A stretch of DNA of 64,000 nucleotides from a virus, in the IMG/VR virus record IMGVR_UViG_3300009060_000001, positions 3,826-67,825 of that record. One strand, 5' to 3'. A program made the translations under genes and the position numbers. The notes beneath the pieces are model-generated. The model worked only from the letters and a program-made list of their open reading frames with translations. It searched no databases and was not told where the DNA came from. Position 1 is the first letter of the stretch; the number at the start of each line of letters is the position of its first letter. Of the stretch, positions 1 through 64,000 are shown in pieces.

Positions 1-934
1 CTTCAAATTCGAGGATCTGAAACTGGCCAAGTATGCTGGCCAAAGGTTCTCTAAATTTTTCTTGCGCATACTGTTGGGCTTGCTCTTTTGTCATTCCTCC
101 GGCTTCAATAGCTTTCTGTTTTCGGGATACGCTCCGGGAATCGTATTGCTCCCACCAATCAAGATATTCTTTGTCGTTAAGCCAGGTACTTGACATCGGG
201 ATGCCTTGACGATCATCGCCTTCTCGATCTGCCATCGCTGCGCGAAAGACAACGGCGCCTTTGATAATCTTCTGCGGATCTTCGCCTTCCTTCTCCAGTA
301 GGCGCTTGAAATATTTCTTCGATCGTTGTTTGGGATTCCGATAGTTCGGTCCGCGATCCGGATAATATTTCCAAAACAGATCAAATAATTCTTCCAATGA
401 TTTCCCATACCACTTACCATTTTTTTCGTCTTGGGGCTCCGGTGAACTTTCTTCACCGGGGCCGAACCCAAATAATGTATCTTGTTTGTTTTTATGTGTA
501 TTAATAGAAGGCGGTGAACTTTCTTCACCATTTTGGTGAACTTTCTTCACCGTATCCGGTGAACTTTCTTCACCATTCGGTTCATTTATCCGGTGAACTT
601 TCTTCACCGATTTCTGAATATCTTCGGGGACTTCCTGGCCAATAGTTATGGCGCGAACCATGAGATTCCATAGCTCCGTAGCCCTAACTTTTCCGGTAGA
701 GTTTTTCTCCAGTAAGCGCGCATCTTCCAGATCTGCATCGCTATATTTATCTACAATTTTAATTGTACTCCGCTTCGAGATACCGGCTATGCTACCAATT
801 TTTTCTCGGCTTTTTTTACACCAATCTTCTTCGTCTGTAAGCCGATTTATTGTGTCAATAACCACATACTCATTATTAGTGAGCCCTAACGCATCCCGAA
901 GATCATGGATTATCTTCGTATAGTATTGTTGCAT
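1..934 (-). CDS. Phage replication initiator (lambda-O/DnaD-like), 3'-partial, runs off the window start
   Basis: Not in the ORF track. Manual translation from ATG at 934 is open to base 1: MQQYYTKIIHDLRDALGLTNNEYVVIDTINRL..WCKKSREKIGSIAGISKRSTIKI (wHTH-like) ... LEELFDLFWKYYP...STWLNDKEYLDWW (typical initiator C-terminal motif). Contains the iteron cluster. Confidence 0.8.
   Translation of the reverse strand, partial: MQQYYTKIIHDLRDALGLTNNEYVVIDTINRLTDEEDWCKKSREKIGSIAGISKRSTIKIVDKYSDADLEDARLLEKNSTGKVRATELWNLMVRAITIGQEVPEDIQKSVKKVHRINEPNGEESSPDTVKKVHQNGEESSPPSINTHKNKQDTLFGFGPGEESSPEPQDEKNGKWYGKSLEELFDLFWKYYPDRGPNYRNPKQRSKKYFKRLLEKEGEDPQKIIKGAVVFRAAMADREGDDRQGIPMSSTWLNDKEYLDWWEQYDSRSVSRKQKAIEAGGMTKEQAQQYAQEKFREPLASILGQFQILEFE
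441..608. repeat. Five copies of the 17-bp iteron GGTGAACTTTCTTCACC (probable replication origin)
   Basis: Exact copies start at 441, 513, 535, 558 and 592. Each has an internal dyad GGTGAA/TTCACC. They lie inside the initiator gene next to an AT-rich stretch at about 470-510. Confidence 0.85.
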
Positions 935-942
935 GGGGTCTA

Positions 943-1506
943 TTAATCTTCACGATCCAACTTTCGCTTTAAAAATTCCATGAGATCTCGTTTAAATACT
1001 TTTGCATGGCTGCCCCGGGGATCGATATAACGATAATCGATCATAAATTGAATAAGCAGTTCGGCCAAATATTCCAACCTAAGATCCTCTATGGCCTTGC
1101 CAGCATGTTCTTTTTGTATATGCTTACGCTCATGCTCTCGGCTATGATTATAAACGCTCTGGAGTAATTTATGAAAGTCATTCAGATTGAACATCAACGC
1201 ATAAAGCTCCATCTCGTAGATCCCTTGGCGTTCATCCTCTTTTACTACCTTAATCGTTGGATGATGGCTAGAGTCCATAAATTTCTGGGCTAGGGGCTTG
1301 GCCAGTAAATCTACAATATAAGATTTCGGAGCAGCATCCAGGTTGTGTGTACCAATTTTACGGGCACTTGTTATTCCATGTTCTTTAAGCCAATCAAAAA
1401 TTTCCCGGGGAACAAAGGTAGTTTCCGCCAGCAGCTTTAAAAAAAGCTCGCGGTCAGGGAGATCGATATTTTTATTATGGGGCATAAGCCAGGGGTTAAA
1501 ATTCAA
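943..1506 (-). CDS. Hypothetical protein
   Basis: 187-aa ORF tightly packed in the leftward operon; start uncertain. Confidence 0.65.
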   Translation of the reverse strand: MNFNPWLMPHNKNIDLPDRELFLKLLAETTFVPREIFDWLKEHGITSARKIGTHNLDAAPKSYIVDLLAKPLAQKFMDSSHHPTIKVVKEDERQGIYEMELYALMFNLNDFHKLLQSVYNHSREHERKHIQKEHAGKAIEDLRLEYLAELLIQFMIDYRYIDPRGSHAKVFKRDLMEFLKRKLDRED

Positions 1507-2077
1507 AAGGTATATGAGAAGCTTTGGGGTCTTTACTTACTTCCAACTCACGTATGGTACGCGCCGGGACACTGAAAAAATTAAGTTGGCCTTTATAGGG
1601 AATGAATTTAAGGGGGACTGCATGTTGCAACTGAAATCCAATCGGACCGGTGAACCAACAGTTATCCATTTCTGTAACGACATCGACCATATTACATACT
1701 CCAACAATACCACCGGTTCTAAATTCCTTCGGGCGCGGAAGATAATTTAAATCATCCATACCAGTATCCATATAAGCATATCCATCAAAATCAAATGTTT
1801 TAGAAGCGTGAATGAGTAAAGGCCCCCGATAGGATGGTTCGTATTTCCAGTCCCGGTTTTCGACCGGTTTAAATCGATTTACGATGGCCCAGGCCCAAGG
1901 CTGGCGTATGCTAAGAGCCCTGGTTTCTGTTGGGATCTCAAATAGCTTGTCCCAAGTTACACCGCGATCATCAATAATGGTATTGGAAGTTATTGATGCA
2001 CCCTGGTGATTCAAATTATAGAAACCCAACCAAAGATCTGCTTTATTATCTCTTACAATTTTAAACTTATTTCCCAT
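1496..2077 (-). CDS. ASCH domain protein
   Basis: ALSIRQPWAWAIVNRFKPVENRDW...YRGPLLIHAS...GGIVG...KGQLNFF, the ASCH signature. Confidence 0.9.
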   Translation of the reverse strand: MGNKFKIVRDNKADLWLGFYNLNHQGASITSNTIIDDRGVTWDKLFEIPTETRALSIRQPWAWAIVNRFKPVENRDWKYEPSYRGPLLIHASKTFDFDGYAYMDTGMDDLNYLPRPKEFRTGGIVGVCNMVDVVTEMDNCWFTGPIGFQLQHAVPLKFIPYKGQLNFFSVPARTIRELEVSKDPKASHIPFEF

Positions 2078-2358
2078 TATCCTTTTTCTAAATTATTGAG
2101 TACAAATTCTTTTCCGGCATCAGTAACGATGAAATGATAATACATTGCTTCCCCGGTTTTGGAAATCATATTCTCTTTTTTCTTAGAATATTTCATAAAT
2201 CCCCTTTCAACTAATTTCATAAGATCAGCGAAAGGTTCCGTATTATCCCAAGCATAATATCGGTTCCGATAGGGCTCATCTACGCCAGGCTTATCCAGTC
2301 CCAGCGCGTGAACCATCTTGCTAAATTGTGAATCTGTTATATTAGCTTCTTTAAACAT
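2077..2358 (-). CDS. Hypothetical protein (small wHTH-like)
   Basis: MVHALGLD..PYRNRY..LVERGFM..FIVTDAGKEFV; coupled to neighbouring genes. Confidence 0.65.
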   Translation of the reverse strand: MFKEANITDSQFSKMVHALGLDKPGVDEPYRNRYYAWDNTEPFADLMKLVERGFMKYSKKKENMISKTGEAMYYHFIVTDAGKEFVLNNLEKG

Positions 2359-3511
2359 TGGCTGGATCTCCGATTAATCTGTGAATTTGTTTGGGCCATT
2401 TATGGATCAATCGATCGGGCCCCGGGGGGTTTTTTAATCCCTGCTTCTGCATAACTAATCCGCCTTGGGGTAAAGAGTTTCCGGGATCATAGGTAAAGAA
2501 CTTATCACCATTCCAATATCCATGCTGGCTTAAACTATCCTCTTTAAAATCGGGATGAAGCTCATCTATCCAAGCCCCATACTGTTTAAAGAAATAGGCT
2601 ACGTCATGTTCTTGGCATTGAACGCGGATTTCATGTTCCCAAGCTGGTTTCATGGGCCGGGCGTGGTGGCCGGATTCTCCGCCGGTTATCACCCAATCGA
2701 TCGCCATAGGGCCATCGGCTCTACCTTCATTGATGCTATCCTGCAATAATGTTGCAGCATGGGGATCATTGTAAAGTTGGGCTTTTATTCGATCCAGTGT
2801 AGAAAGATGGTTCGAAAGATCCAGTGGACCAATTAACGGTTCGCAGCTAAGAAATTTCATATCAGCTGGCGTATTAACTAAAGGCAGAATCCGTTCATGT
2901 AAAACTTCCTGGCTTTCAATACTTGTGCCTACTCCAACGTTTAACAGGTAGCCACGATTACCATAGGCCCGGGACACTTTTTGGCGCGCATTCTCGATAT
3001 TATCAAACCAAAAGGTAGCTGCTGCCATCGGCCCGGTAACTCTGCCATCCAAGGTTTCTGCCCAAGTACGGCGGAGATGTTTCATCATTCGCTTAGGGCG
3101 CTTGGTAAGGATTAAAAAATAGTGCCTGGGAGCCAGCGCCATCGCTGCAAACACTCGATCGATAGTTTCCTGCTTAACTTCCGGATGAAATAAATCGCTC
3201 ATCGAGTTAACAAATACAATGCTGGGTTTCTGCCAGCGGATAGGATCTTGAAGTCGATCGGGCAGATCTACAATTTTCCCATTCCATTTGGCTTCGTACT
3301 TCTCTTTCTCCGGATTGTACTTTACAATTTTTTGATAGGCTTTTTGAACCTTGGTTGGATTATCACGAACCCGGCCTTGATTGGCCACACGCGCGGACAT
3401 GGTAAGCGCATAGCAATTTTGGCAGCCCTTACTCTTTTTGTCGCATCCCAAGATCATGTTCCACGACCGGCCATTTTCGCCAGTCCATTCTATATCGGTT
3501 TTACTACTCAT
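2351..3511 (-). CDS. Phage Gp37/Gp68 (DUF5131) family protein
   Basis: TDIEWT..WNMILGCDKKSKGCQNCYA (Cys cluster), FVNSMSDLFH, LTKRP, FLSCEPL, WVITGGESG, FFKQYG. Confidence 0.92.
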   Translation of the reverse strand: MSSKTDIEWTGENGRSWNMILGCDKKSKGCQNCYALTMSARVANQGRVRDNPTKVQKAYQKIVKYNPEKEKYEAKWNGKIVDLPDRLQDPIRWQKPSIVFVNSMSDLFHPEVKQETIDRVFAAMALAPRHYFLILTKRPKRMMKHLRRTWAETLDGRVTGPMAAATFWFDNIENARQKVSRAYGNRGYLLNVGVGTSIESQEVLHERILPLVNTPADMKFLSCEPLIGPLDLSNHLSTLDRIKAQLYNDPHAATLLQDSINEGRADGPMAIDWVITGGESGHHARPMKPAWEHEIRVQCQEHDVAYFFKQYGAWIDELHPDFKEDSLSQHGYWNGDKFFTYDPGNSLPQGGLVMQKQGLKNPPGPDRLIHKWPKQIHRLIGDPANV

Positions 3512-3617
3512 ACTAATCCCAATTAAAAAGTTGTTATTTCATCTGCTGGTTTCTCGGATAAAATAAGATTAAAATTAAAATTGCTATCAAGAATTCAAGT
3601 ATTAACTTCCATTTCAT

Positions 3618-4205
3618 TTATACTTCGCCATCATCGTTTATTTCTCCTGTTTGTTTGTCGATTCGGATTTGATTGATAGGTAAGGCGCAGGATGGATCCC
3701 TTTGGCAAGCTATCTTCATAGCCACCCGGGGATCCACCTGGTTGGAGTCCATTGCGCCATACACATATTTGCGACCGCTACCGATCGCCATATATGTTTC
3801 TTCTATTACTTCATAAAAAGCAGCATCGAGATAATAGATTTTATTTTCGACCTTTATAAACCGGCAATGACTAAAATCAAAATCGCGGTATAACTCGAAC
3901 CCTATTTCGCTGGCCTTATCAATAATCAATTCAATGATTTCTTCGGGGGTATATTCCAGTTTGGGCGGAATCTTGTTTTGGAAATGCTTTCTTTCAGAAT
4001 GATTGTAAAAAGATTTATGGATCTCTCGCGCTGCGCGATGCCATACCTGTGATTTAGAGCAACAGCCAACATCTGCAACTAATATATCATTGAATCTGTA
4101 AACTTTTTTACCGGCGCGAATTTCCATTAATCCGGAATATTTCCGACCGCTATCAGAAAGGATCTTATATTGATCGCCTTCATCAATCGCTAAAATAACA
4201 CTCAT
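3618..4205 (-). CDS. Ntn-hydrolase / proteasome-beta / HslV-like protease
   Basis: N-terminal (M)SVILAI, SDS, K33-like KKV, YMAIGSG..Y..GAM, and A.KIACQRDPSC, matching the proteasome-beta pattern. Confidence 0.7.
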   Translation of the reverse strand: MSVILAIDEGDQYKILSDSGRKYSGLMEIRAGKKVYRFNDILVADVGCCSKSQVWHRAAREIHKSFYNHSERKHFQNKIPPKLEYTPEEIIELIIDKASEIGFELYRDFDFSHCRFIKVENKIYYLDAAFYEVIEETYMAIGSGRKYVYGAMDSNQVDPRVAMKIACQRDPSCALPINQIRIDKQTGEINDDGEV

Positions 4206-4232
4206 GGGGAGAATTTTGGGGTTATAACTAAA

Positions 4233-5348
4233 TTAAAATGGGAGATCGTCCATATCATCCATCGCATCGACCATCCGTTGCATCCAGTCCTGAAATTGCT
4301 CTGGAGAAATAAGGTAATTATGTTTGCCCGATTTATGCTTTTTTACATTCGTTTTAATTTCTTGCAGCCAGTCCCGATCCAGGAAAACACCTTGGGGATC
4401 ATCTTCATCGAATTTACTGATATTAGAAATAAGCTGCTGCATCTGCTTTTCATTTATACCCTTTTTCTGCGACTGGCTTTGTTTCTGGCTACCTTTATTC
4501 TGGCTTTTTGGGGACTGCTTGCTTCGTGTGTTCCCTTTATTTTTTGGGCTCTTATTCTTCTTATTCGTTGATCCTCCGGAACCGTTTCCTTTGCCATTAC
4601 CAGAATTGATGTTAGGATTGTTTTCGTGAACGATGGTAGTATTAATATTATCCAACCGCTTCTGAATTTTTGAGTCAACAAAATCGATCAATCGCTCGGC
4701 CTTTTCATAGGATACGCTATCGCAATCTTCTTCCCAGCTATCAATCACTTCCTGAAATTTTGCTTCGCTATCATCTTCCAGATACTTTATTAAGCGCTGC
4801 ATCCTCCGGAACTGTTCTGGAGTCATATACTTTGGCAGAAATTCTTTCGGCAATACCGGCCGGTCCCATCGAACGGTAAAATCCCAGGATTTCTTTGAAA
4901 ACTTATCGTAGGAATCCCATTCATCCTGTGGGCGTTTGATGGCATAGAGCTGGGGAACAAACTGCGTGTATAATCCTACGTCCCACTGCTCGGCAGCCCG
5001 GCGAAGCGATTTACTGGATACGCTTTTAACCATATCAATATTACTGGCTGTATCCATTGCAGCGCCATCCCAATTTGGGATCCATTCATCCCCATATCGC
5101 AAAAGGATAGCCTGGTAGAGCCCGGCATTACCAAGTGTAATCAATTCATTCTTCCAATTACCCTTTCCGCAAACAATATTAAAGCGCGTAATGATAGATT
5201 CCCTTCGCACGTAAGGAGCAACGGCAATAACCGCCTTATTATAAGAATCTCCATAACTAAAGTTACTCACCCATTCCAGATCCCGGAATGCAAAAGGCCG
5301 TTTTAGGCGCTCAACGGCGCGTTCAAAATCAAATTCCTTTTTACTCAT
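4233..5348 (-). CDS. Sak / Rad52-Rad22 family ssDNA annealing protein with SSB-like C-terminal tail
   Basis: LKRPF..DLEW...YVRRESIITRFNIVCG..NWKNE...WDGA...KSLRRAAEQWDVGLY; ends DDMDDLPF. Start moved to ATG 5348. Confidence 0.8.
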   Translation of the reverse strand: MSKKEFDFERAVERLKRPFAFRDLEWVSNFSYGDSYNKAVIAVAPYVRRESIITRFNIVCGKGNWKNELITLGNAGLYQAILLRYGDEWIPNWDGAAMDTASNIDMVKSVSSKSLRRAAEQWDVGLYTQFVPQLYAIKRPQDEWDSYDKFSKKSWDFTVRWDRPVLPKEFLPKYMTPEQFRRMQRLIKYLEDDSEAKFQEVIDSWEEDCDSVSYEKAERLIDFVDSKIQKRLDNINTTIVHENNPNINSGNGKGNGSGGSTNKKNKSPKNKGNTRSKQSPKSQNKGSQKQSQSQKKGINEKQMQQLISNISKFDEDDPQGVFLDRDWLQEIKTNVKKHKSGKHNYLISPEQFQDWMQRMVDAMDDMDDLPF

Positions 5349-5625
5349 TTGGTTTCTCGGTTTTTTGATTGAAATCCCAATACCACTCAGTGGTAAACTT
5401 GACAATTCGGCTGCGCAAATGCTTACTTGTGGCCCGGCCAGCTGCTACATTATTAATTAAGGAGGATTGAACTGTTGGATCAAAATCCTTTAACAACATT
5501 TTACTACCATCCTTTTCAATAAAGTGATCGCCTTTTTTGTCAAAAAGACCATAATTGATCCGGGCCATCTCAAATTCGTTTGATATATCTGGATAATAAT
5601 GTCCAGGCTTGATCTTCTTCGCCAT
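5341..5625 (-). CDS. Hypothetical protein
   Basis: 94-aa ORF overlapping the annealase start. Confidence 0.65.
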   Translation of the reverse strand: MAKKIKPGHYYPDISNEFEMARINYGLFDKKGDHFIEKDGSKMLLKDFDPTVQSSLINNVAAGRATSKHLRSRIVKFTTEWYWDFNQKTEKPNE

Positions 5626-5681
5626 GTGATAAATATATTTACTATGTAGTTAAAGTTCCAAATGCTTTGTAGTGCGATACA

Positions 5682-5963
5682 CTACGATTCAAGATCACAG
5701 TTTTGTTCCAGTGTGCGCCGAATCATATCAGAAATTTCCGGATCTAACCTGGACTCTCCGAATACATTAATCATATTATTCAGCAAAACTTTATAACGTT
5801 TGTGAGCATTCAAACGTCTTTCTAAACTATCTATAAAATTCGTTAATTGGGTGGCATCTTTGGCTCGAACAGGATCTTTGTTAATTAAAATATCTTTGTC
5901 TGGAGTTCGCAAATAGAAATAACTACCCGAGCTGTTTTTAATATATTTGATCCGGTTTCCCAA
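5682..5963 (-). CDS. Hypothetical protein
   Basis: 93-aa ORF, TTG start; first gene of the leftward block. Confidence 0.5.
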   Translation of the reverse strand: MGNRIKYIKNSSGSYFYLRTPDKDILINKDPVRAKDATQLTNFIDSLERRLNAHKRYKVLLNNMINVFGESRLDPEISDMIRRTLEQNCDLES

Positions 5964-5966
5964 AAT

Positions 5967-5996
5967 ATTGACTGTGTAGATAAATTTCTTTACTCT
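5967..5996 (+). promoter_or_regulatory. Sigma70-like promoter for the rightward block
   Basis: TTGACT-17 nt-TACTCT upstream of ATG 6032. Confidence 0.5.
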
Positions 5997-6031
5997 TAGG
6001 ATAACAAATCCGAAGCAAAGATCACAGGCGG

Positions 6032-6334
6032 ATGGCCAAGAAGAAAAAGTATTCTAAAAAAGAAACAATCTACTTTCAGACTCTTATCGTAACTTTTGAA
6101 CATCCCGAAACCGGCAAGGAAACTACACGCCGGTTCGTTGGTAAAGCTTTATTCACACCCGAAGTTCTGGATGAAATGATCGAAGCCGATATGGAGATGC
6201 CTGATATACTTTATTTAGAAAACATGGAGCGACCTTTCAAAATCGAGATTGATGGCGAAGATGAGCGAAGTGTTGAGATCCATCAAAAACTTGTAGAAAT
6301 AGAACGTAAACGAATGCAACAGGAAGGTAACTAA
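6032..6334 (+). CDS. Hypothetical protein
   Basis: 100-aa ORF coupled to the next gene. Confidence 0.7.
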   Translation: MAKKKKYSKKETIYFQTLIVTFEHPETGKETTRRFVGKALFTPEVLDEMIEADMEMPDILYLENMERPFKIEIDGEDERSVEIHQKLVEIERKRMQQEGN

Positions 6335-6744
6335 TGGACAAGGATTTACAGCAGCAGCTTATACGAAATTTAAATCAGATGTTTGCTATAACCGTAGAAT
6401 CCCGGAGAATTATCAATAAAATTGTGAACGAAACTCATAGCCCTTGGATGATTACGGCATCATTGAATCTTAATATCAGCATCAATTATTTAAAAGGATT
6501 TTATCATTATACCCAGCTATCAACAGATGAAATAGATGCCGTTGAAGTTGTGGATACCGATAATGTTCAGGACTATCTCATGCTCTTTGGGAGTTGTCTG
6601 GGGGATGTAATACAGATTTATGAAACCAACAACTTCCAATCATTGATAGCAGAAAAGAATTGGAATCCGGTCCTCACCGAACTGCTTATAGGTTTTTATC
6701 ATAACGTTTTTGAAGCAAAATGTACCATCGAGCTCCAAATATAA
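6334..6744 (+). CDS. Hypothetical protein
   Basis: 136-aa ORF, TAATG overlap. Confidence 0.7.
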   Translation: MDKDLQQQLIRNLNQMFAITVESRRIINKIVNETHSPWMITASLNLNISINYLKGFYHYTQLSTDEIDAVEVVDTDNVQDYLMLFGSCLGDVIQIYETNNFQSLIAEKNWNPVLTELLIGFYHNVFEAKCTIELQI

Positions 6745-6766
6745 ACCGCAACCAACACAACCATAT

Positions 6767-7159
6767 ATGAATAAATCCTCACATTTCAACCGATTAAGTA
6801 ATGTTATTTCTATAACAGTTATTTTTGTTGTTTTATTTTTGATTGTTGATTATAGCTTGGGAGAAACCTTTACCTGCGAAGGCCATGTGGCAACGCATAC
6901 TTTTGTCAGACAAACCGAAGTGCATTTTCGGCCAGCACCGAAACCTAATGTTTGGATCCCAGTAGACGATTCAACTATTTATGGGCTAGTACTTACCTAT
7001 CAGCATCAAGCTTCGATTATGCCTGTTCCGACCGAATATGCTTACGAAGTAAAAAATGGAGATGTGATTCCATTAAAGGTAAAAACCGGATTTATAACAG
7101 GCCATATTTATAATACCCGAATCGAATATCCAATTTGGGAAAACTGGAAGAAGAAATAG
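6767..7159 (+). CDS. Membrane-anchored hypothetical protein
   Basis: N-terminal TM segment VISITVIFVVLFLIV; start moved to ATG 6767. Confidence 0.65.
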   Translation: MNKSSHFNRLSNVISITVIFVVLFLIVDYSLGETFTCEGHVATHTFVRQTEVHFRPAPKPNVWIPVDDSTIYGLVLTYQHQASIMPVPTEYAYEVKNGDVIPLKVKTGFITGHIYNTRIEYPIWENWKKK

Positions 7160-7295
7160 ATGGGACGTAAGAAAACCCACGAATATGAATATAAGATAGG
7201 CCGGATGAATTAATGTATATGCACCGTTATAATGCACCTAACTTTGTGCAGTTATCTCAATGTGAATATGAAACCCCAAATTAACTTAATTATTT

Positions 7296-7889
7296 ATGTT
7301 ACGATCACCTGATGGAACCCCCCTTTGGAGTGGGAAACCAAACGATAAAGAAAACGAAAAACTACGGGGGGCAAAATTAAACGAAATAGCCCAGGATTTG
7401 AATGATGATGAGCTTTCCGATGAGCAGAAAGTACTTAGGTATGGATCTCATCTGGAATGGTTTTTAGAACAAACCCGAATGCTGCTGGGCGCTCAACAGA
7501 AGGCCCAAAGCGAAGGAGTTTTTGATGTATCAATACACACTGTTGGAATTGCTAATGGGCTTATTCTGGCTTCGGCTATCTTCCTGGGAGAACAGGGGGA
7601 CCCTCCTACGCGGAAGATCCCTAATAAGCTGCGCCATCGAAGCGATGAGCTGCTGGCCGAGAAAGTGAAAGGATTTATTATAACTTTGATTACGCAGCTG
7701 GAAGCTGTTATCTGCATAGAAGATAACAAACCCAAGGGCTACGGAGAATACGATGTGCAGGAAGCCTATGCGCGGTGGCATAATGATACTGTTGAGCATT
7801 TAAACAACTGCCCGGTTTCATTTCCAGAGCTCCAAGCAGCGATTAATCGCATCGGAGAATTTCACCGAAAGAACCATAACGATGAATAA
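7296..7889 (+). CDS. Hypothetical protein
   Basis: 197-aa ORF after a TATAAT box at 7228. Confidence 0.7.
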   Translation: MLRSPDGTPLWSGKPNDKENEKLRGAKLNEIAQDLNDDELSDEQKVLRYGSHLEWFLEQTRMLLGAQQKAQSEGVFDVSIHTVGIANGLILASAIFLGEQGDPPTRKIPNKLRHRSDELLAEKVKGFIITLITQLEAVICIEDNKPKGYGEYDVQEAYARWHNDTVEHLNNCPVSFPELQAAINRIGEFHRKNHNDE

Positions 7890-8307
7890 AGAAGATTATA
7901 CTGAAACTGTGTTGGGGGCTGCGTTTGATGTAGCCCACAATCAGCTTAAGAAGAAGAACATTAGCTTTCCCTTTTGTGTAATCACTGCAATACCCCAAGG
8001 GGACGACAAACAGGAGCAGCTGAAATTTATAGTGCAGCATAATACCGATACCGATCTTCTCCGGAAGATCCTAAAAGAGCTGCTGCAAAAGATGGATACC
8101 AACAGAGCTGTAACTATCGGTCGCTCCCAAATGGGCCAGCGAGCCATCAATGTGTTGCAGATGATCGGCTTCGCGCCGGGAGATCCGCTGCAAGTGCTAC
8201 AAGGCATCAGCTACCATGAGTTGATTAGTGTCCGCAACTGTGGCCCAAAGACCGTAAAGGAGATAACCGATACGCTGGATAAACATAATATACAATGGAA
8301 AAAGTAA
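7882..8307 (+). CDS. Protein with RNA polymerase alpha-CTD-like C-terminal domain
   Basis: RAINVLQMIG...LQGISYHELISVRNCGPKTVKEITDTL resembles the alpha-CTD pattern R..N.L...ELLK..NFG.KSL.EI. Confidence 0.7.
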   Translation: MNKEDYTETVLGAAFDVAHNQLKKKNISFPFCVITAIPQGDDKQEQLKFIVQHNTDTDLLRKILKELLQKMDTNRAVTIGRSQMGQRAINVLQMIGFAPGDPLQVLQGISYHELISVRNCGPKTVKEITDTLDKHNIQWKK

Positions 8308-8310
8308 ACT

Positions 8311-8655
8311 ATGGGATCTGACAAAGGTTTTTTTAGTAGGCTTCGATCAGTGGATCCGGAAGTCAACCAAGACTTCCTTAAGCCGGTATTGCCGGAAGGA
8401 TATATAAGGGAAAAGCCAGAATCAATCCGGCTTCCCAGGGATCGAGAATCTATAAACAAGGCAGTTAAAGAGATAGTAGAAACCAACCTGGAGGAAAACG
8501 ATCCTCATACCGTACAAACGCCGGGCCACCGGCTGCTGGATCGGATCGAACGGCTGGAACGAAAGATCGATCAGATCTTTGGGGATCATGTTCTTATTAA
8601 TGGAAGATGGATTAAAAAGAGTAATTTAACGATAAAGACTGATGGCGAAGATTAG
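8311..8655 (+). CDS. Hypothetical protein
   Basis: 114-aa ORF in operon. Confidence 0.65.
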   Translation: MGSDKGFFSRLRSVDPEVNQDFLKPVLPEGYIREKPESIRLPRDRESINKAVKEIVETNLEENDPHTVQTPGHRLLDRIERLERKIDQIFGDHVLINGRWIKKSNLTIKTDGED

Positions 8656-8851
8656 GACTGGCATTGTAGTAGATAATTATAAACTGGATCGTTTTAAGAA
8701 GAAGCTGGGCAAAAATGATTTTGAAATTGCAGCTACCGAAAAATTCACCGGCACAACTACTTCGATTATTTTATCGGTGGATCCTGATAGAATTCCAGAA
8801 CTGAAAAAGCTATTGGGAGAACTCCAGTTGTATTTTAAAAGGAGGAATTAA
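8642..8851 (+). CDS. Hypothetical protein
   Basis: 69-aa ORF overlapping both neighbours. Confidence 0.6.
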   Translation: MAKIRTGIVVDNYKLDRFKKKLGKNDFEIAATEKFTGTTTSIILSVDPDRIPELKKLLGELQLYFKRRN

Positions 8852-9201
8852 TGGATTATGTGAATATGGATATTGGGATGATGAAACAACAGCTGGATGA
8901 ACTTCATTATACAGAAGGGATTGATACCGTTGCACTGCCCCGGGATGAGTTTAACCGGTTAAATCAAAAGCTTGCCGATTATATGGGCCATCGCATGTTG
9001 TTTCAACTTTCAAAAGAGCGATTCCAGGACCGCATTTTATTTTATGGGGTATCGATTTATCCCACAGATGAAATTGAGGATGGCTGGGAACCCGATGGCC
9101 AGGAAGTGGGATTTGAAGAAAATAATGATCCTTTCGAAACCTTTGATCCGGAAATGTTTGCTGCGGTATTAGAAATGCTTTCGCAGAAAACTAAAGAATA
9201 G
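8851..9201 (+). CDS. Hypothetical protein
   Basis: 116-aa ORF with AGGAGG upstream. Confidence 0.7.
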   Translation: MDYVNMDIGMMKQQLDELHYTEGIDTVALPRDEFNRLNQKLADYMGHRMLFQLSKERFQDRILFYGVSIYPTDEIEDGWEPDGQEVGFEENNDPFETFDPEMFAAVLEMLSQKTKE

Positions 9202-9264
9202 ATTCGAAGCAACTGTTCGGAAATTCCGGACAGTTTATATATCTAACCTAAAACACATAGTACT

Positions 9265-9729
9265 ATGAGTTCACCGATCGATCACATGCTCCCAAAAGAT
9301 TGGGATGATTGGAGTCCCGGAGAGAAGGAAACCTTCTTTCGGGAAAATGCCGAAGATGTAGAACATAAAACCATAACCAAACCGCTTTCACGAAAGGAGC
9401 TGGAAGATGCCCAGCAGGAGCTATCGATTGCTTCTGTGGACCTTCGAAAGAAGGAGCGCGAGTACGATAAAGTTAAAGAGAAATGGCGCGAAGAAATCAT
9501 CAAACCGCGCAAGGAAAAGGTTGACGTTCTCCTGGATCAGCTGGAAAACGAAGCCGAAGAAATGGAAGGCAACGTATTCTTGCTTCGCGATTTTCAGCGC
9601 GAGATGGTTTATGAAGTCTTGGCCGATGGCACAGTCATAAATGCCCGGCCGATGATGCACAAAGAGAAGCAGTTTAAAACACAATCGCACATGCGAAGTG
9701 CTGCGGTCAACGATAATCCTAACGAATAA
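9265..9729 (+). CDS. Coiled-coil phage protein
   Basis: 154-aa helical ORF adjacent to the DUF2303-like gene. Confidence 0.7.
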   Translation: MSSPIDHMLPKDWDDWSPGEKETFFRENAEDVEHKTITKPLSRKELEDAQQELSIASVDLRKKEREYDKVKEKWREEIIKPRKEKVDVLLDQLENEAEEMEGNVFLLRDFQREMVYEVLADGTVINARPMMHKEKQFKTQSHMRSAAVNDNPNE

Positions 9730-9741
9730 TAATTCATCATT

Positions 9742-10479
9742 ATGTCAGACGAAGAAGCTAAAAAAGATACCCGGCGAGTCCATATTACTCCGCACAAAGA
9801 AGTGCAAACGCTCATCCTTCGGGAATCAACTAACGCTCCCGAAATACGGCAGCCGGTTAAAGTGCGGATTCGGGGGAATATTTTTGCGCCCCAGGAATGG
9901 TATGAGATGCGCTGGCAGCAGGAACTTATTGATCCGAAACTGGCGCATGTGGAAGTGGATCGTTGGCAGGGAATCATCAAGCTTTATGTCAACGAATCAG
10001 ATGTGGAACAGCCAATTATCACTGGAACGCTGGCAGAAAATCCGGACCTGGAGAAGCTGGGCATCAATCAAGGCAATATGTACGATAAGGATTCCTTTGT
10101 TGAAATGCTAAAAATGAACCGGCATCTATTCCAGGATCAATCTGTTAATATGTCATTGGTCGCAAAGTTGAAAGATTTTGTGGTCGATGTCAGGAAGAAG
10201 ATTGAAGATAAAGACGATCACCGGGGAAATATTAATATCGCGCTGCGCCAGACAGCCGAAACAGATCTTCCGGAAACCTTCAATCTGGAGATGCCCATCT
10301 TTCGTGGGAAGCCATCCCAGGTTTTTGAAGTCGAACTTAACTTCAATGTGAAAAGCAATAGTATCTTCTTCTGGCTTACATCGCCGGATCTGGCCGAACA
10401 GATAGGAACCACCAAGGATAAGATCATCGAAAATGCTTTAAAGGGCATGGATGAGAATCTTATCATCATCGAAAAGTAA
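9742..10479 (+). CDS. DUF2303/YfdQ-like phage protein
   Basis: LPETFNLEMPIFRG...FEVEL C-terminal pattern. Confidence 0.55.
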   Translation: MSDEEAKKDTRRVHITPHKEVQTLILRESTNAPEIRQPVKVRIRGNIFAPQEWYEMRWQQELIDPKLAHVEVDRWQGIIKLYVNESDVEQPIITGTLAENPDLEKLGINQGNMYDKDSFVEMLKMNRHLFQDQSVNMSLVAKLKDFVVDVRKKIEDKDDHRGNINIALRQTAETDLPETFNLEMPIFRGKPSQVFEVELNFNVKSNSIFFWLTSPDLAEQIGTTKDKIIENALKGMDENLIIIEK

Positions 10480-10491
10480 TACCCCAAAAGC

Positions 10492-10550
10492 CACCTAAAA
10501 TAGAAAAGGCCAGCTCGCTTGGGCTGGCCTTTCTTTTATTCTCTTAGGTG
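10492..10550. terminator. Bidirectional intrinsic terminator between convergent blocks
   Basis: AAAAGGCCAGCTC-GCTT-GGGCTGGCCTTTCTTTT, extended by CACCTAA...TTAGGTG. Confidence 0.85.
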
Positions 10551-10610
10551 CTAAACTAAAGAATAATGAAAAGAGTGCTCTCAACTCTTACCATTGCTAA
10601 AATAGGTAGA

Positions 10611-11273
10611 TTACAAGGCATATCCAAGAATGAATGCTGCCACCGTTGCTACTTCTGTCCAAGGGAATCGCCTACCTTTGGGTTTTAGCGGTGTCGTTGA
10701 TACTACTTTTAGGCTATCGAAATCCGGAGATGTGGTTAGTGCCTTTACCGATGATCGATCATCATTAATAAAGATCGCCTGGTCAATTCTCACGCGCCTA
10801 AGCTGGCTTATTTCAGGCGTATCCAAAAATAGCGAGTCATTACGTATGCCACCGCGAGCAACGGCTTCTATGAGTCCATTTCCGAAGGTTGCTCGTTTCT
10901 CTAGTGTTGTATCGGCAAATGTTTGCTCGGTACTGTCGGAATCGTTTTTAAGATCCCATATTGAAAGCGAAGAAACTTCTTGTAGGCTATCGACCTTTAA
11001 ATTTAGCTTCCCAATAATCTTATTATAGGAAGCCAGCTTGTCTTTGTTTTTGTCCACATAATCGCGGAATGCCTTGGAAGTATTGGCCAGGGAATCTTTA
11101 ATCTGCGATTTATCAACGCGCAGCGCTTGGGTAAGCGTAGTTAAGGAATCAAGTTTTTTTGATTGTTCGGCCGTTTCGTATTTAATTTTCTCTGGCGTAA
11201 AATACCTGGTAAGGCCAACAGTTAACAAAAGTACTACTATTCCTAATCCTATTTCTTTTGGGGAAAAACTCAT
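10611..11273 (-). CDS. Putative spanin (Rz-like)
   Basis: N-terminal TM, coiled coil and C-terminal hydrophobic segment; downstream of holin and endolysin. Confidence 0.5.
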   Translation of the reverse strand: MSFSPKEIGLGIVVLLLTVGLTRYFTPEKIKYETAEQSKKLDSLTTLTQALRVDKSQIKDSLANTSKAFRDYVDKNKDKLASYNKIIGKLNLKVDSLQEVSSLSIWDLKNDSDSTEQTFADTTLEKRATFGNGLIEAVARGGIRNDSLFLDTPEISQLRRVRIDQAIFINDDRSSVKALTTSPDFDSLKVVSTTPLKPKGRRFPWTEVATVAAFILGYAL

Positions 11274-11950
11274 GCTGCTTCCTTTTCTTTTTTGATTACT
11301 GTAACATCTTCATTGCCAAAATAATATGCTTGCGATTCGGCAAACTCCTTGGCTGCTTCTTCATCTACCTTGTCCCATAGCTCTGGCCAATCAATGTTAT
11401 CTAACTGGCCCTTCTTTTTGTAAAGCTTAAAGGCTACCCTGGCAAAAGCAGTCATTTTTACGTGTTTCAATACGCTCCAAATTTCATGGCCGGTAAGAAT
11501 TAAAAATAGCACATATTGGAACCATCCCAGCGCATCCGGAAACATATTAGCCCCCACAGTAACAGCAATGATCCCGATAGAATACATTACGGATTTATAA
11601 AATGTTTTCATCCATTTTTTGGGATGAAATCTTATCCTGGAATCGATAATGGCCCGGATGGATCCGGCGATAAAATCAAGGAATACCAAGATTATTAACC
11701 CTTCAACAAGATTCTTAGGAGTTACAAATAGCTGCGCTACTTGCTGTGGCTCGAAAAATCCTTGCATATACGCAAATATCCCGTAGGCCCCTCCCAGCAA
11801 TGCTTTATATCTAAACTGATAAGGGATTTCGGCAATGGGTCGTAAAAAAGGGCGGATAGCCGTGTACCAAAACATATTAATATACCCCGTTTTGTGAGTT
11901 ACAATTATGGTTTTGTTTGGAAGTTCTATCGTTTCTCTAACTGTTTCCAT
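11270..11950 (-). CDS. Holin (phage holin 4 / TcdE-like)
   Basis: Several TM segments; LVFLDFIAG..RA...K.FYK...HEIWSVL pattern. Confidence 0.7.
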   Translation of the reverse strand: METVRETIELPNKTIIVTHKTGYINMFWYTAIRPFLRPIAEIPYQFRYKALLGGAYGIFAYMQGFFEPQQVAQLFVTPKNLVEGLIILVFLDFIAGSIRAIIDSRIRFHPKKWMKTFYKSVMYSIGIIAVTVGANMFPDALGWFQYVLFLILTGHEIWSVLKHVKMTAFARVAFKLYKKKGQLDNIDWPELWDKVDEEAAKEFAESQAYYFGNEDVTVIKKEKEAA

Positions 11951-11989
11951 AGCTAGTAAATCACTCCTATTTTTTTATTTTTGGGGATC

Positions 11990-12472
11990 CTAGATGATTT
12001 TACCTTTTTGTATGTGGAATAACACCTTCCCTCCTTGATTGAGTTCTTTACTTAAAGCCGGATAAACTATCCGGTACGCATCTCTGGCACTTCCAACGTT
12101 AAAATTATTATGCCCATCATTCCTTTTTTGGGGATTCGTGCCGGTCATAGGGCAACCTTTAGTATTTTCATCTGTATTGCCTGGATGGAGCTCAATGTAC
12201 TTAAAGCCTTGCACCCCTAGCAAATGGATCATTCCAATGTGATTGATAATGGGATCATTTGCAAATACTTGCTTGTAATGATTGTGAAGTCCTCCTTCGG
12301 CACGAATCTCTGTTTCATACGTGCCATAAGGGATAGCTGTTTCTCCTGGAACCTTGGGGCCTTCGCGAACTTGGTCCTCCAGGATAAAACATTTAAATTC
12401 ATCGTTGAAGTTCATGTGAGAGAGTGTTGAATCGTCCCCGAAAGCAAATCTATTAATATAAACGTGAATCAT
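11990..12472 (-). CDS. DUF5675 family putative endolysin
   Basis: CFILED..R...KVPGETAIPYGTY...GFKYIELHPGNT..NTKGC; start moved to ATG 12472. Confidence 0.8.
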   Translation of the reverse strand: MIHVYINRFAFGDDSTLSHMNFNDEFKCFILEDQVREGPKVPGETAIPYGTYETEIRAEGGLHNHYKQVFANDPIINHIGMIHLLGVQGFKYIELHPGNTDENTKGCPMTGTNPQKRNDGHNNFNVGSARDAYRIVYPALSKELNQGGKVLFHIQKGKII

Positions 12473-12477
12473 AATAT

Positions 12478-15400
12478 TTAATCTGTTTTTACTGTTCCGC
12501 TTTGAGCCAGGATGGAAGCAGCTATTTCGGTCATTTGTTTCTCTAGCTGATCGGCTTGCTGCCAATTCTTGTTTTTTCGCAACTCTTTAACCTGTTTGTA
12601 TAACTGTTGCAGCGTATTGGCTGTTTTGTGAAATTGAGCCAATTTTCGTATCTGCATATCCAATTGCCGGATTCGTTTAATATCTTCCGGATTGCCGGTG
12701 TTGGCTTTTTCAAGATCATCCCGGGAACGTTTCAAAGATTGAAACTTCTGATCTAAATCAGTGATTTTCTGTGTGCTCTGGCTATACCAACCATCCGGAG
12801 TTCGCTGCACTAATTTTCCTCCCAAGGGAATGTCCGCAGCTGTAATGGGTTCTCCCCTGGCAATTTTATCTTTAAACTCTAGGGCCCGGCCAAGCAGATT
12901 ACCGGTAACATTATTCACTACATGCTGAATTTTTAAAGGACTCATGTGGCTTATTTTACCCAAGGTTTTATAAAAATTAGGTGTCGTTGTAAAAGCTTGC
13001 TGCTCGGGTGGATATTCTTGCAGCCAAGGCGGAACAATAGGTTCCTTCCAATAAAATTGATAATTCACTGCTCCTTCAATAAGCGAAGTAAGCTGTGGTC
13101 CAACAGCCATTTGGAAAATAGGTGATAATCCTCCAGATACCGGGGTATCTCCCATTCTGCTCAAAACAGTCTTAGCAAATTCGCCAGCCGGTAATTTTGA
13201 TTTATTAGCTGCATTATCCAGGGAAATCCATGTAAATGCCTGAATAGCCCCTGTAGGCCCATAATCAAATGGTACGCGGTAAGCCCCAAATAACGGCATA
13301 TAATTTTTTCGCTCTTGATTGGTACGATTTTCAAGCTCTTTCCGGCGCTTTTCAGGCGTAGCAGCGGTAGAGATAGCCCATGCTATCGCCGTTGGTACGG
13401 CTACTCCCATTCCAAGACGAAGGCCCTGTTGCCAGCGGATCCTGCTATCCGGATGAACCAACCGGTGAAGCGTTTCAGAGAATATTTGTGTGGATGGATT
13501 AATGAATCCTCCAGCTCGATAGGCTGCATGGATGGTTGAATTCCCCGGCCGTTCCCCGAAATTTCCTGAAACGAAATCGTGGGCCATCATGGCAGCTTCA
13601 TCGCTATGGCCCATGTGTTTCATTTGAAGGTAAGCGCCAATGCGCGGAGCTTCTTCAACGGCTGTTGATAACCGGCTCATACCTGTTGCTTCCATAAACA
13701 GATGGAAGGGCTTATTAAGCAACACATTGGGTGCTACAAAGGTATAATGGGCGGCTTTATCTTTCCAGTCCATCTTATCCCAATTTTGGGGGAATAGCCC
13801 TTCTTTAAGAATCTGCTTAAACCGGCTTTCATTAAATTGCCTTTCTTCGGAGATCGAATCATACATGGTACGCGAAAGCAATTCCGTATCCACAACATCG
13901 GTCTCATCATTGCCGGTAAGCTTGGCCAGCATACCACTAGCGAAATAATATCCTGGGGTGATAGATTTCATAAAATCACCTACCGTTTGATCGTCCACCG
14001 TATATTCCGGAGGAAGCCCAAAGTAAGCGCCAGTGCTGGCGTCCCGGGGCAGGTTACGCCCAATAAAATCCAATGTATTGGTTATAGATTTCTTCCAAGG
14101 TGCCGTGGCCTTAGCAATGGTATTCCAGAATTTAGCTGCTCCCCCGGTCTTTTCGGTACGGGCAAAATAATCGTACATATAAGGATTTTTCAGCTGGTAA
14201 AAAACTCTGGCCCCATTACGTTTAGCAGCGATAATATTTATCCCCTGGGGATCGGCTCCGCGCCAGATAGGCATACCCGTTGATGCAATATTAATTTGTT
14301 CGGGTTTAATAGGATTAGGCTGCATCACTTCGCTGGGATCTACTCCCATGCTGGCAGCAGCTTCTTCCCGGCGTTGATTGTTAAGATAATCAGCAACCAC
14401 CTTAGCCATTTCTTCGGGCTTTAAGTCTGCCACTTTTTTTGTATCCAGCTGAATAGGAGATACTAATCGATTTATGGGAACTTTTGCTTCCATCGGAATA
14501 TCATCGCGCCGGTTCATTTCTTCGGCCATATAAATGGGAGCCAGCATTGCGCGATTCTGATAATAAGCATCAACTACTTGATACGTTCGCTGTTGGATAG
14601 CTTTCAGTAAAGGAAGCATGGGATGATCGCCACCCTTTACCCCCCGGAATCCGGCATCTGCTTCCGGAATCGTTTTATCGCGAGTTGTATTTTCTCCCTT
14701 GCCCTCTACATCTTTGAGCAATGGCATATAGAACTCATAGGCAGATTTCATCCGAATGGCTTCGCCCAGGCTTTTGTCCCCTCCCAGGTATCCGGTCAGG
14801 AGCAGCTTATCCATATAATCGTTTATTTCGTTGAAATAACCTTTCCATTCCGGATTTGCTTGTTCAAATTCATTAACCTTTTGGGCTACAACCGATGGCT
14901 TGACTTCTGTAATCCCGGTATAGGGAGCCAGCTTTTTAATAAGTCGCTCCAGGGAAACCTTATATTGAGAATAAAATTCAAATTGTGGCCACGCATCCTT
15001 TCCGATCTTCTGTAATGTTTCTTCAATGGGAAGGTCGTGCAATACGATTTGATTCCCATGCTCACCGGCCGGATCGGTGAGCTTGTTTTCGAGTTCGTCA
15101 GAAATATTGAATCCAGCTTCGCGCAGCTGGTCAATTTGGTCCTGGGTAGCAATAACGCCATCTCCGGTACTCATAATTTTAAGGCCGGAACCATGCAGGG
15201 CATCTTTTGCAATGCCAGGAATCCGGTTGGTTATCTGATGGGCCAGTCGGAAATCCGCTTTTGTTTCGCGGATGTCTTTCATAAACTCCCGGGCCTTTTG
15301 TTTGCCTTCGTTATTATCGTCATAAATATCAGTAAAGGCTTTATAGACCGCATCACGCTCCCATTGATGGATGGCCCAATTACGTCCCAAAGCCGTAAAC

Positions 15401-18400
15401 GTGAATCGATCGAAAACATCCTTGGCCTTTTCCGTTAATGGATTGGGATCCGGCCCGGTATCCTTATTGGCAGCGCGAAGCATTGCGACCGGTCCGCGTT
15501 CTGAATGAAGTTTATATAACCGAGCTGCATCTTGCAGATTATCCAATAACTCTGGAGCATCTGCTTTCATGGCATTTACTAAGTTAGTCGTTAAATCCAA
15601 CGAAGATGTAAACTCTGGATTTAAGATATAACTACGTGCCCATTCGGCAAAATACTCTGCCGGGGAATCCGCAGAAGCTCTCGATATGCCAGCTTCTTCT
15701 AATGGTTCCTTGATTTGATCCCAATCAAATTGTTCTAAGAAATCCGGATGAACATCTTGGATCTGATGATGAATACCATGAGCAGCTTCATGAAAGACAG
15801 CTACATCGCCGGGCTCGCGCGCTCTTACCAATCTGGCAGAATGCTGGTAATGAGCAGGATTCCGAGTAGTTGTGTTCACTTTCCCTACGCGCATCTCGAT
15901 ACCTACGGCATCATTAAGGAAATTAATGATCGACCGCATTCCTACTTCGCTACCATCCGGATCGTTTTTAATTTTCTTAGCCAGCTGTTTAGCTTTTTTG
16001 CTCTTTATCTGATCCACATCGGCCCAAGCAATATCATAGTCGCCCTGTGGTTGCAGATCCCGGATATGATCGATGCCGGAATTTCGGCTGGCCATATTTA
16101 CCGTTGGGGTTATGTTTTTAGAACCTGATTTATCTTTTGCTGGGCTACGCTGCTGCTCCTGTCCTCCGCCCTCCTGCTGTTGGGATTGGTTAGGCCGGAA
16201 GGCTTCCTCAAAAGCTTGTTTGGCCCCAGCTTCCGTGTTGCCGGGTGTTTCGAAACGTTCAAATAAGTTAGTTTCTCCATCGATTCGATTGGCGTAATTT
16301 CGGATTAAAGTTCTAATAGCAGTTTGTGTACCTGTTGTACCCAGCTGCTTCATTATTGCCGAGCTTGGCCGTTGTACATCAAGCAATATTTGGGCCAGCT
16401 GGACTTCCTGGTTGGTGTAAGCTTCGTTTCCCTGGGAAAAAACATCTTGTTGGTTCACAAAATCCGATGCGGTTTTCATGCTTTTATTCTTGCGCACATT
16501 CCAAACAATATCAACGGCATTTTGCAAGGTGGTTGATAGGTCTGCTGGAGTATTAAGGTAGCGGATCAACGTGCCATAAGAGCGTTCTATCCCCCGGATT
16601 ACATCGTGTGGCATTTCGGAAAATTTGCGAATGGTATCCCGGCCAGTGTCGCTGTCAAATATTAAGCTACGGAACACATCAGCCATAAAATCTTTTCCCT
16701 TAACAGTAATCTTATTTTCATTATCCAGAAATTCCGATCGATCGATGTCTGGAAGAAGATCAACAATACGGGGTCCAACATCATCCAGGATGCTTCGAAT
16801 GGTTTCGGCATCGGAACTGTCAATAATCCGGCCAATCTTTTGGCGATCGGCTTCCGGAAGATTGCGAACGGATGCCTTAGCTTCGTCAATAGGATCCAAT
16901 CGGGCTTCGGCCGTATTCTTAATATTACCTAATCGAATAGCTTCTTTGTCGTTTACGTCCATCACACGAACCAAGACCGGCCGTTTCATTTGAGCTACCT
17001 GGTTTTTATCCAATCCAAATCGTTCGGCTTGGGTTACCAGATACCCTTTATAATTTTGAGCCTTGCCGGGATTCTCCGAATACGCCAGTTGTAGAGAAAT
17101 CGACCGGCCGTTCCCCTGAATAACCTCTCCGCGCGCGTTTGTAATAGGAGCCCCATAAAAGGCCAGATCATTGCCGGTGATAGAATCTGGATTCAGCTTT
17201 TGGGCAATTTGCTTATGCTGGGCAATATATTTCCGGCCGCGGCGATCGCGCGGTTGGCCTTTGGATATAACGTGTTTAGAGTTTAACGATCCATCGGTAT
17301 TGTGGGATGCTTGTAGATCCCGGGCTTCCAGTACAGCATAATGGCCAGGATGATCTTCCGATCCATCGGGCTTAAATGAAATCTTTATATCCGATCCATT
17401 CTGTTTGAATACGCTGTCTGAATTACGGACTTCTTCTATCGGACTGCTAAACAAACGATCAAAAATTCTGCGTTGATCCTTATTGATGATAACAGCATCA
17501 TCTTGCTGGCTCAACGATTGGTAGATATTTTGCAGCCATTCCTTAAACCGAGTAAAAAGCCCTTTTACTTCTTCGTTCGGAGCCTTGCCATCGGCCAGGT
17601 ATTTAACAAAGCGAGTAGCAAACTTTTCTTCATGCTGTGGAGTCCATTTCCCATCTTCCACATTCAGCCAAGCTTCCATCCGGTGAAGATCATCTTCGGG
17701 GAGGTCCCTTCGAAATACTTTACCTAGCTGGCGAACGATCGTTTCAAAATCATCCTCATTTTCAAATAAATGAATAATAGCGCGCTCGTCATTATCAAAT
17801 GAGATCGCTTGCTTGCCAGGCATTCCATCGTACAAATTAACTGGCTCCTGAAATGCCTTGTAATCGGTTCGGGATTCCAATACTCCGGAAGCGCGCATAG
17901 AATCATAGGTTCTTCTGCTGCCTTCTCCTGGTTGAACAGTCAACACATCTGCAAGGCCATCTCCGGATTTGCTAAAAGACTTGGATAATTCTCCGAAATA
18001 CCCTTTATGCAGCCGGAAGTCTTTCGGACTAAGGTTGGATACCAATACAGAGCTAGTAGCGCCAGAGCGATCCATATAAGTGCGTAGTTCGGTGGCAAAC
18101 TTGCTATGGCCAATACCCTCTCTGGCCATTCCGATTTGTGGTTGATTCTTCATGTGTAAGAATCCTATAACTTCCTTTTGATGATTCAATAATATAGCAG
18201 AGTATTTGTCTGCCAAAGAAAATTTTCGGGATTCAATGAATTGAGCAACTTCGCCGGGGCTTGTTATTTGAAAACGTTCACCGGGAGGACTATAATTTTT
18301 TGTGTTTTTAAATCGTCCCCAGCTAAATACGGGTACATCCCGGGATGTCGTTGCATAAGGTCCTTCCAGCGATTCGGCTCGCTGTTCCACAGTAGGCACA

Positions 18401-21400
18401 TCGCTGGTTCCTTTAGGGCCAACCTCATCAAACACCCCATAGAGTCCAGAATTCCTATTTATAATAATCGAATCCCTCATTCTAACGCCAGCTGGCAATC
18501 GTTCTTTTATTTTTTTATGCATACTAAGATCAGCTCGGGAAGATTTTAAGTTTCCGCTGGGATGGTTATGAACCAAGGTAACTTCTTGGATGTCGTAACG
18601 CTGCACGAAGTCTGTAACAGCCGTATGATCGATTGCAGAATGAGCAGGTCCCCCCATGCCAACATTAAGAATAATGGCTTCACCATTCCGATCTATCCCT
18701 ACAATGTATCCTTGTTCAATAGCTGCGTTTTCCAGCTGTGAAAACATAAAGGCTATATCGGCATCCGTTCGAACCTGTTGGTTGCGACTCACCGGCTTAA
18801 TATTATCCCAGGGAATGTATTGGCGTTCCTGCATAGTGAATTCCAGGTTATCCCCTTGGGTTATTTCTCTCATACCTGGATGTGCCGGTATGGTTTCTTC
18901 GGGAGCTGGCTCGTTTGGATTTTCATCGAAGAACCCAAGTTGCCGGGCGCTTTGGTATTCCATAATACGACCATCCGGCAGCTGCACGTAATTCCCATTT
19001 TCACTGTACGAAACACCGGTTTTTTCTTCAAGCCTATTACCAACATCCTGCATGGAATTTATATCATCTCCATAGGACTCGATAACTTCATTGGCTTGGC
19101 CATCGGTAATGGGTGGCTGTTTGGTAATACCGGCCAACCGGCGCTTCCAGTATTCTGCTTCATCTCGGCCATTTTGTTCGGCCCACACACGCGCGCGCTG
19201 GGAAATCAAGTTAATAATACCATCAACTTGTTCTGCGGTAATATCAGCATTGTTATTCAGCTGTTCGCGAAACTTCTCCTTCGTCATGGTTTCTGTATGT
19301 CGGCGCGGAGTTTCCTCCGGGGGAATCTCTTTATTATCAAGATCCTTAGTAGTAGATTCCAACAAGTCCGGATAAGCAGAAAGTATTTCTTCGGATACCG
19401 GCCGGTTATCTTCTAAAGCTTGAGCAACAGCTGTCTTATGCTCGGGAATAAATTTATTGTCAATGAGATTTGAAATTTCTTCTTCACTCATTCCATCCGG
19501 AAGTTCATCGATGCGATGCTGCACGTATTCTTCGGGCATCTGATGATGGGGCTTTAATTCAATCGATTTTTCACCGGCGCGATCCAGTAGCTTGTTAACC
19601 AAATCCCCGGTTGTCATATCTTCTGTTGGAGTAATGCCGTTTTCTTTTGCTACTTGTTCTTGCCAGGTTTCCCCCTCTTTGACATCTGACATTACCATAT
19701 CCGGCATATTGGGATTCTGCTGGTAATCTCTAATTAATTTACGTGCCGAATCGGTTAACTCGACTCCTTGGTTGGCTTGCTGTTCAGATTGGCCAGTATT
19801 TGCATCCGTTTGCTCCTGGGAAGATCCAGGTACTTCATTTTGGTTCTCATCGATACTTTGTTGCTGCTGATTATTGGGTTGGGGATTGTTGTCGATGATT
19901 TCATTTTCAAAGGCAATTAATTGGTTAAAAAGTTGTGGCGCGTTGTTTGCTCCGGATTGCTGGAGCTGCTGCGTTTTTTCATCGATCCAATCCAAAGCGC
20001 GGATCTGTTCAGCTTCGGTAAGGGGTTGGCCTTGATCGAATTTGTCAAAAACAGTGGTCATCCGGGGATCGCCATCGTCCAGCCGGAATTCGCTTGTATT
20101 TACGCCCTGCGGAGTTAACTCCCGGTGGGCTTGATCAACGGCCTGGGTAAATGCTTCGGGATCCACGTTGGGCTGCGTACCGCGTCCGAAGTACTGCTGC
20201 CACATTACTTGCTCTACAATATCCGGATCGCGGAAGGTACGGCGGTTGCCATCTTCATCAGCCATCGTAACACTTTGTACTTCTCCAGCATCATTCGTAT
20301 TACTAGAAAGCCAGCTATAATTTTTCGTCTGCTGGGGTTCGCCGGTAAGCCGATCGGTTTCTGTTAATTGAAATTGGTCGGTTTTGGGATCCGTAAGTTG
20401 CATAGTTCGTACAGGGGGCTGGGTAGCCCGTTGCAGCTCGGTATCAGAAAGCTTTGTAGAAGTATCTTTATAGGTGTCGGGAACCTCTACAATCTGATTA
20501 TCACCGGTATCAATAACAATATTCCCTTCGGAATCCTGCGTAAGTGTTCCGCTATAATCGCCCATAGTTACTTGGTCGCCCATTACATCTTCAATCGTTC
20601 CTTGCTGGGCTTGCTGATCGCGCATTTGCTGGAGCTGCTGGTTATGGATCTCATTCCGGCGTTGCTGGAGCTGCCGGATAGATTTATCAAATTCTTCTGT
20701 GGGTTCACCCCGGGTTTCGGCAATATCACGATTGCGAAGGATCCGGTCGGTTTCTTCGGTTATTTGTTTTATTTGGGTATTTAAATCGGCATCCTCATTT
20801 ATATTAGAAGTAGCTCGTTGATCCGGGGAATAACCGCTATTCTTTTCAAGTTCCTGTGTAAACTTCTCCCAATGATCCAATACTTGCTGATCGTTATAGT
20901 TTTGAACCCCTCCATGATCCGGAATCACTTCTTCTTCCAGGATGCTATTTCTGCGCGTTTGCCACAACTGGAAGTTATGATCTTTTAAATCCGGATTTCT
21001 TGCATCAGTTATCTGATTGGCTTCGGTATAGATCTCTTGCTGCGATGATCCATCCCTGGTATAAGGCAACGATATTTTAATTCCTGGTTTCTGCGGGGCT
21101 TCCTGTTGCTCAATATTCAAACCGGCTTGCCTAGCAGCCGATTTCACATTGGCATTTCGCTGTGGATCCGAAGTTTCATTAAATACCATGTGCCCCTGGG
21201 TTCCACGAGATTTTGGAGCTCCAGATTCGTTTCTGCTTCCAGGGTGGTCAACTTGTAATCCGGAATCACCGGAATTGATTTCATACCCCATTGAAGTGGC
21301 AGCCTTGGCATAAGGAACTAATCCCGAATCCAGCTGAATAGATTTTCCGGAAGGCTGTTCCACATCTTGTTTTATAGGTTTATTATAGGTCTTTTGTTCT

Positions 21401-23562
21401 TCCGGACTCATATTTTGATATTCTTCCGGAGAGAGAAATTCCCGGCCGGTTACATCCACATTTGATTGTGGGGACCGTTGGCCGGTGGGCTGGCCAGCTT
21501 CTTCGGCTGGAGCTACCTGTTGAGCTTGGCTGGCCGATTGACCTTTTGCTTGCTGGCTGGTATTGGAAGAATATCCTTTGCCATAGGCTTGCTTCCGGCG
21601 ATTGATAGACTCGTTGGTTTCTTGGGGCTGGGGGCCTTTCTGGTTTTGCTTTATTTTAAGCTTGATGGCTTCCTGACGATTTTCGGCCATCTGTTTATGG
21701 ATGTTCTGTTCTATAATAGACAACCGCGACAAGGCCATATCGTGATTCAACGTAGGTTTTTTATCTTTTTCACGTTGGATCTTCTCTTGTTCAATCCGTT
21801 GCTTCTCTGATTCTACCGCTTTAAGCTGCTCTTGAATTGATCCATCGGTAGGGATCGATATTGTTACTCCACGCTTAGGACTGTTTTTGGTTTGGTCCGG
21901 CCCCTCATGTTGCTGCTGCTGTCCTTCGGAATCTAATTGCTGTTGCGCTGCCATAGACTCTGCGACAGTCCCAAAAGTAAAAGTAGTTGTACCTCCTACT
22001 GCGGATCCAACAGCGGTGGCTTCGGGAACTCCATCCATTAAATTGCGATCGGGATCCCATCCGTATTTGGCTCCTACATTGCCCATTACCTGTTGAACAC
22101 CTTCGGTCAATCCTTCGATTGAGGATTGTTTCCCGGAACTTTTTAGGAGCATATAAAACCTTCGTGATAACGATTGGCCCACTTCTTTCGTTATTTCTTC
22201 TTTAGCTGCCTTACCTAATCCTGATTTTGCCAGCGCATCTTCTACGTATTTAAAAAGATAGCGATCGGCAATACCTTCAAATACAGCCGAAGCCATTCCG
22301 GAAGCAACGGCCAATGCTTTCTCGCCTTCGGTGGCTTTACGGCCTTCTTTTTCGGCGGTCTTGCGCATATCTTTAAGTTGTGATCCAATCTCAATAGGGG
22401 CAGCTCCAGCGGTAGCTGCAAGTAATTCCCCGGCAGTACTCACCGGGCCAAGGACTTTCATTGCTCCGATGCCTGGTAACATGGAAGGAGCCGTTTCACC
22501 GGCCTTGGCTGCCAGCCAAGATGGAAGGAGCGCTGGGTTCTGCCATATATCTTCTAAGGTTTTCCCTTTCAGATTTCGATTTATCCGGATTTTATCTTCT
22601 TCACCTAAAGACTCAAAATAATCCGCTGCTTTCTTAAAATTTTCGCGCATTTTTTTTGTTGTCTTATCCGGACCGTTTAATGGTGAATCAAACGGATCAA
22701 AATAAAACTGTCCCAAAAATTCAGCGGTTTGTGATGGAAGCACACTCACAATTCCGCGAGCTACACCTTTTGCAGCTTCGGTGGCTACCCCAGGATCAGG
22801 CCAATGTATATTTTTTACGGTATTCTTATACTCTGTTGGCGTTATTTTTCCAGAAACAAGATCCTGTTTTGCTTCTTTCATTTGCAGCTCGGCCAAGGCT
22901 TCCTGTTTTGTACGCTCTCGCCTTTTCTTTTTTATACGGCGCTCATCTTGCCCCTGCCAGTGCAGGGCTCCAGTTTTGGATATACGGGGTTGCCCAGGTC
23001 CTTTGGACATATCATTCATGGCTTGGCCAGCTTGTTCGTGCTGGGCCTTTTGATAGGCTTCCATCGAATCATATTGATCCAACGATTCTGTTGAGTCGAA
23101 CGCAGCATTGGCTGATTGTTCAACATCAAGATCCAACTGGCGCAGATGCTTGGGAATATCCATGCCGGTAAGTCCCAATGCCATTCCCTTATCCTGTTCT
23201 CCGGGTTTTATTTGACCGGTTAGAATACCTTCAAACTGATTTAGGTTCTTCGGAATGCCATGTATGCGCCCTTGGGATTGCTGATCCATCAAGAACTGAT
23301 GGAATTTTTTTCGGTATCCCGGATCCTGAAACCATTGCTGAAACTTACCATAGTCCTCCGGGACTCCTTCCATTGGAGTGTTAGATTGAACTTTAATTAG
23401 CTCGTCATGGAGAATCTTTAATCTGTCGGAACCATCCGATGTACCCTGCCCATTAATATCCGGCTTACTAGCTGTCGAATCTTTGGAAGATGAAGTATCA
23501 GTGGAAGCATTGGCTTCCCCGTTTGTTTTCTTTTTTTTTGTTTCTTCTTTATCAGATCCCAT
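12478..23562 (-). CDS. Giant polyvalent internal virion / ejection protein (RadC-JAB, ddrB-like ParB, metallopeptidase, LPD38-like)
   Basis: 3694 aa. HNHPSGNLKSSRAD (JAB, about 18560); YAVLEARDLQASH..QPRDR..GEVIQGNGR (ParB-like, about 17100-17340); VFHEAAH (about 15780); C-terminal LPD38-like region. Confidence 0.8.
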   Translation of the reverse strand: MGSDKEETKKKKTNGEANASTDTSSSKDSTASKPDINGQGTSDGSDRLKILHDELIKVQSNTPMEGVPEDYGKFQQWFQDPGYRKKFHQFLMDQQSQGRIHGIPKNLNQFEGILTGQIKPGEQDKGMALGLTGMDIPKHLRQLDLDVEQSANAAFDSTESLDQYDSMEAYQKAQHEQAGQAMNDMSKGPGQPRISKTGALHWQGQDERRIKKKRRERTKQEALAELQMKEAKQDLVSGKITPTEYKNTVKNIHWPDPGVATEAAKGVARGIVSVLPSQTAEFLGQFYFDPFDSPLNGPDKTTKKMRENFKKAADYFESLGEEDKIRINRNLKGKTLEDIWQNPALLPSWLAAKAGETAPSMLPGIGAMKVLGPVSTAGELLAATAGAAPIEIGSQLKDMRKTAEKEGRKATEGEKALAVASGMASAVFEGIADRYLFKYVEDALAKSGLGKAAKEEITKEVGQSLSRRFYMLLKSSGKQSSIEGLTEGVQQVMGNVGAKYGWDPDRNLMDGVPEATAVGSAVGGTTTFTFGTVAESMAAQQQLDSEGQQQQHEGPDQTKNSPKRGVTISIPTDGSIQEQLKAVESEKQRIEQEKIQREKDKKPTLNHDMALSRLSIIEQNIHKQMAENRQEAIKLKIKQNQKGPQPQETNESINRRKQAYGKGYSSNTSQQAKGQSASQAQQVAPAEEAGQPTGQRSPQSNVDVTGREFLSPEEYQNMSPEEQKTYNKPIKQDVEQPSGKSIQLDSGLVPYAKAATSMGYEINSGDSGLQVDHPGSRNESGAPKSRGTQGHMVFNETSDPQRNANVKSAARQAGLNIEQQEAPQKPGIKISLPYTRDGSSQQEIYTEANQITDARNPDLKDHNFQLWQTRRNSILEEEVIPDHGGVQNYNDQQVLDHWEKFTQELEKNSGYSPDQRATSNINEDADLNTQIKQITEETDRILRNRDIAETRGEPTEEFDKSIRQLQQRRNEIHNQQLQQMRDQQAQQGTIEDVMGDQVTMGDYSGTLTQDSEGNIVIDTGDNQIVEVPDTYKDTSTKLSDTELQRATQPPVRTMQLTDPKTDQFQLTETDRLTGEPQQTKNYSWLSSNTNDAGEVQSVTMADEDGNRRTFRDPDIVEQVMWQQYFGRGTQPNVDPEAFTQAVDQAHRELTPQGVNTSEFRLDDGDPRMTTVFDKFDQGQPLTEAEQIRALDWIDEKTQQLQQSGANNAPQLFNQLIAFENEIIDNNPQPNNQQQQSIDENQNEVPGSSQEQTDANTGQSEQQANQGVELTDSARKLIRDYQQNPNMPDMVMSDVKEGETWQEQVAKENGITPTEDMTTGDLVNKLLDRAGEKSIELKPHHQMPEEYVQHRIDELPDGMSEEEISNLIDNKFIPEHKTAVAQALEDNRPVSEEILSAYPDLLESTTKDLDNKEIPPEETPRRHTETMTKEKFREQLNNNADITAEQVDGIINLISQRARVWAEQNGRDEAEYWKRRLAGITKQPPITDGQANEVIESYGDDINSMQDVGNRLEEKTGVSYSENGNYVQLPDGRIMEYQSARQLGFFDENPNEPAPEETIPAHPGMREITQGDNLEFTMQERQYIPWDNIKPVSRNQQVRTDADIAFMFSQLENAAIEQGYIVGIDRNGEAIILNVGMGGPAHSAIDHTAVTDFVQRYDIQEVTLVHNHPSGNLKSSRADLSMHKKIKERLPAGVRMRDSIIINRNSGLYGVFDEVGPKGTSDVPTVEQRAESLEGPYATTSRDVPVFSWGRFKNTKNYSPPGERFQITSPGEVAQFIESRKFSLADKYSAILLNHQKEVIGFLHMKNQPQIGMAREGIGHSKFATELRTYMDRSGATSSVLVSNLSPKDFRLHKGYFGELSKSFSKSGDGLADVLTVQPGEGSRRTYDSMRASGVLESRTDYKAFQEPVNLYDGMPGKQAISFDNDERAIIHLFENEDDFETIVRQLGKVFRRDLPEDDLHRMEAWLNVEDGKWTPQHEEKFATRFVKYLADGKAPNEEVKGLFTRFKEWLQNIYQSLSQQDDAVIINKDQRRIFDRLFSSPIEEVRNSDSVFKQNGSDIKISFKPDGSEDHPGHYAVLEARDLQASHNTDGSLNSKHVISKGQPRDRRGRKYIAQHKQIAQKLNPDSITGNDLAFYGAPITNARGEVIQGNGRSISLQLAYSENPGKAQNYKGYLVTQAERFGLDKNQVAQMKRPVLVRVMDVNDKEAIRLGNIKNTAEARLDPIDEAKASVRNLPEADRQKIGRIIDSSDAETIRSILDDVGPRIVDLLPDIDRSEFLDNENKITVKGKDFMADVFRSLIFDSDTGRDTIRKFSEMPHDVIRGIERSYGTLIRYLNTPADLSTTLQNAVDIVWNVRKNKSMKTASDFVNQQDVFSQGNEAYTNQEVQLAQILLDVQRPSSAIMKQLGTTGTQTAIRTLIRNYANRIDGETNLFERFETPGNTEAGAKQAFEEAFRPNQSQQQEGGGQEQQRSPAKDKSGSKNITPTVNMASRNSGIDHIRDLQPQGDYDIAWADVDQIKSKKAKQLAKKIKNDPDGSEVGMRSIINFLNDAVGIEMRVGKVNTTTRNPAHYQHSARLVRAREPGDVAVFHEAAHGIHHQIQDVHPDFLEQFDWDQIKEPLEEAGISRASADSPAEYFAEWARSYILNPEFTSSLDLTTNLVNAMKADAPELLDNLQDAARLYKLHSERGPVAMLRAANKDTGPDPNPLTEKAKDVFDRFTFTALGRNWAIHQWERDAVYKAFTDIYDDNNEGKQKAREFMKDIRETKADFRLAHQITNRIPGIAKDALHGSGLKIMSTGDGVIATQDQIDQLREAGFNISDELENKLTDPAGEHGNQIVLHDLPIEETLQKIGKDAWPQFEFYSQYKVSLERLIKKLAPYTGITEVKPSVVAQKVNEFEQANPEWKGYFNEINDYMDKLLLTGYLGGDKSLGEAIRMKSAYEFYMPLLKDVEGKGENTTRDKTIPEADAGFRGVKGGDHPMLPLLKAIQQRTYQVVDAYYQNRAMLAPIYMAEEMNRRDDIPMEAKVPINRLVSPIQLDTKKVADLKPEEMAKVVADYLNNQRREEAAASMGVDPSEVMQPNPIKPEQINIASTGMPIWRGADPQGINIIAAKRNGARVFYQLKNPYMYDYFARTEKTGGAAKFWNTIAKATAPWKKSITNTLDFIGRNLPRDASTGAYFGLPPEYTVDDQTVGDFMKSITPGYYFASGMLAKLTGNDETDVVDTELLSRTMYDSISEERQFNESRFKQILKEGLFPQNWDKMDWKDKAAHYTFVAPNVLLNKPFHLFMEATGMSRLSTAVEEAPRIGAYLQMKHMGHSDEAAMMAHDFVSGNFGERPGNSTIHAAYRAGGFINPSTQIFSETLHRLVHPDSRIRWQQGLRLGMGVAVPTAIAWAISTAATPEKRRKELENRTNQERKNYMPLFGAYRVPFDYGPTGAIQAFTWISLDNAANKSKLPAGEFAKTVLSRMGDTPVSGGLSPIFQMAVGPQLTSLIEGAVNYQFYWKEPIVPPWLQEYPPEQQAFTTTPNFYKTLGKISHMSPLKIQHVVNNVTGNLLGRALEFKDKIARGEPITAADIPLGGKLVQRTPDGWYSQSTQKITDLDQKFQSLKRSRDDLEKANTGNPEDIKRIRQLDMQIRKLAQFHKTANTLQQLYKQVKELRKNKNWQQADQLEKQMTEIAASILAQSGTVKTD

Positions 23563-23565
23563 CTA

Positions 23566-24927
23566 TTACCGATTTCCAGAGTTTGAATTATCATTCTGGC
23601 CATATTGCAGCATTTCTCCGTTTTGATAGGTTTGGAACGCTCGGCCAGGATTGCCCATATCCGATTGATTATTGTCGGGATTTTCGGGGCCTTGGGGGGC
23701 TTTGTTTAAACTTATCCTATTATAAAACTTATACGCTGTTATCATTTCATCCGGCATATCCAACTGTTGCATTTTAACAAGGATGGCGCGCTGGGAATCT
23801 GCTGGTGCATGGGTTTCGGGAAGTTGCTTGGCATTCATTCCTTCTTTTTGCAATTCTCCAAAGCTGGTTGCATTCAGCTCCAACTGCCGGGCAACACCTT
23901 GAATAAATTTCAGGTTTTTATATTCGGTTTTTGTTTCTTCGGGAACAGCCTTGTTAACATCGCCGTTGTCCAGAAAAATCTGATCTTCCAGTTGGTTAAT
24001 GCGTTTATTTTGGGCTTTCATATACAGTGGAACGAATTCCTTCACATAGTCGGGCTGGGCATAAGATGGCCAATCGGAATCCTTATTAGCATTATCACTT
24101 GTTTTAATTTTAGCATTCGCATTAACGCGAGCTTTCTCTAACCCATATTTCAGCTCATCTTCGTTGCGCTGGGTTTCGTATTTTTGAGTTATTTTTTCGC
24201 GCGCAGTTTTCCCCTTTTCTCTCATCTGTTCGCGATTATTAAGCTGGGTTTGTTGATAACCCTCCCGGCCCAATGTAGAAACAAATTGATTTCGAAAATT
24301 ACGATCCTGCTCGGCTCGTTTCTTTTTATCCTCTAGAGCCTTGGCTTTCATATAAACCCCTTTAGCCTTATCAGCAGCATCTAAATCCTGTTGGGCTTTA
24401 TCTCTAAGGGCTTGGGCATCATCACGAATCTCTGAAATGGCAGAGTTATCAGTGGCCCCCATATTGGTTCCAGCAGCTTCCATATCATTGGCAAGGCTTT
24501 CTAATCGCTTTGCCTTGTCAAGCTTTTGAGCTGCCCGGCGAGTATGCTTTTTTACTTTTTCTCGATTGCCATACAATTTGTTACGCTGCTCCTTATTAAG
24601 TAGGGCAGCTGCCAGGTTTTCTAGTCCCTGGTTAAACCCTTTCGTTGAATAAGAATATTCATTGCCGGGAATCGCATTCCCAGGAGCTTCGGGGGGCTGG
24701 ATAGGTTGTAACTTTTTAACTTCCCCGGAAAGGACAGCTAATTTTTGGGCATCTTCTGGAGTAAAAACGGTAGGCTGGCCATAAGCTTTCGTATAAACAT
24801 CTTCCGCACCTTGCATACTTTGGAGCATGGTTTCTGGATCAAATCCCAAAAGGGTTAATCCATCCTCCATTTTAGTGGGATCAATTTTCTTTTTCTTTTT
24901 CTTTTTATCGCCATCGCCAAATGCCAT
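23566..24927 (-). CDS. Putative internal virion (ejection) protein
   Basis: 453 aa, helical and charged; lies between the pilot-like and giant protein genes. Confidence 0.6.
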   Translation of the reverse strand: MAFGDGDKKKKKKKIDPTKMEDGLTLLGFDPETMLQSMQGAEDVYTKAYGQPTVFTPEDAQKLAVLSGEVKKLQPIQPPEAPGNAIPGNEYSYSTKGFNQGLENLAAALLNKEQRNKLYGNREKVKKHTRRAAQKLDKAKRLESLANDMEAAGTNMGATDNSAISEIRDDAQALRDKAQQDLDAADKAKGVYMKAKALEDKKKRAEQDRNFRNQFVSTLGREGYQQTQLNNREQMREKGKTAREKITQKYETQRNEDELKYGLEKARVNANAKIKTSDNANKDSDWPSYAQPDYVKEFVPLYMKAQNKRINQLEDQIFLDNGDVNKAVPEETKTEYKNLKFIQGVARQLELNATSFGELQKEGMNAKQLPETHAPADSQRAILVKMQQLDMPDEMITAYKFYNRISLNKAPQGPENPDNNQSDMGNPGRAFQTYQNGEMLQYGQNDNSNSGNR

Positions 24928-24929
24928 AA

Positions 24930-25646
24930 TTATCCTCCTTTTACGCCCATAGCTGCAATGTTAGCTCCATTTCCAAGCGCATCCATAAACATTTGTTTGT
25001 CTGCGGTAGATTTTCGCGCGGAACGCGAGTATGCTTTTTCAGCTGCCCCGGAAAGTGCAGCAAATTGGTTCTGGCGAGCACCAAGGACACTCTGATACAG
25101 ATTGGATTTTCTATTTTTGGCATTTTCTTCGCGCTGCAAATTCATGCGCGTTACCCGATCATTATATTCATTCATTACATCGGTAATACTCTTATTGGAT
25201 TGCTCGGTAAGCTTGCCCAATGTCGCTTGGATTGATCCGGTAACATCTCCCCCACCGGCAGCAACGGCTTTAGCCAAGTTGGAAGCAGTTCCGGCTTCTC
25301 CAGCCTGGATCCGATCAGTTAAATTCTGGATCGATTGGCCATATACTTGTTCAGCTGTATCGTTATAGCTGGTTTTCATATTGTCGGCCAAGCCAAGCGT
25401 ACTTGCTATCTGTTGATCGAATTTTTGTTGGGATTTTGCGCGCGCAGCATCTATTCGTTGAGCACGATCACGTAATCTTCTTCGCTGTTTCCCTCCTAAA
25501 ATATATTGAAGCCCACCCCCTATGGCGGATCCTGCTGCCAAGGCTGCGAGCATTCCTATAATGGCATGGTTAACCGGGAATCCATAGTTAGGCCCCCAAA
25601 GGAACACCTCTAAGGCGTGTTTTAAAAAATGAATTACATCAGTCAT
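24930..25646 (-). CDS. Putative ejection/pilot protein
   Basis: Gly/Ala-rich hydrophobic N-terminus (GMLAALAAGSAIGGG) followed by coiled coil. Confidence 0.55.
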   Translation of the reverse strand: MTDVIHFLKHALEVFLWGPNYGFPVNHAIIGMLAALAAGSAIGGGLQYILGGKQRRRLRDRAQRIDAARAKSQQKFDQQIASTLGLADNMKTSYNDTAEQVYGQSIQNLTDRIQAGEAGTASNLAKAVAAGGGDVTGSIQATLGKLTEQSNKSITDVMNEYNDRVTRMNLQREENAKNRKSNLYQSVLGARQNQFAALSGAAEKAYSRSARKSTADKQMFMDALGNGANIAAMGVKGG

Positions 25647-25651
25647 AATAG

Positions 25652-28600
25652 TTATTGCCTTGCTTTTCCTAGGTTTGGCAGTTTAAAATATTTCATATCT
25701 ACGCTAGAAATGAAACCATCGCCATCGCCGGTGATATTTATCCGCATTTTAGGCATTATTGCTCTCTTATGAAACTGAAAGCTGTTACCCGAAATATCAG
25801 CTACTTCTACCGGTGAAGAATCATCAGCGGAGAATGCTTTGCTCCAGCTGTTCGTATTAGATTCCAAACGTTCGCGCTGCAAGTCGAGTTCTACTTGCAC
25901 GTTATATGCCTGGCCCCCTACGTCAACTTCCAAGATTTTAAATTGAGTCCGCGGATTTCCCAAATGTTTTGTTGTCATACTGCCTTGGATGTAATAGGAA
26001 TCCGAAGCTCCTTGGCCAACATCATCATAAACGCTTAAAAGATCCCCGTAGCACACATCGCCACCAATGGCCAGGATAACATTGTCATGGGCATAGACTC
26101 CATGCCTTACATTGCTACTTATTTGCGGTCCATCATAAACAAACGTTCTTACGGCTTGATCTTCATAATCGTAAACCAATACATGATCGCTGTCAAATAT
26201 AAACCAAAATTCAGATCGAGCCCTATTTACAAAAGATGCTTTCAGATCATTAGCTAAGAAGTCGTATTCCAAGTTGTCAACGATTTTCTGTGGTTTAGAT
26301 GCTCCGGAAATTATTTCAAGGCCATCTTCACTATGCAACACAACATAATCGCCTAATCGCTGGGCTCCTTCGCGGCTGCGGAGATGAAATCCTTCGTAGA
26401 ATTTCTCAATATCTTTTTTGTATGCCCCCCCTTGGTCAACTAGGTAAGCCATCTGGAGATTACGATCGGTAACGATAAGAAATTGATAGCGCATCAACGT
26501 TTTATCAATATCAAACTTTAATGGGATTGCCCGTTTTATTTCAGCCTGATCCTGAATGGGTTTTTGGCCAGGGATCTCAAATTGCTGGAAGGGAATCCCT
26601 ACAATAATATAATTTTGTAAATCAACCGATTCTAAAATATCCGATCCCGTTGGAGCATTAAAGGTAGATGCCTGAATATCGTCCAGTTGGCTGGTAGTAT
26701 TTGGTAAATCAATAATTTTGCCATGAGCTCCGGCATCTCTGATCCCTATCTCTTTGATTAGATGAAAATGCTTTGTGCCATCATTCGTCCTTCCTAATAC
26801 ATATACCTTGCTAACTAGATTGTTTAAACTATGTATTTGAAGCCTATTGGCATTTACTTCGGAAGCCGATCCGCTGGGAACAGTCCCGGCATCTCCACCA
26901 CCGATAGAGTCTGTTGCTGCCGTAGTTACCCCGACATCGCCAGTTACATCGATAACCAATCCGTTACCCACTGTACCATACTGTCGGTATGCTAATTGGC
27001 ATTTCCAGGTTCCATCGCCATTATCAACCTTCGTTGCCTTCCATTCAAAATCGATCGCCGGAGTATTTTGGATCTCGGCAATATATTTATCGACAATTCC
27101 TTCAAGAGTATCAGTATCAGCAATGGTAATGGGATTCGTTGCGTTGCCATCAATGCTTATCGTGTGATCCTCTGTGGATCCTCCAGAAAGGGCATTGGCT
27201 GTTACATCTATTCCACCAATAGCTTGCTGGCAGCCATCGGATCCTCCAGCAGTATAGCCAGTTTTTAAATCGCGGAACGATTCCCCTGGAGCTGCTACCT
27301 TAAAAGTATCTATGGCTATTTTATTTTGGGCTATGCGAACAATGAATTGAATATCATTCCAAGATGTTCCTGGCTGGTCAGCTTCAACGATTACTCCTGG
27401 ATAGTCTGTGCCATTAATCGTAAATGTAGTTGATAATGCACTCCAATCCTGGGAGATTGTAGGATCGCTATTAATCGCTCCATACAACTGCGAAGCAATC
27501 ACTTCCAAGGGCTCTGATCCATAGATAGTTAGCCCATTTTGCAGCTGACTGCCATCAATCTCAAAATCTAATGTTCCCTGATCGCTGCCACTCATTCGAT
27601 TATTTACTACTGCAATAAATCCTTTAGCCGGTACGCCTTGCGGATTTTGAGCTCCAGACAAAGAAGGATCCTGGGTATCAAATGTAACACCTGGACCATC
27701 GGTTCCCCCAGCCGTTTGCGCATCGGCAGCTACGGTAACGTCCACCGAGGGCCTGGAAAAACCGATCGTTGTGCCATTATCAGAAGCGCCTGGAGTATCG
27801 CTGGTAATCAAGCAGCGCCAATTTCCCCCACCTATATCCACCTTGCTGGCAGTCCAATTAGCGGAGATCGTTCCATTGCCATTTAATTGAGCAACATATT
27901 TATCCACGATCCCTTCCAGCGTATCGGTTTCTACGACCGTAATAGCTGCGGTAGTCGTAGCTCCAACGGTTATTGTATGATCTTCTTGGCCATCATCTCC
28001 GCCAGCTGTGGGGGTTTGCACAGCCACCGTAACATCAACATCTCCGGAGATGCTTAAAACACTGCCATCCCAGGATGAGTTGGTTACATTAGAAGATAAT
28101 AAGCATCGCCAGGTTCCATCGCCATTATCTACTTTAGAAGCAGTCCAATCAGCAGAAATTGTTCCATCACCATTAATTGCGCTCACGTATTTGTCAACGA
28201 TTCCTTCAAGGGTATCAGTATCATTGATCGTTATAGCACCGGTCGCATTCCCATCAATAGTTAAGGTATGATTTTCCGAAGAACTAGCTGCCAGATTATT
28301 GGCCGTGACATCATAATAGCCTTCCGATGGGCTGGCTGCCAGAGCATTAGCTGTTACATCAATATTAGCCGTAGAAGCAATTGGAACGGGTTCAATGTTA
28401 ACGACATCGTTATTAAAAGATTCCCCAAAGCGCTTTTCAGTATATTGTACTTGGTCGGCTTGGGGAGTGGTAGCTGTTATCCGCATAGTGGCCGAAGCTA
28501 CTACGGCTGCGCGGATAGCTTCGGCTACATCGGGCGGAGTAGCTTGATTAACCGTATTGAGAGATACCGTAACCGTTATCCCTTGATAGGTTACAGTAAG

Positions 28601-30385
28601 ATCCCCATCAACCTGGCATCCCTGGGTAACGGTATGGAATCCCGATGCTTTGGTTTGATCGCAAGCGACCGGCGTAGTTGAGCTAGTCGATCCTTTCTGC
28701 AAATATTCGTTTGTTTCAACGATATTTGATCGTTTTCCATCGCTATACTCAAACATAAAAGCCAACGCCATATTATTAGAGAGCTGTGTAGTGGGAGTTA
28801 TATTAACATAAATATTCTCCTGGCTGGCAGTGGCCGGGTTTGTGTAAACGCTGGGAATAGGCCGATTTACTTCGTATCCGGCCATCATAAGGCTTCCTTC
28901 AAATGGAGCTATGGAATTAGGTTTTATTTGTCCTGGTCCAAAAAGATCAGAAACCCCTCCAGACATAGGAAATTCTTCAATTAAGGGACGTAATAATTTA
29001 TCGTCAATAGTTGAGTCTTGGAGAACTGTTTTATTCTTATCTACCTCCCGAATTATAAAAAATGGAGAGTTTTCATATCCCGGGGAGCTTGGAGTAAAAG
29101 CTTGTTCTGGAGAGGCTTTCCACCGCGTAGCACAAAGAAATCGTACAAACACATTGGATGAAGCCGGAGAAACGGTAAACTTTATTTTTACAGATCCATT
29201 ATCATATATTTCTGATGCTTGAAGCTCTGCTTGGTAGGGCCTTCCAGGCAGAGCAATAGAGCCATCATTAAGTTGATCCAATAAAAAGTATCCGCGATAA
29301 ATCTTTGGGGCCGAATAATTGCTGTTCGATTCTACACTATCACCACCGGAACTTAATTGTTTATTGGCTGGTTGCCCTACCAATGATTTAAGATCCGGAT
29401 TATAGGGGAATACAATATTGCGATCAGAATAATCTTCTCCTGGAGTGCTAGGATCGCCAATTGCTGTGGTTGCTTCTATTCCTGTGGGATCTTGCCAAGT
29501 TAATGTAGAAGGGCCTACATCTGTTAATTTCGCCACATAACTTTTAAATGAAGGATCTCCATTTTCATCAAGCGGTATGTAATATTTTTCAATAACAAAC
29601 TCGGTACTGGAGCCATTTACAGTATATGATAATGGAGCATCTCCAGGGCCAAAAGTAAAAAATCGAGTGCTTTTATAATCGTTACCGGCTGCATCGGTCA
29701 GGTATTGCCCTCCCTGATATACATATCGGAAGGAATTTACATCATATTGGGATGGATCCAATACTCCTTCGGTAATATTGTCGGCCTGGGAATTGACAAT
29801 AGGAACTCCCGAAGTCCAGCTGGCATTCGGATATACAAGAACCTGTTCTCCCTTAGAAAAATTATAAAAGTTTTCATCAGTCAGCTCGCCGGTGAGAAAT
29901 GAATCCGATAAAATATAAGATTGATCGTAATTCATGAATGTAAAAGCAGAACCGGCATTAATATCATAATACTTACCCGTTCCAGCATCGTAAGAAAACG
30001 CATATAAGAATTCTCCATTATGCGTGATCTGAATTTGCTCATTCGTGGGAAAGCCAGTAAGGATTGTTGTAGAGGAATTATCGGTAATATTCCAAAGCAA
30101 AATATCACCGGCCGTATTATGAATGGCTAGAAAATCTTTCAATACTCCGCTTACCCGAGTAGCAAAAGGGTAAAGAGTAACAACGCTGCCAAAGACTGTT
30201 TTTTGTATTGTCGTTCCACCCCTGCGCTTTATACGAAGGTAAGGCCCATCGTATTCAAGGCGTACATTCCGGAGTTCCTGGAAGTTCTCCATGCGGTTGC
30301 CAGGCACTAAATTCATAAACTCCCGGGATGCCCCCTTGGAGTCCCCAATATTTTTGGACATATTTCGCAGCGCGTCTATTCCCAT
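25652..30385 (-). CDS. Tail nozzle/stabilization-like structural protein with internal repeats
   Basis: 1577 aa, beta-rich; ELRNVRLE..IKRRGG N-terminus; three DTLEGIVDKY repeats. Confidence 0.6.
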   Translation of the reverse strand: MGIDALRNMSKNIGDSKGASREFMNLVPGNRMENFQELRNVRLEYDGPYLRIKRRGGTTIQKTVFGSVVTLYPFATRVSGVLKDFLAIHNTAGDILLWNITDNSSTTILTGFPTNEQIQITHNGEFLYAFSYDAGTGKYYDINAGSAFTFMNYDQSYILSDSFLTGELTDENFYNFSKGEQVLVYPNASWTSGVPIVNSQADNITEGVLDPSQYDVNSFRYVYQGGQYLTDAAGNDYKSTRFFTFGPGDAPLSYTVNGSSTEFVIEKYYIPLDENGDPSFKSYVAKLTDVGPSTLTWQDPTGIEATTAIGDPSTPGEDYSDRNIVFPYNPDLKSLVGQPANKQLSSGGDSVESNSNYSAPKIYRGYFLLDQLNDGSIALPGRPYQAELQASEIYDNGSVKIKFTVSPASSNVFVRFLCATRWKASPEQAFTPSSPGYENSPFFIIREVDKNKTVLQDSTIDDKLLRPLIEEFPMSGGVSDLFGPGQIKPNSIAPFEGSLMMAGYEVNRPIPSVYTNPATASQENIYVNITPTTQLSNNMALAFMFEYSDGKRSNIVETNEYLQKGSTSSTTPVACDQTKASGFHTVTQGCQVDGDLTVTYQGITVTVSLNTVNQATPPDVAEAIRAAVVASATMRITATTPQADQVQYTEKRFGESFNNDVVNIEPVPIASTANIDVTANALAASPSEGYYDVTANNLAASSSENHTLTIDGNATGAITINDTDTLEGIVDKYVSAINGDGTISADWTASKVDNGDGTWRCLLSSNVTNSSWDGSVLSISGDVDVTVAVQTPTAGGDDGQEDHTITVGATTTAAITVVETDTLEGIVDKYVAQLNGNGTISANWTASKVDIGGGNWRCLITSDTPGASDNGTTIGFSRPSVDVTVAADAQTAGGTDGPGVTFDTQDPSLSGAQNPQGVPAKGFIAVVNNRMSGSDQGTLDFEIDGSQLQNGLTIYGSEPLEVIASQLYGAINSDPTISQDWSALSTTFTINGTDYPGVIVEADQPGTSWNDIQFIVRIAQNKIAIDTFKVAAPGESFRDLKTGYTAGGSDGCQQAIGGIDVTANALSGGSTEDHTISIDGNATNPITIADTDTLEGIVDKYIAEIQNTPAIDFEWKATKVDNGDGTWKCQLAYRQYGTVGNGLVIDVTGDVGVTTAATDSIGGGDAGTVPSGSASEVNANRLQIHSLNNLVSKVYVLGRTNDGTKHFHLIKEIGIRDAGAHGKIIDLPNTTSQLDDIQASTFNAPTGSDILESVDLQNYIIVGIPFQQFEIPGQKPIQDQAEIKRAIPLKFDIDKTLMRYQFLIVTDRNLQMAYLVDQGGAYKKDIEKFYEGFHLRSREGAQRLGDYVVLHSEDGLEIISGASKPQKIVDNLEYDFLANDLKASFVNRARSEFWFIFDSDHVLVYDYEDQAVRTFVYDGPQISSNVRHGVYAHDNVILAIGGDVCYGDLLSVYDDVGQGASDSYYIQGSMTTKHLGNPRTQFKILEVDVGGQAYNVQVELDLQRERLESNTNSWSKAFSADDSSPVEVADISGNSFQFHKRAIMPKMRINITGDGDGFISSVDMKYFKLPNLGKARQ

Positions 30386-30397
30386 GCCGTTGATTCA

Positions 30398-31261
30398 TTA
30401 GTATGAAAAATGTGGAACAATTACGTTGTTATCTTTCGGTTTTTGGCTTTCATGGCCAAGCTTTTGCTCATCTCTTTCTTGTTTGCATAGCGCCCTGGCT
30501 TTTTTAGCCGATGTAGGTAGTAGCCAAAGCAATGTTTCATATATCATCAACTCCATTGACCAATGGGGGGCTAAAACGGTGTAAGCATTATAATCTTCGT
30601 TATCTACGTTGGCTTCCCCAATATCATCGAGATTAACGTTGCCTGGCATAACCCGGGCTGTAAATTGCAGATAACGGGGGCTTTCAAACATCGTTCCCAG
30701 CGTTATCCTGCTTTCGCTAACACTAAAATAGCATAATGGATCTTGCCGGTTATCCTGATATGTTCGCCCAAAATATTGTTCGGATAAAATTTCATTAGTG
30801 TGGATCCGGCCTTGATAATCCTCATAGGATACTTTCCGGAAATGCGCACTTTGGCGAGCTCCGCCGGCCGGATAATCACTAAAAATGTTTAGGAACCGAT
30901 CCGGGATAGAAATGATGTTCAGGAATTTTTCTTTGCCCAGGAAGTAATTCCGATCGCGCGTAGTAAGATTTGTTTGGCCTTTTATGTTATCAACATAATT
31001 TGCCCAATCGCGATAGTTTTCATGCAGGAACACGTTATTAGTATCAGCAGGGACAAAGACCACGACGACTGCTTCCAAGTCCATATCTCGTGTAACGATA
31101 CGATCAGCATGGTTTATAGCCCTTATTAAACTGATATATTTCTTGCATTTTCGGTAATCAAACGAAGAAATCAGTTTATCCTGATGGAAGGATTGAAGTT
31201 CATTCTGTACGCGAACCGCCAGCTCATTTGTCGATATATCTCTACGGATTTTATGGGCCAT
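30398..31261 (-). CDS. Putative head-tail adaptor / tail tubular protein
   Basis: Position after the capsid gene; LIRAINHADR helix pattern. Confidence 0.5.
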   Translation of the reverse strand: MAHKIRRDISTNELAVRVQNELQSFHQDKLISSFDYRKCKKYISLIRAINHADRIVTRDMDLEAVVVVFVPADTNNVFLHENYRDWANYVDNIKGQTNLTTRDRNYFLGKEKFLNIISIPDRFLNIFSDYPAGGARQSAHFRKVSYEDYQGRIHTNEILSEQYFGRTYQDNRQDPLCYFSVSESRITLGTMFESPRYLQFTARVMPGNVNLDDIGEANVDNEDYNAYTVLAPHWSMELMIYETLLWLLPTSAKKARALCKQERDEQKLGHESQKPKDNNVIVPHFSY

Positions 31262-31281
31262 AAGAAATGGGTTTGGACTAT

Positions 31282-31319
31282 AACTGTTCGGAGAGCCCGA
31301 AGGCCCTCCAAACAGTTAT
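31282..31319 (-). terminator. Stem-loop after the major capsid gene (attenuator or stability hairpin)
   Basis: AACTGTTCGGAGAGCC-CGAA-GGCCCTCCAAACAGTT. Confidence 0.5.
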
Positions 31320-31322
31320 AGG

Positions 31323-32990
31323 CTACTTACCATTGTAGGCAGCAATAACCATCGATCCCTGGTTGTCATACCCGGAATTATGATTCTTGCCAGTTGCCCA
31401 TTCGATTCTACGGCCACCACCAAAGAACTCTTGGCCGAGTCCTAAGATGTTGCCATAATCATCTTCCTTACGGCGATCCAAGTTAAAAACAGGACCGGGG
31501 ACAAAACCCAGCGCGGATGCTCCAAGCAGGATCATGCGATCAATCTTATTGCCACCGTTAGCTCCGATCGCGCTATCAGCGCCAGCTGGCTGTTCTTCGG
31601 CAGCAGCAGCACCGTTGGCTTGGGTTCGGAAAGTACGCTGCCCGTAATTAAGGCGGATACGCAATTTTCGGCCGGTTCCATCGGTGTTATCCTTGGTAAA
31701 GGTCATGCCAGGAGCATCGACCGTTCCATCGCCGGTACGTGCATCAAGACCACCGGCAGCAGTTACGCTATATTGATAATCATCAGCATTATAGCAGTAC
31801 TCATAGGTGTGCATTTCCTGATCGAGCTTTTCAGCTTCGCGGATAACAAGGTTGCGATACATCTTGTCATTCTCGTTAATCAGTGGATGCTGATACATTT
31901 TGCCATTAAAGGCATCGCCAAAGCGCTTCTCCAGATCGGGATCATCCAGCAGCATATTCATCATTGCCGGGGAAACCAGCAAGATATATTTGGCTCCAGC
32001 ACCGCCTTCGCTCATGCGATAGCGGATTGGGACAAGACGAAGGAATTTCGTCTGTGCTACGATAAGATCCAGCATCTTACGGCCGGGAAGGGCCGTAGAA
32101 TCAACCAAACCAACAGTTTCGTGAACCTTTCCAGTCCAAGAAGTAGCTGTAAGCGTTCCACCCGAAGCATCGGCCACATCGTTAGCAGATACCAATTTAT
32201 AATCCGGATCCGAAACCGAACCATTATTGACAAAGGCAAAGGTATTGGGATGCTCGAAAGGAGCTCCAACGCCCATTCCAGCGCTTCCGGCGACCGGATC
32301 ACCATCATTGATGGTATTGTCGGCTTGGGCAATACGGGTGTATAAGTGAGGACTCCAACCTTGATGGTACGTAACAATACGATCAGCATCCTTATACCGG
32401 CCAGAAAGATCGGTAACGTGCTGAACAAGCAACTCTAAGAGCTGCCCACCAAGTTCTTGTTCGGACATGCGAACATCTTCTTCATAAGCGGAAAAGAAAT
32501 AGCTTTGCAGAGCAAACTTAATATTTTTCCGATTTCCCTGGACTTCGTAACCAACGCGATCTTGCCCTTTAACGCGGACATAACCGGTGTTACTGGCATC
32601 ACCGAACAGGACTTCTTCATCGCCATCGAAAGGCGGAATATGTACGGTGTCGGTGAGCGTATCTCCGGCCATCTTCTTCAAATCATAATATTCAATGAAG
32701 GGAGGACCATAAATATCATCACGTTCTGAAATTCTTCGCCGGGACTTATTCAGTCCGGTATATTCAGGCCGCGAAAACATAGATTTATACAATGAAGCCC
32801 AATACGCAGATTGAGATAGGTCTCTCCATTGTTTTTGAATTCCAGGATCACTTAAAGTAGTAGGGCCAATAGCTGCAAAAGCAACTCCCAGGCCATGAAG
32901 GCCAGGAATTTGAGCAATAGCCAAACCACCTAATGCAAAAATAGCCAAGTGCAGAACTGCACCAAGCACATAGAGTAATTTCCGTTTCAT
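31323..32990 (-). CDS. Major capsid protein (N4-gp56/DUF4043-like) with hydrophobic N-terminal extension
   Basis: DLKKMAGDTLT, YILLVSP...LLDDP, RMILLGASALG...EDDYGNILG motifs; follows portal and scaffold. Confidence 0.75.
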   Translation of the reverse strand: MKRKLLYVLGAVLHLAIFALGGLAIAQIPGLHGLGVAFAAIGPTTLSDPGIQKQWRDLSQSAYWASLYKSMFSRPEYTGLNKSRRRISERDDIYGPPFIEYYDLKKMAGDTLTDTVHIPPFDGDEEVLFGDASNTGYVRVKGQDRVGYEVQGNRKNIKFALQSYFFSAYEEDVRMSEQELGGQLLELLVQHVTDLSGRYKDADRIVTYHQGWSPHLYTRIAQADNTINDGDPVAGSAGMGVGAPFEHPNTFAFVNNGSVSDPDYKLVSANDVADASGGTLTATSWTGKVHETVGLVDSTALPGRKMLDLIVAQTKFLRLVPIRYRMSEGGAGAKYILLVSPAMMNMLLDDPDLEKRFGDAFNGKMYQHPLINENDKMYRNLVIREAEKLDQEMHTYEYCYNADDYQYSVTAAGGLDARTGDGTVDAPGMTFTKDNTDGTGRKLRIRLNYGQRTFRTQANGAAAAEEQPAGADSAIGANGGNKIDRMILLGASALGFVPGPVFNLDRRKEDDYGNILGLGQEFFGGGRRIEWATGKNHNSGYDNQGSMVIAAYNGK

Positions 32991-33196
32991 GGGTATTCTC
33001 CTGCTATGGGGTTTTGGGTGATAATTTATTTCATGCGCAACAGATTGGGTATTTGCAGCATGGGATCGCCATGAGAACTTACCCCTAACTTAATAGGCGT
33101 TTGTTGCTCTTCGGCCCAGTGGGGATCACCCTAAGCAGGATCGCTACTTTTGCGAGCGTGTGAGCTAACACTGAAAACGATGCCTAACGTAATCGT
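32991..33196 (-). promoter_or_regulatory. Structured 5' leader of the capsid gene with putative late promoter motif
   Basis: CCTGCT/AGCAGG and GGGTGAT/ATCACCC long-range pairs cover the AGGAG site; CGTTAGG motif at 33183-33189. Confidence 0.5.
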
Positions 33197-33301
33197 CTTG
33201 AATGTTGCTACTGACAATTAAGCGAATATTTGTTATATATTCAAGTCTAAAGGAATATATCCTTTGGTTGCAACCAAATTTTAACTTTAAACAACAATAT
33301 T

Positions 33302-34030
33302 ATGCGTAACAAACTATTAAAGGAAGGTTATATTTTAATAGCCGGAGGAAGGGATCTAACGAGAATTCAGAGAGAATACAAGTTGGCTGCCTTTAAGATG
33401 AAAACGAAAGTTCCTGGGGATTATACGCCTGGCCGGAACGATGATAAGGAAGATGGCTTTGAACCGGGATCCGAACTTATCAATGGGCATGGCGATATTT
33501 TTAAATGTATCGATTCTACCGTAGGCAAGGCCAGCTGGATCCAGATCGGGAACATCTCTGATCTTACTGCCGATTCCCATCTTAACGATGTATTGAAAGA
33601 AGCCCAGCAACAGATCAAAGCTATTGAAACCAATGGTTCTGAAAGCAAGGCAGAAGTTGCCAAGTCCGATGGGTCCGAAGAATCCGGGGAGGATAACACA
33701 AAAGAGGATAAGGAGAAATCCGAAGCTTCTGGCGATGCCGATCCAGTTAAACAGGAGTCCCCGGATAAGACTAGCAAGGAGAAATCGAACAAAAAGAAAC
33801 CGGCTTCTAATTCTCCGGATATTCTGGAAACTGATTCGGGACCGATGAAAGGGAAAACACCCTTGCCGGAATCTGCCCCTTATTACAAATACCTAACCGA
33901 AAAGAATGGCATTGAAACAGTTGAAAAGCTGACTAGAATAGCCAAAGATAATGGGTTAAAAGACCTAAAATACATGAATGAAAGTCGCGCCCAAGATGTA
34001 AAATCATGGCTATTTGACGAAGAAGATTAG
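33302..34030 (+). CDS. Hypothetical protein, inverted within the head module
   Basis: 242 aa; P..NDD..DGF..GS..IN...IFKCID.T.G.A.W motif, acidic linker, HhH-like C-terminus. Confidence 0.7.
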   Translation: MRNKLLKEGYILIAGGRDLTRIQREYKLAAFKMKTKVPGDYTPGRNDDKEDGFEPGSELINGHGDIFKCIDSTVGKASWIQIGNISDLTADSHLNDVLKEAQQQIKAIETNGSESKAEVAKSDGSEESGEDNTKEDKEKSEASGDADPVKQESPDKTSKEKSNKKKPASNSPDILETDSGPMKGKTPLPESAPYYKYLTEKNGIETVEKLTRIAKDNGLKDLKYMNESRAQDVKSWLFDEED

Positions 34031-34056
34031 GTTTAGTTGCATCAATTAAGCCACAT

Positions 34057-34092
34057 AAAAAAAAGGCCATCCTTGTTCGGGGATGGCCTTTT
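34057..34092. terminator. Bidirectional intrinsic terminator
   Basis: A8-GGCCATCC-TTGTTCGG-GGATGGCC-TTTT between convergent genes. Confidence 0.85.
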
Positions 34093-34111
34093 GTATTATG
34101 CCTATGGGGTA

Positions 34112-35716
34112 TTAGCTGCCCATAATCGAGCGAGCCAACCGGCCAATATCCTTATTGGTTTTAGCCAGCCCTTCTTCATCCGCGCCAGGGGGAATATAGC
34201 TATGGCCTTGACTGGATCCCGGGGTAGGTATTTCATCCTCATAGCTACTCTTTCGCTTACCTTGATTTCCCTGATCCTGTTTTGTCTGTTGGGTTGTGCG
34301 ATCTTTGCCTTCTTGTTCAGACACCCAGTTCTGCCAATCTTGGGTTATATAATACCACCCTTCCTCGGTAGTCAGATCGTATTTACCAATATTTTGAGGA
34401 TGGTACGCATACTGGCGCAGAGCTTTAATAGGAGCCGAATCCTTGGAATGTTTAAAAACCGGTAAGGCGTTAGGGCCTTCACCGCGATCTTCGGCAAAAC
34501 GGAAGAACGCTTGATCCCTTCGTTGCATAAGCTCGGCATCAGAGAGTTCGGTATCCTGATCTTGGACCTCCCGGAAATTTTGCTCGGCTTCCCACCAATC
34601 CTTGATGGTTTGCCGTTGCTCATTCATATCATCCATAAGCTCCTGGCGCTGCTGGGTGAGCCGGTCCATCTTAGCATTGTATTCTTTTATGCCATGTTCT
34701 TCGGCATAATTTTCATCATCGCGATGATCTTCGATCTCCTGATTCACTTCGGCCAAGTTATTATCGATAACTTCATCAGTTAAGTTCATAACATCTTCCA
34801 GCTGGGCCTTATCTGGAAGTTCCGCAATGCGATCGGCCAGCCCTAACTCTCGGGATGCCTGATTGGCCTTTTTTTGAAGCTTATTACGCTGGGTTTCAGC
34901 TTCTCTTTTTTTACGGGACTGCTTGGCCTTTGTAGTAACCCGATCGACCTTACCGCTGGTAGCTTTGATACCGCGATCAATATCAGATATGAAGCTCTTT
35001 AATTCATCATCGGATACTTCCGCGCCGTGATTATAATCGCGAAAATCCTCAATATGCTTTTTTAGATCCGGATCGATAATAGCTCCAAGCTGGGAGTTGT
35101 TTTCTTCGAGCGTATTTTTCAGCTCATCCATTTTCTCGATCTTGGCTGCAACTGCCATTTGAGCATCCATACGCGATTCGTAGGCATTCGGATACACATT
35201 CTCCGGGTCCTCAACATCTCTGTTGGGATCGTAGAATTTAGCATCTTCGCCATCGCCACCTTCATCGCCTTGCTGGCCCTGCTGCTGTTTCTGCTGGGCT
35301 TTCTTCTTTTGATCGCCACCTTCATCGCCTTGCTGGCCCTGCTGCTGTTTCTGCTGGGCTTTCTTCTTTTGATCGCCACCTTCATCGCCTTGCTGGCCTT
35401 CGGGTTCTTCTCCACCGGAAAAAGGAGCATCGCCACCGGAATCATCATCGGCAAAATAGCCAAGATGGCGTTCCATCGGATCCTTCTTATCGCCACCGGA
35501 TCCATCGCCACCGCCCGAAATGGACTGTGTTAAGGTTTTTATGGACTGATTATTTTCAGAAACGGCAGCTGCCTGGGTATTGCCCCCTTGGCCACCGGAT
35601 CCGCCACCTCCATTTCCATCACCCCCACCATCACCGGATCCGCCACCGGATCCACCGCCATCATCGGGGGGAGAGAAATAGTGCATAGGGATTGGAAACA
35701 AGAAATATTCATTCAT
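34112..35716 (-). CDS. Capsid scaffolding protein
   Basis: Gly-rich/acidic N-terminus, long coiled coil, located between portal and capsid genes. Confidence 0.7.
   Translation of the reverse strand: MNEYFLFPIPMHYFSPPDDGGGSGGGSGDGGGDGNGGGGSGGQGGNTQAAAVSENNQSIKTLTQSISGGGDGSGGDKKDPMERHLGYFADDDSGGDAPFSGGEEPEGQQGDEGGDQKKKAQQKQQQGQQGDEGGDQKKKAQQKQQQGQQGDEGGDGEDAKFYDPNRDVEDPENVYPNAYESRMDAQMAVAAKIEKMDELKNTLEENNSQLGAIIDPDLKKHIEDFRDYNHGAEVSDDELKSFISDIDRGIKATSGKVDRVTTKAKQSRKKREAETQRNKLQKKANQASRELGLADRIAELPDKAQLEDVMNLTDEVIDNNLAEVNQEIEDHRDDENYAEEHGIKEYNAKMDRLTQQRQELMDDMNEQRQTIKDWWEAEQNFREVQDQDTELSDAELMQRRDQAFFRFAEDRGEGPNALPVFKHSKDSAPIKALRQYAYHPQNIGKYDLTTEEGWYYITQDWQNWVSEQEGKDRTTQQTKQDQGNQGKRKSSYEDEIPTPGSSQGHSYIPPGADEEGLAKTNKDIGRLARSIMGS
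35252..35398. repeat. In-frame 60-bp tandem repeat (about 2.5 copies) in the scaffold gene
   Basis: Unit encodes GQQGDEGGDQKKKAQQKQQQ; copies are identical. Confidence 0.9.
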
Positions 35717-35720
35717 AATA

Positions 35721-38048
35721 CTATTGTTGTGTTACGTTGGGGTTTGCTTGATTTAAGGCTGGAGTGGTTGATTGATGGGGATTAGCCCCTTGTGCCGAAC
35801 CTGTCAGTTGCTCGATGGCCCCTGAAAGATCTTTTTGAAGCGATGGATAATTTCCGGAAAATATCATGCGCAGTGTGTCGGGATTCGCTTTGGCCAAGTC
35901 CGAAACAAAGCTCTGCATAAGTCTAAGCAAGTTTTGATCGATGTCTGCCTTGTCTTTGGCCCATTGTCGCCGGTCGCGTAATTGCTCATACTGTTGGGCT
36001 TGATCCTGGAGTTTAGCTTGAAGTTTACGCTGCTCTGCTGAAAGCTTGTCGATCTGATCCATGCTTTTGTCGAGTCCCGGGATGCGCATACCTTCGTTGT
36101 GGAAGTTGCGAAGCAAGATACGGCCAGACTGGGTTTGGATGTATGGTTCCAGGAATTGCAGCATACGCAAGTAGAAATTCGTTTTTTCCACCGGCTTGTC
36201 GGGAACGATATTTCGAGCGTTCACCCGAATGTTAAACATGAGTCCGCCAATATCATTAAGGATCTGATTGGCCACAATACGATACCCGTTAACAGGATCC
36301 CATTGCTGGTAATGGAAGTCCGGCATATTAAGAACAAATTGCTCCTTATCACCATTTGAGTTCTTTCTGGAAAACTCGATTCGGCGCTGGCCATCAAATT
36401 GTACAATATTATTGTAAAGCCGATTGCCCATCTCTTTAGCATTAAAATGCAGAATATCGGTTGTGTTTGTGTGCATCATTTGAGAATCCTGGCTGGCCAG
36501 CTGTTGCTGGAGTCCACTATACCCGGCCTGTTCGCCTTTCCAGGAAGCCGTAGCCTTCATAGAACGATCGGTCGCTTGTTCTTCCAGCTGCATGAGCGCT
36601 GCATAAGAGGAAGGAAATGCCGGGGGCCTATTATCCATAACAACATCAGATAGCTTGGCATTACGATACCCAAAGCCCAATTTTTTAGGATCAATCGATA
36701 CCCATCGATTCCCCTTGGATAAATCTTTCAAATCATCATCAGAGATTAATCCATCCAGGTAAAATCCTCCGCCTTTGATCTGTCGGCCGAAATATCGCAA
36801 CATTCCATTGTGAAGCTTATTATGGACAAGTGCAGGATCTCGGCCGAATTTAACCATTCCTATTCCGCAACTATGTTTGGAAGAAGGATAATGGACACAT
36901 TGAACCAAGTCGAATTGATTATGATTATAGGTATCCATATCCATATCAACAATGCCAGCACCTTGCACACGAGTAACATATCCAATGGCATAGCGCGGTT
37001 TGTCCTTTCGAATCGTTTCTCGCTTTTGCTGGCCCGGATACCCCACATTAATATCCAACGTTTCTACAACAGGAAATTTAACGCGATGATGGGTTACTGT
37101 AACGGTATCATTCAGATCATCTTCAAGCAGCTGCAAATAAGGGCTCATCTCTTGGGCTGGTTCCGAAAGCCCGGAAAAAATTTGACCGGCGGAATCTGGA
37201 TACCTCATTCGCGCTTCGGCAACAGATATGTTTTCCATCCAATGAACTTGCCGGTGAATAGGATCGTCAAAACTGCGTGATTTAGGCCCAGCTGCTCCCC
37301 GGTAGTTAATCACATTGAAAGTGGGGATATATTCAATTTGATGATAATTAAAAACTCGCTCGTATTTTTCGAGTTCTTCTGGAGTAATAAAATTTCGTTT
37401 TTGTATCATGTTCCGGAAGATGGCAAAATCCGGATTGCTCATATCTATGCCATGCCCAAATCGAAGGACTCCCCGGCCCAGGGCTATCATATCGTACTTA
37501 TACTGATTATAAGCCAAATCCATATTGGTATTATCCTTTATATCCTGCGCCCAATAGTTCATTGATCGGATAGCCTGGGTATCATCCGGATTCATCGCTT
37601 CGGCATAGAAAGAAGGCTTTACCCCGGAGATTGATCCCATTTTTCTATCTACATTAGCCGAAACTAAATTAATATAAGCTTCCTGCTCTGCTTGATCGCG
37701 GATACTGTCATAGGATTCTCGCGTTAACCGGCCATCTAACGGATGCTCGTAATCTTCGGGACCATCTGATTCCAGCAGGGGCAATGCTTCGGCTGCTCGA
37801 TCGTAATACATCCACCAATATTGTTGATGGCGCATATCCTTTTCCATTTCATTGGCAAAGAAATGATCCAGCTGATCTAAATTCATTTGTTGTGGCAGAT
37901 CTTTGCCTTGTCCCTCCGGCAAAAGATCGCGTACATCCCCAATAAATTGATCGAAAGCCCATATATAGAAACGAAGATCATTCAGGCTAAAATCATCGTC
38001 TTGCTGGGCTCCAATATGTATGGCCGGACTCTGTGCAGGACCAATCAT
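35721..38048 (-). CDS. Portal protein (P22-like)
   Basis: 775 aa; INLVSANVDRKMG, DMIALGRGV, GIGMVKFGRDP..HNK motifs; position in the head module. Confidence 0.75.
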   Translation of the reverse strand: MIGPAQSPAIHIGAQQDDDFSLNDLRFYIWAFDQFIGDVRDLLPEGQGKDLPQQMNLDQLDHFFANEMEKDMRHQQYWWMYYDRAAEALPLLESDGPEDYEHPLDGRLTRESYDSIRDQAEQEAYINLVSANVDRKMGSISGVKPSFYAEAMNPDDTQAIRSMNYWAQDIKDNTNMDLAYNQYKYDMIALGRGVLRFGHGIDMSNPDFAIFRNMIQKRNFITPEELEKYERVFNYHQIEYIPTFNVINYRGAAGPKSRSFDDPIHRQVHWMENISVAEARMRYPDSAGQIFSGLSEPAQEMSPYLQLLEDDLNDTVTVTHHRVKFPVVETLDINVGYPGQQKRETIRKDKPRYAIGYVTRVQGAGIVDMDMDTYNHNQFDLVQCVHYPSSKHSCGIGMVKFGRDPALVHNKLHNGMLRYFGRQIKGGGFYLDGLISDDDLKDLSKGNRWVSIDPKKLGFGYRNAKLSDVVMDNRPPAFPSSYAALMQLEEQATDRSMKATASWKGEQAGYSGLQQQLASQDSQMMHTNTTDILHFNAKEMGNRLYNNIVQFDGQRRIEFSRKNSNGDKEQFVLNMPDFHYQQWDPVNGYRIVANQILNDIGGLMFNIRVNARNIVPDKPVEKTNFYLRMLQFLEPYIQTQSGRILLRNFHNEGMRIPGLDKSMDQIDKLSAEQRKLQAKLQDQAQQYEQLRDRRQWAKDKADIDQNLLRLMQSFVSDLAKANPDTLRMIFSGNYPSLQKDLSGAIEQLTGSAQGANPHQSTTPALNQANPNVTQQ

Positions 38049-38068
38049 AATTAATAAGTTTATTTAAA

Positions 38069-39013
38069 TTATTGGCTTGCTTGTTTCTGTTGCTGCTCTT
38101 TCGCCTGTTTGGTTTCACTATTGTTGGCCGGAGTTAGAACTTCGATAAGCTGGCCAAGTGTCTGCTCGGCAATTTCATAGGCATACGTGCTGTCGATGGG
38201 CAGATCGATCGTTCCCCGGTCGGTAAACGATGCCGTTGCCCCGGTAGCACCGGTATCTGTAAAGGTAATATCCAATAGTTGATTCATGGGCATATCCTGG
38301 CGATGCTTTAATGTCAGTGTATCGCCCGAACTATACACTGCATCATAATAGAAATTCGTTTTAGCATTAATAGCATCCGTAATTTTTGTGGCCACAGTAG
38401 CAGCAGGATTGCCGTTAGATAATGTAACTGTTATAGAATTTGTACCATCTGATATGGTTACATCGCCACTGGATGTCGCTCCAGATGTTATTTGAAGGTC
38501 GCCCCCATACTCGCTACCTTCCTCGGCTGCATGGACACTATGGGGCTTTTGAAGCATCTGTACGGCAAAAGTTACCCCTGCCGGCGCGTAAAATTTTCTT
38601 TTCACTTCACTAATGGCGAACACATGGGTATTAGGCCCATACATCAAAGAGTTAGCCATAAATTCCACATCAAGCTTGCTTGTGGCTTCCTCCCAGCCTA
38701 CTTCTTCGGTATCCAGCAGGATGCCAAAGATTCCTTTATCAGATCGTTCTAAAAATAATTGATTAGGAAAATCATACGCATTTACAGCCTTATATGTGCG
38801 TTTTTTTGTCAACGTTTTTTCAAAGAAAAGGTCTGGAATAGCTGCTGGATCCAACTCTCGACACACCCGGAGTAATCCTTCGGATGTAGCTTTGGCCAAT
38901 CGTTGCGGGGCAGTAAGCATAAGATAATCCTGCTCTGAAAGATTCCTATGGACCAGGTTCCTTAATCGATCTAAAACATCTTCAATATGTTCGGAATAGG
39001 TTAAATTCGACAT
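38069..39013 (-). CDS. Structural protein (adaptor-like) with inserted beta domain
   Basis: 314 aa; insert GDVTISDG..TVTL...AATVATKITDAIN resembles a domain in the 1577-aa protein. Confidence 0.55.
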   Translation of the reverse strand: MSNLTYSEHIEDVLDRLRNLVHRNLSEQDYLMLTAPQRLAKATSEGLLRVCRELDPAAIPDLFFEKTLTKKRTYKAVNAYDFPNQLFLERSDKGIFGILLDTEEVGWEEATSKLDVEFMANSLMYGPNTHVFAISEVKRKFYAPAGVTFAVQMLQKPHSVHAAEEGSEYGGDLQITSGATSSGDVTISDGTNSITVTLSNGNPAATVATKITDAINAKTNFYYDAVYSSGDTLTLKHRQDMPMNQLLDITFTDTGATGATASFTDRGTIDLPIDSTYAYEIAEQTLGQLIEVLTPANNSETKQAKEQQQKQASQ

Positions 39014-39015
39014 AA

Positions 39016-39681
39016 CTAATCATAGGTTTCTTCAAGCATAGATTGAAACTGTGCCATAGCTGGATCCCTTATCGTTACTCCAGATACATGAGCTGCCACT
39101 AAATGAACGGCGCGCTCGGTATCATTATCATCATTAAATGGCCATTGAAGGGTATCATAACTATCCGGATTACCGGTAGTGTTTTTGGGCCGGGTGAAGC
39201 TGGCAACATAATTTACTTTTAGTTCAGTAACATTTGAAGCATATACCAAGCCATTACCATAGTCAAGAGCCAGCAGCTTTCGCTTGCCTTGAAATTTTCT
39301 GTTCCCCAATGACAAAAGGGTATTTTTAGGAATAGAATGATCTGGCGGTACAATGTGCCCATCTAGCAAAAAATAAGCAATCCCAAGATCTATCGGACCA
39401 TTTTTTGTGTCGAATCGCAATGAAAAGGCATCGTTGGGAATAGGATATTTTTTTACGACATCATAAGCATCCTCGGAACGTTGGCCAATGCTAGTTCCAC
39501 TTAGAACACTCGAATCAGCTAAAGATAGTCTTGCCAGGGGAAGCGTTTTCCCAATAGCCAGAGCTGCGTTATAAAGAAGATTCAGCTGTTCATCAAGCTT
39601 AGATGTACCGGATGGCCATGCTTCTTCATCACGCAACTCATTATCAAGTCGCGGAATGAGCTTATCGTAAGTAATGGCCAT
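39016..39681 (-). CDS. Putative structural protein
   Basis: 221-aa ORF in the structural operon. Confidence 0.55.
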   Translation of the reverse strand: MAITYDKLIPRLDNELRDEEAWPSGTSKLDEQLNLLYNAALAIGKTLPLARLSLADSSVLSGTSIGQRSEDAYDVVKKYPIPNDAFSLRFDTKNGPIDLGIAYFLLDGHIVPPDHSIPKNTLLSLGNRKFQGKRKLLALDYGNGLVYASNVTELKVNYVASFTRPKNTTGNPDSYDTLQWPFNDDNDTERAVHLVAAHVSGVTIRDPAMAQFQSMLEETYD

Positions 39682-39684
39682 CTG

Positions 39685-39831
39685 TTAGCAGTTGATCTTA
39701 ACCTTCCTGCCATGCCGGGATCTTGCTGTTTTTACCGATCCGCGCGTAGGTCGCTTGCCAACCTTGCGATCATCGCGATCCCGGGGATTTCGATCGTCCA
39801 TATCTTTCCTTCGTGTTCCATGAGTATTCAT
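39685..39831 (-). CDS. Small basic protein (48 aa)
   Basis: Manual translation MNTHGTRRKDMDDRNPRDRDDRKVGKRPTRGSVKTARSRHGRKVKINC; fills the gap between the motif at 39866 and the next gene. Confidence 0.55.
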   Translation of the reverse strand: MNTHGTRRKDMDDRNPRDRDDRKVGKRPTRGSVKTARSRHGRKVKINC

Positions 39832-39924
39832 AATAGCCACGTTTTTTATTTATGGGGTAATGAAAAGTCCTAACGGAATTAAGAAACGCACAAATTTCGT
39901 TCTTTTCAATGCTTTTATTAAAAA

Positions 39925-40806
39925 TCAGAAAGCGAAAGACTTTGCCGAAGTCGTTTTATTGGATATATCCTTGCTATCTTGCAGGGATATTGTTGTTACA
40001 TCCCCTGGCGTTGAAAATCCGTATTGATATATAGCATCAGATCCTTTTGAAAGTAAGAACAATTTATCCTCATTGGCATTTAAATAGATGCCGGTATAAC
40101 CACTAGCTGCTGTAACGCTTTGTTGGAGCTGGCCCGAAATGCTTGTAAGATCCCAGGCAGTATTCATTGTATATTGCCGAACAGACTGAATAAAGTTATC
40201 AATAACATAAATCCGTGTTCCAGCCCCTCCTACTCGAAGATCCACCGGCGAAGCATGACCGGGATTAGCAATTGAATATTTTGCCAAATATTGCCAACTG
40301 CTTATATCCCAAGCCTTACTAAAGCCAAAAGAAAAGATTGAATCATCATTATCATCCGGAACAAACATCTTGGTTCCATCTGGCTTAAATTCAAACCCTG
40401 TGATGTCATAAAGCCCCCCTCCAGAGAAGGTTGTAACGCGGTTAAAGAACATCGTTCTAACATCCCAGGCCGTACCAAGTCCATATTCATACACATCAGT
40501 ATCCGAAATCGCCCCCCCCACAGCTTCTGAAAAATAAGCAGCCCTACCATCTGGCCGGAAATAAATATCAGAAGGTATATTCATGGTATCATCCATTTGA
40601 TAGGCATACTCAAATGAAATCGTTGGAAGGGACCAGGATGTCGAAAGGGAATATTTATAAATAGTCCGCGTACTCCCATCAAGAACAAATATCTGATTCC
40701 CATTGGTATATTGGGAGCCCTCTCCAGGCAAGGAAAAAGAACCTTGATGATCCTGGCATATTTTAAGGAAAGACTCGTAAGAACGTTTAATTATTAGATT
40801 GCTCAT
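39925..40806 (-). CDS. Beta-propeller virion protein
   Basis: Repeated F.PDG...Y.L.TAWD blades. Confidence 0.7.
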   Translation of the reverse strand: MSNLIIKRSYESFLKICQDHQGSFSLPGEGSQYTNGNQIFVLDGSTRTIYKYSLSTSWSLPTISFEYAYQMDDTMNIPSDIYFRPDGRAAYFSEAVGGAISDTDVYEYGLGTAWDVRTMFFNRVTTFSGGGLYDITGFEFKPDGTKMFVPDDNDDSIFSFGFSKAWDISSWQYLAKYSIANPGHASPVDLRVGGAGTRIYVIDNFIQSVRQYTMNTAWDLTSISGQLQQSVTAASGYTGIYLNANEDKLFLLSKGSDAIYQYGFSTPGDVTTISLQDSKDISNKTTSAKSFAF

Positions 40807-40810
40807 AACA

Positions 40811-42985
40811 TCACCTTACTTGCTGGGCTCCGGCCGATAAAAACGAAGGCATAGTAGCATTCCATTTTTTGGCAAATATCCAATCTGTTTTGGCATATCC
40901 TCCAGCTGGATTATAACCATTACTTATTCGAATAACTCCCGGAGTTGCATCAATAGAAAATTTAGAAAGATTCCTACTAGAATTCAGATTAAAATCAGAC
41001 CTGTAAACAAGCCCATTTATTTCGCTATCGGTATCTAGTTTTGGTTGCAATCGCAGCCAATATCTTTCTCCAATAGATAAAGATTGCCCCAAAACAGTAC
41101 TACTTTGATGTTGACCATGGGCCGCGGACCTTACTCTGATATACCAGCCATTATTATTGTAAGAAAACAGGTAATCCTGCGCATCTCCATTTTTAACTAT
41201 TGCAATCCCAAATTGAGTACACCCCCCATATTCTTGGTATGTTAACAATTCTATGGGTACATCAAAGGTGTTAATAGATTCAATGATCTCTCCTGTAACT
41301 GTAAGCAAACTGTTGGAAACTGAAACATTCGGATTATCTCCCCATTTATTTGTATCCAGGGAAGCGCCTTCGAAATCATCAAAGAAAATAAATGTCGCAT
41401 CTCCATTGCTTACATTACTGGCAGATCCATTGCCATAATAGCAATAAATCGAATTATTGTTTTCAAGACTTGCATCAACCTTAACCCATACTTTAGCTAT
41501 TGCATCAGTTCCGGTTCCCGTTACCCGTTCAACCCAAAAAGAATAGGCGGTTTCTTCGGCCAAGTTGCCAAAATTAATATCACCACTATCATTTTTGCCG
41601 GTGGGGAAATTCTGGCTATTACCGTTGAGATGGAAATCGAATCCGGTCCCCCCATTGGTATTTGCCTGAAATCCTATAAGCAGGGGAACCTGAAAGTTTG
41701 TACCGGCTCCAGTCGCGCCGGTAATATCAATTTGTTTCTTGTACATATAACCAGCCATATACGAAGATAGAGTAACACTAACAATAGCCGAAGCAGCCGA
41801 TTCAGCGCCTTCGGTATCAACTGCTGTTACATAGAAATCGTATGATTGGCCATTTGTCAAATTAAGATCTTCGTAATTCAATGTCCCTTTTGGTATTAAA
41901 CTGCTATTACTTTTAACACCATCCTCATACACGTTGTATCCGGCAAGATCATGTTCTGGACTGGCATCCCAGCTAATAGTAGCACTTTGATTGCCTGGAT
42001 TAGCATTTACTCCGGTAAGAGCTGCCGGAGCAACATTTTGCGTTGTCTGCGATACAATGTTGGAAGCCGCGGACTCATTGCCATTTCCATCTTCGGCCGT
42101 TACATAGAAACTATAATTGGTATTTTCGATAAGGCTTGCAACTTGCTGCGGAGAGCTAACCAGGGAATACTGTTTAATGCTGTCCACATACACGTTATAC
42201 CCGGCTACATCGGATTCCGGGCTATCTGTCCAAGAAAGTGTTACGGTTGTGTCGGTAAAGGAATCAATGGCCAAATTAGTAGGAGCCGAAGGAGCTTGGG
42301 TATCAGTAACAGTAGCCGAAACGATGGATGAAAATCCGGATTCATTCCCGGATCCATCAACGGCCGTAATCTTCATATCATAAGAATCCCCATTTATCAA
42401 ATTCGGAATATTGTAATTTATTGCAGATACCAGCCCATTGGTATTAGCCTTGCTGTATCCAGTCCCGGCATCGACATACACGTTATACCCGGCAAGATCC
42501 CCTTCGGAATTAGGATTCCAGGACAGATCAATAGAATTGTTTGTCGCCTGATCTACGGCCAGGCCGGTAGGAGCTGCCGGAGCCACAATATCAATCGGAT
42601 TGGCTGTAACATGGTTGGAATCATTACTTTCTATGCCATTTTTAACCGATACTACCCAAATATCGTAATTATCATCAGTAACCAAATTCGTTACATGGTA
42701 ATTAGAAACAGCTATTCCAGTAACTTCCTGCTCCAGAATGCCAGTTGTATTGTTATAAATTTTTACACTGTAATCATCAAAAGGATAGGCTAAATCATCC
42801 CAATCTAAATCCGCTTCTGATTTAGTAACGTTTGAAATGGAAAGATTTTGTGGTTTCCTGGGCCCGACAATAAAGCTGCCGGACTCTGCGATACGGAGGA
42901 AGGATTTATACTCTGGATTCCGATCGATTCTAAGATAACTCCGATCGCGCCGGTTAACCAATAGATATGTTTCTGTGCAATCCAT
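40811..42985 (-). CDS. Fibronectin type III repeat + DUF2341 virion protein
   Basis: Four Fn3 repeats (LSW..SE.DLAGYNVY...VTAVD..GNES) then YKKQIDITG..FWVE..VWVKV..YCYYGN..FIFFDDF. Confidence 0.85.
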   Translation of the reverse strand: MDCTETYLLVNRRDRSYLRIDRNPEYKSFLRIAESGSFIVGPRKPQNLSISNVTKSEADLDWDDLAYPFDDYSVKIYNNTTGILEQEVTGIAVSNYHVTNLVTDDNYDIWVVSVKNGIESNDSNHVTANPIDIVAPAAPTGLAVDQATNNSIDLSWNPNSEGDLAGYNVYVDAGTGYSKANTNGLVSAINYNIPNLINGDSYDMKITAVDGSGNESGFSSIVSATVTDTQAPSAPTNLAIDSFTDTTVTLSWTDSPESDVAGYNVYVDSIKQYSLVSSPQQVASLIENTNYSFYVTAEDGNGNESAASNIVSQTTQNVAPAALTGVNANPGNQSATISWDASPEHDLAGYNVYEDGVKSNSSLIPKGTLNYEDLNLTNGQSYDFYVTAVDTEGAESAASAIVSVTLSSYMAGYMYKKQIDITGATGAGTNFQVPLLIGFQANTNGGTGFDFHLNGNSQNFPTGKNDSGDINFGNLAEETAYSFWVERVTGTGTDAIAKVWVKVDASLENNNSIYCYYGNGSASNVSNGDATFIFFDDFEGASLDTNKWGDNPNVSVSNSLLTVTGEIIESINTFDVPIELLTYQEYGGCTQFGIAIVKNGDAQDYLFSYNNNGWYIRVRSAAHGQHQSSTVLGQSLSIGERYWLRLQPKLDTDSEINGLVYRSDFNLNSSRNLSKFSIDATPGVIRISNGYNPAGGYAKTDWIFAKKWNATMPSFLSAGAQQVR

Positions 42986-43410
42986 TACTTATCATCCAAA
43001 GAGAATTCACCCCGTTGGAGCTGATATGGATCTCCACCGGCATCGGTAACAACGATTCGATACCAATAGGGAACCAAAAGTTCCAAATTGGCAATTAATG
43101 TATCCCAAACCAAAGTATGTTTGATTTGATTTTGTTTTCCGGCTGCTGTCCCAGCTGCATTTTCTGTAATCGTCCAATCCTGACTGGCTATTGTAACCAG
43201 CGCATTAGCATTATCATCGGAATGATGGCTTAAAATATAGAGAGCAATGGAAGAACCGGTGAAATCGAATTCCGGATTATTTGTTGGATCCGTATCCTCA
43301 TCATGCTCTTTACAAGTAACTGTAATCGGATAATTGGTTCCATAGGGGACCGAAATATCTTCTTCATATACATCCCGGGGAGAAGTAAGTCTATAAGTTA
43401 CGGTGCTCAT
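42985..43410 (-). CDS. Putative tail/baseplate-upper-like protein
   Basis: FDFTGSSI...YWYRIVVTD...LQRGEF beta pattern. Confidence 0.45.
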   Translation of the reverse strand: MSTVTYRLTSPRDVYEEDISVPYGTNYPITVTCKEHDEDTDPTNNPEFDFTGSSIALYILSHHSDDNANALVTIASQDWTITENAAGTAAGKQNQIKHTLVWDTLIANLELLVPYWYRIVVTDAGGDPYQLQRGEFSLDDK

Positions 43411-43571
43411 TGTCTGTTTATTTAAGGGTTAAAATAGAAGTCCTAAACTCTCCGTTTCCAGGTATCCGCTTTCTCGCGCCGATTTAATGGGCAATAATGT
43501 AAACTATGCCCCAAACTATGAAATAAACGGCAAAAACGCCTACAATTACGGCCCATCCAATTTTCTCGCGG

Positions 43572-44492
43572 TCATTTTTCATAGATATTTGCCCCCAAAG
43601 CGTTTTGCGCAGCTTCGTACCCCAAGCTCAACAGGTTATTAAGATGTCGCCTGGAGAAGTCCAGCCCACTGCCGATCGGTGTTTCGGGAGTTATAACATC
43701 AATATCGATATGCCGGTAATAGCGATCAGAACCCGGCTTTCGCAGTTGAATGCCTTTGGATTGGGCTTGGCCTACCAGGTTATTTACATTCTCAACGCTC
43801 TTTATATCGTTTATAAATACTTCATGGGTAAGGATGCCAATTGATTTCCGGGCAATATTAAAGAGATCATTGGTAACTAGGCTGCGCTTGAAGCCCAACG
43901 GTTCGGTCGTTATGGCGATGATACGATCACAACCATTATCAATGAGATCCGCCAGGGGAGCAATATTTACCAATCCTCCATCCACAAAAGGCTCATTTTC
44001 AATGCGTACCGGGGGCCATACCACCGGAATGGATGTACTGGCCAGCAGCACCTTATGAAATTTAGCTACGTCATGGCCATATAAACCACTGTGATATTTT
44101 CCGGTATCAATATCAACGCGCCCAATCTCCAGAGCCAACTTAATATCGCTGGGCATGATGTTTCTGGCAATCAGCTCGGCCAACGCGCCGTTATCGTACA
44201 CTGCATCCACCGGTCCACCGATCCCCATCTTCCATTTGGCAAACTCCCATGCCAACTCATACCATTTTTTCTTGCGATACACATCGGATTGGGTGATCCT
44301 CTCCCATATTGTATGCAGCGCCACTACTTTCCTGGCAGCCACAAACGCGCCGTTGAGCGCACCAACGCTCACTCCAGCGACCGCATGATAGCTGTATCCT
44401 TGCTCTTTGAGCCATCGAAGGGCTCCGGCTTGGAATGCTCCTTTTGCTCCACCGCCCGAAAGGGCTATACCTATTTTTTCAGCCTGTGCCAT
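43572..44492 (-). CDS. Patatin-like phospholipase
   Basis: LSGGGAKG, GVSVG (catalytic Ser) and FVDGG motifs are all intact. Confidence 0.93.
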   Translation of the reverse strand: MAQAEKIGIALSGGGAKGAFQAGALRWLKEQGYSYHAVAGVSVGALNGAFVAARKVVALHTIWERITQSDVYRKKKWYELAWEFAKWKMGIGGPVDAVYDNGALAELIARNIMPSDIKLALEIGRVDIDTGKYHSGLYGHDVAKFHKVLLASTSIPVVWPPVRIENEPFVDGGLVNIAPLADLIDNGCDRIIAITTEPLGFKRSLVTNDLFNIARKSIGILTHEVFINDIKSVENVNNLVGQAQSKGIQLRKPGSDRYYRHIDIDVITPETPIGSGLDFSRRHLNNLLSLGYEAAQNALGANIYEK

Positions 44493-44495
44493 AGT

Positions 44496-44843
44496 TTACC
44501 CTTCCTTACGATAATACATGGTATAGGCCAGCGTTACTTGCTGCGTGCCGGTCGTGTTGGTAAACTGAAAGTCCGCAATATCTTCCGGGCTATTCAACCA
44601 AAATTCATCGCCCTGAACACGTTGATGTCCCGGATTGGCCGATGGATCGATCCCCTCTGCGAACGTTACATCGTTCGTATTGACCGTAATTCTGCATTTT
44701 TGCGCCTGTTGGCCGTTTCGCGTATAGTCAGCCTGGGCAAAACTTTTGGCTGCATCAGCCGTATTCTGAATTGTGGATGTGATTCCCGGAACTAACAACT
44801 GTCGTTGCTCGGTTTCCTGGATAGAATTGTTTCGGCGTTTCAT
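44496..44843 (-). CDS. Hypothetical (possible structural) protein
   Basis: 115-aa beta-rich ORF. Confidence 0.6.
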   Translation of the reverse strand: MKRRNNSIQETEQRQLLVPGITSTIQNTADAAKSFAQADYTRNGQQAQKCRITVNTNDVTFAEGIDPSANPGHQRVQGDEFWLNSPEDIADFQFTNTTGTQQVTLAYTMYYRKEG

Positions 44844-44854
44844 AATGATAAAAT

Positions 44855-45244
44855 TTATCGTTCAGATTTTATTTCGGGTAAATCAACTACCTTGCCAGCC
44901 ATATCGTGCGTACAATCGCCACAATATTGGATCTTGCCCTTAGTAATGATGCTATGGCAGATCTTACATTCCGGCGCGGAAGTATCCGGATGCTGCTCAT
45001 TGTAGCTGCACCAACATTCTTTTTTACTATGGCCAGGGACGTAATGGCCGGTTCGCAGCAATAGCGAAGGTCGGAAGGTCGGCCGTTCGAGATTTCCGTT
45101 GAACTCCCACACCAACTTCTGATCCTTATTGGTATAAATCAAGTGTTCTTCATCACATGCCGGACAAACAAAGCAATATCCAATGATCTTCCAATCATCA
45201 TCGCCCTGCTTGTTCGGTATTTTGTACGCTCTTACTTTTGCCAT
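44855..45244 (-). CDS. DUF6527-like Zn-binding protein
   Basis: CPAC..H...WEFNGNLERPTFRPSLL...CHSIITKGKIQYCGDCTH. Confidence 0.75.
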   Translation of the reverse strand: MAKVRAYKIPNKQGDDDWKIIGYCFVCPACDEEHLIYTNKDQKLVWEFNGNLERPTFRPSLLLRTGHYVPGHSKKECWCSYNEQHPDTSAPECKICHSIITKGKIQYCGDCTHDMAGKVVDLPEIKSER

Positions 45245-45245
45245 A

Positions 45246-45767
45246 TCACTGTTGGAGATCTATAAATTCAGTTGATTGATACTGATCGGAACCCTTTTGG
45301 GCAAAAATATCAACTCGCAATATCTGTGGACAGCTGAATGTATGGTACACTTGCACCCGGTAGCCAGTCAATTCAACACCCCATCCATCGTAGGATACAG
45401 TAGGGCCTGTGCAACGTGTTTTGATCCAAGCGGTATCCGCTTTCGTGCTGAATGCTAATCCAAGGGTGTATTCCGGCGCGCCGGTCTGCCGGGCTATCGA
45501 CCATTGCACATTGGCAATAGGATCCGGAGTTACAACAATCCGCATCAGTAGATTCCTCACTACATTAATAGTATCCCCTGGCACTTGAAAAGCAGCGTTC
45601 ACCGCGCTTTCCAAGCTCTTATGCTCGGTATAATGATTAGATAGGGTATCGAGTTTAAATAGCACCTGATAATCACTGGACTCGTCAGCAACGATCTGTA
45701 CCTTGTCCAGCTGCGCGCGGACAATCCCCGGGACGATCAATAGTACCATCAATAGAAGCTTTTTCAT
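45246..45767 (-). CDS. Secreted hypothetical protein
   Basis: Signal peptide MKKLLLMVLLIVPGIVRA|Q. Confidence 0.7.
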   Translation of the reverse strand: MKKLLLMVLLIVPGIVRAQLDKVQIVADESSDYQVLFKLDTLSNHYTEHKSLESAVNAAFQVPGDTINVVRNLLMRIVVTPDPIANVQWSIARQTGAPEYTLGLAFSTKADTAWIKTRCTGPTVSYDGWGVELTGYRVQVYHTFSCPQILRVDIFAQKGSDQYQSTEFIDLQQ

Positions 45768-46009
45768 AATGGCGACCCCACAACTCCGAAGATGCTCAAA
45801 AATTGCTTGGCCATTTGACCCACATTAAGCCCTAACGCTCCCCCTATCCAATAGATAAGGACTAACCCCAATGCGATGACTGCTACTCGTATAACGAGCG
45901 CCAACACCGCTGTTCCGGATATTTTGTTATCCGCATCACGTAATCTAAGCCAGCTCCCACCTTTGCGCGTGAGCGCCCGGCCGATCGCTTCCTTTATCGT
46001 ATTCCACAT
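45764..46009 (-). CDS. Small membrane protein
   Basis: Long hydrophobic segment. Confidence 0.6.
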   Translation of the reverse strand: MWNTIKEAIGRALTRKGGSWLRLRDADNKISGTAVLALVIRVAVIALGLVLIYWIGGALGLNVGQMAKQFLSIFGVVGSPL

Positions 46010-46027
46010 GGTTCTCCTTTTTTATGG

Positions 46028-47620
46028 TTACATGGCATCGCGGAACGATTCCCCGCGCCGTTGATTTTTGATATACTTTTCAAGCCGATTGATCCTGGAT
46101 CCATAATCCGCTTTAGGATCCTGTTTGGCTACTTTTTTCACTGGAACAAAGTCTGGAGGACTCTCCGCGCACAGCAGTAGGTTCTTCGTTTCATCGATCG
46201 CGTGATCTACCGAATCCTTATGAATAAGCTCCGGATCTGTTTCCGAATGCTTGGCTGCCAGAAGTTCATTGATCGTTGGATCGCACTGTCCTTTGAAAAA
46301 CTGTAAATCCGGCTCAACCTCTAAGTTTTCATGGTGTTCATCAAGTTCAAAATGCAAGGCCGTATGAACGCCCATAACAGCCGTTACTCGGTTATATTTT
46401 ACTTCATAAAGGGGAATGCCTTCCTTGGCAAATAGATCCTCCCAGGTTATATCTCCGCCCTCTATATCCATATTATTGTGCTTTTGGAAAGCCCAAGTAT
46501 CACTCACAACAAATTCCGGCGCGCGACCGCCCGTAAACTTGCAGGCTTCTATCTTATCACAGATTGTTTGCACATGCTCGGGAGCCTTTATTGATGGACC
46601 ATCTCCGGGATCCCCATAGTATTGCATGATCTTATACTTCTTACCCTTCGGAGTAACGGCATATAGCCCAAAGGAGCAGGGAGCCCCTACACCGGCATCC
46701 AATGATCCAATTAATCGCCAATGATGCGGTATAACAAATTCCTCTGGATCCTTTTGATGATTAACTGGATAATCCTTTAGAATCTCTTTAGGATCTACTT
46801 CGTGAAACATCCGGATAACGGTAAACATCAGACCAACAAAGGCATCCGGATCGCCTTTCAAGTAGGCTTCTCGCAACTGCTTAGGCAGCTCTCGAAGCGT
46901 ATTTACATATTGGGGATCTTTCTCCAGTAATGCGCGATTCTGATCTAACGGCGCGAAAATAAAAATATAATCATCCTTATTCTCACCATCGGAGTAGGTT
47001 TTATCCCAAAACCACCGGCGAAGGGCATTGTGGCCAGGACCGCCCCAATTAAAAGTAAACAGAGTTCGGGGCATATAATCGGCATTTCTGTTGATCGCAA
47101 TATCAGAAGGCCGGTTATTCTTATACATCCCCTTCATCATTTCTTCGGTAAAATGACCAGCTTCTTCCAGGATATATAAATCGGCCGAAACCCCTTCAAA
47201 TTGATCCACATCGCTGGGATTGTTGCAATACATAAATTGCACCATGCCCCCGGATGGCATATAGAATATCTTGTCTTGTTCGGAGTATTGAATAATTTCT
47301 TTATCTAAGAAATCTCGGAGTTCATTCTTGGCAGGAAGGATATGGTTTCTTTTGAGCGTGGTAAGACGAGAGCGCACAACTACAACTACAATAGGAAGGT
47401 TATATGTTAATCCAAAGGCAACGGCTCGCGCGCCGTAACTCTTTCCTCCGCCTTTGGGGCCACCAAAGCCAATCCTTCGCCAAGGAGCGCCTGGAGCCAT
47501 ACACTTGCCTAATATTTTCTGAGAACCAAGCAGCTCGTCATTAGTAGGATGTCCTTGCAGCTTATATGGCCACTGCAATTCATTCGTAGCTGTTGGCTTC
47601 AAATGGGTGTTTATAGCCAA
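46028..47620 (-). CDS. terL: Terminase large subunit
   Basis: Walker A GGPKGGGKS, Walker B YILEEAG, TFNWGGPG, nuclease LDAG...DHAIDE. Confidence 0.92.
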   Translation of the reverse strand: MAINTHLKPTATNELQWPYKLQGHPTNDELLGSQKILGKCMAPGAPWRRIGFGGPKGGGKSYGARAVAFGLTYNLPIVVVVVRSRLTTLKRNHILPAKNELRDFLDKEIIQYSEQDKIFYMPSGGMVQFMYCNNPSDVDQFEGVSADLYILEEAGHFTEEMMKGMYKNNRPSDIAINRNADYMPRTLFTFNWGGPGHNALRRWFWDKTYSDGENKDDYIFIFAPLDQNRALLEKDPQYVNTLRELPKQLREAYLKGDPDAFVGLMFTVIRMFHEVDPKEILKDYPVNHQKDPEEFVIPHHWRLIGSLDAGVGAPCSFGLYAVTPKGKKYKIMQYYGDPGDGPSIKAPEHVQTICDKIEACKFTGGRAPEFVVSDTWAFQKHNNMDIEGGDITWEDLFAKEGIPLYEVKYNRVTAVMGVHTALHFELDEHHENLEVEPDLQFFKGQCDPTINELLAAKHSETDPELIHKDSVDHAIDETKNLLLCAESPPDFVPVKKVAKQDPKADYGSRINRLEKYIKNQRRGESFRDAM

Positions 47621-47635
47621 AATAGATATTTTGAT

Positions 47636-47645
47636 AGTCCTAACG
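47636..47645 (-). promoter_or_regulatory. Putative late promoter motif CGTTAGGACT
   Basis: Also at 39866-39875 and 56637-56646, with variants at 43439-43448 and 33183-33189; all intergenic. Confidence 0.5.
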
Positions 47646-47848
47646 AGAACACTAGAAAGTTACCAAAATTTCTATATTTTACAATTGAACATACTGATCC
47701 CTGATTTTGTGCCGTCTGCATAAATCAGCGAAAGGCTCCAGTTGATAGCTGGGGCCTTTTTATTTTGAAAAAATACCGGCCAGTCATTTCCAGACCAGCC
47801 GGTTTATACGTTGGCTTAAGTACAAATCAGCCCAACCAAATGGGCCAG

Positions 47849-47919
47849 TTGCCCGGGGAGGATTCGAACCTCCGTTTTCGGCTCCAAAGGCCAACGTCCT
47901 GCCACTAGACGACCGGGCA
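47849..47919 (-). tRNA. tRNA-Gln(TTG)
   Basis: TGCCCGG..GTCTAGTGGCAGGAC..TTGGC-CTTTGGA-GCCGA..GGAGGTTCGAATCCTCC-CCGGGCA-A; CCA not encoded. Confidence 0.9.
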
Positions 47920-47920
47920 A

Positions 47921-48055
47921 TGAACCGGCCGGGATCTCCCCGACCGGAACCCTGTAAGGTTTCCTCCAGTAACTTGTACTGAAAGAGCATTGGCATCGAG
48001 CGCGATGTCGTTTTTAGATATGCACAATGCCAATGGGTAAGGTGCTTAGCGTTCG
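47921..48055 (-). ncRNA. Structured RNA between two tRNA-like genes
   Basis: Stems CATTGGCAT/ATGCCAATG, CAGTA/TACTG, GGAAACCT/AGGGTTCC, GGTCGGG/CCCGGCC. Confidence 0.45.
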
Positions 48056-48145
48056 TTGACCGAATGGGACTCGAACCCACATTCCCTGGTGATAGCTGCT
48101 AGCAGCCCTTTAGTCAGGTGTCCTATCCAATTAGACGACCGGCCA
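48056..48145 (-). ncRNA. tRNA-like RNA with a 24-nt expanded anticodon loop
   Basis: Intact acceptor (TGGCCGG/TCGGTCA), D arm and T arm (GTGGG-TTCGAGT-CCCAT); anticodon stem encloses CTAAAGGGCTGCTAGCAGCTATCA. Confidence 0.75.
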
Positions 48146-48148
48146 ATA

Positions 48149-48397
48149 TTATTTTCGTTGAATCTTATGCAGCGGAAATACGGCTGCATTCACAACGCGA
48201 TCCTCATGCTCAATTATTTCCTTCCTGTGAGAGCGAAGGAATACTAGCTCAAAATCATTCGTAAATGCCACTGTCTGCGCATATTCATCTTTCTTCTTAC
48301 TTACCTTCACTACATTGTTATGTGTCCGCGATCGCTGCGGAGATTTTAAAATAGCGAACTCCTGTCCCTTTCGTAATTTAGCCATCGTTATCTTCAC
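48149..48397 (-). CDS. Hypothetical protein
   Basis: 82-aa ORF, ATGA overlap. Confidence 0.6.
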   Translation of the reverse strand: MKITMAKLRKGQEFAILKSPQRSRTHNNVVKVSKKKDEYAQTVAFTNDFELVFLRSHRKEIIEHEDRVVNAAVFPLHKIQRK

Positions 48398-48780
48398 TCA
48401 TAGTTATCTAAACAGTATTTAACTTCGTTAATAAGTTCAATGAATTCTTCGGAAAACCCATCCACATTTTTCTCAATATAATGGACTAGATTCCGGGATG
48501 CACCTTTTAGGGCTTCTTGTTTTAAATAGGCATCAACCTTCTTCGATACTTCGACCGAACGTTTGGCCTGGGCCACCGGATCTTCTGCCTTATCCAAGTC
48601 TAACCCTTCCACATTATCGTTGATCTGTGCCAGGCGCATAACAATACCAGCAAGCTCATAATAAGAGCCAACGGAAAACGCTTGCCCACTGGCAGTACTT
48701 AGCAGCACAACCGCTATACGCTCGTTAAAAATGGCTTCATCCAATTGTAATTCGTAATTCGAAACAAATCTTGAAATCAC
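48394..48780 (-). CDS. Hypothetical protein
   Basis: 128-aa ORF coupled to the recombinase gene. Confidence 0.65.
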   Translation of the reverse strand: MISRFVSNYELQLDEAIFNERIAVVLLSTASGQAFSVGSYYELAGIVMRLAQINDNVEGLDLDKAEDPVAQAKRSVEVSKKVDAYLKQEALKGASRNLVHYIEKNVDGFSEEFIELINEVKYCLDNYE

Positions 48781-49364
48781 TGTGCTAATATGGCTTGATT
48801 AATCTTTTCGGTGTCCGCGCCGATGTAGTGCAGCGTGGTTTCAACGTTTTTATGGCCAAAAGCTTTCTGCGTAGCGCGAATATCATGGCCGGTATTCTCG
48901 TAAACGCGCATCCCAAAAGTCTTTCGCATACTATGAGTACCTACGCGATCGTAGATATTAAGCGCATTGGTAGCTTTTTTGAGGATCCGAATGGCCTGAA
49001 CATTCGTTATAGGCTTATTATCGCCTTTTCTGGACTGAAATATGTACCAACCCCGGCTAAAACCATCTTGTTCCCGAAGCTGCTCTACATGCTGCATAAC
49101 GGCTTCTTCCATGCGATCATGTACTGGAATAGCCATCCGATCGCCATTTTTTTTCATGTTGGAAGGAGATACCCAAACCTTGCCAACCATATTACCATCT
49201 GGAGTAAACAGATCTTTTATTTTAAGGCTCAATACCTCGGAGATCCGATACCCGGCAAAGCGCTGAATAGCAAACATCGCGCGATTGCGGAGCTGACTCT
49301 TGGTTAAAAAGTATTGTTCAATCTCATTGTATTCTTCATCGGTTAAATCCCGGCGAGCGGCCAT
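48777..49364 (-). CDS. Tyrosine recombinase, catalytic domain only
   Basis: GYRISEVLSL, THSMRKTFG, FGHKNVETTLHY (R-H-R-H-Y); start moved to ATG 49364. Confidence 0.9.
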   Translation of the reverse strand: MAARRDLTDEEYNEIEQYFLTKSQLRNRAMFAIQRFAGYRISEVLSLKIKDLFTPDGNMVGKVWVSPSNMKKNGDRMAIPVHDRMEEAVMQHVEQLREQDGFSRGWYIFQSRKGDNKPITNVQAIRILKKATNALNIYDRVGTHSMRKTFGMRVYENTGHDIRATQKAFGHKNVETTLHYIGADTEKINQAILAQ

Positions 49365-49410
49365 ATTAATCCCAATTTTGGTTCCCATTATAATTCCAAT
49401 CATCCAACCT

Positions 49411-49501
49411 AAAGAAAGAAGGGAGCCCTGCACGATGGTTGCTAAAAGCTGCGTTTACATGACTTTGACATCGGCCAGGACTCTCCGTTCCCAGGTGCTA
49501 C
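49411..49501 (-). ncRNA. Candidate small RNA / recombinase leader
   Basis: Downstream of the TTGACA-17-TAACAT promoter; long hairpin GGAGAGTCCTG..CGATG/CATCG..CAGGGCTCCC followed by TTCTTTCTTT. Confidence 0.5.
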
Positions 49502-49502
49502 A

Positions 49503-49531
49503 ATGTTAGTAAACTTCTTTAACAGTGTCAA
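49503..49531 (-). promoter_or_regulatory. Near-consensus sigma70 promoter
   Basis: TTGACA-CTGTTAAAGAAGTTTAC-TAACAT. Confidence 0.75.
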
Positions 49532-49533
49532 AT

Positions 49534-49572
49534 AAAAAAGCGCTCTGGACCAACCGATAAGTCCAAAGCGCT
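49534..49572 (-). terminator. Intrinsic terminator after the tRNA-Met/ncRNA unit
   Basis: AGCGCTTTGGAC-loop-GTCCAGAGCGC-TTTTTT. Confidence 0.85.
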
Positions 49573-49592
49573 GATGAGCAAACAAATCCTTG

Positions 49593-49698
49593 TGGCCCTA
49601 CGGTAGATTCCGGAAACCAAAGGTATCCTACTTTACTACCGGCTCCTGAAAAGCAACGCAGTTCGGCCGGTTTCAGGTTCGGCTTCACCACTCGGGCC
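49593..49698 (-). ncRNA. Cloverleaf-like structured RNA
   Basis: GGCCC/GGGCC-A closing stem; CCTGAAA/TTTCAGG; GGTAG/CTACC enclosing GGATACC/GGTTTCC. Confidence 0.5.
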
Positions 49699-49735
49699 TT
49701 TTTCTGTGTGGTTTAATGGCAATAAATCAAATTTG

Positions 49736-49808
49736 TGGCGAGAGCTGGATTCGAACCAGCGACCTCCGGATTATGAGCCCGGCGAGCTACCAGCTGCTCT
49801 ACCTCGCT
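49736..49808 (-). tRNA. tRNA-Met(CAT), initiator-like
   Basis: AGCGAGG..CCGGG-CTCATAA-TCCGG..GCTGGTTCGAATCCAGC-TCTCGCC-A; 1:72 mismatch as in tRNA-fMet. Confidence 0.9.
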
Positions 49809-49877
49809 ATAAAACCCCTGCCAGCTAAGACAGGGTAACATTATACATATAATGATAGAATGATAGTAAATGAGCGT

Positions 49878-49917
49878 AAAAAAAGAAAGCCCCCAGGGGG
49901 ATTAGTTCCGGGGGCTT
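49878..49917 (-). terminator. Intrinsic terminator
   Basis: AAGCCCCCGG...CTGGGGGCTT-TCTTTTTTT. Confidence 0.8.
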
Positions 49918-50230
49918 GTGATGATTGGTTTCAGCTTGGGATGCTGTGAATGCTGGGACGTATGATTGGAAACCCAGCAAGAACCAATTATGGAAGATAA
50001 ATTCGGGGATAGTGCATACCAAAAGGGCCTCATCTATCCTTTTGGATTTCTAGGCATAGATCCCTACACCATCCCTGGGCTAGCTGACCAGGCCAAGGTA
50101 CAATCAGTAAAAAAAGGTAGCAGCCAGGCTCCTCATTCCCGGCTGCATCAACCATCAAACAACTCATTCGAGTTGGGCACATTTCAACCGTTAGAAGTAT
50201 AACAAATCATTGGAACATCACCAACGTAAA

Positions 50231-50893
50231 TTAATGGCTCCGTTTGTTTTTTAGATCTTCGGGAATAAGAGCATCCACTGATTCTTCGATAATTTCAGCA
50301 TTTTCAATTTCCGAAATATCTTCTTGAACTTCTTGGGGTAACTGTGGAGCGCGAACCGTAAGGTTCTGATTAAACTCGATGTTTTGCTGCCTTCGCTGCT
50401 TGGCCGGGCCAACACGATCCATAAAATCAGAAATGGCTCGCATCTCCGATCGGCCTAGCGTTTTTTCCCCGGCAGCACCTTTAGCCAAGTTTAATGTTAC
50501 TTTTGGTAAATAAGACAAAAGGATATCCTCGGATGCTTGGACTGATTCCTCCATTCGCGTTTTCCGGGATTCGGCCAGATACCGATCCCAAGCTTCCGCG
50601 CGGTTAATCCAATCATAATCAATGCTCCATTTCTGGATGTTGCCGGTTGATGTTTTCTTCCCATAAATCACCTTGGCCAGCTTTTGCTGTGATCGTTCAT
50701 GTGGGCCAAGATCAAGATACAGAAGGAAAGCACTGTATGCCGTTGTGGATTCCTTTGGAAGCTGATCCCAGGGCATTTGGTTGCGATCGGATTTTTCAAG
50801 CTCCTTTTTATTGCGTGTGTTTTTTTGAATATACGGATGCACTTCGCCATGAAGGGCATAAGAAAAACTATTGGAATCGCCTTTCTCGCTCAT
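50231..50893 (-). CDS. terS: Terminase small subunit
   Basis: PWDQLPKES..AYSAF..YLDLG..RS..KLA...KWS..YDW..RAEAWD pattern; upstream of terL. Confidence 0.7.
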   Translation of the reverse strand: MSEKGDSNSFSYALHGEVHPYIQKNTRNKKELEKSDRNQMPWDQLPKESTTAYSAFLLYLDLGPHERSQQKLAKVIYGKKTSTGNIQKWSIDYDWINRAEAWDRYLAESRKTRMEESVQASEDILLSYLPKVTLNLAKGAAGEKTLGRSEMRAISDFMDRVGPAKQRRQQNIEFNQNLTVRAPQLPQEVQEDISEIENAEIIEESVDALIPEDLKNKRSH

Positions 50894-51667
50894 AATGGGG
50901 TAATCGATTGGGGTTGAGTTATTTTGAATATATAATTTGAGATGGGGTTCTAAAAATAAAACATCTCTCTCGCGGTGGGGATTTTTAATAGAATGCGCGC
51001 AGGGACCCGCGATTTTTGGCCACGCACCGGTCGCAAAAACATCGTTGGGGCCCCCTTTTAGCCTGGACTAACATTAATGATAGATGCAGCTAGATGGCCA
51101 GATCCATCCCGAGGTTGCTCGAATGTAAAGTATTATAGAATAGTTAACATTCATTTGTATGAATGCAGGCCATAAACGGCATTTTGGGGATAAACGCCTA
51201 AAAACTGGCTTCACATTTTGATTTTAAGGGCTTCGCTTGGATTCCGGCATTCAAACCATGCAGCTATTTCGGGATTTCTGGCCAGATCCGGCAAAGATCC
51301 AGCTGCCCGGCTGTGGGTTCTGGCAACCTTCGCCACATCCTGACAAAGTGCGCAAGACTGGCCAGAATTTTCGGGATCAAAATGCAGCAGCAGCCAACAA
51401 CCAAATTGAACCAAATCAACAAACTTATATAACAATATGAAGCGCTAGCGTGATACGATTCTTTACCAGTGTGCCCTTTAAAGCTTGTAAAGGCCATTTA
51501 GGGCAAAATTCCAGAGCACCCAAAAACATAAGACAAGTTTCTTGAATCAAGAAGTTTATTAACGCACAAAAATACCTTAGCAGCTTATACGGATTGATTT
51601 CGTTCAAAATTGCATTATCTTCTGAATGAGTTATTAAAAAACTACTAAACACGTAATTAAATAAGTT

Positions 51668-52309
51668 ATGAGAGGAGCCAGACCGCTAGAGCATCCCGAA
51701 GTAGAGCAGCTACTAAGAGAAGGTTTTACAGGCCAGTTTAAGCACCGTAACAGATCACTTTTTGCAATAGGTGTATCCACTGGATTCCGATGCAGTGAGC
51801 TACTAGCGTTAACCTTTCGGGATGTGATCCATAGACGTTATCCAAAAGACTGGATCAAGATTAACAAACGACACACGAAGGGAAAGACACAAGGACGGAC
51901 AAACCAGCTGCAACCATTCGCTAAGAAATCCCTGCAACCTTGGATCGAAATCCGAAGGGAGCAGCAGCCAGAAATACCCATACTACTGGATGCACCTGTT
52001 TTTTTGTCAAGAGAGATCAACCAGCGGACCGGAGAAATAAAAGCTATTAGCCTGGATCAAGCTGGCAAGATCCTGCGCGCTGCTTTCAAGCGCTGCGATA
52101 TTACTGGCAGCGTATCAACTCACACGATGCGCAAGACATTCGCTAAAATTGCCTACCGGAATGCCGTAAAAAAATATCAGGCCGGAGAGCTGCTAAAAGA
52201 ACCCATCTTTGTAGTTAAAGACCTGTTAGGCCACAAACATCTAAATGATACCCTTAAATATTTATCATTCTTGGGCAGCCAGATAGATGAATTTGATTAT
52301 CAATTTTGA
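51668..52309 (+). CDS. Tyrosine recombinase, catalytic domain only
   Basis: TGFRCSELLAL, STHTMRKTFA, LGHKHLNDTLKY. Confidence 0.9.
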   Translation: MRGARPLEHPEVEQLLREGFTGQFKHRNRSLFAIGVSTGFRCSELLALTFRDVIHRRYPKDWIKINKRHTKGKTQGRTNQLQPFAKKSLQPWIEIRREQQPEIPILLDAPVFLSREINQRTGEIKAISLDQAGKILRAAFKRCDITGSVSTHTMRKTFAKIAYRNAVKKYQAGELLKEPIFVVKDLLGHKHLNDTLKYLSFLGSQIDEFDYQF

Positions 52310-52314
52310 TAAAG

Positions 52315-52350
52315 AAACCTATTGATTAAAAGGACAGATTTATTTATATA
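52315..52350 (+). promoter_or_regulatory. Early promoter 1
   Basis: AAACCTA-TTGATT-17-TATATA; near-identical to the promoter at 54591. Confidence 0.7.
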
Positions 52351-52382
52351 TCCGGTACACAATAATCAATTAGGTGCTAAAC

Positions 52383-52700
52383 ATGGATACAATAACAAGA
52401 ACAGACGTTTTAAATCATTTTGAAACGGCAATAACAGCAATTCGACAATTCCGGGAAAGCTGGCGCGGACGTTTTAGCCGTAGCATTTTAGGCAGCTTTA
52501 AAGATCTTGAATACAACATAGATCAAGAGCTCCAGATGATCGACTATTTAACCGTACACCCATCCAGCAGCTTCACCAATGATGATTGGGCTCTTTTTGA
52601 TAAGCTTACATTAATCATTGATGAAGATCTGGAGCAGCTGCGACACCAGCGAATAAAACCGGCAAAGATAACCCTCACTAATCAATACAATAACTTTTAA
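52383..52700 (+). CDS. Early hypothetical protein
   Basis: ATG 52383 follows TTAGGTGCTA. Confidence 0.7.
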   Translation: MDTITRTDVLNHFETAITAIRQFRESWRGRFSRSILGSFKDLEYNIDQELQMIDYLTVHPSSSFTNDDWALFDKLTLIIDEDLEQLRHQRIKPAKITLTNQYNNF

Positions 52701-52717
52701 CCTTTTAGGTGCTAAAT

Positions 52718-53401
52718 ATGAATGAACGAATCGAAAAACTAAAGAAGAAACAAGCCGAAGAACTGGCCAAGGCCGAAGCCGAAGAATCAGCGCGCAAGCT
52801 GATCCCGGAAAAATACTTGTCCACATTCTTGCAATACCGGAGCAAAAAACTGGCAGAGTTTGGCGCGACCTACCGACCGGAAAACATTTCGAACGCTATG
52901 GCGCTGCTGGATCTATTCGACAAAGAGCCAACCAGCTCGGTACTAGCTAAGGGGACGTTTACCGGATTTCGGGAAAAGTCTATTGCCGAAGCGGACGAAA
53001 GCATGAACGAAATTACCAATATTGTGCCGTTCTGGATCAAGGTGGATGAGTCCCCACATTCGCACGATGCTAATATTGTTTTTAACTATCCGATCACATC
53101 CGGCATTGTTGGCATAAGCATAGAGCTCCCATCTCATTTACTGCGCAAATTAGTACAGGTAACGTTTAAGCGCGTAGATTTTCGCGGTGGGTATCGTTTT
53201 GATAATGTGCGCGCACACGTTTTAGATCCGGCACAAGTCTTATACGATGGCTCTGAATCCGTAGCCAATGCAGCAAGCCCCATAAAATGGGGTAGAGGTG
53301 GCAACGAGTACGTAAATGACTATACATTTTACTGGCTGCCAACCGGAGTAGAACCGGCAAGTTGGTACGAAGTTTTAAAAAGCTTATTGCGCAAAGTTTA
53401 G
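52718..53401 (+). CDS. Early hypothetical protein
   Basis: ATG 52718 follows TTAGGTGCTA. Confidence 0.75.
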   Translation: MNERIEKLKKKQAEELAKAEAEESARKLIPEKYLSTFLQYRSKKLAEFGATYRPENISNAMALLDLFDKEPTSSVLAKGTFTGFREKSIAEADESMNEITNIVPFWIKVDESPHSHDANIVFNYPITSGIVGISIELPSHLLRKLVQVTFKRVDFRGGYRFDNVRAHVLDPAQVLYDGSESVANAASPIKWGRGGNEYVNDYTFYWLPTGVEPASWYEVLKSLLRKV

Positions 53402-53487
53402 CGCCTATAACCTGTGGCCGGGATGTTGATCCGTTCCGGCTTCTTCTCTCAACTTAACCCACAACCATAAAAAAAATAGGTGCTAAT

Positions 53488-53958
53488 ATGTTCACTTACC
53501 ACGCTAGAGGAGTTAAACACGAACGCGACAGCGAAGGCAATAAGCTGGATCACATCCAGCAAATTACCAACGACAGCGAAACCCCGGAATTTTGGAGCGT
53601 TTACCGGCGGAACCCGGACGATCCCACATCAACGCGCTGTATTGCTGATTTCTTTGGAGATGATATGGAACGCAATGCAAAAGATTTTGAGCTGCTAAAA
53701 AATGACTGTCCGGCAGCCGATAGAATAGCCGTTCTTATTACGCGCATAAATGCCGTAAAAAATACGTGGCTGGAAGTTTATAAAGTTCCGCGCGCTGGCT
53801 GCAAGATCGAAGGCGGAAAGCGCGCGACCGCTATTTTTGTCAACGGCAAAAAATTAGATAGCCAACTGGCAGCCATTCAATACGTTCATCAGGTTTTTGG
53901 TGTAGCGTATGCCAAAGATTTGAAAGCTGCTTTTAAAACCCAATACTGGCCAGTTTAA
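53488..53958 (+). CDS. Early hypothetical protein
   Basis: ATG follows TAGGTGCTA. Confidence 0.7.
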   Translation: MFTYHARGVKHERDSEGNKLDHIQQITNDSETPEFWSVYRRNPDDPTSTRCIADFFGDDMERNAKDFELLKNDCPAADRIAVLITRINAVKNTWLEVYKVPRAGCKIEGGKRATAIFVNGKKLDSQLAAIQYVHQVFGVAYAKDLKAAFKTQYWPV

Positions 53959-53981
53959 TTTTAATCTTAGGTGCTAACCTT

Positions 53982-54146
53982 ATGGATGCTATTATTGTAT
54001 TATCAATCGGAACGCTGGCATGTTTTATAGGAGCATGGAGAACAGAGGACCAAAACAATAGAGATATTTATCTCATTTGTGCCATTGTTTTCCTGTTCAT
54101 TATTGCCAGTCATGCCATGTTTAACCCTTACTTACAACTTAAATAA
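53982..54146 (+). CDS. Small two-TM membrane protein (54 aa)
   Basis: Manual translation MDAIIVLSIGTLACFIGAWRTEDQNNRDIYLICAIVFLFIIASHAMFNPYLQLK; preceded by TTAGGTGCTA. Confidence 0.65.
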   Translation: MDAIIVLSIGTLACFIGAWRTEDQNNRDIYLICAIVFLFIIASHAMFNPYLQLK

Positions 54147-54153
54147 GCCAACT

Positions 54154-54522
54154 ATGAAAACCATCGAACAAAAAACAATCGGGCCGGATCAATTTAACGA
54201 AAGGCTAGCCAATGTAAATCGTTACTGGAATAACATCGAAAAACGTGGGGAAGCCAAGAACCAGGCAAGCGAAGAATTAAAAGAAAAATGCCGTTTCATC
54301 TTCGTGCGCGATGATGGTTGGAGTATTGCCAGCGCTGCATATTATCCAGCGCTCCAGCTCTGGCCAGATGATTGGGAAATTATTTACACGCTGCGCAAAC
54401 CTCACCAAACATTAGAGGGCAATTCCAAGCGCTCAAAATGGACCGGAACAAAACGGCAATTCATGGACAACATGAGCGATGCCAGCGGTCGCGTATTTAG
54501 CGATGCAGATCCCGGACTCTAA
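54154..54522 (+). CDS. Early hypothetical protein
   Basis: Start moved to ATG 54154. Confidence 0.65.
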   Translation: MKTIEQKTIGPDQFNERLANVNRYWNNIEKRGEAKNQASEELKEKCRFIFVRDDGWSIASAAYYPALQLWPDDWEIIYTLRKPHQTLEGNSKRSKWTGTKRQFMDNMSDASGRVFSDADPGL

Positions 54523-54549
54523 TCAACGGTAGTAAACCCCGGAAGGATC

Positions 54550-54585
54550 GAGCTGGCCAGTTTAACCGCTGGCTGGCTCTTTTTA
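54550..54585 (+). terminator. Intrinsic terminator
   Basis: GAGCTGGCCAG-loop-CTGGCTGGCTC-TTTTT. Confidence 0.75.
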
Positions 54586-54590
54586 TAAAC

Positions 54591-54626
54591 AAACTTATTG
54601 ATTTAAAGGACATATTTATTTATATA
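54591..54626 (+). promoter_or_regulatory. Early promoter 2
   Basis: AAACTTA-TTGATT-17-TATATA. Confidence 0.7.
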
Positions 54627-54659
54627 CAAGTACTGAAACATTAATTAATCTTAGGTGCT

Positions 54660-55190
54660 ATGACTGATTTTATTATTTCGCTGCAAGTTGCAGACGATTC
54701 ATTTCAAGAACTGGACACAAAAGCACACAAAAACAGCGCTGGCCATGTAACCGGATCAATGGTTTTACAGAATGCTATTAGCAGGGCCGTTGAAGATACT
54801 GGCGTATCGGTTGGCTACCTTAGTATGAAGATGCTAGCCACCGTTAAGCGCGATGATCCAGAGCTAAGAATAAACTGCGAAGCCCTAGCCGAGCACATCC
54901 CGATAAAAGGGAACGCGCTGGCTTCTGGCGATGATGAGCTGGACAGACGAACCGAACAGCTTATTCAGGAGCAGCTGGAAGCCGGAAATATTTGGGCATG
55001 GTGTACGGTTGAAGTATCAGTAGAATGGAACGGGATCGAATCCGAAGAAGAATATTTAGGATGCTGTTCGTATAAATCCCGAAGCGATTTCGCGGAAAAT
55101 TCTGGCTATTATGAGGACATGGTAAGTACATGCCTTGACAATCTTAATAAAAAACTGGCGGATCTCCGCCGGAAATCCCTGGAAGTATGA
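54660..55190 (+). CDS. Early hypothetical protein
   Basis: 176 aa; WAWCTVEVSVEW..EEYLGCCSY motif; ATG overlaps TTAGGTGCTA. Confidence 0.75.
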   Translation: MTDFIISLQVADDSFQELDTKAHKNSAGHVTGSMVLQNAISRAVEDTGVSVGYLSMKMLATVKRDDPELRINCEALAEHIPIKGNALASGDDELDRRTEQLIQEQLEAGNIWAWCTVEVSVEWNGIESEEEYLGCCSYKSRSDFAENSGYYEDMVSTCLDNLNKKLADLRRKSLEV

Positions 55191-56011
55191 ACAGCTTAAT
55201 ATCTCTTTACGATGCAAGTGGCAACTGGCCGGAACCGTTCGCGCGTTCCGGCTGGATTGTCCATCAACTAGATCTAAAATTAGGCTATGATGTTTTAGAT
55301 TTTGATACCGCACAGCGATGCCTTGAAACCTTTGGCGATGTGGATGGAATTCTGGCAGCTCCAGAGTGCCGAGTCTTTACCAATTCAAGCGCATGGAAAT
55401 GGCCAGACTATAACCGCGATGGTGAAACCGAAGCATCGTTGCAGCTGGTCCGGCAAGTGCAGCGCTTTGCAGAACTCTTTAAGCCTACGGATTTCGATTA
55501 TTACCGCGAATCCGGGAAGCCGTTCTTTTGGGCGCTGGAGAACCCACCCGGACGATTGCCTAAGCTGGTCCCGGGATTGGGGGAAGCTTTTTTCTTTCAT
55601 CCTTGGGAGTATGCCGGTTATCTGGATCACAGTGAAGAAGATCTGGCTCGACTGGAGCAGCTTCGAAATACTCCAGTAAAAGATATTACTTGGGAGGATG
55701 CCGAATTTGTGCTTGATTGCAACGCCTATACCAAACATACCGGCATTTGGGGGGAATTCTGTAGGCACATCCCAAAGAAACCCATTCTGCCGGTGAAGTG
55801 CTGCCCATCCGGTAGCCCTATGCAAATGCTTGGGGGCAACAGAGAGCGCACGAAAGAAATTAGAAGCAGGACACCGCTGGGGTTTGCCCGAGCGTTCTAC
55901 GAAGCAAATAAAGACTATCAAGCGCCATTGTCCCGGGACAAACAGACTGGCCTATTCGGGACTGGCGACAAAAGCGAAGATGATCCAATGGCCTGGATCA
56001 TGCGAGATTAA
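55187..56011 (+). CDS. DNA cytosine-C5 methyltransferase-like protein
   Basis: ISLYDASG (motif I variant), ILAAPEC (motif IV variant), WALENP (motif VI), YTKHTGIWG, RSRTPLGFARAF. Confidence 0.75.
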   Translation: MNSLISLYDASGNWPEPFARSGWIVHQLDLKLGYDVLDFDTAQRCLETFGDVDGILAAPECRVFTNSSAWKWPDYNRDGETEASLQLVRQVQRFAELFKPTDFDYYRESGKPFFWALENPPGRLPKLVPGLGEAFFFHPWEYAGYLDHSEEDLARLEQLRNTPVKDITWEDAEFVLDCNAYTKHTGIWGEFCRHIPKKPILPVKCCPSGSPMQMLGGNRERTKEIRSRTPLGFARAFYEANKDYQAPLSRDKQTGLFGTGDKSEDDPMAWIMRD

Positions 56012-56012
56012 G

Positions 56013-56048
56013 AAACTTATTGATGATATAAAGTTATTTCTTTATAAT
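56013..56048 (+). promoter_or_regulatory. Early promoter 3
   Basis: AAACTTA-TTGATG-17-TATAAT. Confidence 0.7.
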
Positions 56049-56082
56049 ACCCTTTCACGTTAACAAATTCTTAGGTGCTACT

Positions 56083-56319
56083 ATGAATAAAACAAAGAAG
56101 CTTCGCGAACTGGAGCAAAAGCATATCAGTAAAGGTACGCCAGTAATGATCCGGGCCCCTGAATCTATGCGCGTATCCAAGTTTAATGGCCGTAAAGGAG
56201 AAATTAAGCGGATTAAATGCGGTTACAATCCCATTCCCGAGATAGAGCTAGAAGATGGGACACAGTTAGCCGTAGAATTGAAGTACTTAGTCATACCACA
56301 ACAAACTAACCTATTTTAA
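56083..56319 (+). CDS. Small KOW/SH3-like protein ending QTNLF
   Basis: KGTPV.I......FNGRKGEI beta-barrel pattern. Confidence 0.65.
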   Translation: MNKTKKLRELEQKHISKGTPVMIRAPESMRVSKFNGRKGEIKRIKCGYNPIPEIELEDGTQLAVELKYLVIPQQTNLF

Positions 56320-56321
56320 TT

Positions 56322-56621
56322 ATGCCTGCTACAAGAGCTTTAAAAGGAACCGTAGCCCTAGAAATGGCTGTCAGTATTGAAGAACAAGCGCAGCGCGCTG
56401 GAATCCCGATGCGTAAGGTAGCCCAAACGATGAGCAAAAATATAAATGATCTGGATGAACTTTTTGAGGATGGCGGACACGTTCGATGCGTTCATTTTAT
56501 GGATATTGGAGATCAAAAATATGCCAGGCAATTTGGAGAAATCGAATCACCGGATTGGGAAATTGCCAGATTCGAAGTTAAAGATTTAGCTGTTGAGCTG
56601 CTGGAATTGAAATATTTGTAA
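56322..56621 (+). CDS. Hypothetical protein (possible HTH)
   Basis: AQRAGIPMRKVAQTMSKN. Confidence 0.6.
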   Translation: MPATRALKGTVALEMAVSIEEQAQRAGIPMRKVAQTMSKNINDLDELFEDGGHVRCVHFMDIGDQKYARQFGEIESPDWEIARFEVKDLAVELLELKYL

Positions 56622-56716
56622 AGATCCTACCTTAGAAGTCCTAACGTAATCGTAGCTGGTCTGCTGATTCGGGCCAGCTTCCTTTTCACTATAACCGAAA
56701 CCTAATCTTAGGTGCT

Positions 56717-57145
56717 ATGATTAAACTAACCGAAGCGCGACCGCGCGAAATCCTCATGTACTTAGAGCTGGAGCATGGCGGACAAACCTACGAAATCGAG
56801 TGCGAAGTTGATGCCGAAATGGGAATCGTCAACCGCGTAAGCGAAATAAATGGAAACGAGCTGCCAGATTTGGCCGTAGAGCGCGCAAAAAGATATATAC
56901 AACACTGCAACTGGAGCTTTGAAGCATCGGGCGAACGCGATCCCTTTCCGATTCCCATCGATGTAGTTGTGGCCATTAAAGGAGGAACATTTCACGAACT
57001 TTGGACCAACCGTTCTAACGTCAATATTCACAAAATTGATATTGATAAGGACAGCGAAGATCCGGTACTGTATCAAAAGGTAAAAGCCGAAACTATTGGC
57101 AATCCCATGAAGATGGTTCAAAAATATCAATCCGAATTTAAATAA
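56717..57145 (+). CDS. Early hypothetical protein
   Basis: ATG overlaps TTAGGTGCTA. Confidence 0.7.
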   Translation: MIKLTEARPREILMYLELEHGGQTYEIECEVDAEMGIVNRVSEINGNELPDLAVERAKRYIQHCNWSFEASGERDPFPIPIDVVVAIKGGTFHELWTNRSNVNIHKIDIDKDSEDPVLYQKVKAETIGNPMKMVQKYQSEFK

Positions 57146-57153
57146 CTCTTATT

Positions 57154-57642
57154 ATGAATCTTTCCGATGCTAAAGAACTGGCCAAGGGCGATACTGTGTA
57201 TATGACAGTAAGCCAGGCAGAAAACAATTATGGGCTGCGCTATGTAGGGCAGCCGTTAACCGTTTCCCATATTGCAACCAACAGCGATCAACATCCGGGA
57301 TATGATGAAGCAACCGGCGGAATCCTGTTTTATTTTGAAGAACTTGAATTCTCTTTATACGAATGGGAGATTCAGCTGGATGATCCGGATGTGGTTTATG
57401 GATTCAAAGCAAAGTTGGAGCGTTCGGATTTTCACGAAGTAAGTTTATTTTTCGATGTGGAATTCGAAGGCGAAGATTACAAGATCTGGATTTTATACGA
57501 TCTGGAGCAGCGCGCTATTGTGCAAATGACAGAGCAAGCGCATAGCAGAGATATTTCTGATATGCTGGCTGCGCGTTTAGAGGACCGCGTAACCAACAAA
57601 CTGAAATTCCATACATCAATTGAAGATAATGGATCAGCTTAG
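57154..57642 (+). CDS. Early hypothetical protein
   Basis: 162-aa acidic ORF. Confidence 0.7.
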   Translation: MNLSDAKELAKGDTVYMTVSQAENNYGLRYVGQPLTVSHIATNSDQHPGYDEATGGILFYFEELEFSLYEWEIQLDDPDVVYGFKAKLERSDFHEVSLFFDVEFEGEDYKIWILYDLEQRAIVQMTEQAHSRDISDMLAARLEDRVTNKLKFHTSIEDNGSA

Positions 57643-58651
57643 TTTTTTTGATTTAGATAAACAGGCACAACAGCAAGAAATCATTTCCAACCTGGAGAGC
57701 TACGATTATTTTATCGTAGCTTATTCAGGGGGGAAAGATTCTACGGCTGCATTCCTGCATCTGTTAGAGCTGGGCGTTGATCCAGACAAGATCGAGCTGT
57801 GGCATCACGATGTTGATGGGCGCGATAGTCCCCGGCTTTTTGACTGGCCATGTACGGATGCGTATTGTAGGGCGTTCGCGGATGCGTTCGATGTGGATCT
57901 ATATTATTCCTGGAAGCCTGGAGGAATGGAAGCCGAGATGAACCGCGAGAATCAAAAGAGCATTCCTACAAAATTTGAAAGCCCTAAAGGACTGCAAACG
58001 GCTGGGGGTGGAAAAGGAAAATCAAAGACTGTAAAGAAATTTCCAGCTGTGGGAGCCATAACCGATGGGCGCTGGTGCAGTGCGATCCTAAAAATAGATG
58101 TTTCGCGTGTGGCCATTAATAACCAAGACCGCTTTATAGGCAAAAGGGTGTTGTTTATTACTGGCGAGCGCGCCGAAGAATCTGCCAACCGGGCCAAGTA
58201 TAATCCCATCGAAGTGCATCATACCGATAACCGCGATGGAAAGCGAAGAATCCGGCATGTGGATCATTGGCGACCGGTGCTGTATTGGGATGAAATGGAT
58301 GTATGGGAAATCATTGGCCAGTATAACGTAAATGTGCATCCGGCTTATCATTTGGGGATCAACCGGGTAAGCTGTGCATGGTGCATCTTTGCCAGTCCTG
58401 ATCAACTGGCCACTGTTAACCTGGTACTGCCAGAGCAAGGCGTAAAGATCCGCCGGTACGAGATAGATTTCAATCACACGATCCGGAAAGATCAAACCCT
58501 GGAGGAAACCTTGGCCAAGGGCCAGCCGTTCGAAGATGCAACGCCGGAGCTTATCGAAGCAGCTAAGAGCGAAGAATTTAATCAATGTATCATCTTAGAT
58601 AACTGGAAAATGCCAGCTGGAGCCTTTGGGGATGCAGCTGGCCCAACTTGA
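57629..58651 (+). CDS. PAPS reductase (PP-loop) family protein
   Basis: VAYSGGKDS, RWCSAILK, GERAEESANR, HPAY..G..RVSCAWC. Confidence 0.88.
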   Translation: MDQLSFFDLDKQAQQQEIISNLESYDYFIVAYSGGKDSTAAFLHLLELGVDPDKIELWHHDVDGRDSPRLFDWPCTDAYCRAFADAFDVDLYYSWKPGGMEAEMNRENQKSIPTKFESPKGLQTAGGGKGKSKTVKKFPAVGAITDGRWCSAILKIDVSRVAINNQDRFIGKRVLFITGERAEESANRAKYNPIEVHHTDNRDGKRRIRHVDHWRPVLYWDEMDVWEIIGQYNVNVHPAYHLGINRVSCAWCIFASPDQLATVNLVLPEQGVKIRRYEIDFNHTIRKDQTLEETLAKGQPFEDATPELIEAAKSEEFNQCIILDNWKMPAGAFGDAAGPT

Positions 58652-58669
58652 AATCAACCACTGATACCA

Positions 58670-58957
58670 ATGAAAGAACTAACTAAAAAAATGTACGAGA
58701 ATCGGGATCACATTGCGGAAGCCCTGGGCAACCGGGACGATTATTTTGTCCATCAGCAAGATGAGAATATCATCCTTGTTAGAAACCATAAAGATTTAGT
58801 TGGACCTATGGATCAGTCCATCGACTGGACAGTAATTCTAATCGAAGGGGGGATCTGGCAATACAACTTTACCAATAAATCAGTGAGCGAAAATTCAAAG
58901 TACGTGCCGGTACAGGATGCAATCAAGAAAATTCTAACAGATGCTAACTTAAATTAA
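58670..58957 (+). CDS. Hypothetical protein
   Basis: 95-aa ORF in operon. Confidence 0.65.
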   Translation: MKELTKKMYENRDHIAEALGNRDDYFVHQQDENIILVRNHKDLVGPMDQSIDWTVILIEGGIWQYNFTNKSVSENSKYVPVQDAIKKILTDANLN

Positions 58958-58983
58958 TCCTAAAATAAAAGAGCTCTAACCCA

Positions 58984-59256
58984 ATGGCAGTTACCGAATC
59001 AACCAAAGCATTGAAGTACGTTACAACGTGCTTGCACTCAACCTTACTTAAACTGGCCTACCCGGAGCATTCCAACAATCCCAAGACGCTTGTGAAGCAG
59101 AATATATCTGAAATCGAGCGCTGCCTGGAAACCATCAAAGAAGAAGATGAAGTTAATGAGATGGTATGGCCAATCCTGGAGGATCTGAAAGCCGTAGCCG
59201 AACGATCCTGGGATATTCGCAACGGTGAAGACCCGGAGCAATCGAATTTATTTTAA
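58984..59256 (+). CDS. Hypothetical protein ending QSNLF
   Basis: 90-aa ORF. Confidence 0.65.
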   Translation: MAVTESTKALKYVTTCLHSTLLKLAYPEHSNNPKTLVKQNISEIERCLETIKEEDEVNEMVWPILEDLKAVAERSWDIRNGEDPEQSNLF

Positions 59257-59279
59257 TCTCAACCAACCAAATAAATACA

Positions 59280-59537
59280 ATGAGTAAATCTCAAATGGGA
59301 GCATTCGTTCAATTCTGTGGCCACAACGGCGGATTTGTCGCTGACATCTTCGAAGTTGAGGGCGCTAATGTAGTTGTAGCTAATGAAAAGGTTACTCCGA
59401 ATAATATTCTTCGTCCGGGCGATGAAGAATATAAAGAACCAACACATCATCTTTCCGATTTTCCGGAAGCCGGAGTATGGAAGCAACACAAAGGCTTCTT
59501 TGTCGTCCCGAAAGATCAAGTAAAACAGCTAAATTAA
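59280..59537 (+). CDS. Hypothetical protein
   Basis: 85-aa ORF. Confidence 0.65.
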   Translation: MSKSQMGAFVQFCGHNGGFVADIFEVEGANVVVANEKVTPNNILRPGDEEYKEPTHHLSDFPEAGVWKQHKGFFVVPKDQVKQLN

Positions 59538-59548
59538 CTACCGATACC

Positions 59549-59746
59549 ATGAACAATTCTGCAAAAATAGAATCCTTAGAGGATGCCGACACTAAAATCA
59601 GGGATGTAAGGAGCGAAGTTAGAAAGCTGGAAAAGAAGGATGAGTTAAATATCCATGAGCAAAACCGGCTGATAAATTGCAAGTACTACCTTAGCAAAGC
59701 CCTAAACAATCTCAATCAGGCAATTAGCTATTTATCTAATCAATAA
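59549..59746 (+). CDS. Small helical protein
   Basis: Start moved to ATG 59549. Confidence 0.6.
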   Translation: MNNSAKIESLEDADTKIRDVRSEVRKLEKKDELNIHEQNRLINCKYYLSKALNNLNQAISYLSNQ

Positions 59747-59782
59747 ATAAACTTAACTCCACTTCAATAAATCTACAGTACA

Positions 59783-60478
59783 ATGGCTGAAAAACAAAAC
59801 ATAAAGAAAGTTCACGACCGTATAGCAAGCCAATTTGGCCAGGGGAAAAGCAAGCTGCTGGCTTTTATGTATCAATGGGCCGAGCAATCGGTAGGCGGAA
59901 GCCCTACGTGTGTTTACCCGGTGTTCCCCAACGATCCACGCGCCGGAAGCTTTGAACTGGCCATCGTCAATAAACACATGGCCGGTGTCGCGCGATCCGG
60001 GATCTACATAAGCCATCAATATAGCCGACATAATGATGCAGTAGCATTGGTTAACCGAATGAACAGAGTAATCTTCGGGATTTCCCATATCCAAACAACC
60101 ATCATCGTTGAAGCTAACAAAGAGAACCAACAAGAAAAGGATGAAATCCTATTCAATAAAGCTATGGCCAAATTTGTTACGCAGCTGCCAGCGGATAAGA
60201 TTCTTTCTACTCCTGGAGTGTACGATGCTATGAAAGAAGAATATGAAGGTGCTGCCCGGGATGTGCTAAAGCGCTACCAAGCTGATCCGGGCCGGGATAA
60301 CATCGAAATAAAATATGATACCCGGGAGCTGCTGGAAATGGCCATAACAGATATGAATAGCATCCTGCAATACTTAGATCCCCAAAAAAGGAATTCGATC
60401 AAGCAGACGATCCAGCTGGCCAACAATCACCTGGAAGCGATGGATGAAATAATGCGCCATCGCGGAATCATCGAATAG
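59783..60478 (+). CDS. Hypothetical protein
   Basis: 231-aa ORF. Confidence 0.7.
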   Translation: MAEKQNIKKVHDRIASQFGQGKSKLLAFMYQWAEQSVGGSPTCVYPVFPNDPRAGSFELAIVNKHMAGVARSGIYISHQYSRHNDAVALVNRMNRVIFGISHIQTTIIVEANKENQQEKDEILFNKAMAKFVTQLPADKILSTPGVYDAMKEEYEGAARDVLKRYQADPGRDNIEIKYDTRELLEMAITDMNSILQYLDPQKRNSIKQTIQLANNHLEAMDEIMRHRGIIE

Positions 60479-60512
60479 AAAAAGTACTCTTAACTTACCA
60501 AACCCAATACTT

Positions 60513-60995
60513 ATGAACCTACAAGATTTAAAAAACCTATCGAACAAGCGCGTAGTCAATATGAAAGCGATGTATGAAAAGGCAGATCTATCGGTTAGCT
60601 CTCTTAATACACGCATTTCAAAAATGGCTGGCCAGCTATCGGTTGATGAAGCCGAGCAGCTGGAGATTGCAGCGATTGAAACCATCGGAGATATTATCGA
60701 TACACTGGAGATCAATAAATTTAAACTGGCCAACTACTTGGATATTCAGCTGCATGACAGCGAGCTAAAGAAAGGGGCTGGGGAAACCGTTGAGCCATTC
60801 GGCTTCCTGGAGCAGGGACATGGCCAAATGCCCATCCCGGTGTTTGGTCCATCCGATAAATTAAAGCGAAGAAAAAAAAGAATGGGAACGGCAGAATCCC
60901 AATTTTATGAACTGGATCAGATTCGAAATATGATTGAAAATAGCCAGGCATTTAAAGCAACCGATCGCGGGAAACGATTACTTTCGACCGCTTAG
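60513..60995 (+). CDS. Putative HTH regulator
   Basis: NMKAMYEKADLSVSSLNTRI resembles an XRE-like HTH. Confidence 0.5.
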   Translation: MNLQDLKNLSNKRVVNMKAMYEKADLSVSSLNTRISKMAGQLSVDEAEQLEIAAIETIGDIIDTLEINKFKLANYLDIQLHDSELKKGAGETVEPFGFLEQGHGQMPIPVFGPSDKLKRRKKRMGTAESQFYELDQIRNMIENSQAFKATDRGKRLLSTA

Positions 60996-61020
60996 AATCA
61001 AAATTTAAAACCAAAAAATA

Positions 61021-61050
61021 AAAAAGGCCCCAAATTTCGGGGCCTTTTTT
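61021..61050. terminator. Bidirectional intrinsic terminator
   Basis: AAAAAGGCCCC-AAATTTC-GGGGCCTTTTTT. Confidence 0.9.
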
Positions 61051-61078
61051 GTTGCTAATAGGTAAGACAACGCAAAAA

Positions 61079-61744
61079 TTACTCTTTATGGGTTCCTTCC
61101 ACTCCGCGTTGCTTCCGATCCTGCGTTCGAACGATCATTGCAGCGTGGGCAATTTTCAACGCTTCGATGGCAATATCGTTTTCCGGACAGCTCATATCGG
61201 AATTAAGATATTGCAGCCGGTCTATCAATACTTCCATCAATGCTTCGTTGGATGTACCGTTGTGGATTAGTTTCAAATCTTCCGGATCATTTTCCCTGGG
61301 TTCCTTCTTTATGAAAAGGATTTCCTGGGGAGCGCTTCGATGCGGATCTTCGAGCTGAAAGAGCTCATACTTGTGGCCCGGATTAATTACGCGGATATGG
61401 GAATGTGGCATATCTACTCCAGCATCTTCGGCAGACTCCAGCATGTGCTGAATCTTTCGCTCTACTAACATGCGCGGATTGGTGTTACCTGGATCGGGTG
61501 ATGCTGGTTTATCTTCCTGATCCATACTTTCGCGCTGTGGCCCTTGATCCTCTGCGGATGAATGCTTGGCTCCAAGATCTTCTTCGCTCACCGTTTCGGC
61601 AAGGCGTTCTATATCTTCGGACTTGGCTCCATCGCCAGCGTTATCTTCTCCGCCGTATGCTTCCGACATATCGGAAGCCCTTTCCGCGAGCTCTTTATCG
61701 GTTTCTGGCTGTTGTGGTTGATCTTGATCTTTTTCTCCTGGCAT
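61079..61744 (-). CDS. tad1: Tad1-like anti-Thoeris sponge with acidic N-terminal extension
   Basis: H.Y...I.F.K.......NGTSNEALMEVLIDRL..LN....CPENDIAIEAL..A......RTQDRKQRGVEGT matches the remembered Tad1 pattern (G....LLEIVRDRL...REN..A....EA......R.EDR..R.V.GT). Confidence 0.7.
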   Translation of the reverse strand: MPGEKDQDQPQQPETDKELAERASDMSEAYGGEDNAGDGAKSEDIERLAETVSEEDLGAKHSSAEDQGPQRESMDQEDKPASPDPGNTNPRMLVERKIQHMLESAEDAGVDMPHSHIRVINPGHKYELFQLEDPHRSAPQEILFIKKEPRENDPEDLKLIHNGTSNEALMEVLIDRLQYLNSDMSCPENDIAIEALKIAHAAMIVRTQDRKQRGVEGTHKE

Positions 61745-61756
61745 AATATCGATTAT

Positions 61757-61963
61757 TTAGAGTTTGTATTTAGGGTTTATCTTGCTGTGTAGCAATCTCG
61801 TTTGAGTGTCCGAATGAGCAGGACAAAAGAAACACTGGCCACCGGCTCCGCACGTCCATCCCCGGCGCGCAGCTGTTCCCAATATCTTACGTTTCTTACG
61901 TGGCGTAATATCTTTGATATTAAAATTTAGTTCCTCCGGACAATATTCTACGCTACAATTCAT
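61757..61963 (-). CDS. Small Cys/His-rich protein
   Basis: C....C...GW.......FCPAH. Confidence 0.55.
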   Translation of the reverse strand: MNCSVEYCPEELNFNIKDITPRKKRKILGTAARRGWTCGAGGQCFFCPAHSDTQTRLLHSKINPKYKL

Positions 61964-62012
61964 CCTTTAAAGAATCATTAATTATTATAGTGTGTGGGGT
62001 TCGGCAATCCCT

Positions 62013-62315
62013 TCATCGGTTTATCATCCAGTTCCGCCTTTTCATGGCCAGCTGCATATACGATTTTCCACCGGCGCGACCGCCACCAAACGAAATCATT
62101 CCTGGATGCCCCTGGCAGTAGCCATCTTCGTTGTGATTGTCGCACATAGGCAGCACTTTAAATCCTTCGGCCTTTTTCTCCTTGCAAATTTTACGGAGCT
62201 CTTGGGCAGATAAAGGATTTCCATTATCATCGTTAACTAATCCTTCCAAGTTTTTATCCGGCTGGCTTAATGCTCCTTCAATATCAAGAGTCAGACAATA
62301 TGTTTTTGTGCTCAT
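62013..62315 (-). CDS. Hypothetical protein
   Basis: G.KVLPMCDNH...GYCQGHP motif. Confidence 0.65.
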   Translation of the reverse strand: MSTKTYCLTLDIEGALSQPDKNLEGLVNDDNGNPLSAQELRKICKEKKAEGFKVLPMCDNHNEDGYCQGHPGMISFGGGRAGGKSYMQLAMKRRNWMINR

Positions 62316-62595
62316 AATCTTTTCGTTTTTGCGAGAATACTTTCTCGCTGATTAAGGTTGTATTTCCGGTTTGGGCCCAAAATCGCAGCTGTTGGGTTTC
62401 ATCGAATGGTTGGCCTTCTTTTTTATAATAAAAGAATTTAAAAGGAAGCTCATCATTGATTACGATTTCCACATCTTCGGAGCCGGTCGAAAAAATATCC
62501 GCTGTCTGTTGGCTCATTACAATCTGATCGTATTCAATATGAGATTCCTCCAGGCAATCAAGAATCTTCTGGAGTACCTTCTTTAATTTTTTCAT
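62284..62595 (-). CDS. Hypothetical protein
   Basis: 103-aa ORF overlapping its neighbours. Confidence 0.55.
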   Translation of the reverse strand: MKKLKKVLQKILDCLEESHIEYDQIVMSQQTADIFSTGSEDVEIVINDELPFKFFYYKKEGQPFDETQQLRFWAQTGNTTLISEKVFSQKRKDYEHKNILSDS

Positions 62596-62998
62596 TGAGA
62601 TTTCGCTTAGGATGAGATTTTATTTCCCGGAACCAATTCGGCTTAACCCGGGCCATGTAACACCACCAATTTTCAGGATCACCAAACATATTCAGGATCA
62701 TTGCAGCACGTTTCAAGCGCGCTGTGGACTCGCAGATTCCCTCCCAACGATGCAGTTTATCGCGATGCCCCTTGGGGATCTTTATGGTTATCCGATAATC
62801 ATTCCGCCGGTAGGGCAAACTACTATATTGCTCCCAGGACTGGATAAAATCCGGATTCTCTGTAAGCCATTGGCAAGGTTTCACAAAACCGTTGACTTGC
62901 TGCAACGTTATATCCGGAATTGGAATTCTGCCAAGAGTCAATCCTTGTTTTTTGATTTGTTCTATATGATGCCGACTACAAAAATGATATAGTTTCAT
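62558..62998 (-). CDS. Putative ADP-ribosyltransferase-fold protein
   Basis: LYHFCS...EQI...GL...WLT.NP pattern of ART/Tpt1-like folds. Confidence 0.45.
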   Translation of the reverse strand: MKLYHFCSRHHIEQIKKQGLTLGRIPIPDITLQQVNGFVKPCQWLTENPDFIQSWEQYSSLPYRRNDYRITIKIPKGHRDKLHRWEGICESTARLKRAAMILNMFGDPENWWCYMARVKPNWFREIKSHPKRNLNEKIKEGTPEDS

Positions 62999-63513
62999 TG
63001 CTCATCCCCCATACCATTGTAATCCTCCGGAAGATCTGATTGGTCTTTTAATTTTCGATCCAGGGCAGCCAAGGCCAGGGCAGCACCCCGAAGCAAGTCC
63101 TGAAATTCATCCTTGGGTTTCCACCATTTATTTTCAAACGGCCAGATCCATTTCCAAATTGAAACATCAAGCACAGTGTTACCCCGGTATTTATCCGGAA
63201 GCAGATATGTTGCAGCAGCTCGGGCCAGGACTGCCGGGGAATGCTGTTCGTCATGCTCGGCATCCCAGCCTTCTTCCTCTACCTGGCGGATACGCTCCTG
63301 GATCAAATGCTTTAGGCCGGGGAACGCTTTCGTTGGAAGGTGCAGCCCAATCCAGTGCGGTTGCTTTAGTTCTTGAATATCTGTATTCAGCTTCTCTAAA
63401 ATTCGCTTAATATCGTGTTCTTCGTCCTCGAAATTAAATTCTTCGGAGCATAATAGCTGTGTAAGCGCCTGAACTTTTGCTTCTACATCATCGAGTTTGT
63501 CCGGAAAAGCCAT
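62995..63513 (-). CDS. Conserved phage protein (Ead/Ea22-associated domain)
   Basis: ER.RQ...EGW..EHD..H....LA.AAA.Y...WP....WWKP......L.R.AAL..A.LDR. Confidence 0.7.
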   Translation of the reverse strand: MAFPDKLDDVEAKVQALTQLLCSEEFNFEDEEHDIKRILEKLNTDIQELKQPHWIGLHLPTKAFPGLKHLIQERIRQVEEEGWDAEHDEQHSPAVLARAAATYLLPDKYRGNTVLDVSIWKWIWPFENKWWKPKDEFQDLLRGAALALAALDRKLKDQSDLPEDYNGMGDEQ

Positions 63514-63583
63514 AATAGTAGGTTTTTTGAGTTATTGATTAATTTTTGGTTTCATATTTTGATCCTAAGAGCCTATCTAAATG

Positions 63584-63943
63584 TTAGAGGATGTACTTAT
63601 CGAGGTTACTGGCAATCTCCAGCAGCACATCCGCATGGCATGGTTTATCGAGATCGCAGAAACATATCAGATCCTTTCCTTTCAGCTTGGTTATATCAAG
63701 CTCCCCTCGGCCGATCTTTCCAATAACCCAACCGCGATATATCCCACATGCTTTTTCGGCTGCATTCTTATAATCAATAAAAGGACCGGCCCAATAATTA
63801 TCTTCCTGGTCTTTAACCCACCAAGTTCCATCTTCTTTTTCTAACCGGAACGGGTTCCCCCATCGGCTAGTGCGATCAACAATAACAGCATTGTCGGGTT
63901 TCCGCCATCCTTTCCTTCGGGATCGTTTTAATCGTTTGGCCAT
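63584..63943 (-). CDS. DUF4326 family protein
   Basis: R.KGWRKP...V.VDRTSRWGNPF...L.GKDL.CFC....PCHADVL. Confidence 0.9.
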   Translation of the reverse strand: MAKRLKRSRRKGWRKPDNAVIVDRTSRWGNPFRLEKEDGTWWVKDQEDNYWAGPFIDYKNAAEKACGIYRGWVIGKIGRGELDITKLKGKDLICFCDLDKPCHADVLLEIASNLDKYIL

Positions 63944-64000
63944 AAACTATCCTCCCACTTCTGCTTTTGCATCTTCAAACGCTTTATTGATCTTCTTCAT

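Follow-up and report, generated by a model that had tools for sequence, protein, structure and literature searches.

A proposed start-associated sequence at seven early genes of a phage and a candidate antisense copy in a late 3′ UTR

The early region and its repeated sequence

The window is a stretch of 64,000 nt from a virus genome (IMG/VR record IMGVR_UViG_3300009060_000001, positions 3,826 to 67,825). In its rightward early region, between positions 52370 and 56717, there are seven cistrons in which the 10-mer TTAGGTGCTA, or its 9-mer TAGGTGCTA, is found 0–5 nt ahead of the ATG. This sequence is termed the tag. Promoter-like cassettes and hairpins lie among the tagged cistrons (Table 1). 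P1 and P2 have about 40 nt in common; the consensus promoter scan did not list them, since its rule for the −10 hexamer asks for T as the sixth letter. Tag copy 1 is approximately 14 nt 3′ of the predicted start of P1, and copy 3, preceded by a hairpin, takes up the 3′ end of its 86-nt spacer.

Table 1. Tag copies and associated features (window coordinates)
Feature	Position	Strand	Remarks
Tag copy 1 (TTAGGTGCTA)	52370..52379	+	3 nt ahead of ATG 52383
Tag copy 2	52705..52714	+	3 nt ahead of ATG 52718; intergenic gap 17 nt
Tag copy 3 (ATAGGTGCTA, one mismatch)	53476..53485	+	2 nt ahead of ATG 53488
Tag copy 4	53967..53976	+	5 nt ahead of ATG 53982
Tag copy 5	54651..54660	+	final A is the A of ATG 54660; 3′ of P2
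Tag copy 6	56071..56080	+	2 nt ahead of ATG 56083; 3′ of P3
Tag copy 7	56708..56717	+	overlaps ATG 56717; 3′ end of 95-nt spacer, after hairpin
Orphan eighth tag copy, perfect	10544..10553	+	no ATG within 12 nt
Promoter-like cassette P1	52322..52350	+	TTGATT-17-TATATA, read by eye from the sequence
Promoter-like cassette P2	54598..54626	+	TTGATT-17-TATATA, read by eye from the sequence
Promoter-like cassette P3	56020..56048	+	TTGATG-17-TATAAT, 10/12, consensus scan
Hairpin 5′ of tag copy 3	53416..53441	+	homologous to L198 hairpin-leader cassettes
Hairpin 5′ of tag copy 7	56654..56679	+	
Terminator-like hairpin preceding P2	54550..54579	+	
Anti-tag-like GTAGCACCTGGGAA	49488..49501	-	extreme 5′ end of recombinase leader
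Structured spacer RNA, tRNA-like gene to tRNA-Gln	47920..48055	-	fold z −4.21
3′ UTR of late lysis operon, candidate antisense regulator RNA	10493..10610	-	
Bidirectional terminator hairpin	10504..10535		between rightward operon (end 10479) and leftward lysis operon

The 9-mer displays 8 matches, all on the + strand, versus 0.18 expected, and 8 matches were reached in 0/100 shuffled genomes. With one mismatch or fewer to TTAGGTGCTA there are 10 matches (2.73 expected; 10 reached in 0/100 shuffles). A degenerate halo is absent, i.e. with two mismatches or fewer there are 43 matches versus 45.45 expected. In the entire 67,825-nt virus record the exact 10-mer is present 7 times forward and 0 times in reverse, and the reversed-pattern control gave 0 matches in either direction.

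The distances between the end of the tag and the ATG are 3, 3, 2, 5, −1, 2 and −1 nt for copies 1–7. The original prediction, made from the letters of the window, thus placed the motif correctly, within 5 nt of the ATG and with two overlaps; its seven positions are also correct, but its list is incomplete, as it missed the perfect eighth copy. None of the remaining 65 called gene starts has the tag (gene calls are crude, the longest ATG open reading frames), which bears out its absence from late-gene starts. Tag 6-mers are the top enriched words upstream of called starts.

Within the 52.3–56.8 kb region the tag is found at 7/7 cistrons with a gap of at least 17 nt and at 0/4 coupled cistrons, in agreement with the coherent early gene set that had been proposed. 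It is at the extreme 3′ end of spacers 17–137 nt in length, against the ATG, every time, and in all 5 spacers of 71–137 nt it is the final element ahead of the ATG. Because of this, a role in the mRNA and its translation fits better than a DNA roadblock. The tagged leaders are unstructured and have no common fold.

Ribosome binding and the related phage L198

The duplex of the tag with a Balneolaceae-type 16S tail is weak (−6.1 kcal/mol, as compared with −12.2 kcal/mol for the AAGGAGG late genes of the same phage), and the tag flanks cannot pair with 16S rRNA. The Balneolaceae, an SD-poor group, are the likely host group; this assignment depends on a single 6.8-kb contig that was binned in a MAG. 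A 2.8-Mb Balneolaceae MAG with a 73%-TerL relative is without SD enrichment (18/129 starts versus 363/3000 random sites). It has 2 copies of the tag versus 11 for the reversed control, so the likely host group does not use the motif as a common word. The weak 16S pairing, the non-pairing flanks and the SD-poor likely host group show that the tag is not a plain Shine-Dalgarno site, as the original prediction also argued.

Hairpin, CT-rich and CA-rich leader cassettes are common to the window phage and a relative, L198 (TerL 59%, recombinase 37–38%), the one relative (n = 1) with which the tag, orphan and anti-tag were compared. The L198 tag is a different sequence, AAACCAC-N6-ATG, with 7 copies versus 0.04 expected, and is present at 9/19 called starts. 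It is without an SD (−3.2 kcal/mol), yet has an equivalent position before the ATG.

The tag could also be an ordinary ribosome-binding cassette, with the weak SD AGGUG in a good context and without a dedicated regulator. The copies would then have spread by duplication, gene conversion or recombination, and the orphan copy and antisense look-alikes would be scars or chance. AGGUG does pair with the 16S tail, the spacing of 2–8 nt is workable, and the antisense matches described below are at chance level. Signs of spreading are the 18-mer common to copies 5 and 7, the sequence common to P1 and P2, and a recent duplication of >90 nt in L198 that includes a leader and the end of the upstream gene. 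In run X2 two contigs (depths 114 and 80) end at 52705–52715, right on a tag copy, which suggests a mosaic junction. However, the 10-mer is invariant though copies 2, 3 and 4 have nothing in common past the 10–11-mer, and there is no excess of sequences with 1–2 mismatches. Neither the flanks, which the rRNA cannot pair with, nor a weak SD in an SD-poor setting is expected of such a cassette, and the L198 tag holds the equal position without any SD. The ordinary cassette is considered unlikely.

Repeated promoter/hairpin cassettes between small early genes, which are also recombination junctions, are known from T4-type phages as PeSLs (promoter-early stem-loops), defined by a promoter and a stem-loop. 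They resemble the elements found here but are not defined by an invariant start-codon word, and in the present phage one contig break is what points to a junction.

Protein-binding alternatives

The phage T4 proteins RegA and RegB act on the ribosome-binding sites of early mRNAs. By analogy, the tag might be a binding or cutting site for a phage- or host-encoded RNA-binding protein, a repressor or an endoribonuclease, that shuts off the seven genes. The positional evidence is equal to that for a start-associated sequence, and a sequence-specific RNA binder is well matched by an invariant, non-palindromic, sense-strand 10-mer next to the ATG. A search for RNA-binding or nuclease families among early-region proteins gave none (20 proteins with Pfam, 10 with PHROGs), a weak objection since nearly all are orphans. 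This protein would leave unexplained the orphan tag copies in opposite-strand units of two phages, and it appears a rather improbable regulator.

Stoperators of Cluster A mycobacteriophages are sites for the L5 repressor; they act at the DNA level and occupy both arms, some of them being operators that cover the early promoter. Like them, the tag is asymmetric, intergenic, present in many copies and in one orientation to transcription. It might be a stoperator-like DNA operator for a phage repressor, causing an elongation block in the early operon, with further operators supplied by the partial inverted copies found at the 49.5 kb and 7228 promoters. These partial copies directly follow −10-like hexamers at 49503 and 7228. 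The reverse copy reported earlier, GCACCTAA, is indeed present after the TATAAT at 7228, but such partial copies are within chance. Unlike stoperators, the gene-linked tag copies all abut a start codon, even in long spacers, a placement that a roadblock does not need, and in none of the three early promoters does a copy overlap the −35 or −10. Pfam gave no HTH or repressor family among the early-region proteins. A DNA operator is therefore highly improbable.

Similarity to the SAS of Cluster K mycobacteriophages

Among known systems the tag comes closest to the start-associated sequence (SAS) of Cluster K mycobacteriophages, the function of which is still unknown (Pope et al. 2011, PMC3203893). 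Both are short, asymmetric, conserved words with many copies in the non-structural part of the genome only, located a few nt ahead of ATG codons and in a single orientation. In both, an SD core is flanked by conserved letters with which 16S rRNA cannot pair, and host genomes contain few copies of either. Some copies follow a conserved cassette that bears a promoter (ESAS there; P1–P3 here), and occasional copies are away from any gene start.

The two sequences are unrelated (13-nt GGGATAGGAGCCC for the SAS, 10–11 nt here), as are the phage lineages and host groups, the host here being probably the SD-poor Balneolaceae. The copy number is 11–19 for the SAS and 7+1 here. The 17-bp inverted repeats of the SAS account were not seen in the present phage, whose relative L198 has a wholly different SD-less word and for which a candidate opposite-strand transcript with the mirror sequence can be named. 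Pope et al. (PMC3203893) leave open whether a protein or an RNA acts on the SAS, which would accommodate an RNA-binding protein, and set the SAS against stoperators, which gives the DNA operator some footing.

Anti-tag sequences at the recombinase leader and tRNA spacer

GTAGCACCTGGGAA directly follows a promoter, TTGACA-17-TAACAT (49531–49503). The original prediction was that this sequence can pair with five leaders, and that an RNA from ~49501 and/or the tRNA-spacer RNA (47921–48055) would act in trans as sRNAs and silence the tagged genes via a common seed. The pairing is present: with G.U counted, the contiguous runs are 16, 15, 14, 12 and 12 pairs. The site is intergenic, has the transcribed orientation and is the best non-self duplex of the genome (−19.0 kcal/mol). 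In addition, the L198 recombinase leader begins with GUGGUU at the equivalent place relative to its promoter.

Pairing of this extent is not above chance, however. The real genome has 3 sites with at least 14 pairs and 2 with at least 16, whereas random genomes have means of 4.94 and 0.87 (P(max ≥ 16) = 0.575), and −19.0 kcal/mol is attained in 22/150 simulated genomes (P = 0.147). Minus the 8 tag copies, 7 AGGTGCT sequences are left versus 4.46 expected for all copies. Furthermore, GTAGCACCTGGGAA overlaps the predicted start of the recombinase leader (+1 = 49496). From this +1 the RNA gives −10.0 to −12.9 kcal/mol with tagged starts versus a mean of −11.7 with 65 others, and specificity is lost. 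The RNA also extends into the recombinase gene, with whose start region the anti-tag pairs in cis in both phages; in L198, GUGGUU pairs with the AACCAC tag. The element is less likely a free sRNA than a part of the leader that acts in cis. The 5′ anti-tag of the recombinase leader co-varies with the tag between L198 (n = 1 relative) and the window phage.

The second antisense core, AAGCACCTTA, is also present (48038–48047, - strand). The tRNA-spacer RNA is strongly structured, and AAGCACCUUA (48047–48038) is in its unpaired 5′ part. This RNA is a weak candidate regulator because the core is just 7 nt; its energies with tagged starts (−11.6 to −16.8 kcal/mol) overlap the controls (minimum −17.8).

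The c4 RNA of P1/P7 and the CI RNA of P4, which had been suggested as analogies, control translation through a short complementary stretch over a ribosome-binding region; they are cut from a precursor and act on one operon. The analogy was not sustained at the family level, since Rfam gave no match at the gathering score for any family, C4 included. A trans-acting sRNA from either locus is quite improbable.

The orphan tag copy and the lysis-operon 3′ UTR

The orphan tag copy is 11 nt after a + strand hairpin, and three other tag copies likewise follow hairpins. The sole open reading frame after it is 40 aa and overlaps a convergent gene. The orphan may equally be a leader cassette that lost its gene. 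On the opposite strand is the leftward lysis operon, encoding a membrane protein (10611–11273) and a holin (11270–11950, PF05105). Its 3′ UTR contains the anti-tag UUUAGCACCUAAGAG in a hairpin loop and 3′ arm, directly 5′ of a - strand terminator (10533–10504). The 3′ UTR has a fold with MFE −35.6 and z −2.87 (1/200 shuffles), and half of the anti-tag is predicted to be within a stem.

The 3′ UTR RNA is predicted to pair at −17.7 to −27.0 kcal/mol with the 7 tagged starts, versus a mean of −10.2 (sd 3.1) with 65 untagged starts, one of which gets to −20.0 kcal/mol.

L198 also has one gene-less tag copy. It occupies the loop (20 nt) of stem-loop 1 in an sRNA-like unit on the + strand, with a promoter match (10/12) and a 13-bp terminator. 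The fold of this candidate (z −4.19) was equalled by 0/200 shuffles. Its energies are −16.5 to −28.1 with tagged starts and −9.2 to −20.0 with untagged ones, so the two ranges overlap.

That an orphan copy is complementary to the tag on its opposite strand is trivial in itself. The sole non-trivial point is placement in a terminated opposite-strand unit, and this in two phages only.

Proposed role of the tag

TTAGGTGCTA(A) is proposed to be a phage-private start-associated sequence and an address for a trans-acting regulator, by which seven genes would be controlled en bloc. We put the probability of this at about 0.5. The tag would be the common translation-initiation region of seven self-initiating cistrons in the opening 4.4 kb of the rightward early region, and would act at the mRNA level. 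Its weak AGGUG core may aid ribosome binding, and its invariant flanks, which do not pair with rRNA, may be the address through which one regulator acts on the genes as a block.

The preferred regulator, tentatively, is an RNA transcribed antisense to the orphan eighth copy. Leftward late/lysis transcripts would cross 10553–10544 and stop at the hairpin 10533–10504, and therefore each of them, or its 3′-end-processed fragments, would carry a perfect 10–13-nt anti-tag beside the terminator. Once late transcription is on, this RNA may block the ribosome-binding sites of the early mRNAs. The recombinase-leader anti-tag would most likely be a cis element, pairing with the tag-like start region of its own gene. 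Like the c4 and CI RNAs, the candidate RNA would be phage-encoded and complementary to a ribosome-binding region; they differ in that the proposed targets are seven separate cistrons and the best candidate is a late-operon 3′ UTR rather than an immunity-region transcript.

Of the shared-seed regulon first put forward, both named seeds are statistically ordinary, but an antisense RNA to the shared tag is still viable because of the antisense of the orphan copy in the late 3′ UTR, the L198 orphan in an sRNA-like unit and the co-varying leader anti-tag. On sequence grounds an antisense mechanism acting on the early tag is plausible. If the orphan copy is transcribed backwards, the resulting RNA would be able to turn off all seven genes together.

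The phage and its likely host

The virus record is 67,825 nt long with a 123-nt terminal repeat, and the window corresponds to its bases 3826–67825. The minus strand of the window encodes the terminase, the portal, the major head protein and tail proteins. The window also encodes a 3,694-aa protein, two short tyrosine recombinases, two tRNAs and one tRNA-like gene; small orphan genes form a rightward block at 51.7–61 kb.

A blastn search of the phage collection with positions 51600–57200 gave no match. Scans for relatives with TerL as a single protein returned a 99% fragment only, those based on the recombinase one unrelated contig of 28% GC, and those with the lysis protein none. A 14-mer scan of viral contigs yielded >100 single chance matches. 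A contig with 73% TerL identity sits in a MAG (a metagenomic bin) titled uncultured Balneolaceae bacterium; this binning is the sole hint to the host and points weakly to Balneolaceae. Three DNA runs contain nearly identical phage, with only ~20 differences within 13.4 kb and none inside the tag copies, and because of this near identity they have no power to test tag conservation.

One early gene, which is untagged and translationally coupled, has many homologues, and some of these carry PF00145 or the source name DNA cytosine methyltransferase (Pfam gave no match for the window's own protein). Eighty loci were retrieved via this methyltransferase-like protein, and that gene alone is common with this phage; it is widely exchanged among unrelated phages. 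Repeats in the 80 loci were considered as start tags and rejected as coding repeats.

Positions of the tag copies, candidate RNAs and neighboring features in the window and in the related contig L198
Feature	Sequence	Position	Strand
Seven gene-linked tag copies	Window	52370–56717	+
Orphan tag copy	Window	10544–10553	+
Promoter-like cassettes P1, P2, P3	Window	52322–52350, 54598–54626, 56020–56048	+
49.5-kb element (recombinase leader)	Window	49488–49501	-
Tag-like sequence at the recombinase start	Window	49401–49413	-
Spacer RNA between tRNA-like gene and tRNA-Gln	Window	47920–48055	-
Proposed seed in the spacer RNA	Window	48038–48047	-
tRNA-like gene	Window	48056–48145	
Holin	Window	11270–11950	-
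220-aa protein	Window	10611–11273	-
Candidate antisense RNA	Window	10493–10610	-
Methyltransferase-like gene	Window	55187–56011	+
Intergenic cassettes aligning with L198	Window	53402–53490, 56640–56719	
Hairpins upstream of tagged genes	Window	53416–53441, 56654–56679	
Hairpins upstream of tagged genes	L198	~2868–2840, 1352–1320	-
Starts preceded by AACCCCA	Window	4205, 7296, 32990, 35716, 50893, 61963	
Shared non-coding block	Window	51026–51066	+
Shared non-coding block	L198	~3925–3890	-
Orphan tag copy	L198	near 4113–4124	
116-nt candidate sRNA unit	L198	4099–4214	+
Second tRNA-like sequence	L198	4570–4672	+

Tag copies and their placement

The original prediction had placed a 10-mer, here termed the tag, before seven early start codons and had proposed a motif count against shuffled sequence. 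The 9-mer core, TAGGTGCTA, is present in 8 copies, all on the + strand, where 0.18 are expected, and 0 of 100 shuffles reach 8. The whole virus record has 7 forward and 0 reverse copies of the 10-mer. All seven predicted places hold, with every copy in coding-strand orientation and -1 to 5 nt between its end and an ATG; the list was incomplete, a perfect eighth copy at 10544, the orphan, having been overlooked. The tag had not been seen at late-gene starts, and it is in fact absent from all 65 other starts, those of capsid, portal, terminase and tail genes included. All seven gene-linked copies lie at non-structural genes.

Placement follows the spacing of the cistrons. At 52.3–56.8 kb, the cistrons that come after a gap of at least 17 nt are tagged (7/7), and those that overlap or nearly abut their predecessor are untagged (4/4). 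Beyond 57.1 kb there are 7 cistrons, all untagged, 5 of them with gaps of at least 18 nt. In spacers of 71–137 nt the tag is always the final element ahead of the ATG. Copies with 1–2 mismatches show no excess (43 observed vs 45.45 expected), and thus the word is either under strong constraint or recently spread.

A plain ribosome-binding cassette spread by recombination is an unlikely explanation. One hint in its favor comes from a DNA sequencing run (X2), in which the contigs 48384–52715 (depth 114.4) and 52705–57963 (depth 80.4) overlap exactly by a tag copy; on the right of the 52705–52715 tag, part of the phage population may have different genes, i.e. a mosaic junction. Shared regulatory words can act as junctions regardless of other roles.

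A sigma-70-like cassette (P1 to P3) precedes, and is common to, three of the seven gene-linked copies. That the tag is a DNA operator is highly improbable: the tags lie 14–19 nt or more downstream of the predicted P1–P3 starts, and Pfam gave no HTH family. Stoperator systems have an operator that overlaps the promoter, whereas the tag system is without one. The tag was also considered as a promoter for a phage RNA polymerase; this was rejected, since none of the frames contains a D-x-D-G-D motif and the distance to the ATG is too short. No common fold was found among the tagged leaders.

Pairing of the tag with 16S rRNA

The 16S gene was found in 4 of 13 sampled Balneolaceae-family genomes, and all four genes end ...GGATCACCTCCTT.... 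When the tag is compared with the 16S tail GGAUCACCUCCUUUC, AGGUG alone pairs (5 bp, -6.1 kcal/mol, 2–8 nt from the ATG); the invariant TT and CTA of the tag do not pair with this tail. A few late phage genes carry AAGGAGG, which gives -12.2 kcal/mol with the 16S tail, and most phage genes have A/T- or C/A-rich leaders without a Shine-Dalgarno (SD) sequence. In 200 kb of the Balneolaceae MAG, GGAG, GAGG or AGGA is present at -18 to -3 in 18 of 129 starts vs 363 of 3000 random sites (14% vs 12% background, no SD enrichment in this sample), as judged from gene calls that are crude, yet mostly in register according to the A-rich leader signal. The leaders of the MAG are A-rich rather than SD-bearing. 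Bacteroidia ribosomes are described as disregarding all except very strong SDs (PMC9976891), a trait that Balneolaceae may or may not share.

The earlier view that the tag is not a plain SD probably holds: a weak SD, conserved non-pairing flanks and an SD-poor setting are not explained by rRNA pairing alone. Nor does the tag appear to be a common word in the likely host group, with 2 copies in the 2.8-Mb Balneolaceae MAG vs 11 for the reversed control, the host assignment itself being tentative. Internal 16S stretches give only G.U-rich runs with the tags, of 7–12 pairs and uncalibrated against chance.

A related phage with a different word

L198 is a metagenome contig whose TerL is 59% and whose recombinase is 37–38% identical to those of the window. 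Its layout is like that of the window, with small genes diverging from a tRNA-recombinase-terminase arm. A scan of viral contigs with an L198 20-mer gave no match. The intergenic cassettes of L198 (hairpin, CT-rich run, CA-rich leader) align with two of the window, and in place of TTAGGTGCTA they have AAACCAC(GGACA), 6–7 nt ahead of the ATG. The pattern AAACCAC-N6-ATG has 7 matches in L198 vs 0.04 expected, and the tag is found at 9 of 19 called starts. It is without an SD (-3.2 kcal/mol with the 16S tail). Within the lineage the position of the tag is kept and its word is changed, which would be expected of an addressable label but not of a site that only pairs with rRNA. L197, a closer fragment (TerL 67%), is tagless over the 4.2 kb available; its early region lies beyond the contig end and the fragment is hence uninformative.

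The tag probably acts at the level of mRNA or translation (probability about 0.75). It would form the ribosome-binding region of independently initiated early cistrons and serve as their common address.

Hairpins upstream of tagged genes in the window and L198 keep a similar loop (TGTTGATCC / GTTGACCC / TGCTGATTC) and have stems that differ with compensating changes; these hairpins may be more than plain terminators. In the window, six starts distributed over both strands, that of the major head protein included, have a second leader word, AACCCCA, 18–38 nt upstream, and five further starts have the related AACCCA / AACCAC. By its sequence, AAACCAC, the tag of L198 seems related to this default CA-rich leader word. 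A conserved non-coding block, GCACCG...AAAAAC...TTGGGGCCCCCTTT, is situated between the recombinase/tRNA arm and the early genes in both phages. ARAGORN does not call a second tRNA-like sequence of L198, whose T arm and 3′ end are good and which recalls the window's tRNA-like gene with its oversized anticodon loop.

Candidate small RNAs of the recombinase and tRNA region

Two minus-strand sequences had been proposed as sRNA seeds that pair with the tagged leaders, one in the recombinase leader and one in the spacer between the tRNA-like gene and tRNA-Gln. The sequence of the first, the 49.5-kb element, and its pairing with five leaders (16, 15, 14, 12 and 12 contiguous pairs) are as described, but complementarity above chance and specificity from the predicted +1 are not found. 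Two hundred simulated genomes have a mean of 4.94 sites with at least 14 pairs and 0.87 sites with at least 16 (P(max >= 16) = 0.575); such sites number 3 and 2 in the real genome, the other 16-pair site being at 24932. The 49.5-kb site forms the best non-self duplex (-19.0 kcal/mol), and this is equalled in 22 of 150 simulated genomes (P = 0.147). The element begins 2 nt past the -10 of TTGACA-17-TAACAT, and an RNA from the usual +1 (49496) gives -10.0 to -12.9 with tagged starts, equal to other starts (mean -11.7 kcal/mol).

The 49.5-kb RNA runs into the recombinase gene, and its predicted fold pairs the element with the tag-like TTTAGGTTGG. This sequence adjoins the in-frame ATG 49403, which precedes ATG 49388 and may be the start of the recombinase. 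In both the window and L198, the recombinase leader starts with a short anti-tag that pairs with its own gene's tag or tag-like start. This co-variation in both phages argues for a cis role of the 49.5-kb element.

The spacer RNA, 136 nt in length, has a predicted fold of -51.5 kcal/mol (z -4.21, 0/200 shuffles) and is probably a structured RNA cut from the tRNA precursor. It is a weak seed candidate, having a core of 7 nt only and duplex energies that overlap those of controls. The tRNA-like gene has an extended anticodon loop, which was rejected as an anti-tag for its central mismatch and as a 2-mismatch match at chance level. The suggested analogy with C4-type RNAs is likewise not borne out: an Rfam scan of the whole window at gathering score shows three tRNA matches only and no C4-like family. 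A C4/CI RNA system was rejected on this result and on the seed complementarity of the two candidates, which is not beyond chance. Action of these two sRNAs in trans is therefore improbable, with a chance-level match in the one and a 7-nt core in the other.

Orphan copies and candidate opposite-strand RNAs

The orphan copy of the window lies 11 nt beyond a bidirectional terminator. It is flanked by a rightward operon that ends at 10479 and by leftward genes at 11950–10611. The leftward pair, a holin (PF05105, E-value = 2.7e-5) and, after it, a protein of 220 aa whose N-terminal part has a hydrophobic segment, is a lysis cassette that ends the leftward late genes. Since the orphan is between these genes and the terminator, leftward transcripts must cross it in antisense before stopping. 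The last 120 nt of these transcripts have a predicted fold with z -2.87 (1/200 shuffles), which places UUUAGCAC in the loop of a hairpin and CUAAGAG in its 3′ arm, ahead of the terminator. This candidate RNA gives -17.7 to -27.0 kcal/mol with the seven tagged starts vs a mean of -10.2 (sd 3.1, minimum -20.0 kcal/mol) with the 65 other starts.

The orphan copy of L198, CCAAACCACGA, is perfect and gene-less, with a 5-codon open reading frame after it. Read on the opposite strand, it falls within the loop (20 nt) of stem-loop 1 in a unit of 116 nt. This unit follows a promoter-like site (TTGTCA-17-TATTAT) and bears a 13-bp terminator with a U-run. The predicted fold is -40.9 kcal/mol (z -4.19), and 0 of 200 shuffles are as good. 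With tagged starts this candidate sRNA gives -16.5 to -28.1 kcal/mol, a range displaced from, yet overlapping, that of untagged starts (-9.2 to -20.0). A homologue of this candidate at the matching place in the window, 49809–50230, was rejected, no anti-tag being seen there.

Complementarity of an orphan on its opposite strand is trivial. The non-trivial point is that the orphan lies inside a terminated opposite-strand unit in two phages that have different words. As an alternative, the orphan-bearing DNA of both phages can be read as gene-less leader cassettes.

Tentatively, the partner of the tag may be the candidate antisense RNA that the late/lysis operon would yield when transcribed across the orphan copy. 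Such an RNA would shut off early translation late in infection. With rather more reserve, tags and mirror RNA together might represent phage-private addressing, where each lineage has its own 7–13-nt label on early-gene ribosome-binding sites and keeps exactly one gene-less copy that is transcribed backwards. The mirror would then be the 3′ end of the late lysis operon in the window and a free sRNA in L198, and late or immunity-state transcription would stop translation of the whole tagged block. The labels of the relatives, TTAGGTGCTA in the window and AAACCACGG in L198, would be orthogonal.

Comparison with Cluster K start-associated sequences

The start-associated sequence (SAS) of Cluster K mycobacteriophages (PMC3203893) is a 13-bp asymmetric sequence with 11–19 copies in the non-structural half only, 3–7 bp from mostly ATG starts, and it has an SD core with conserved non-pairing flanks. 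It is rare in the host, and there are single copies untied to a gene start. A subset has an upstream promoter-bearing element (ESAS) with 17-bp imperfect inverted repeats; no 17-bp inverted repeat was seen upstream of the tag copies. The authors left the partner open as RNA or protein. The role of the SAS is still termed unknown in the 2024–2025 literature, and no literature link between start-associated sequences and antisense was found. For the tag, recognition by an RNA-binding protein or nuclease is quite unlikely.

The anatomy of the tag matches that of the SAS point by point, whereas its word is different from the Cluster K consensus GGGATAGGAGCCC, with up to 2 deviations allowed. The tag is thus of the same kind as the SAS by design and not by sequence, and because the words differ it is an analogue, not a member by descent.

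Significance

Published start-associated sequences are from Cluster K mycobacteriophages only, and here the anatomy recurs in an unrelated phage. What sets this case apart is that the word and the phage lineage are different, that the likely host group is SD-poor, that a relative carries another word in its place, and that a candidate partner can be named. A likely host group that hardly uses SD sequences, together with the kept position and swapped word of the relative, argues for a general sequence-addressable control layer of early translation rather than a peculiarity of mycobacterial ribosome binding. The orphan copy, read backwards, is a concrete and testable candidate partner. If this partner is real, seven genes would be under one RNA via their ribosome-binding sites, and the design would be portable as an orthogonal translational switch. 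Should the label-and-mirror addressing proposed here be true, the Cluster K SAS, for which an explanation has been lacking since 2011, would be accounted for as well, together with its single copies untied to a gene start.
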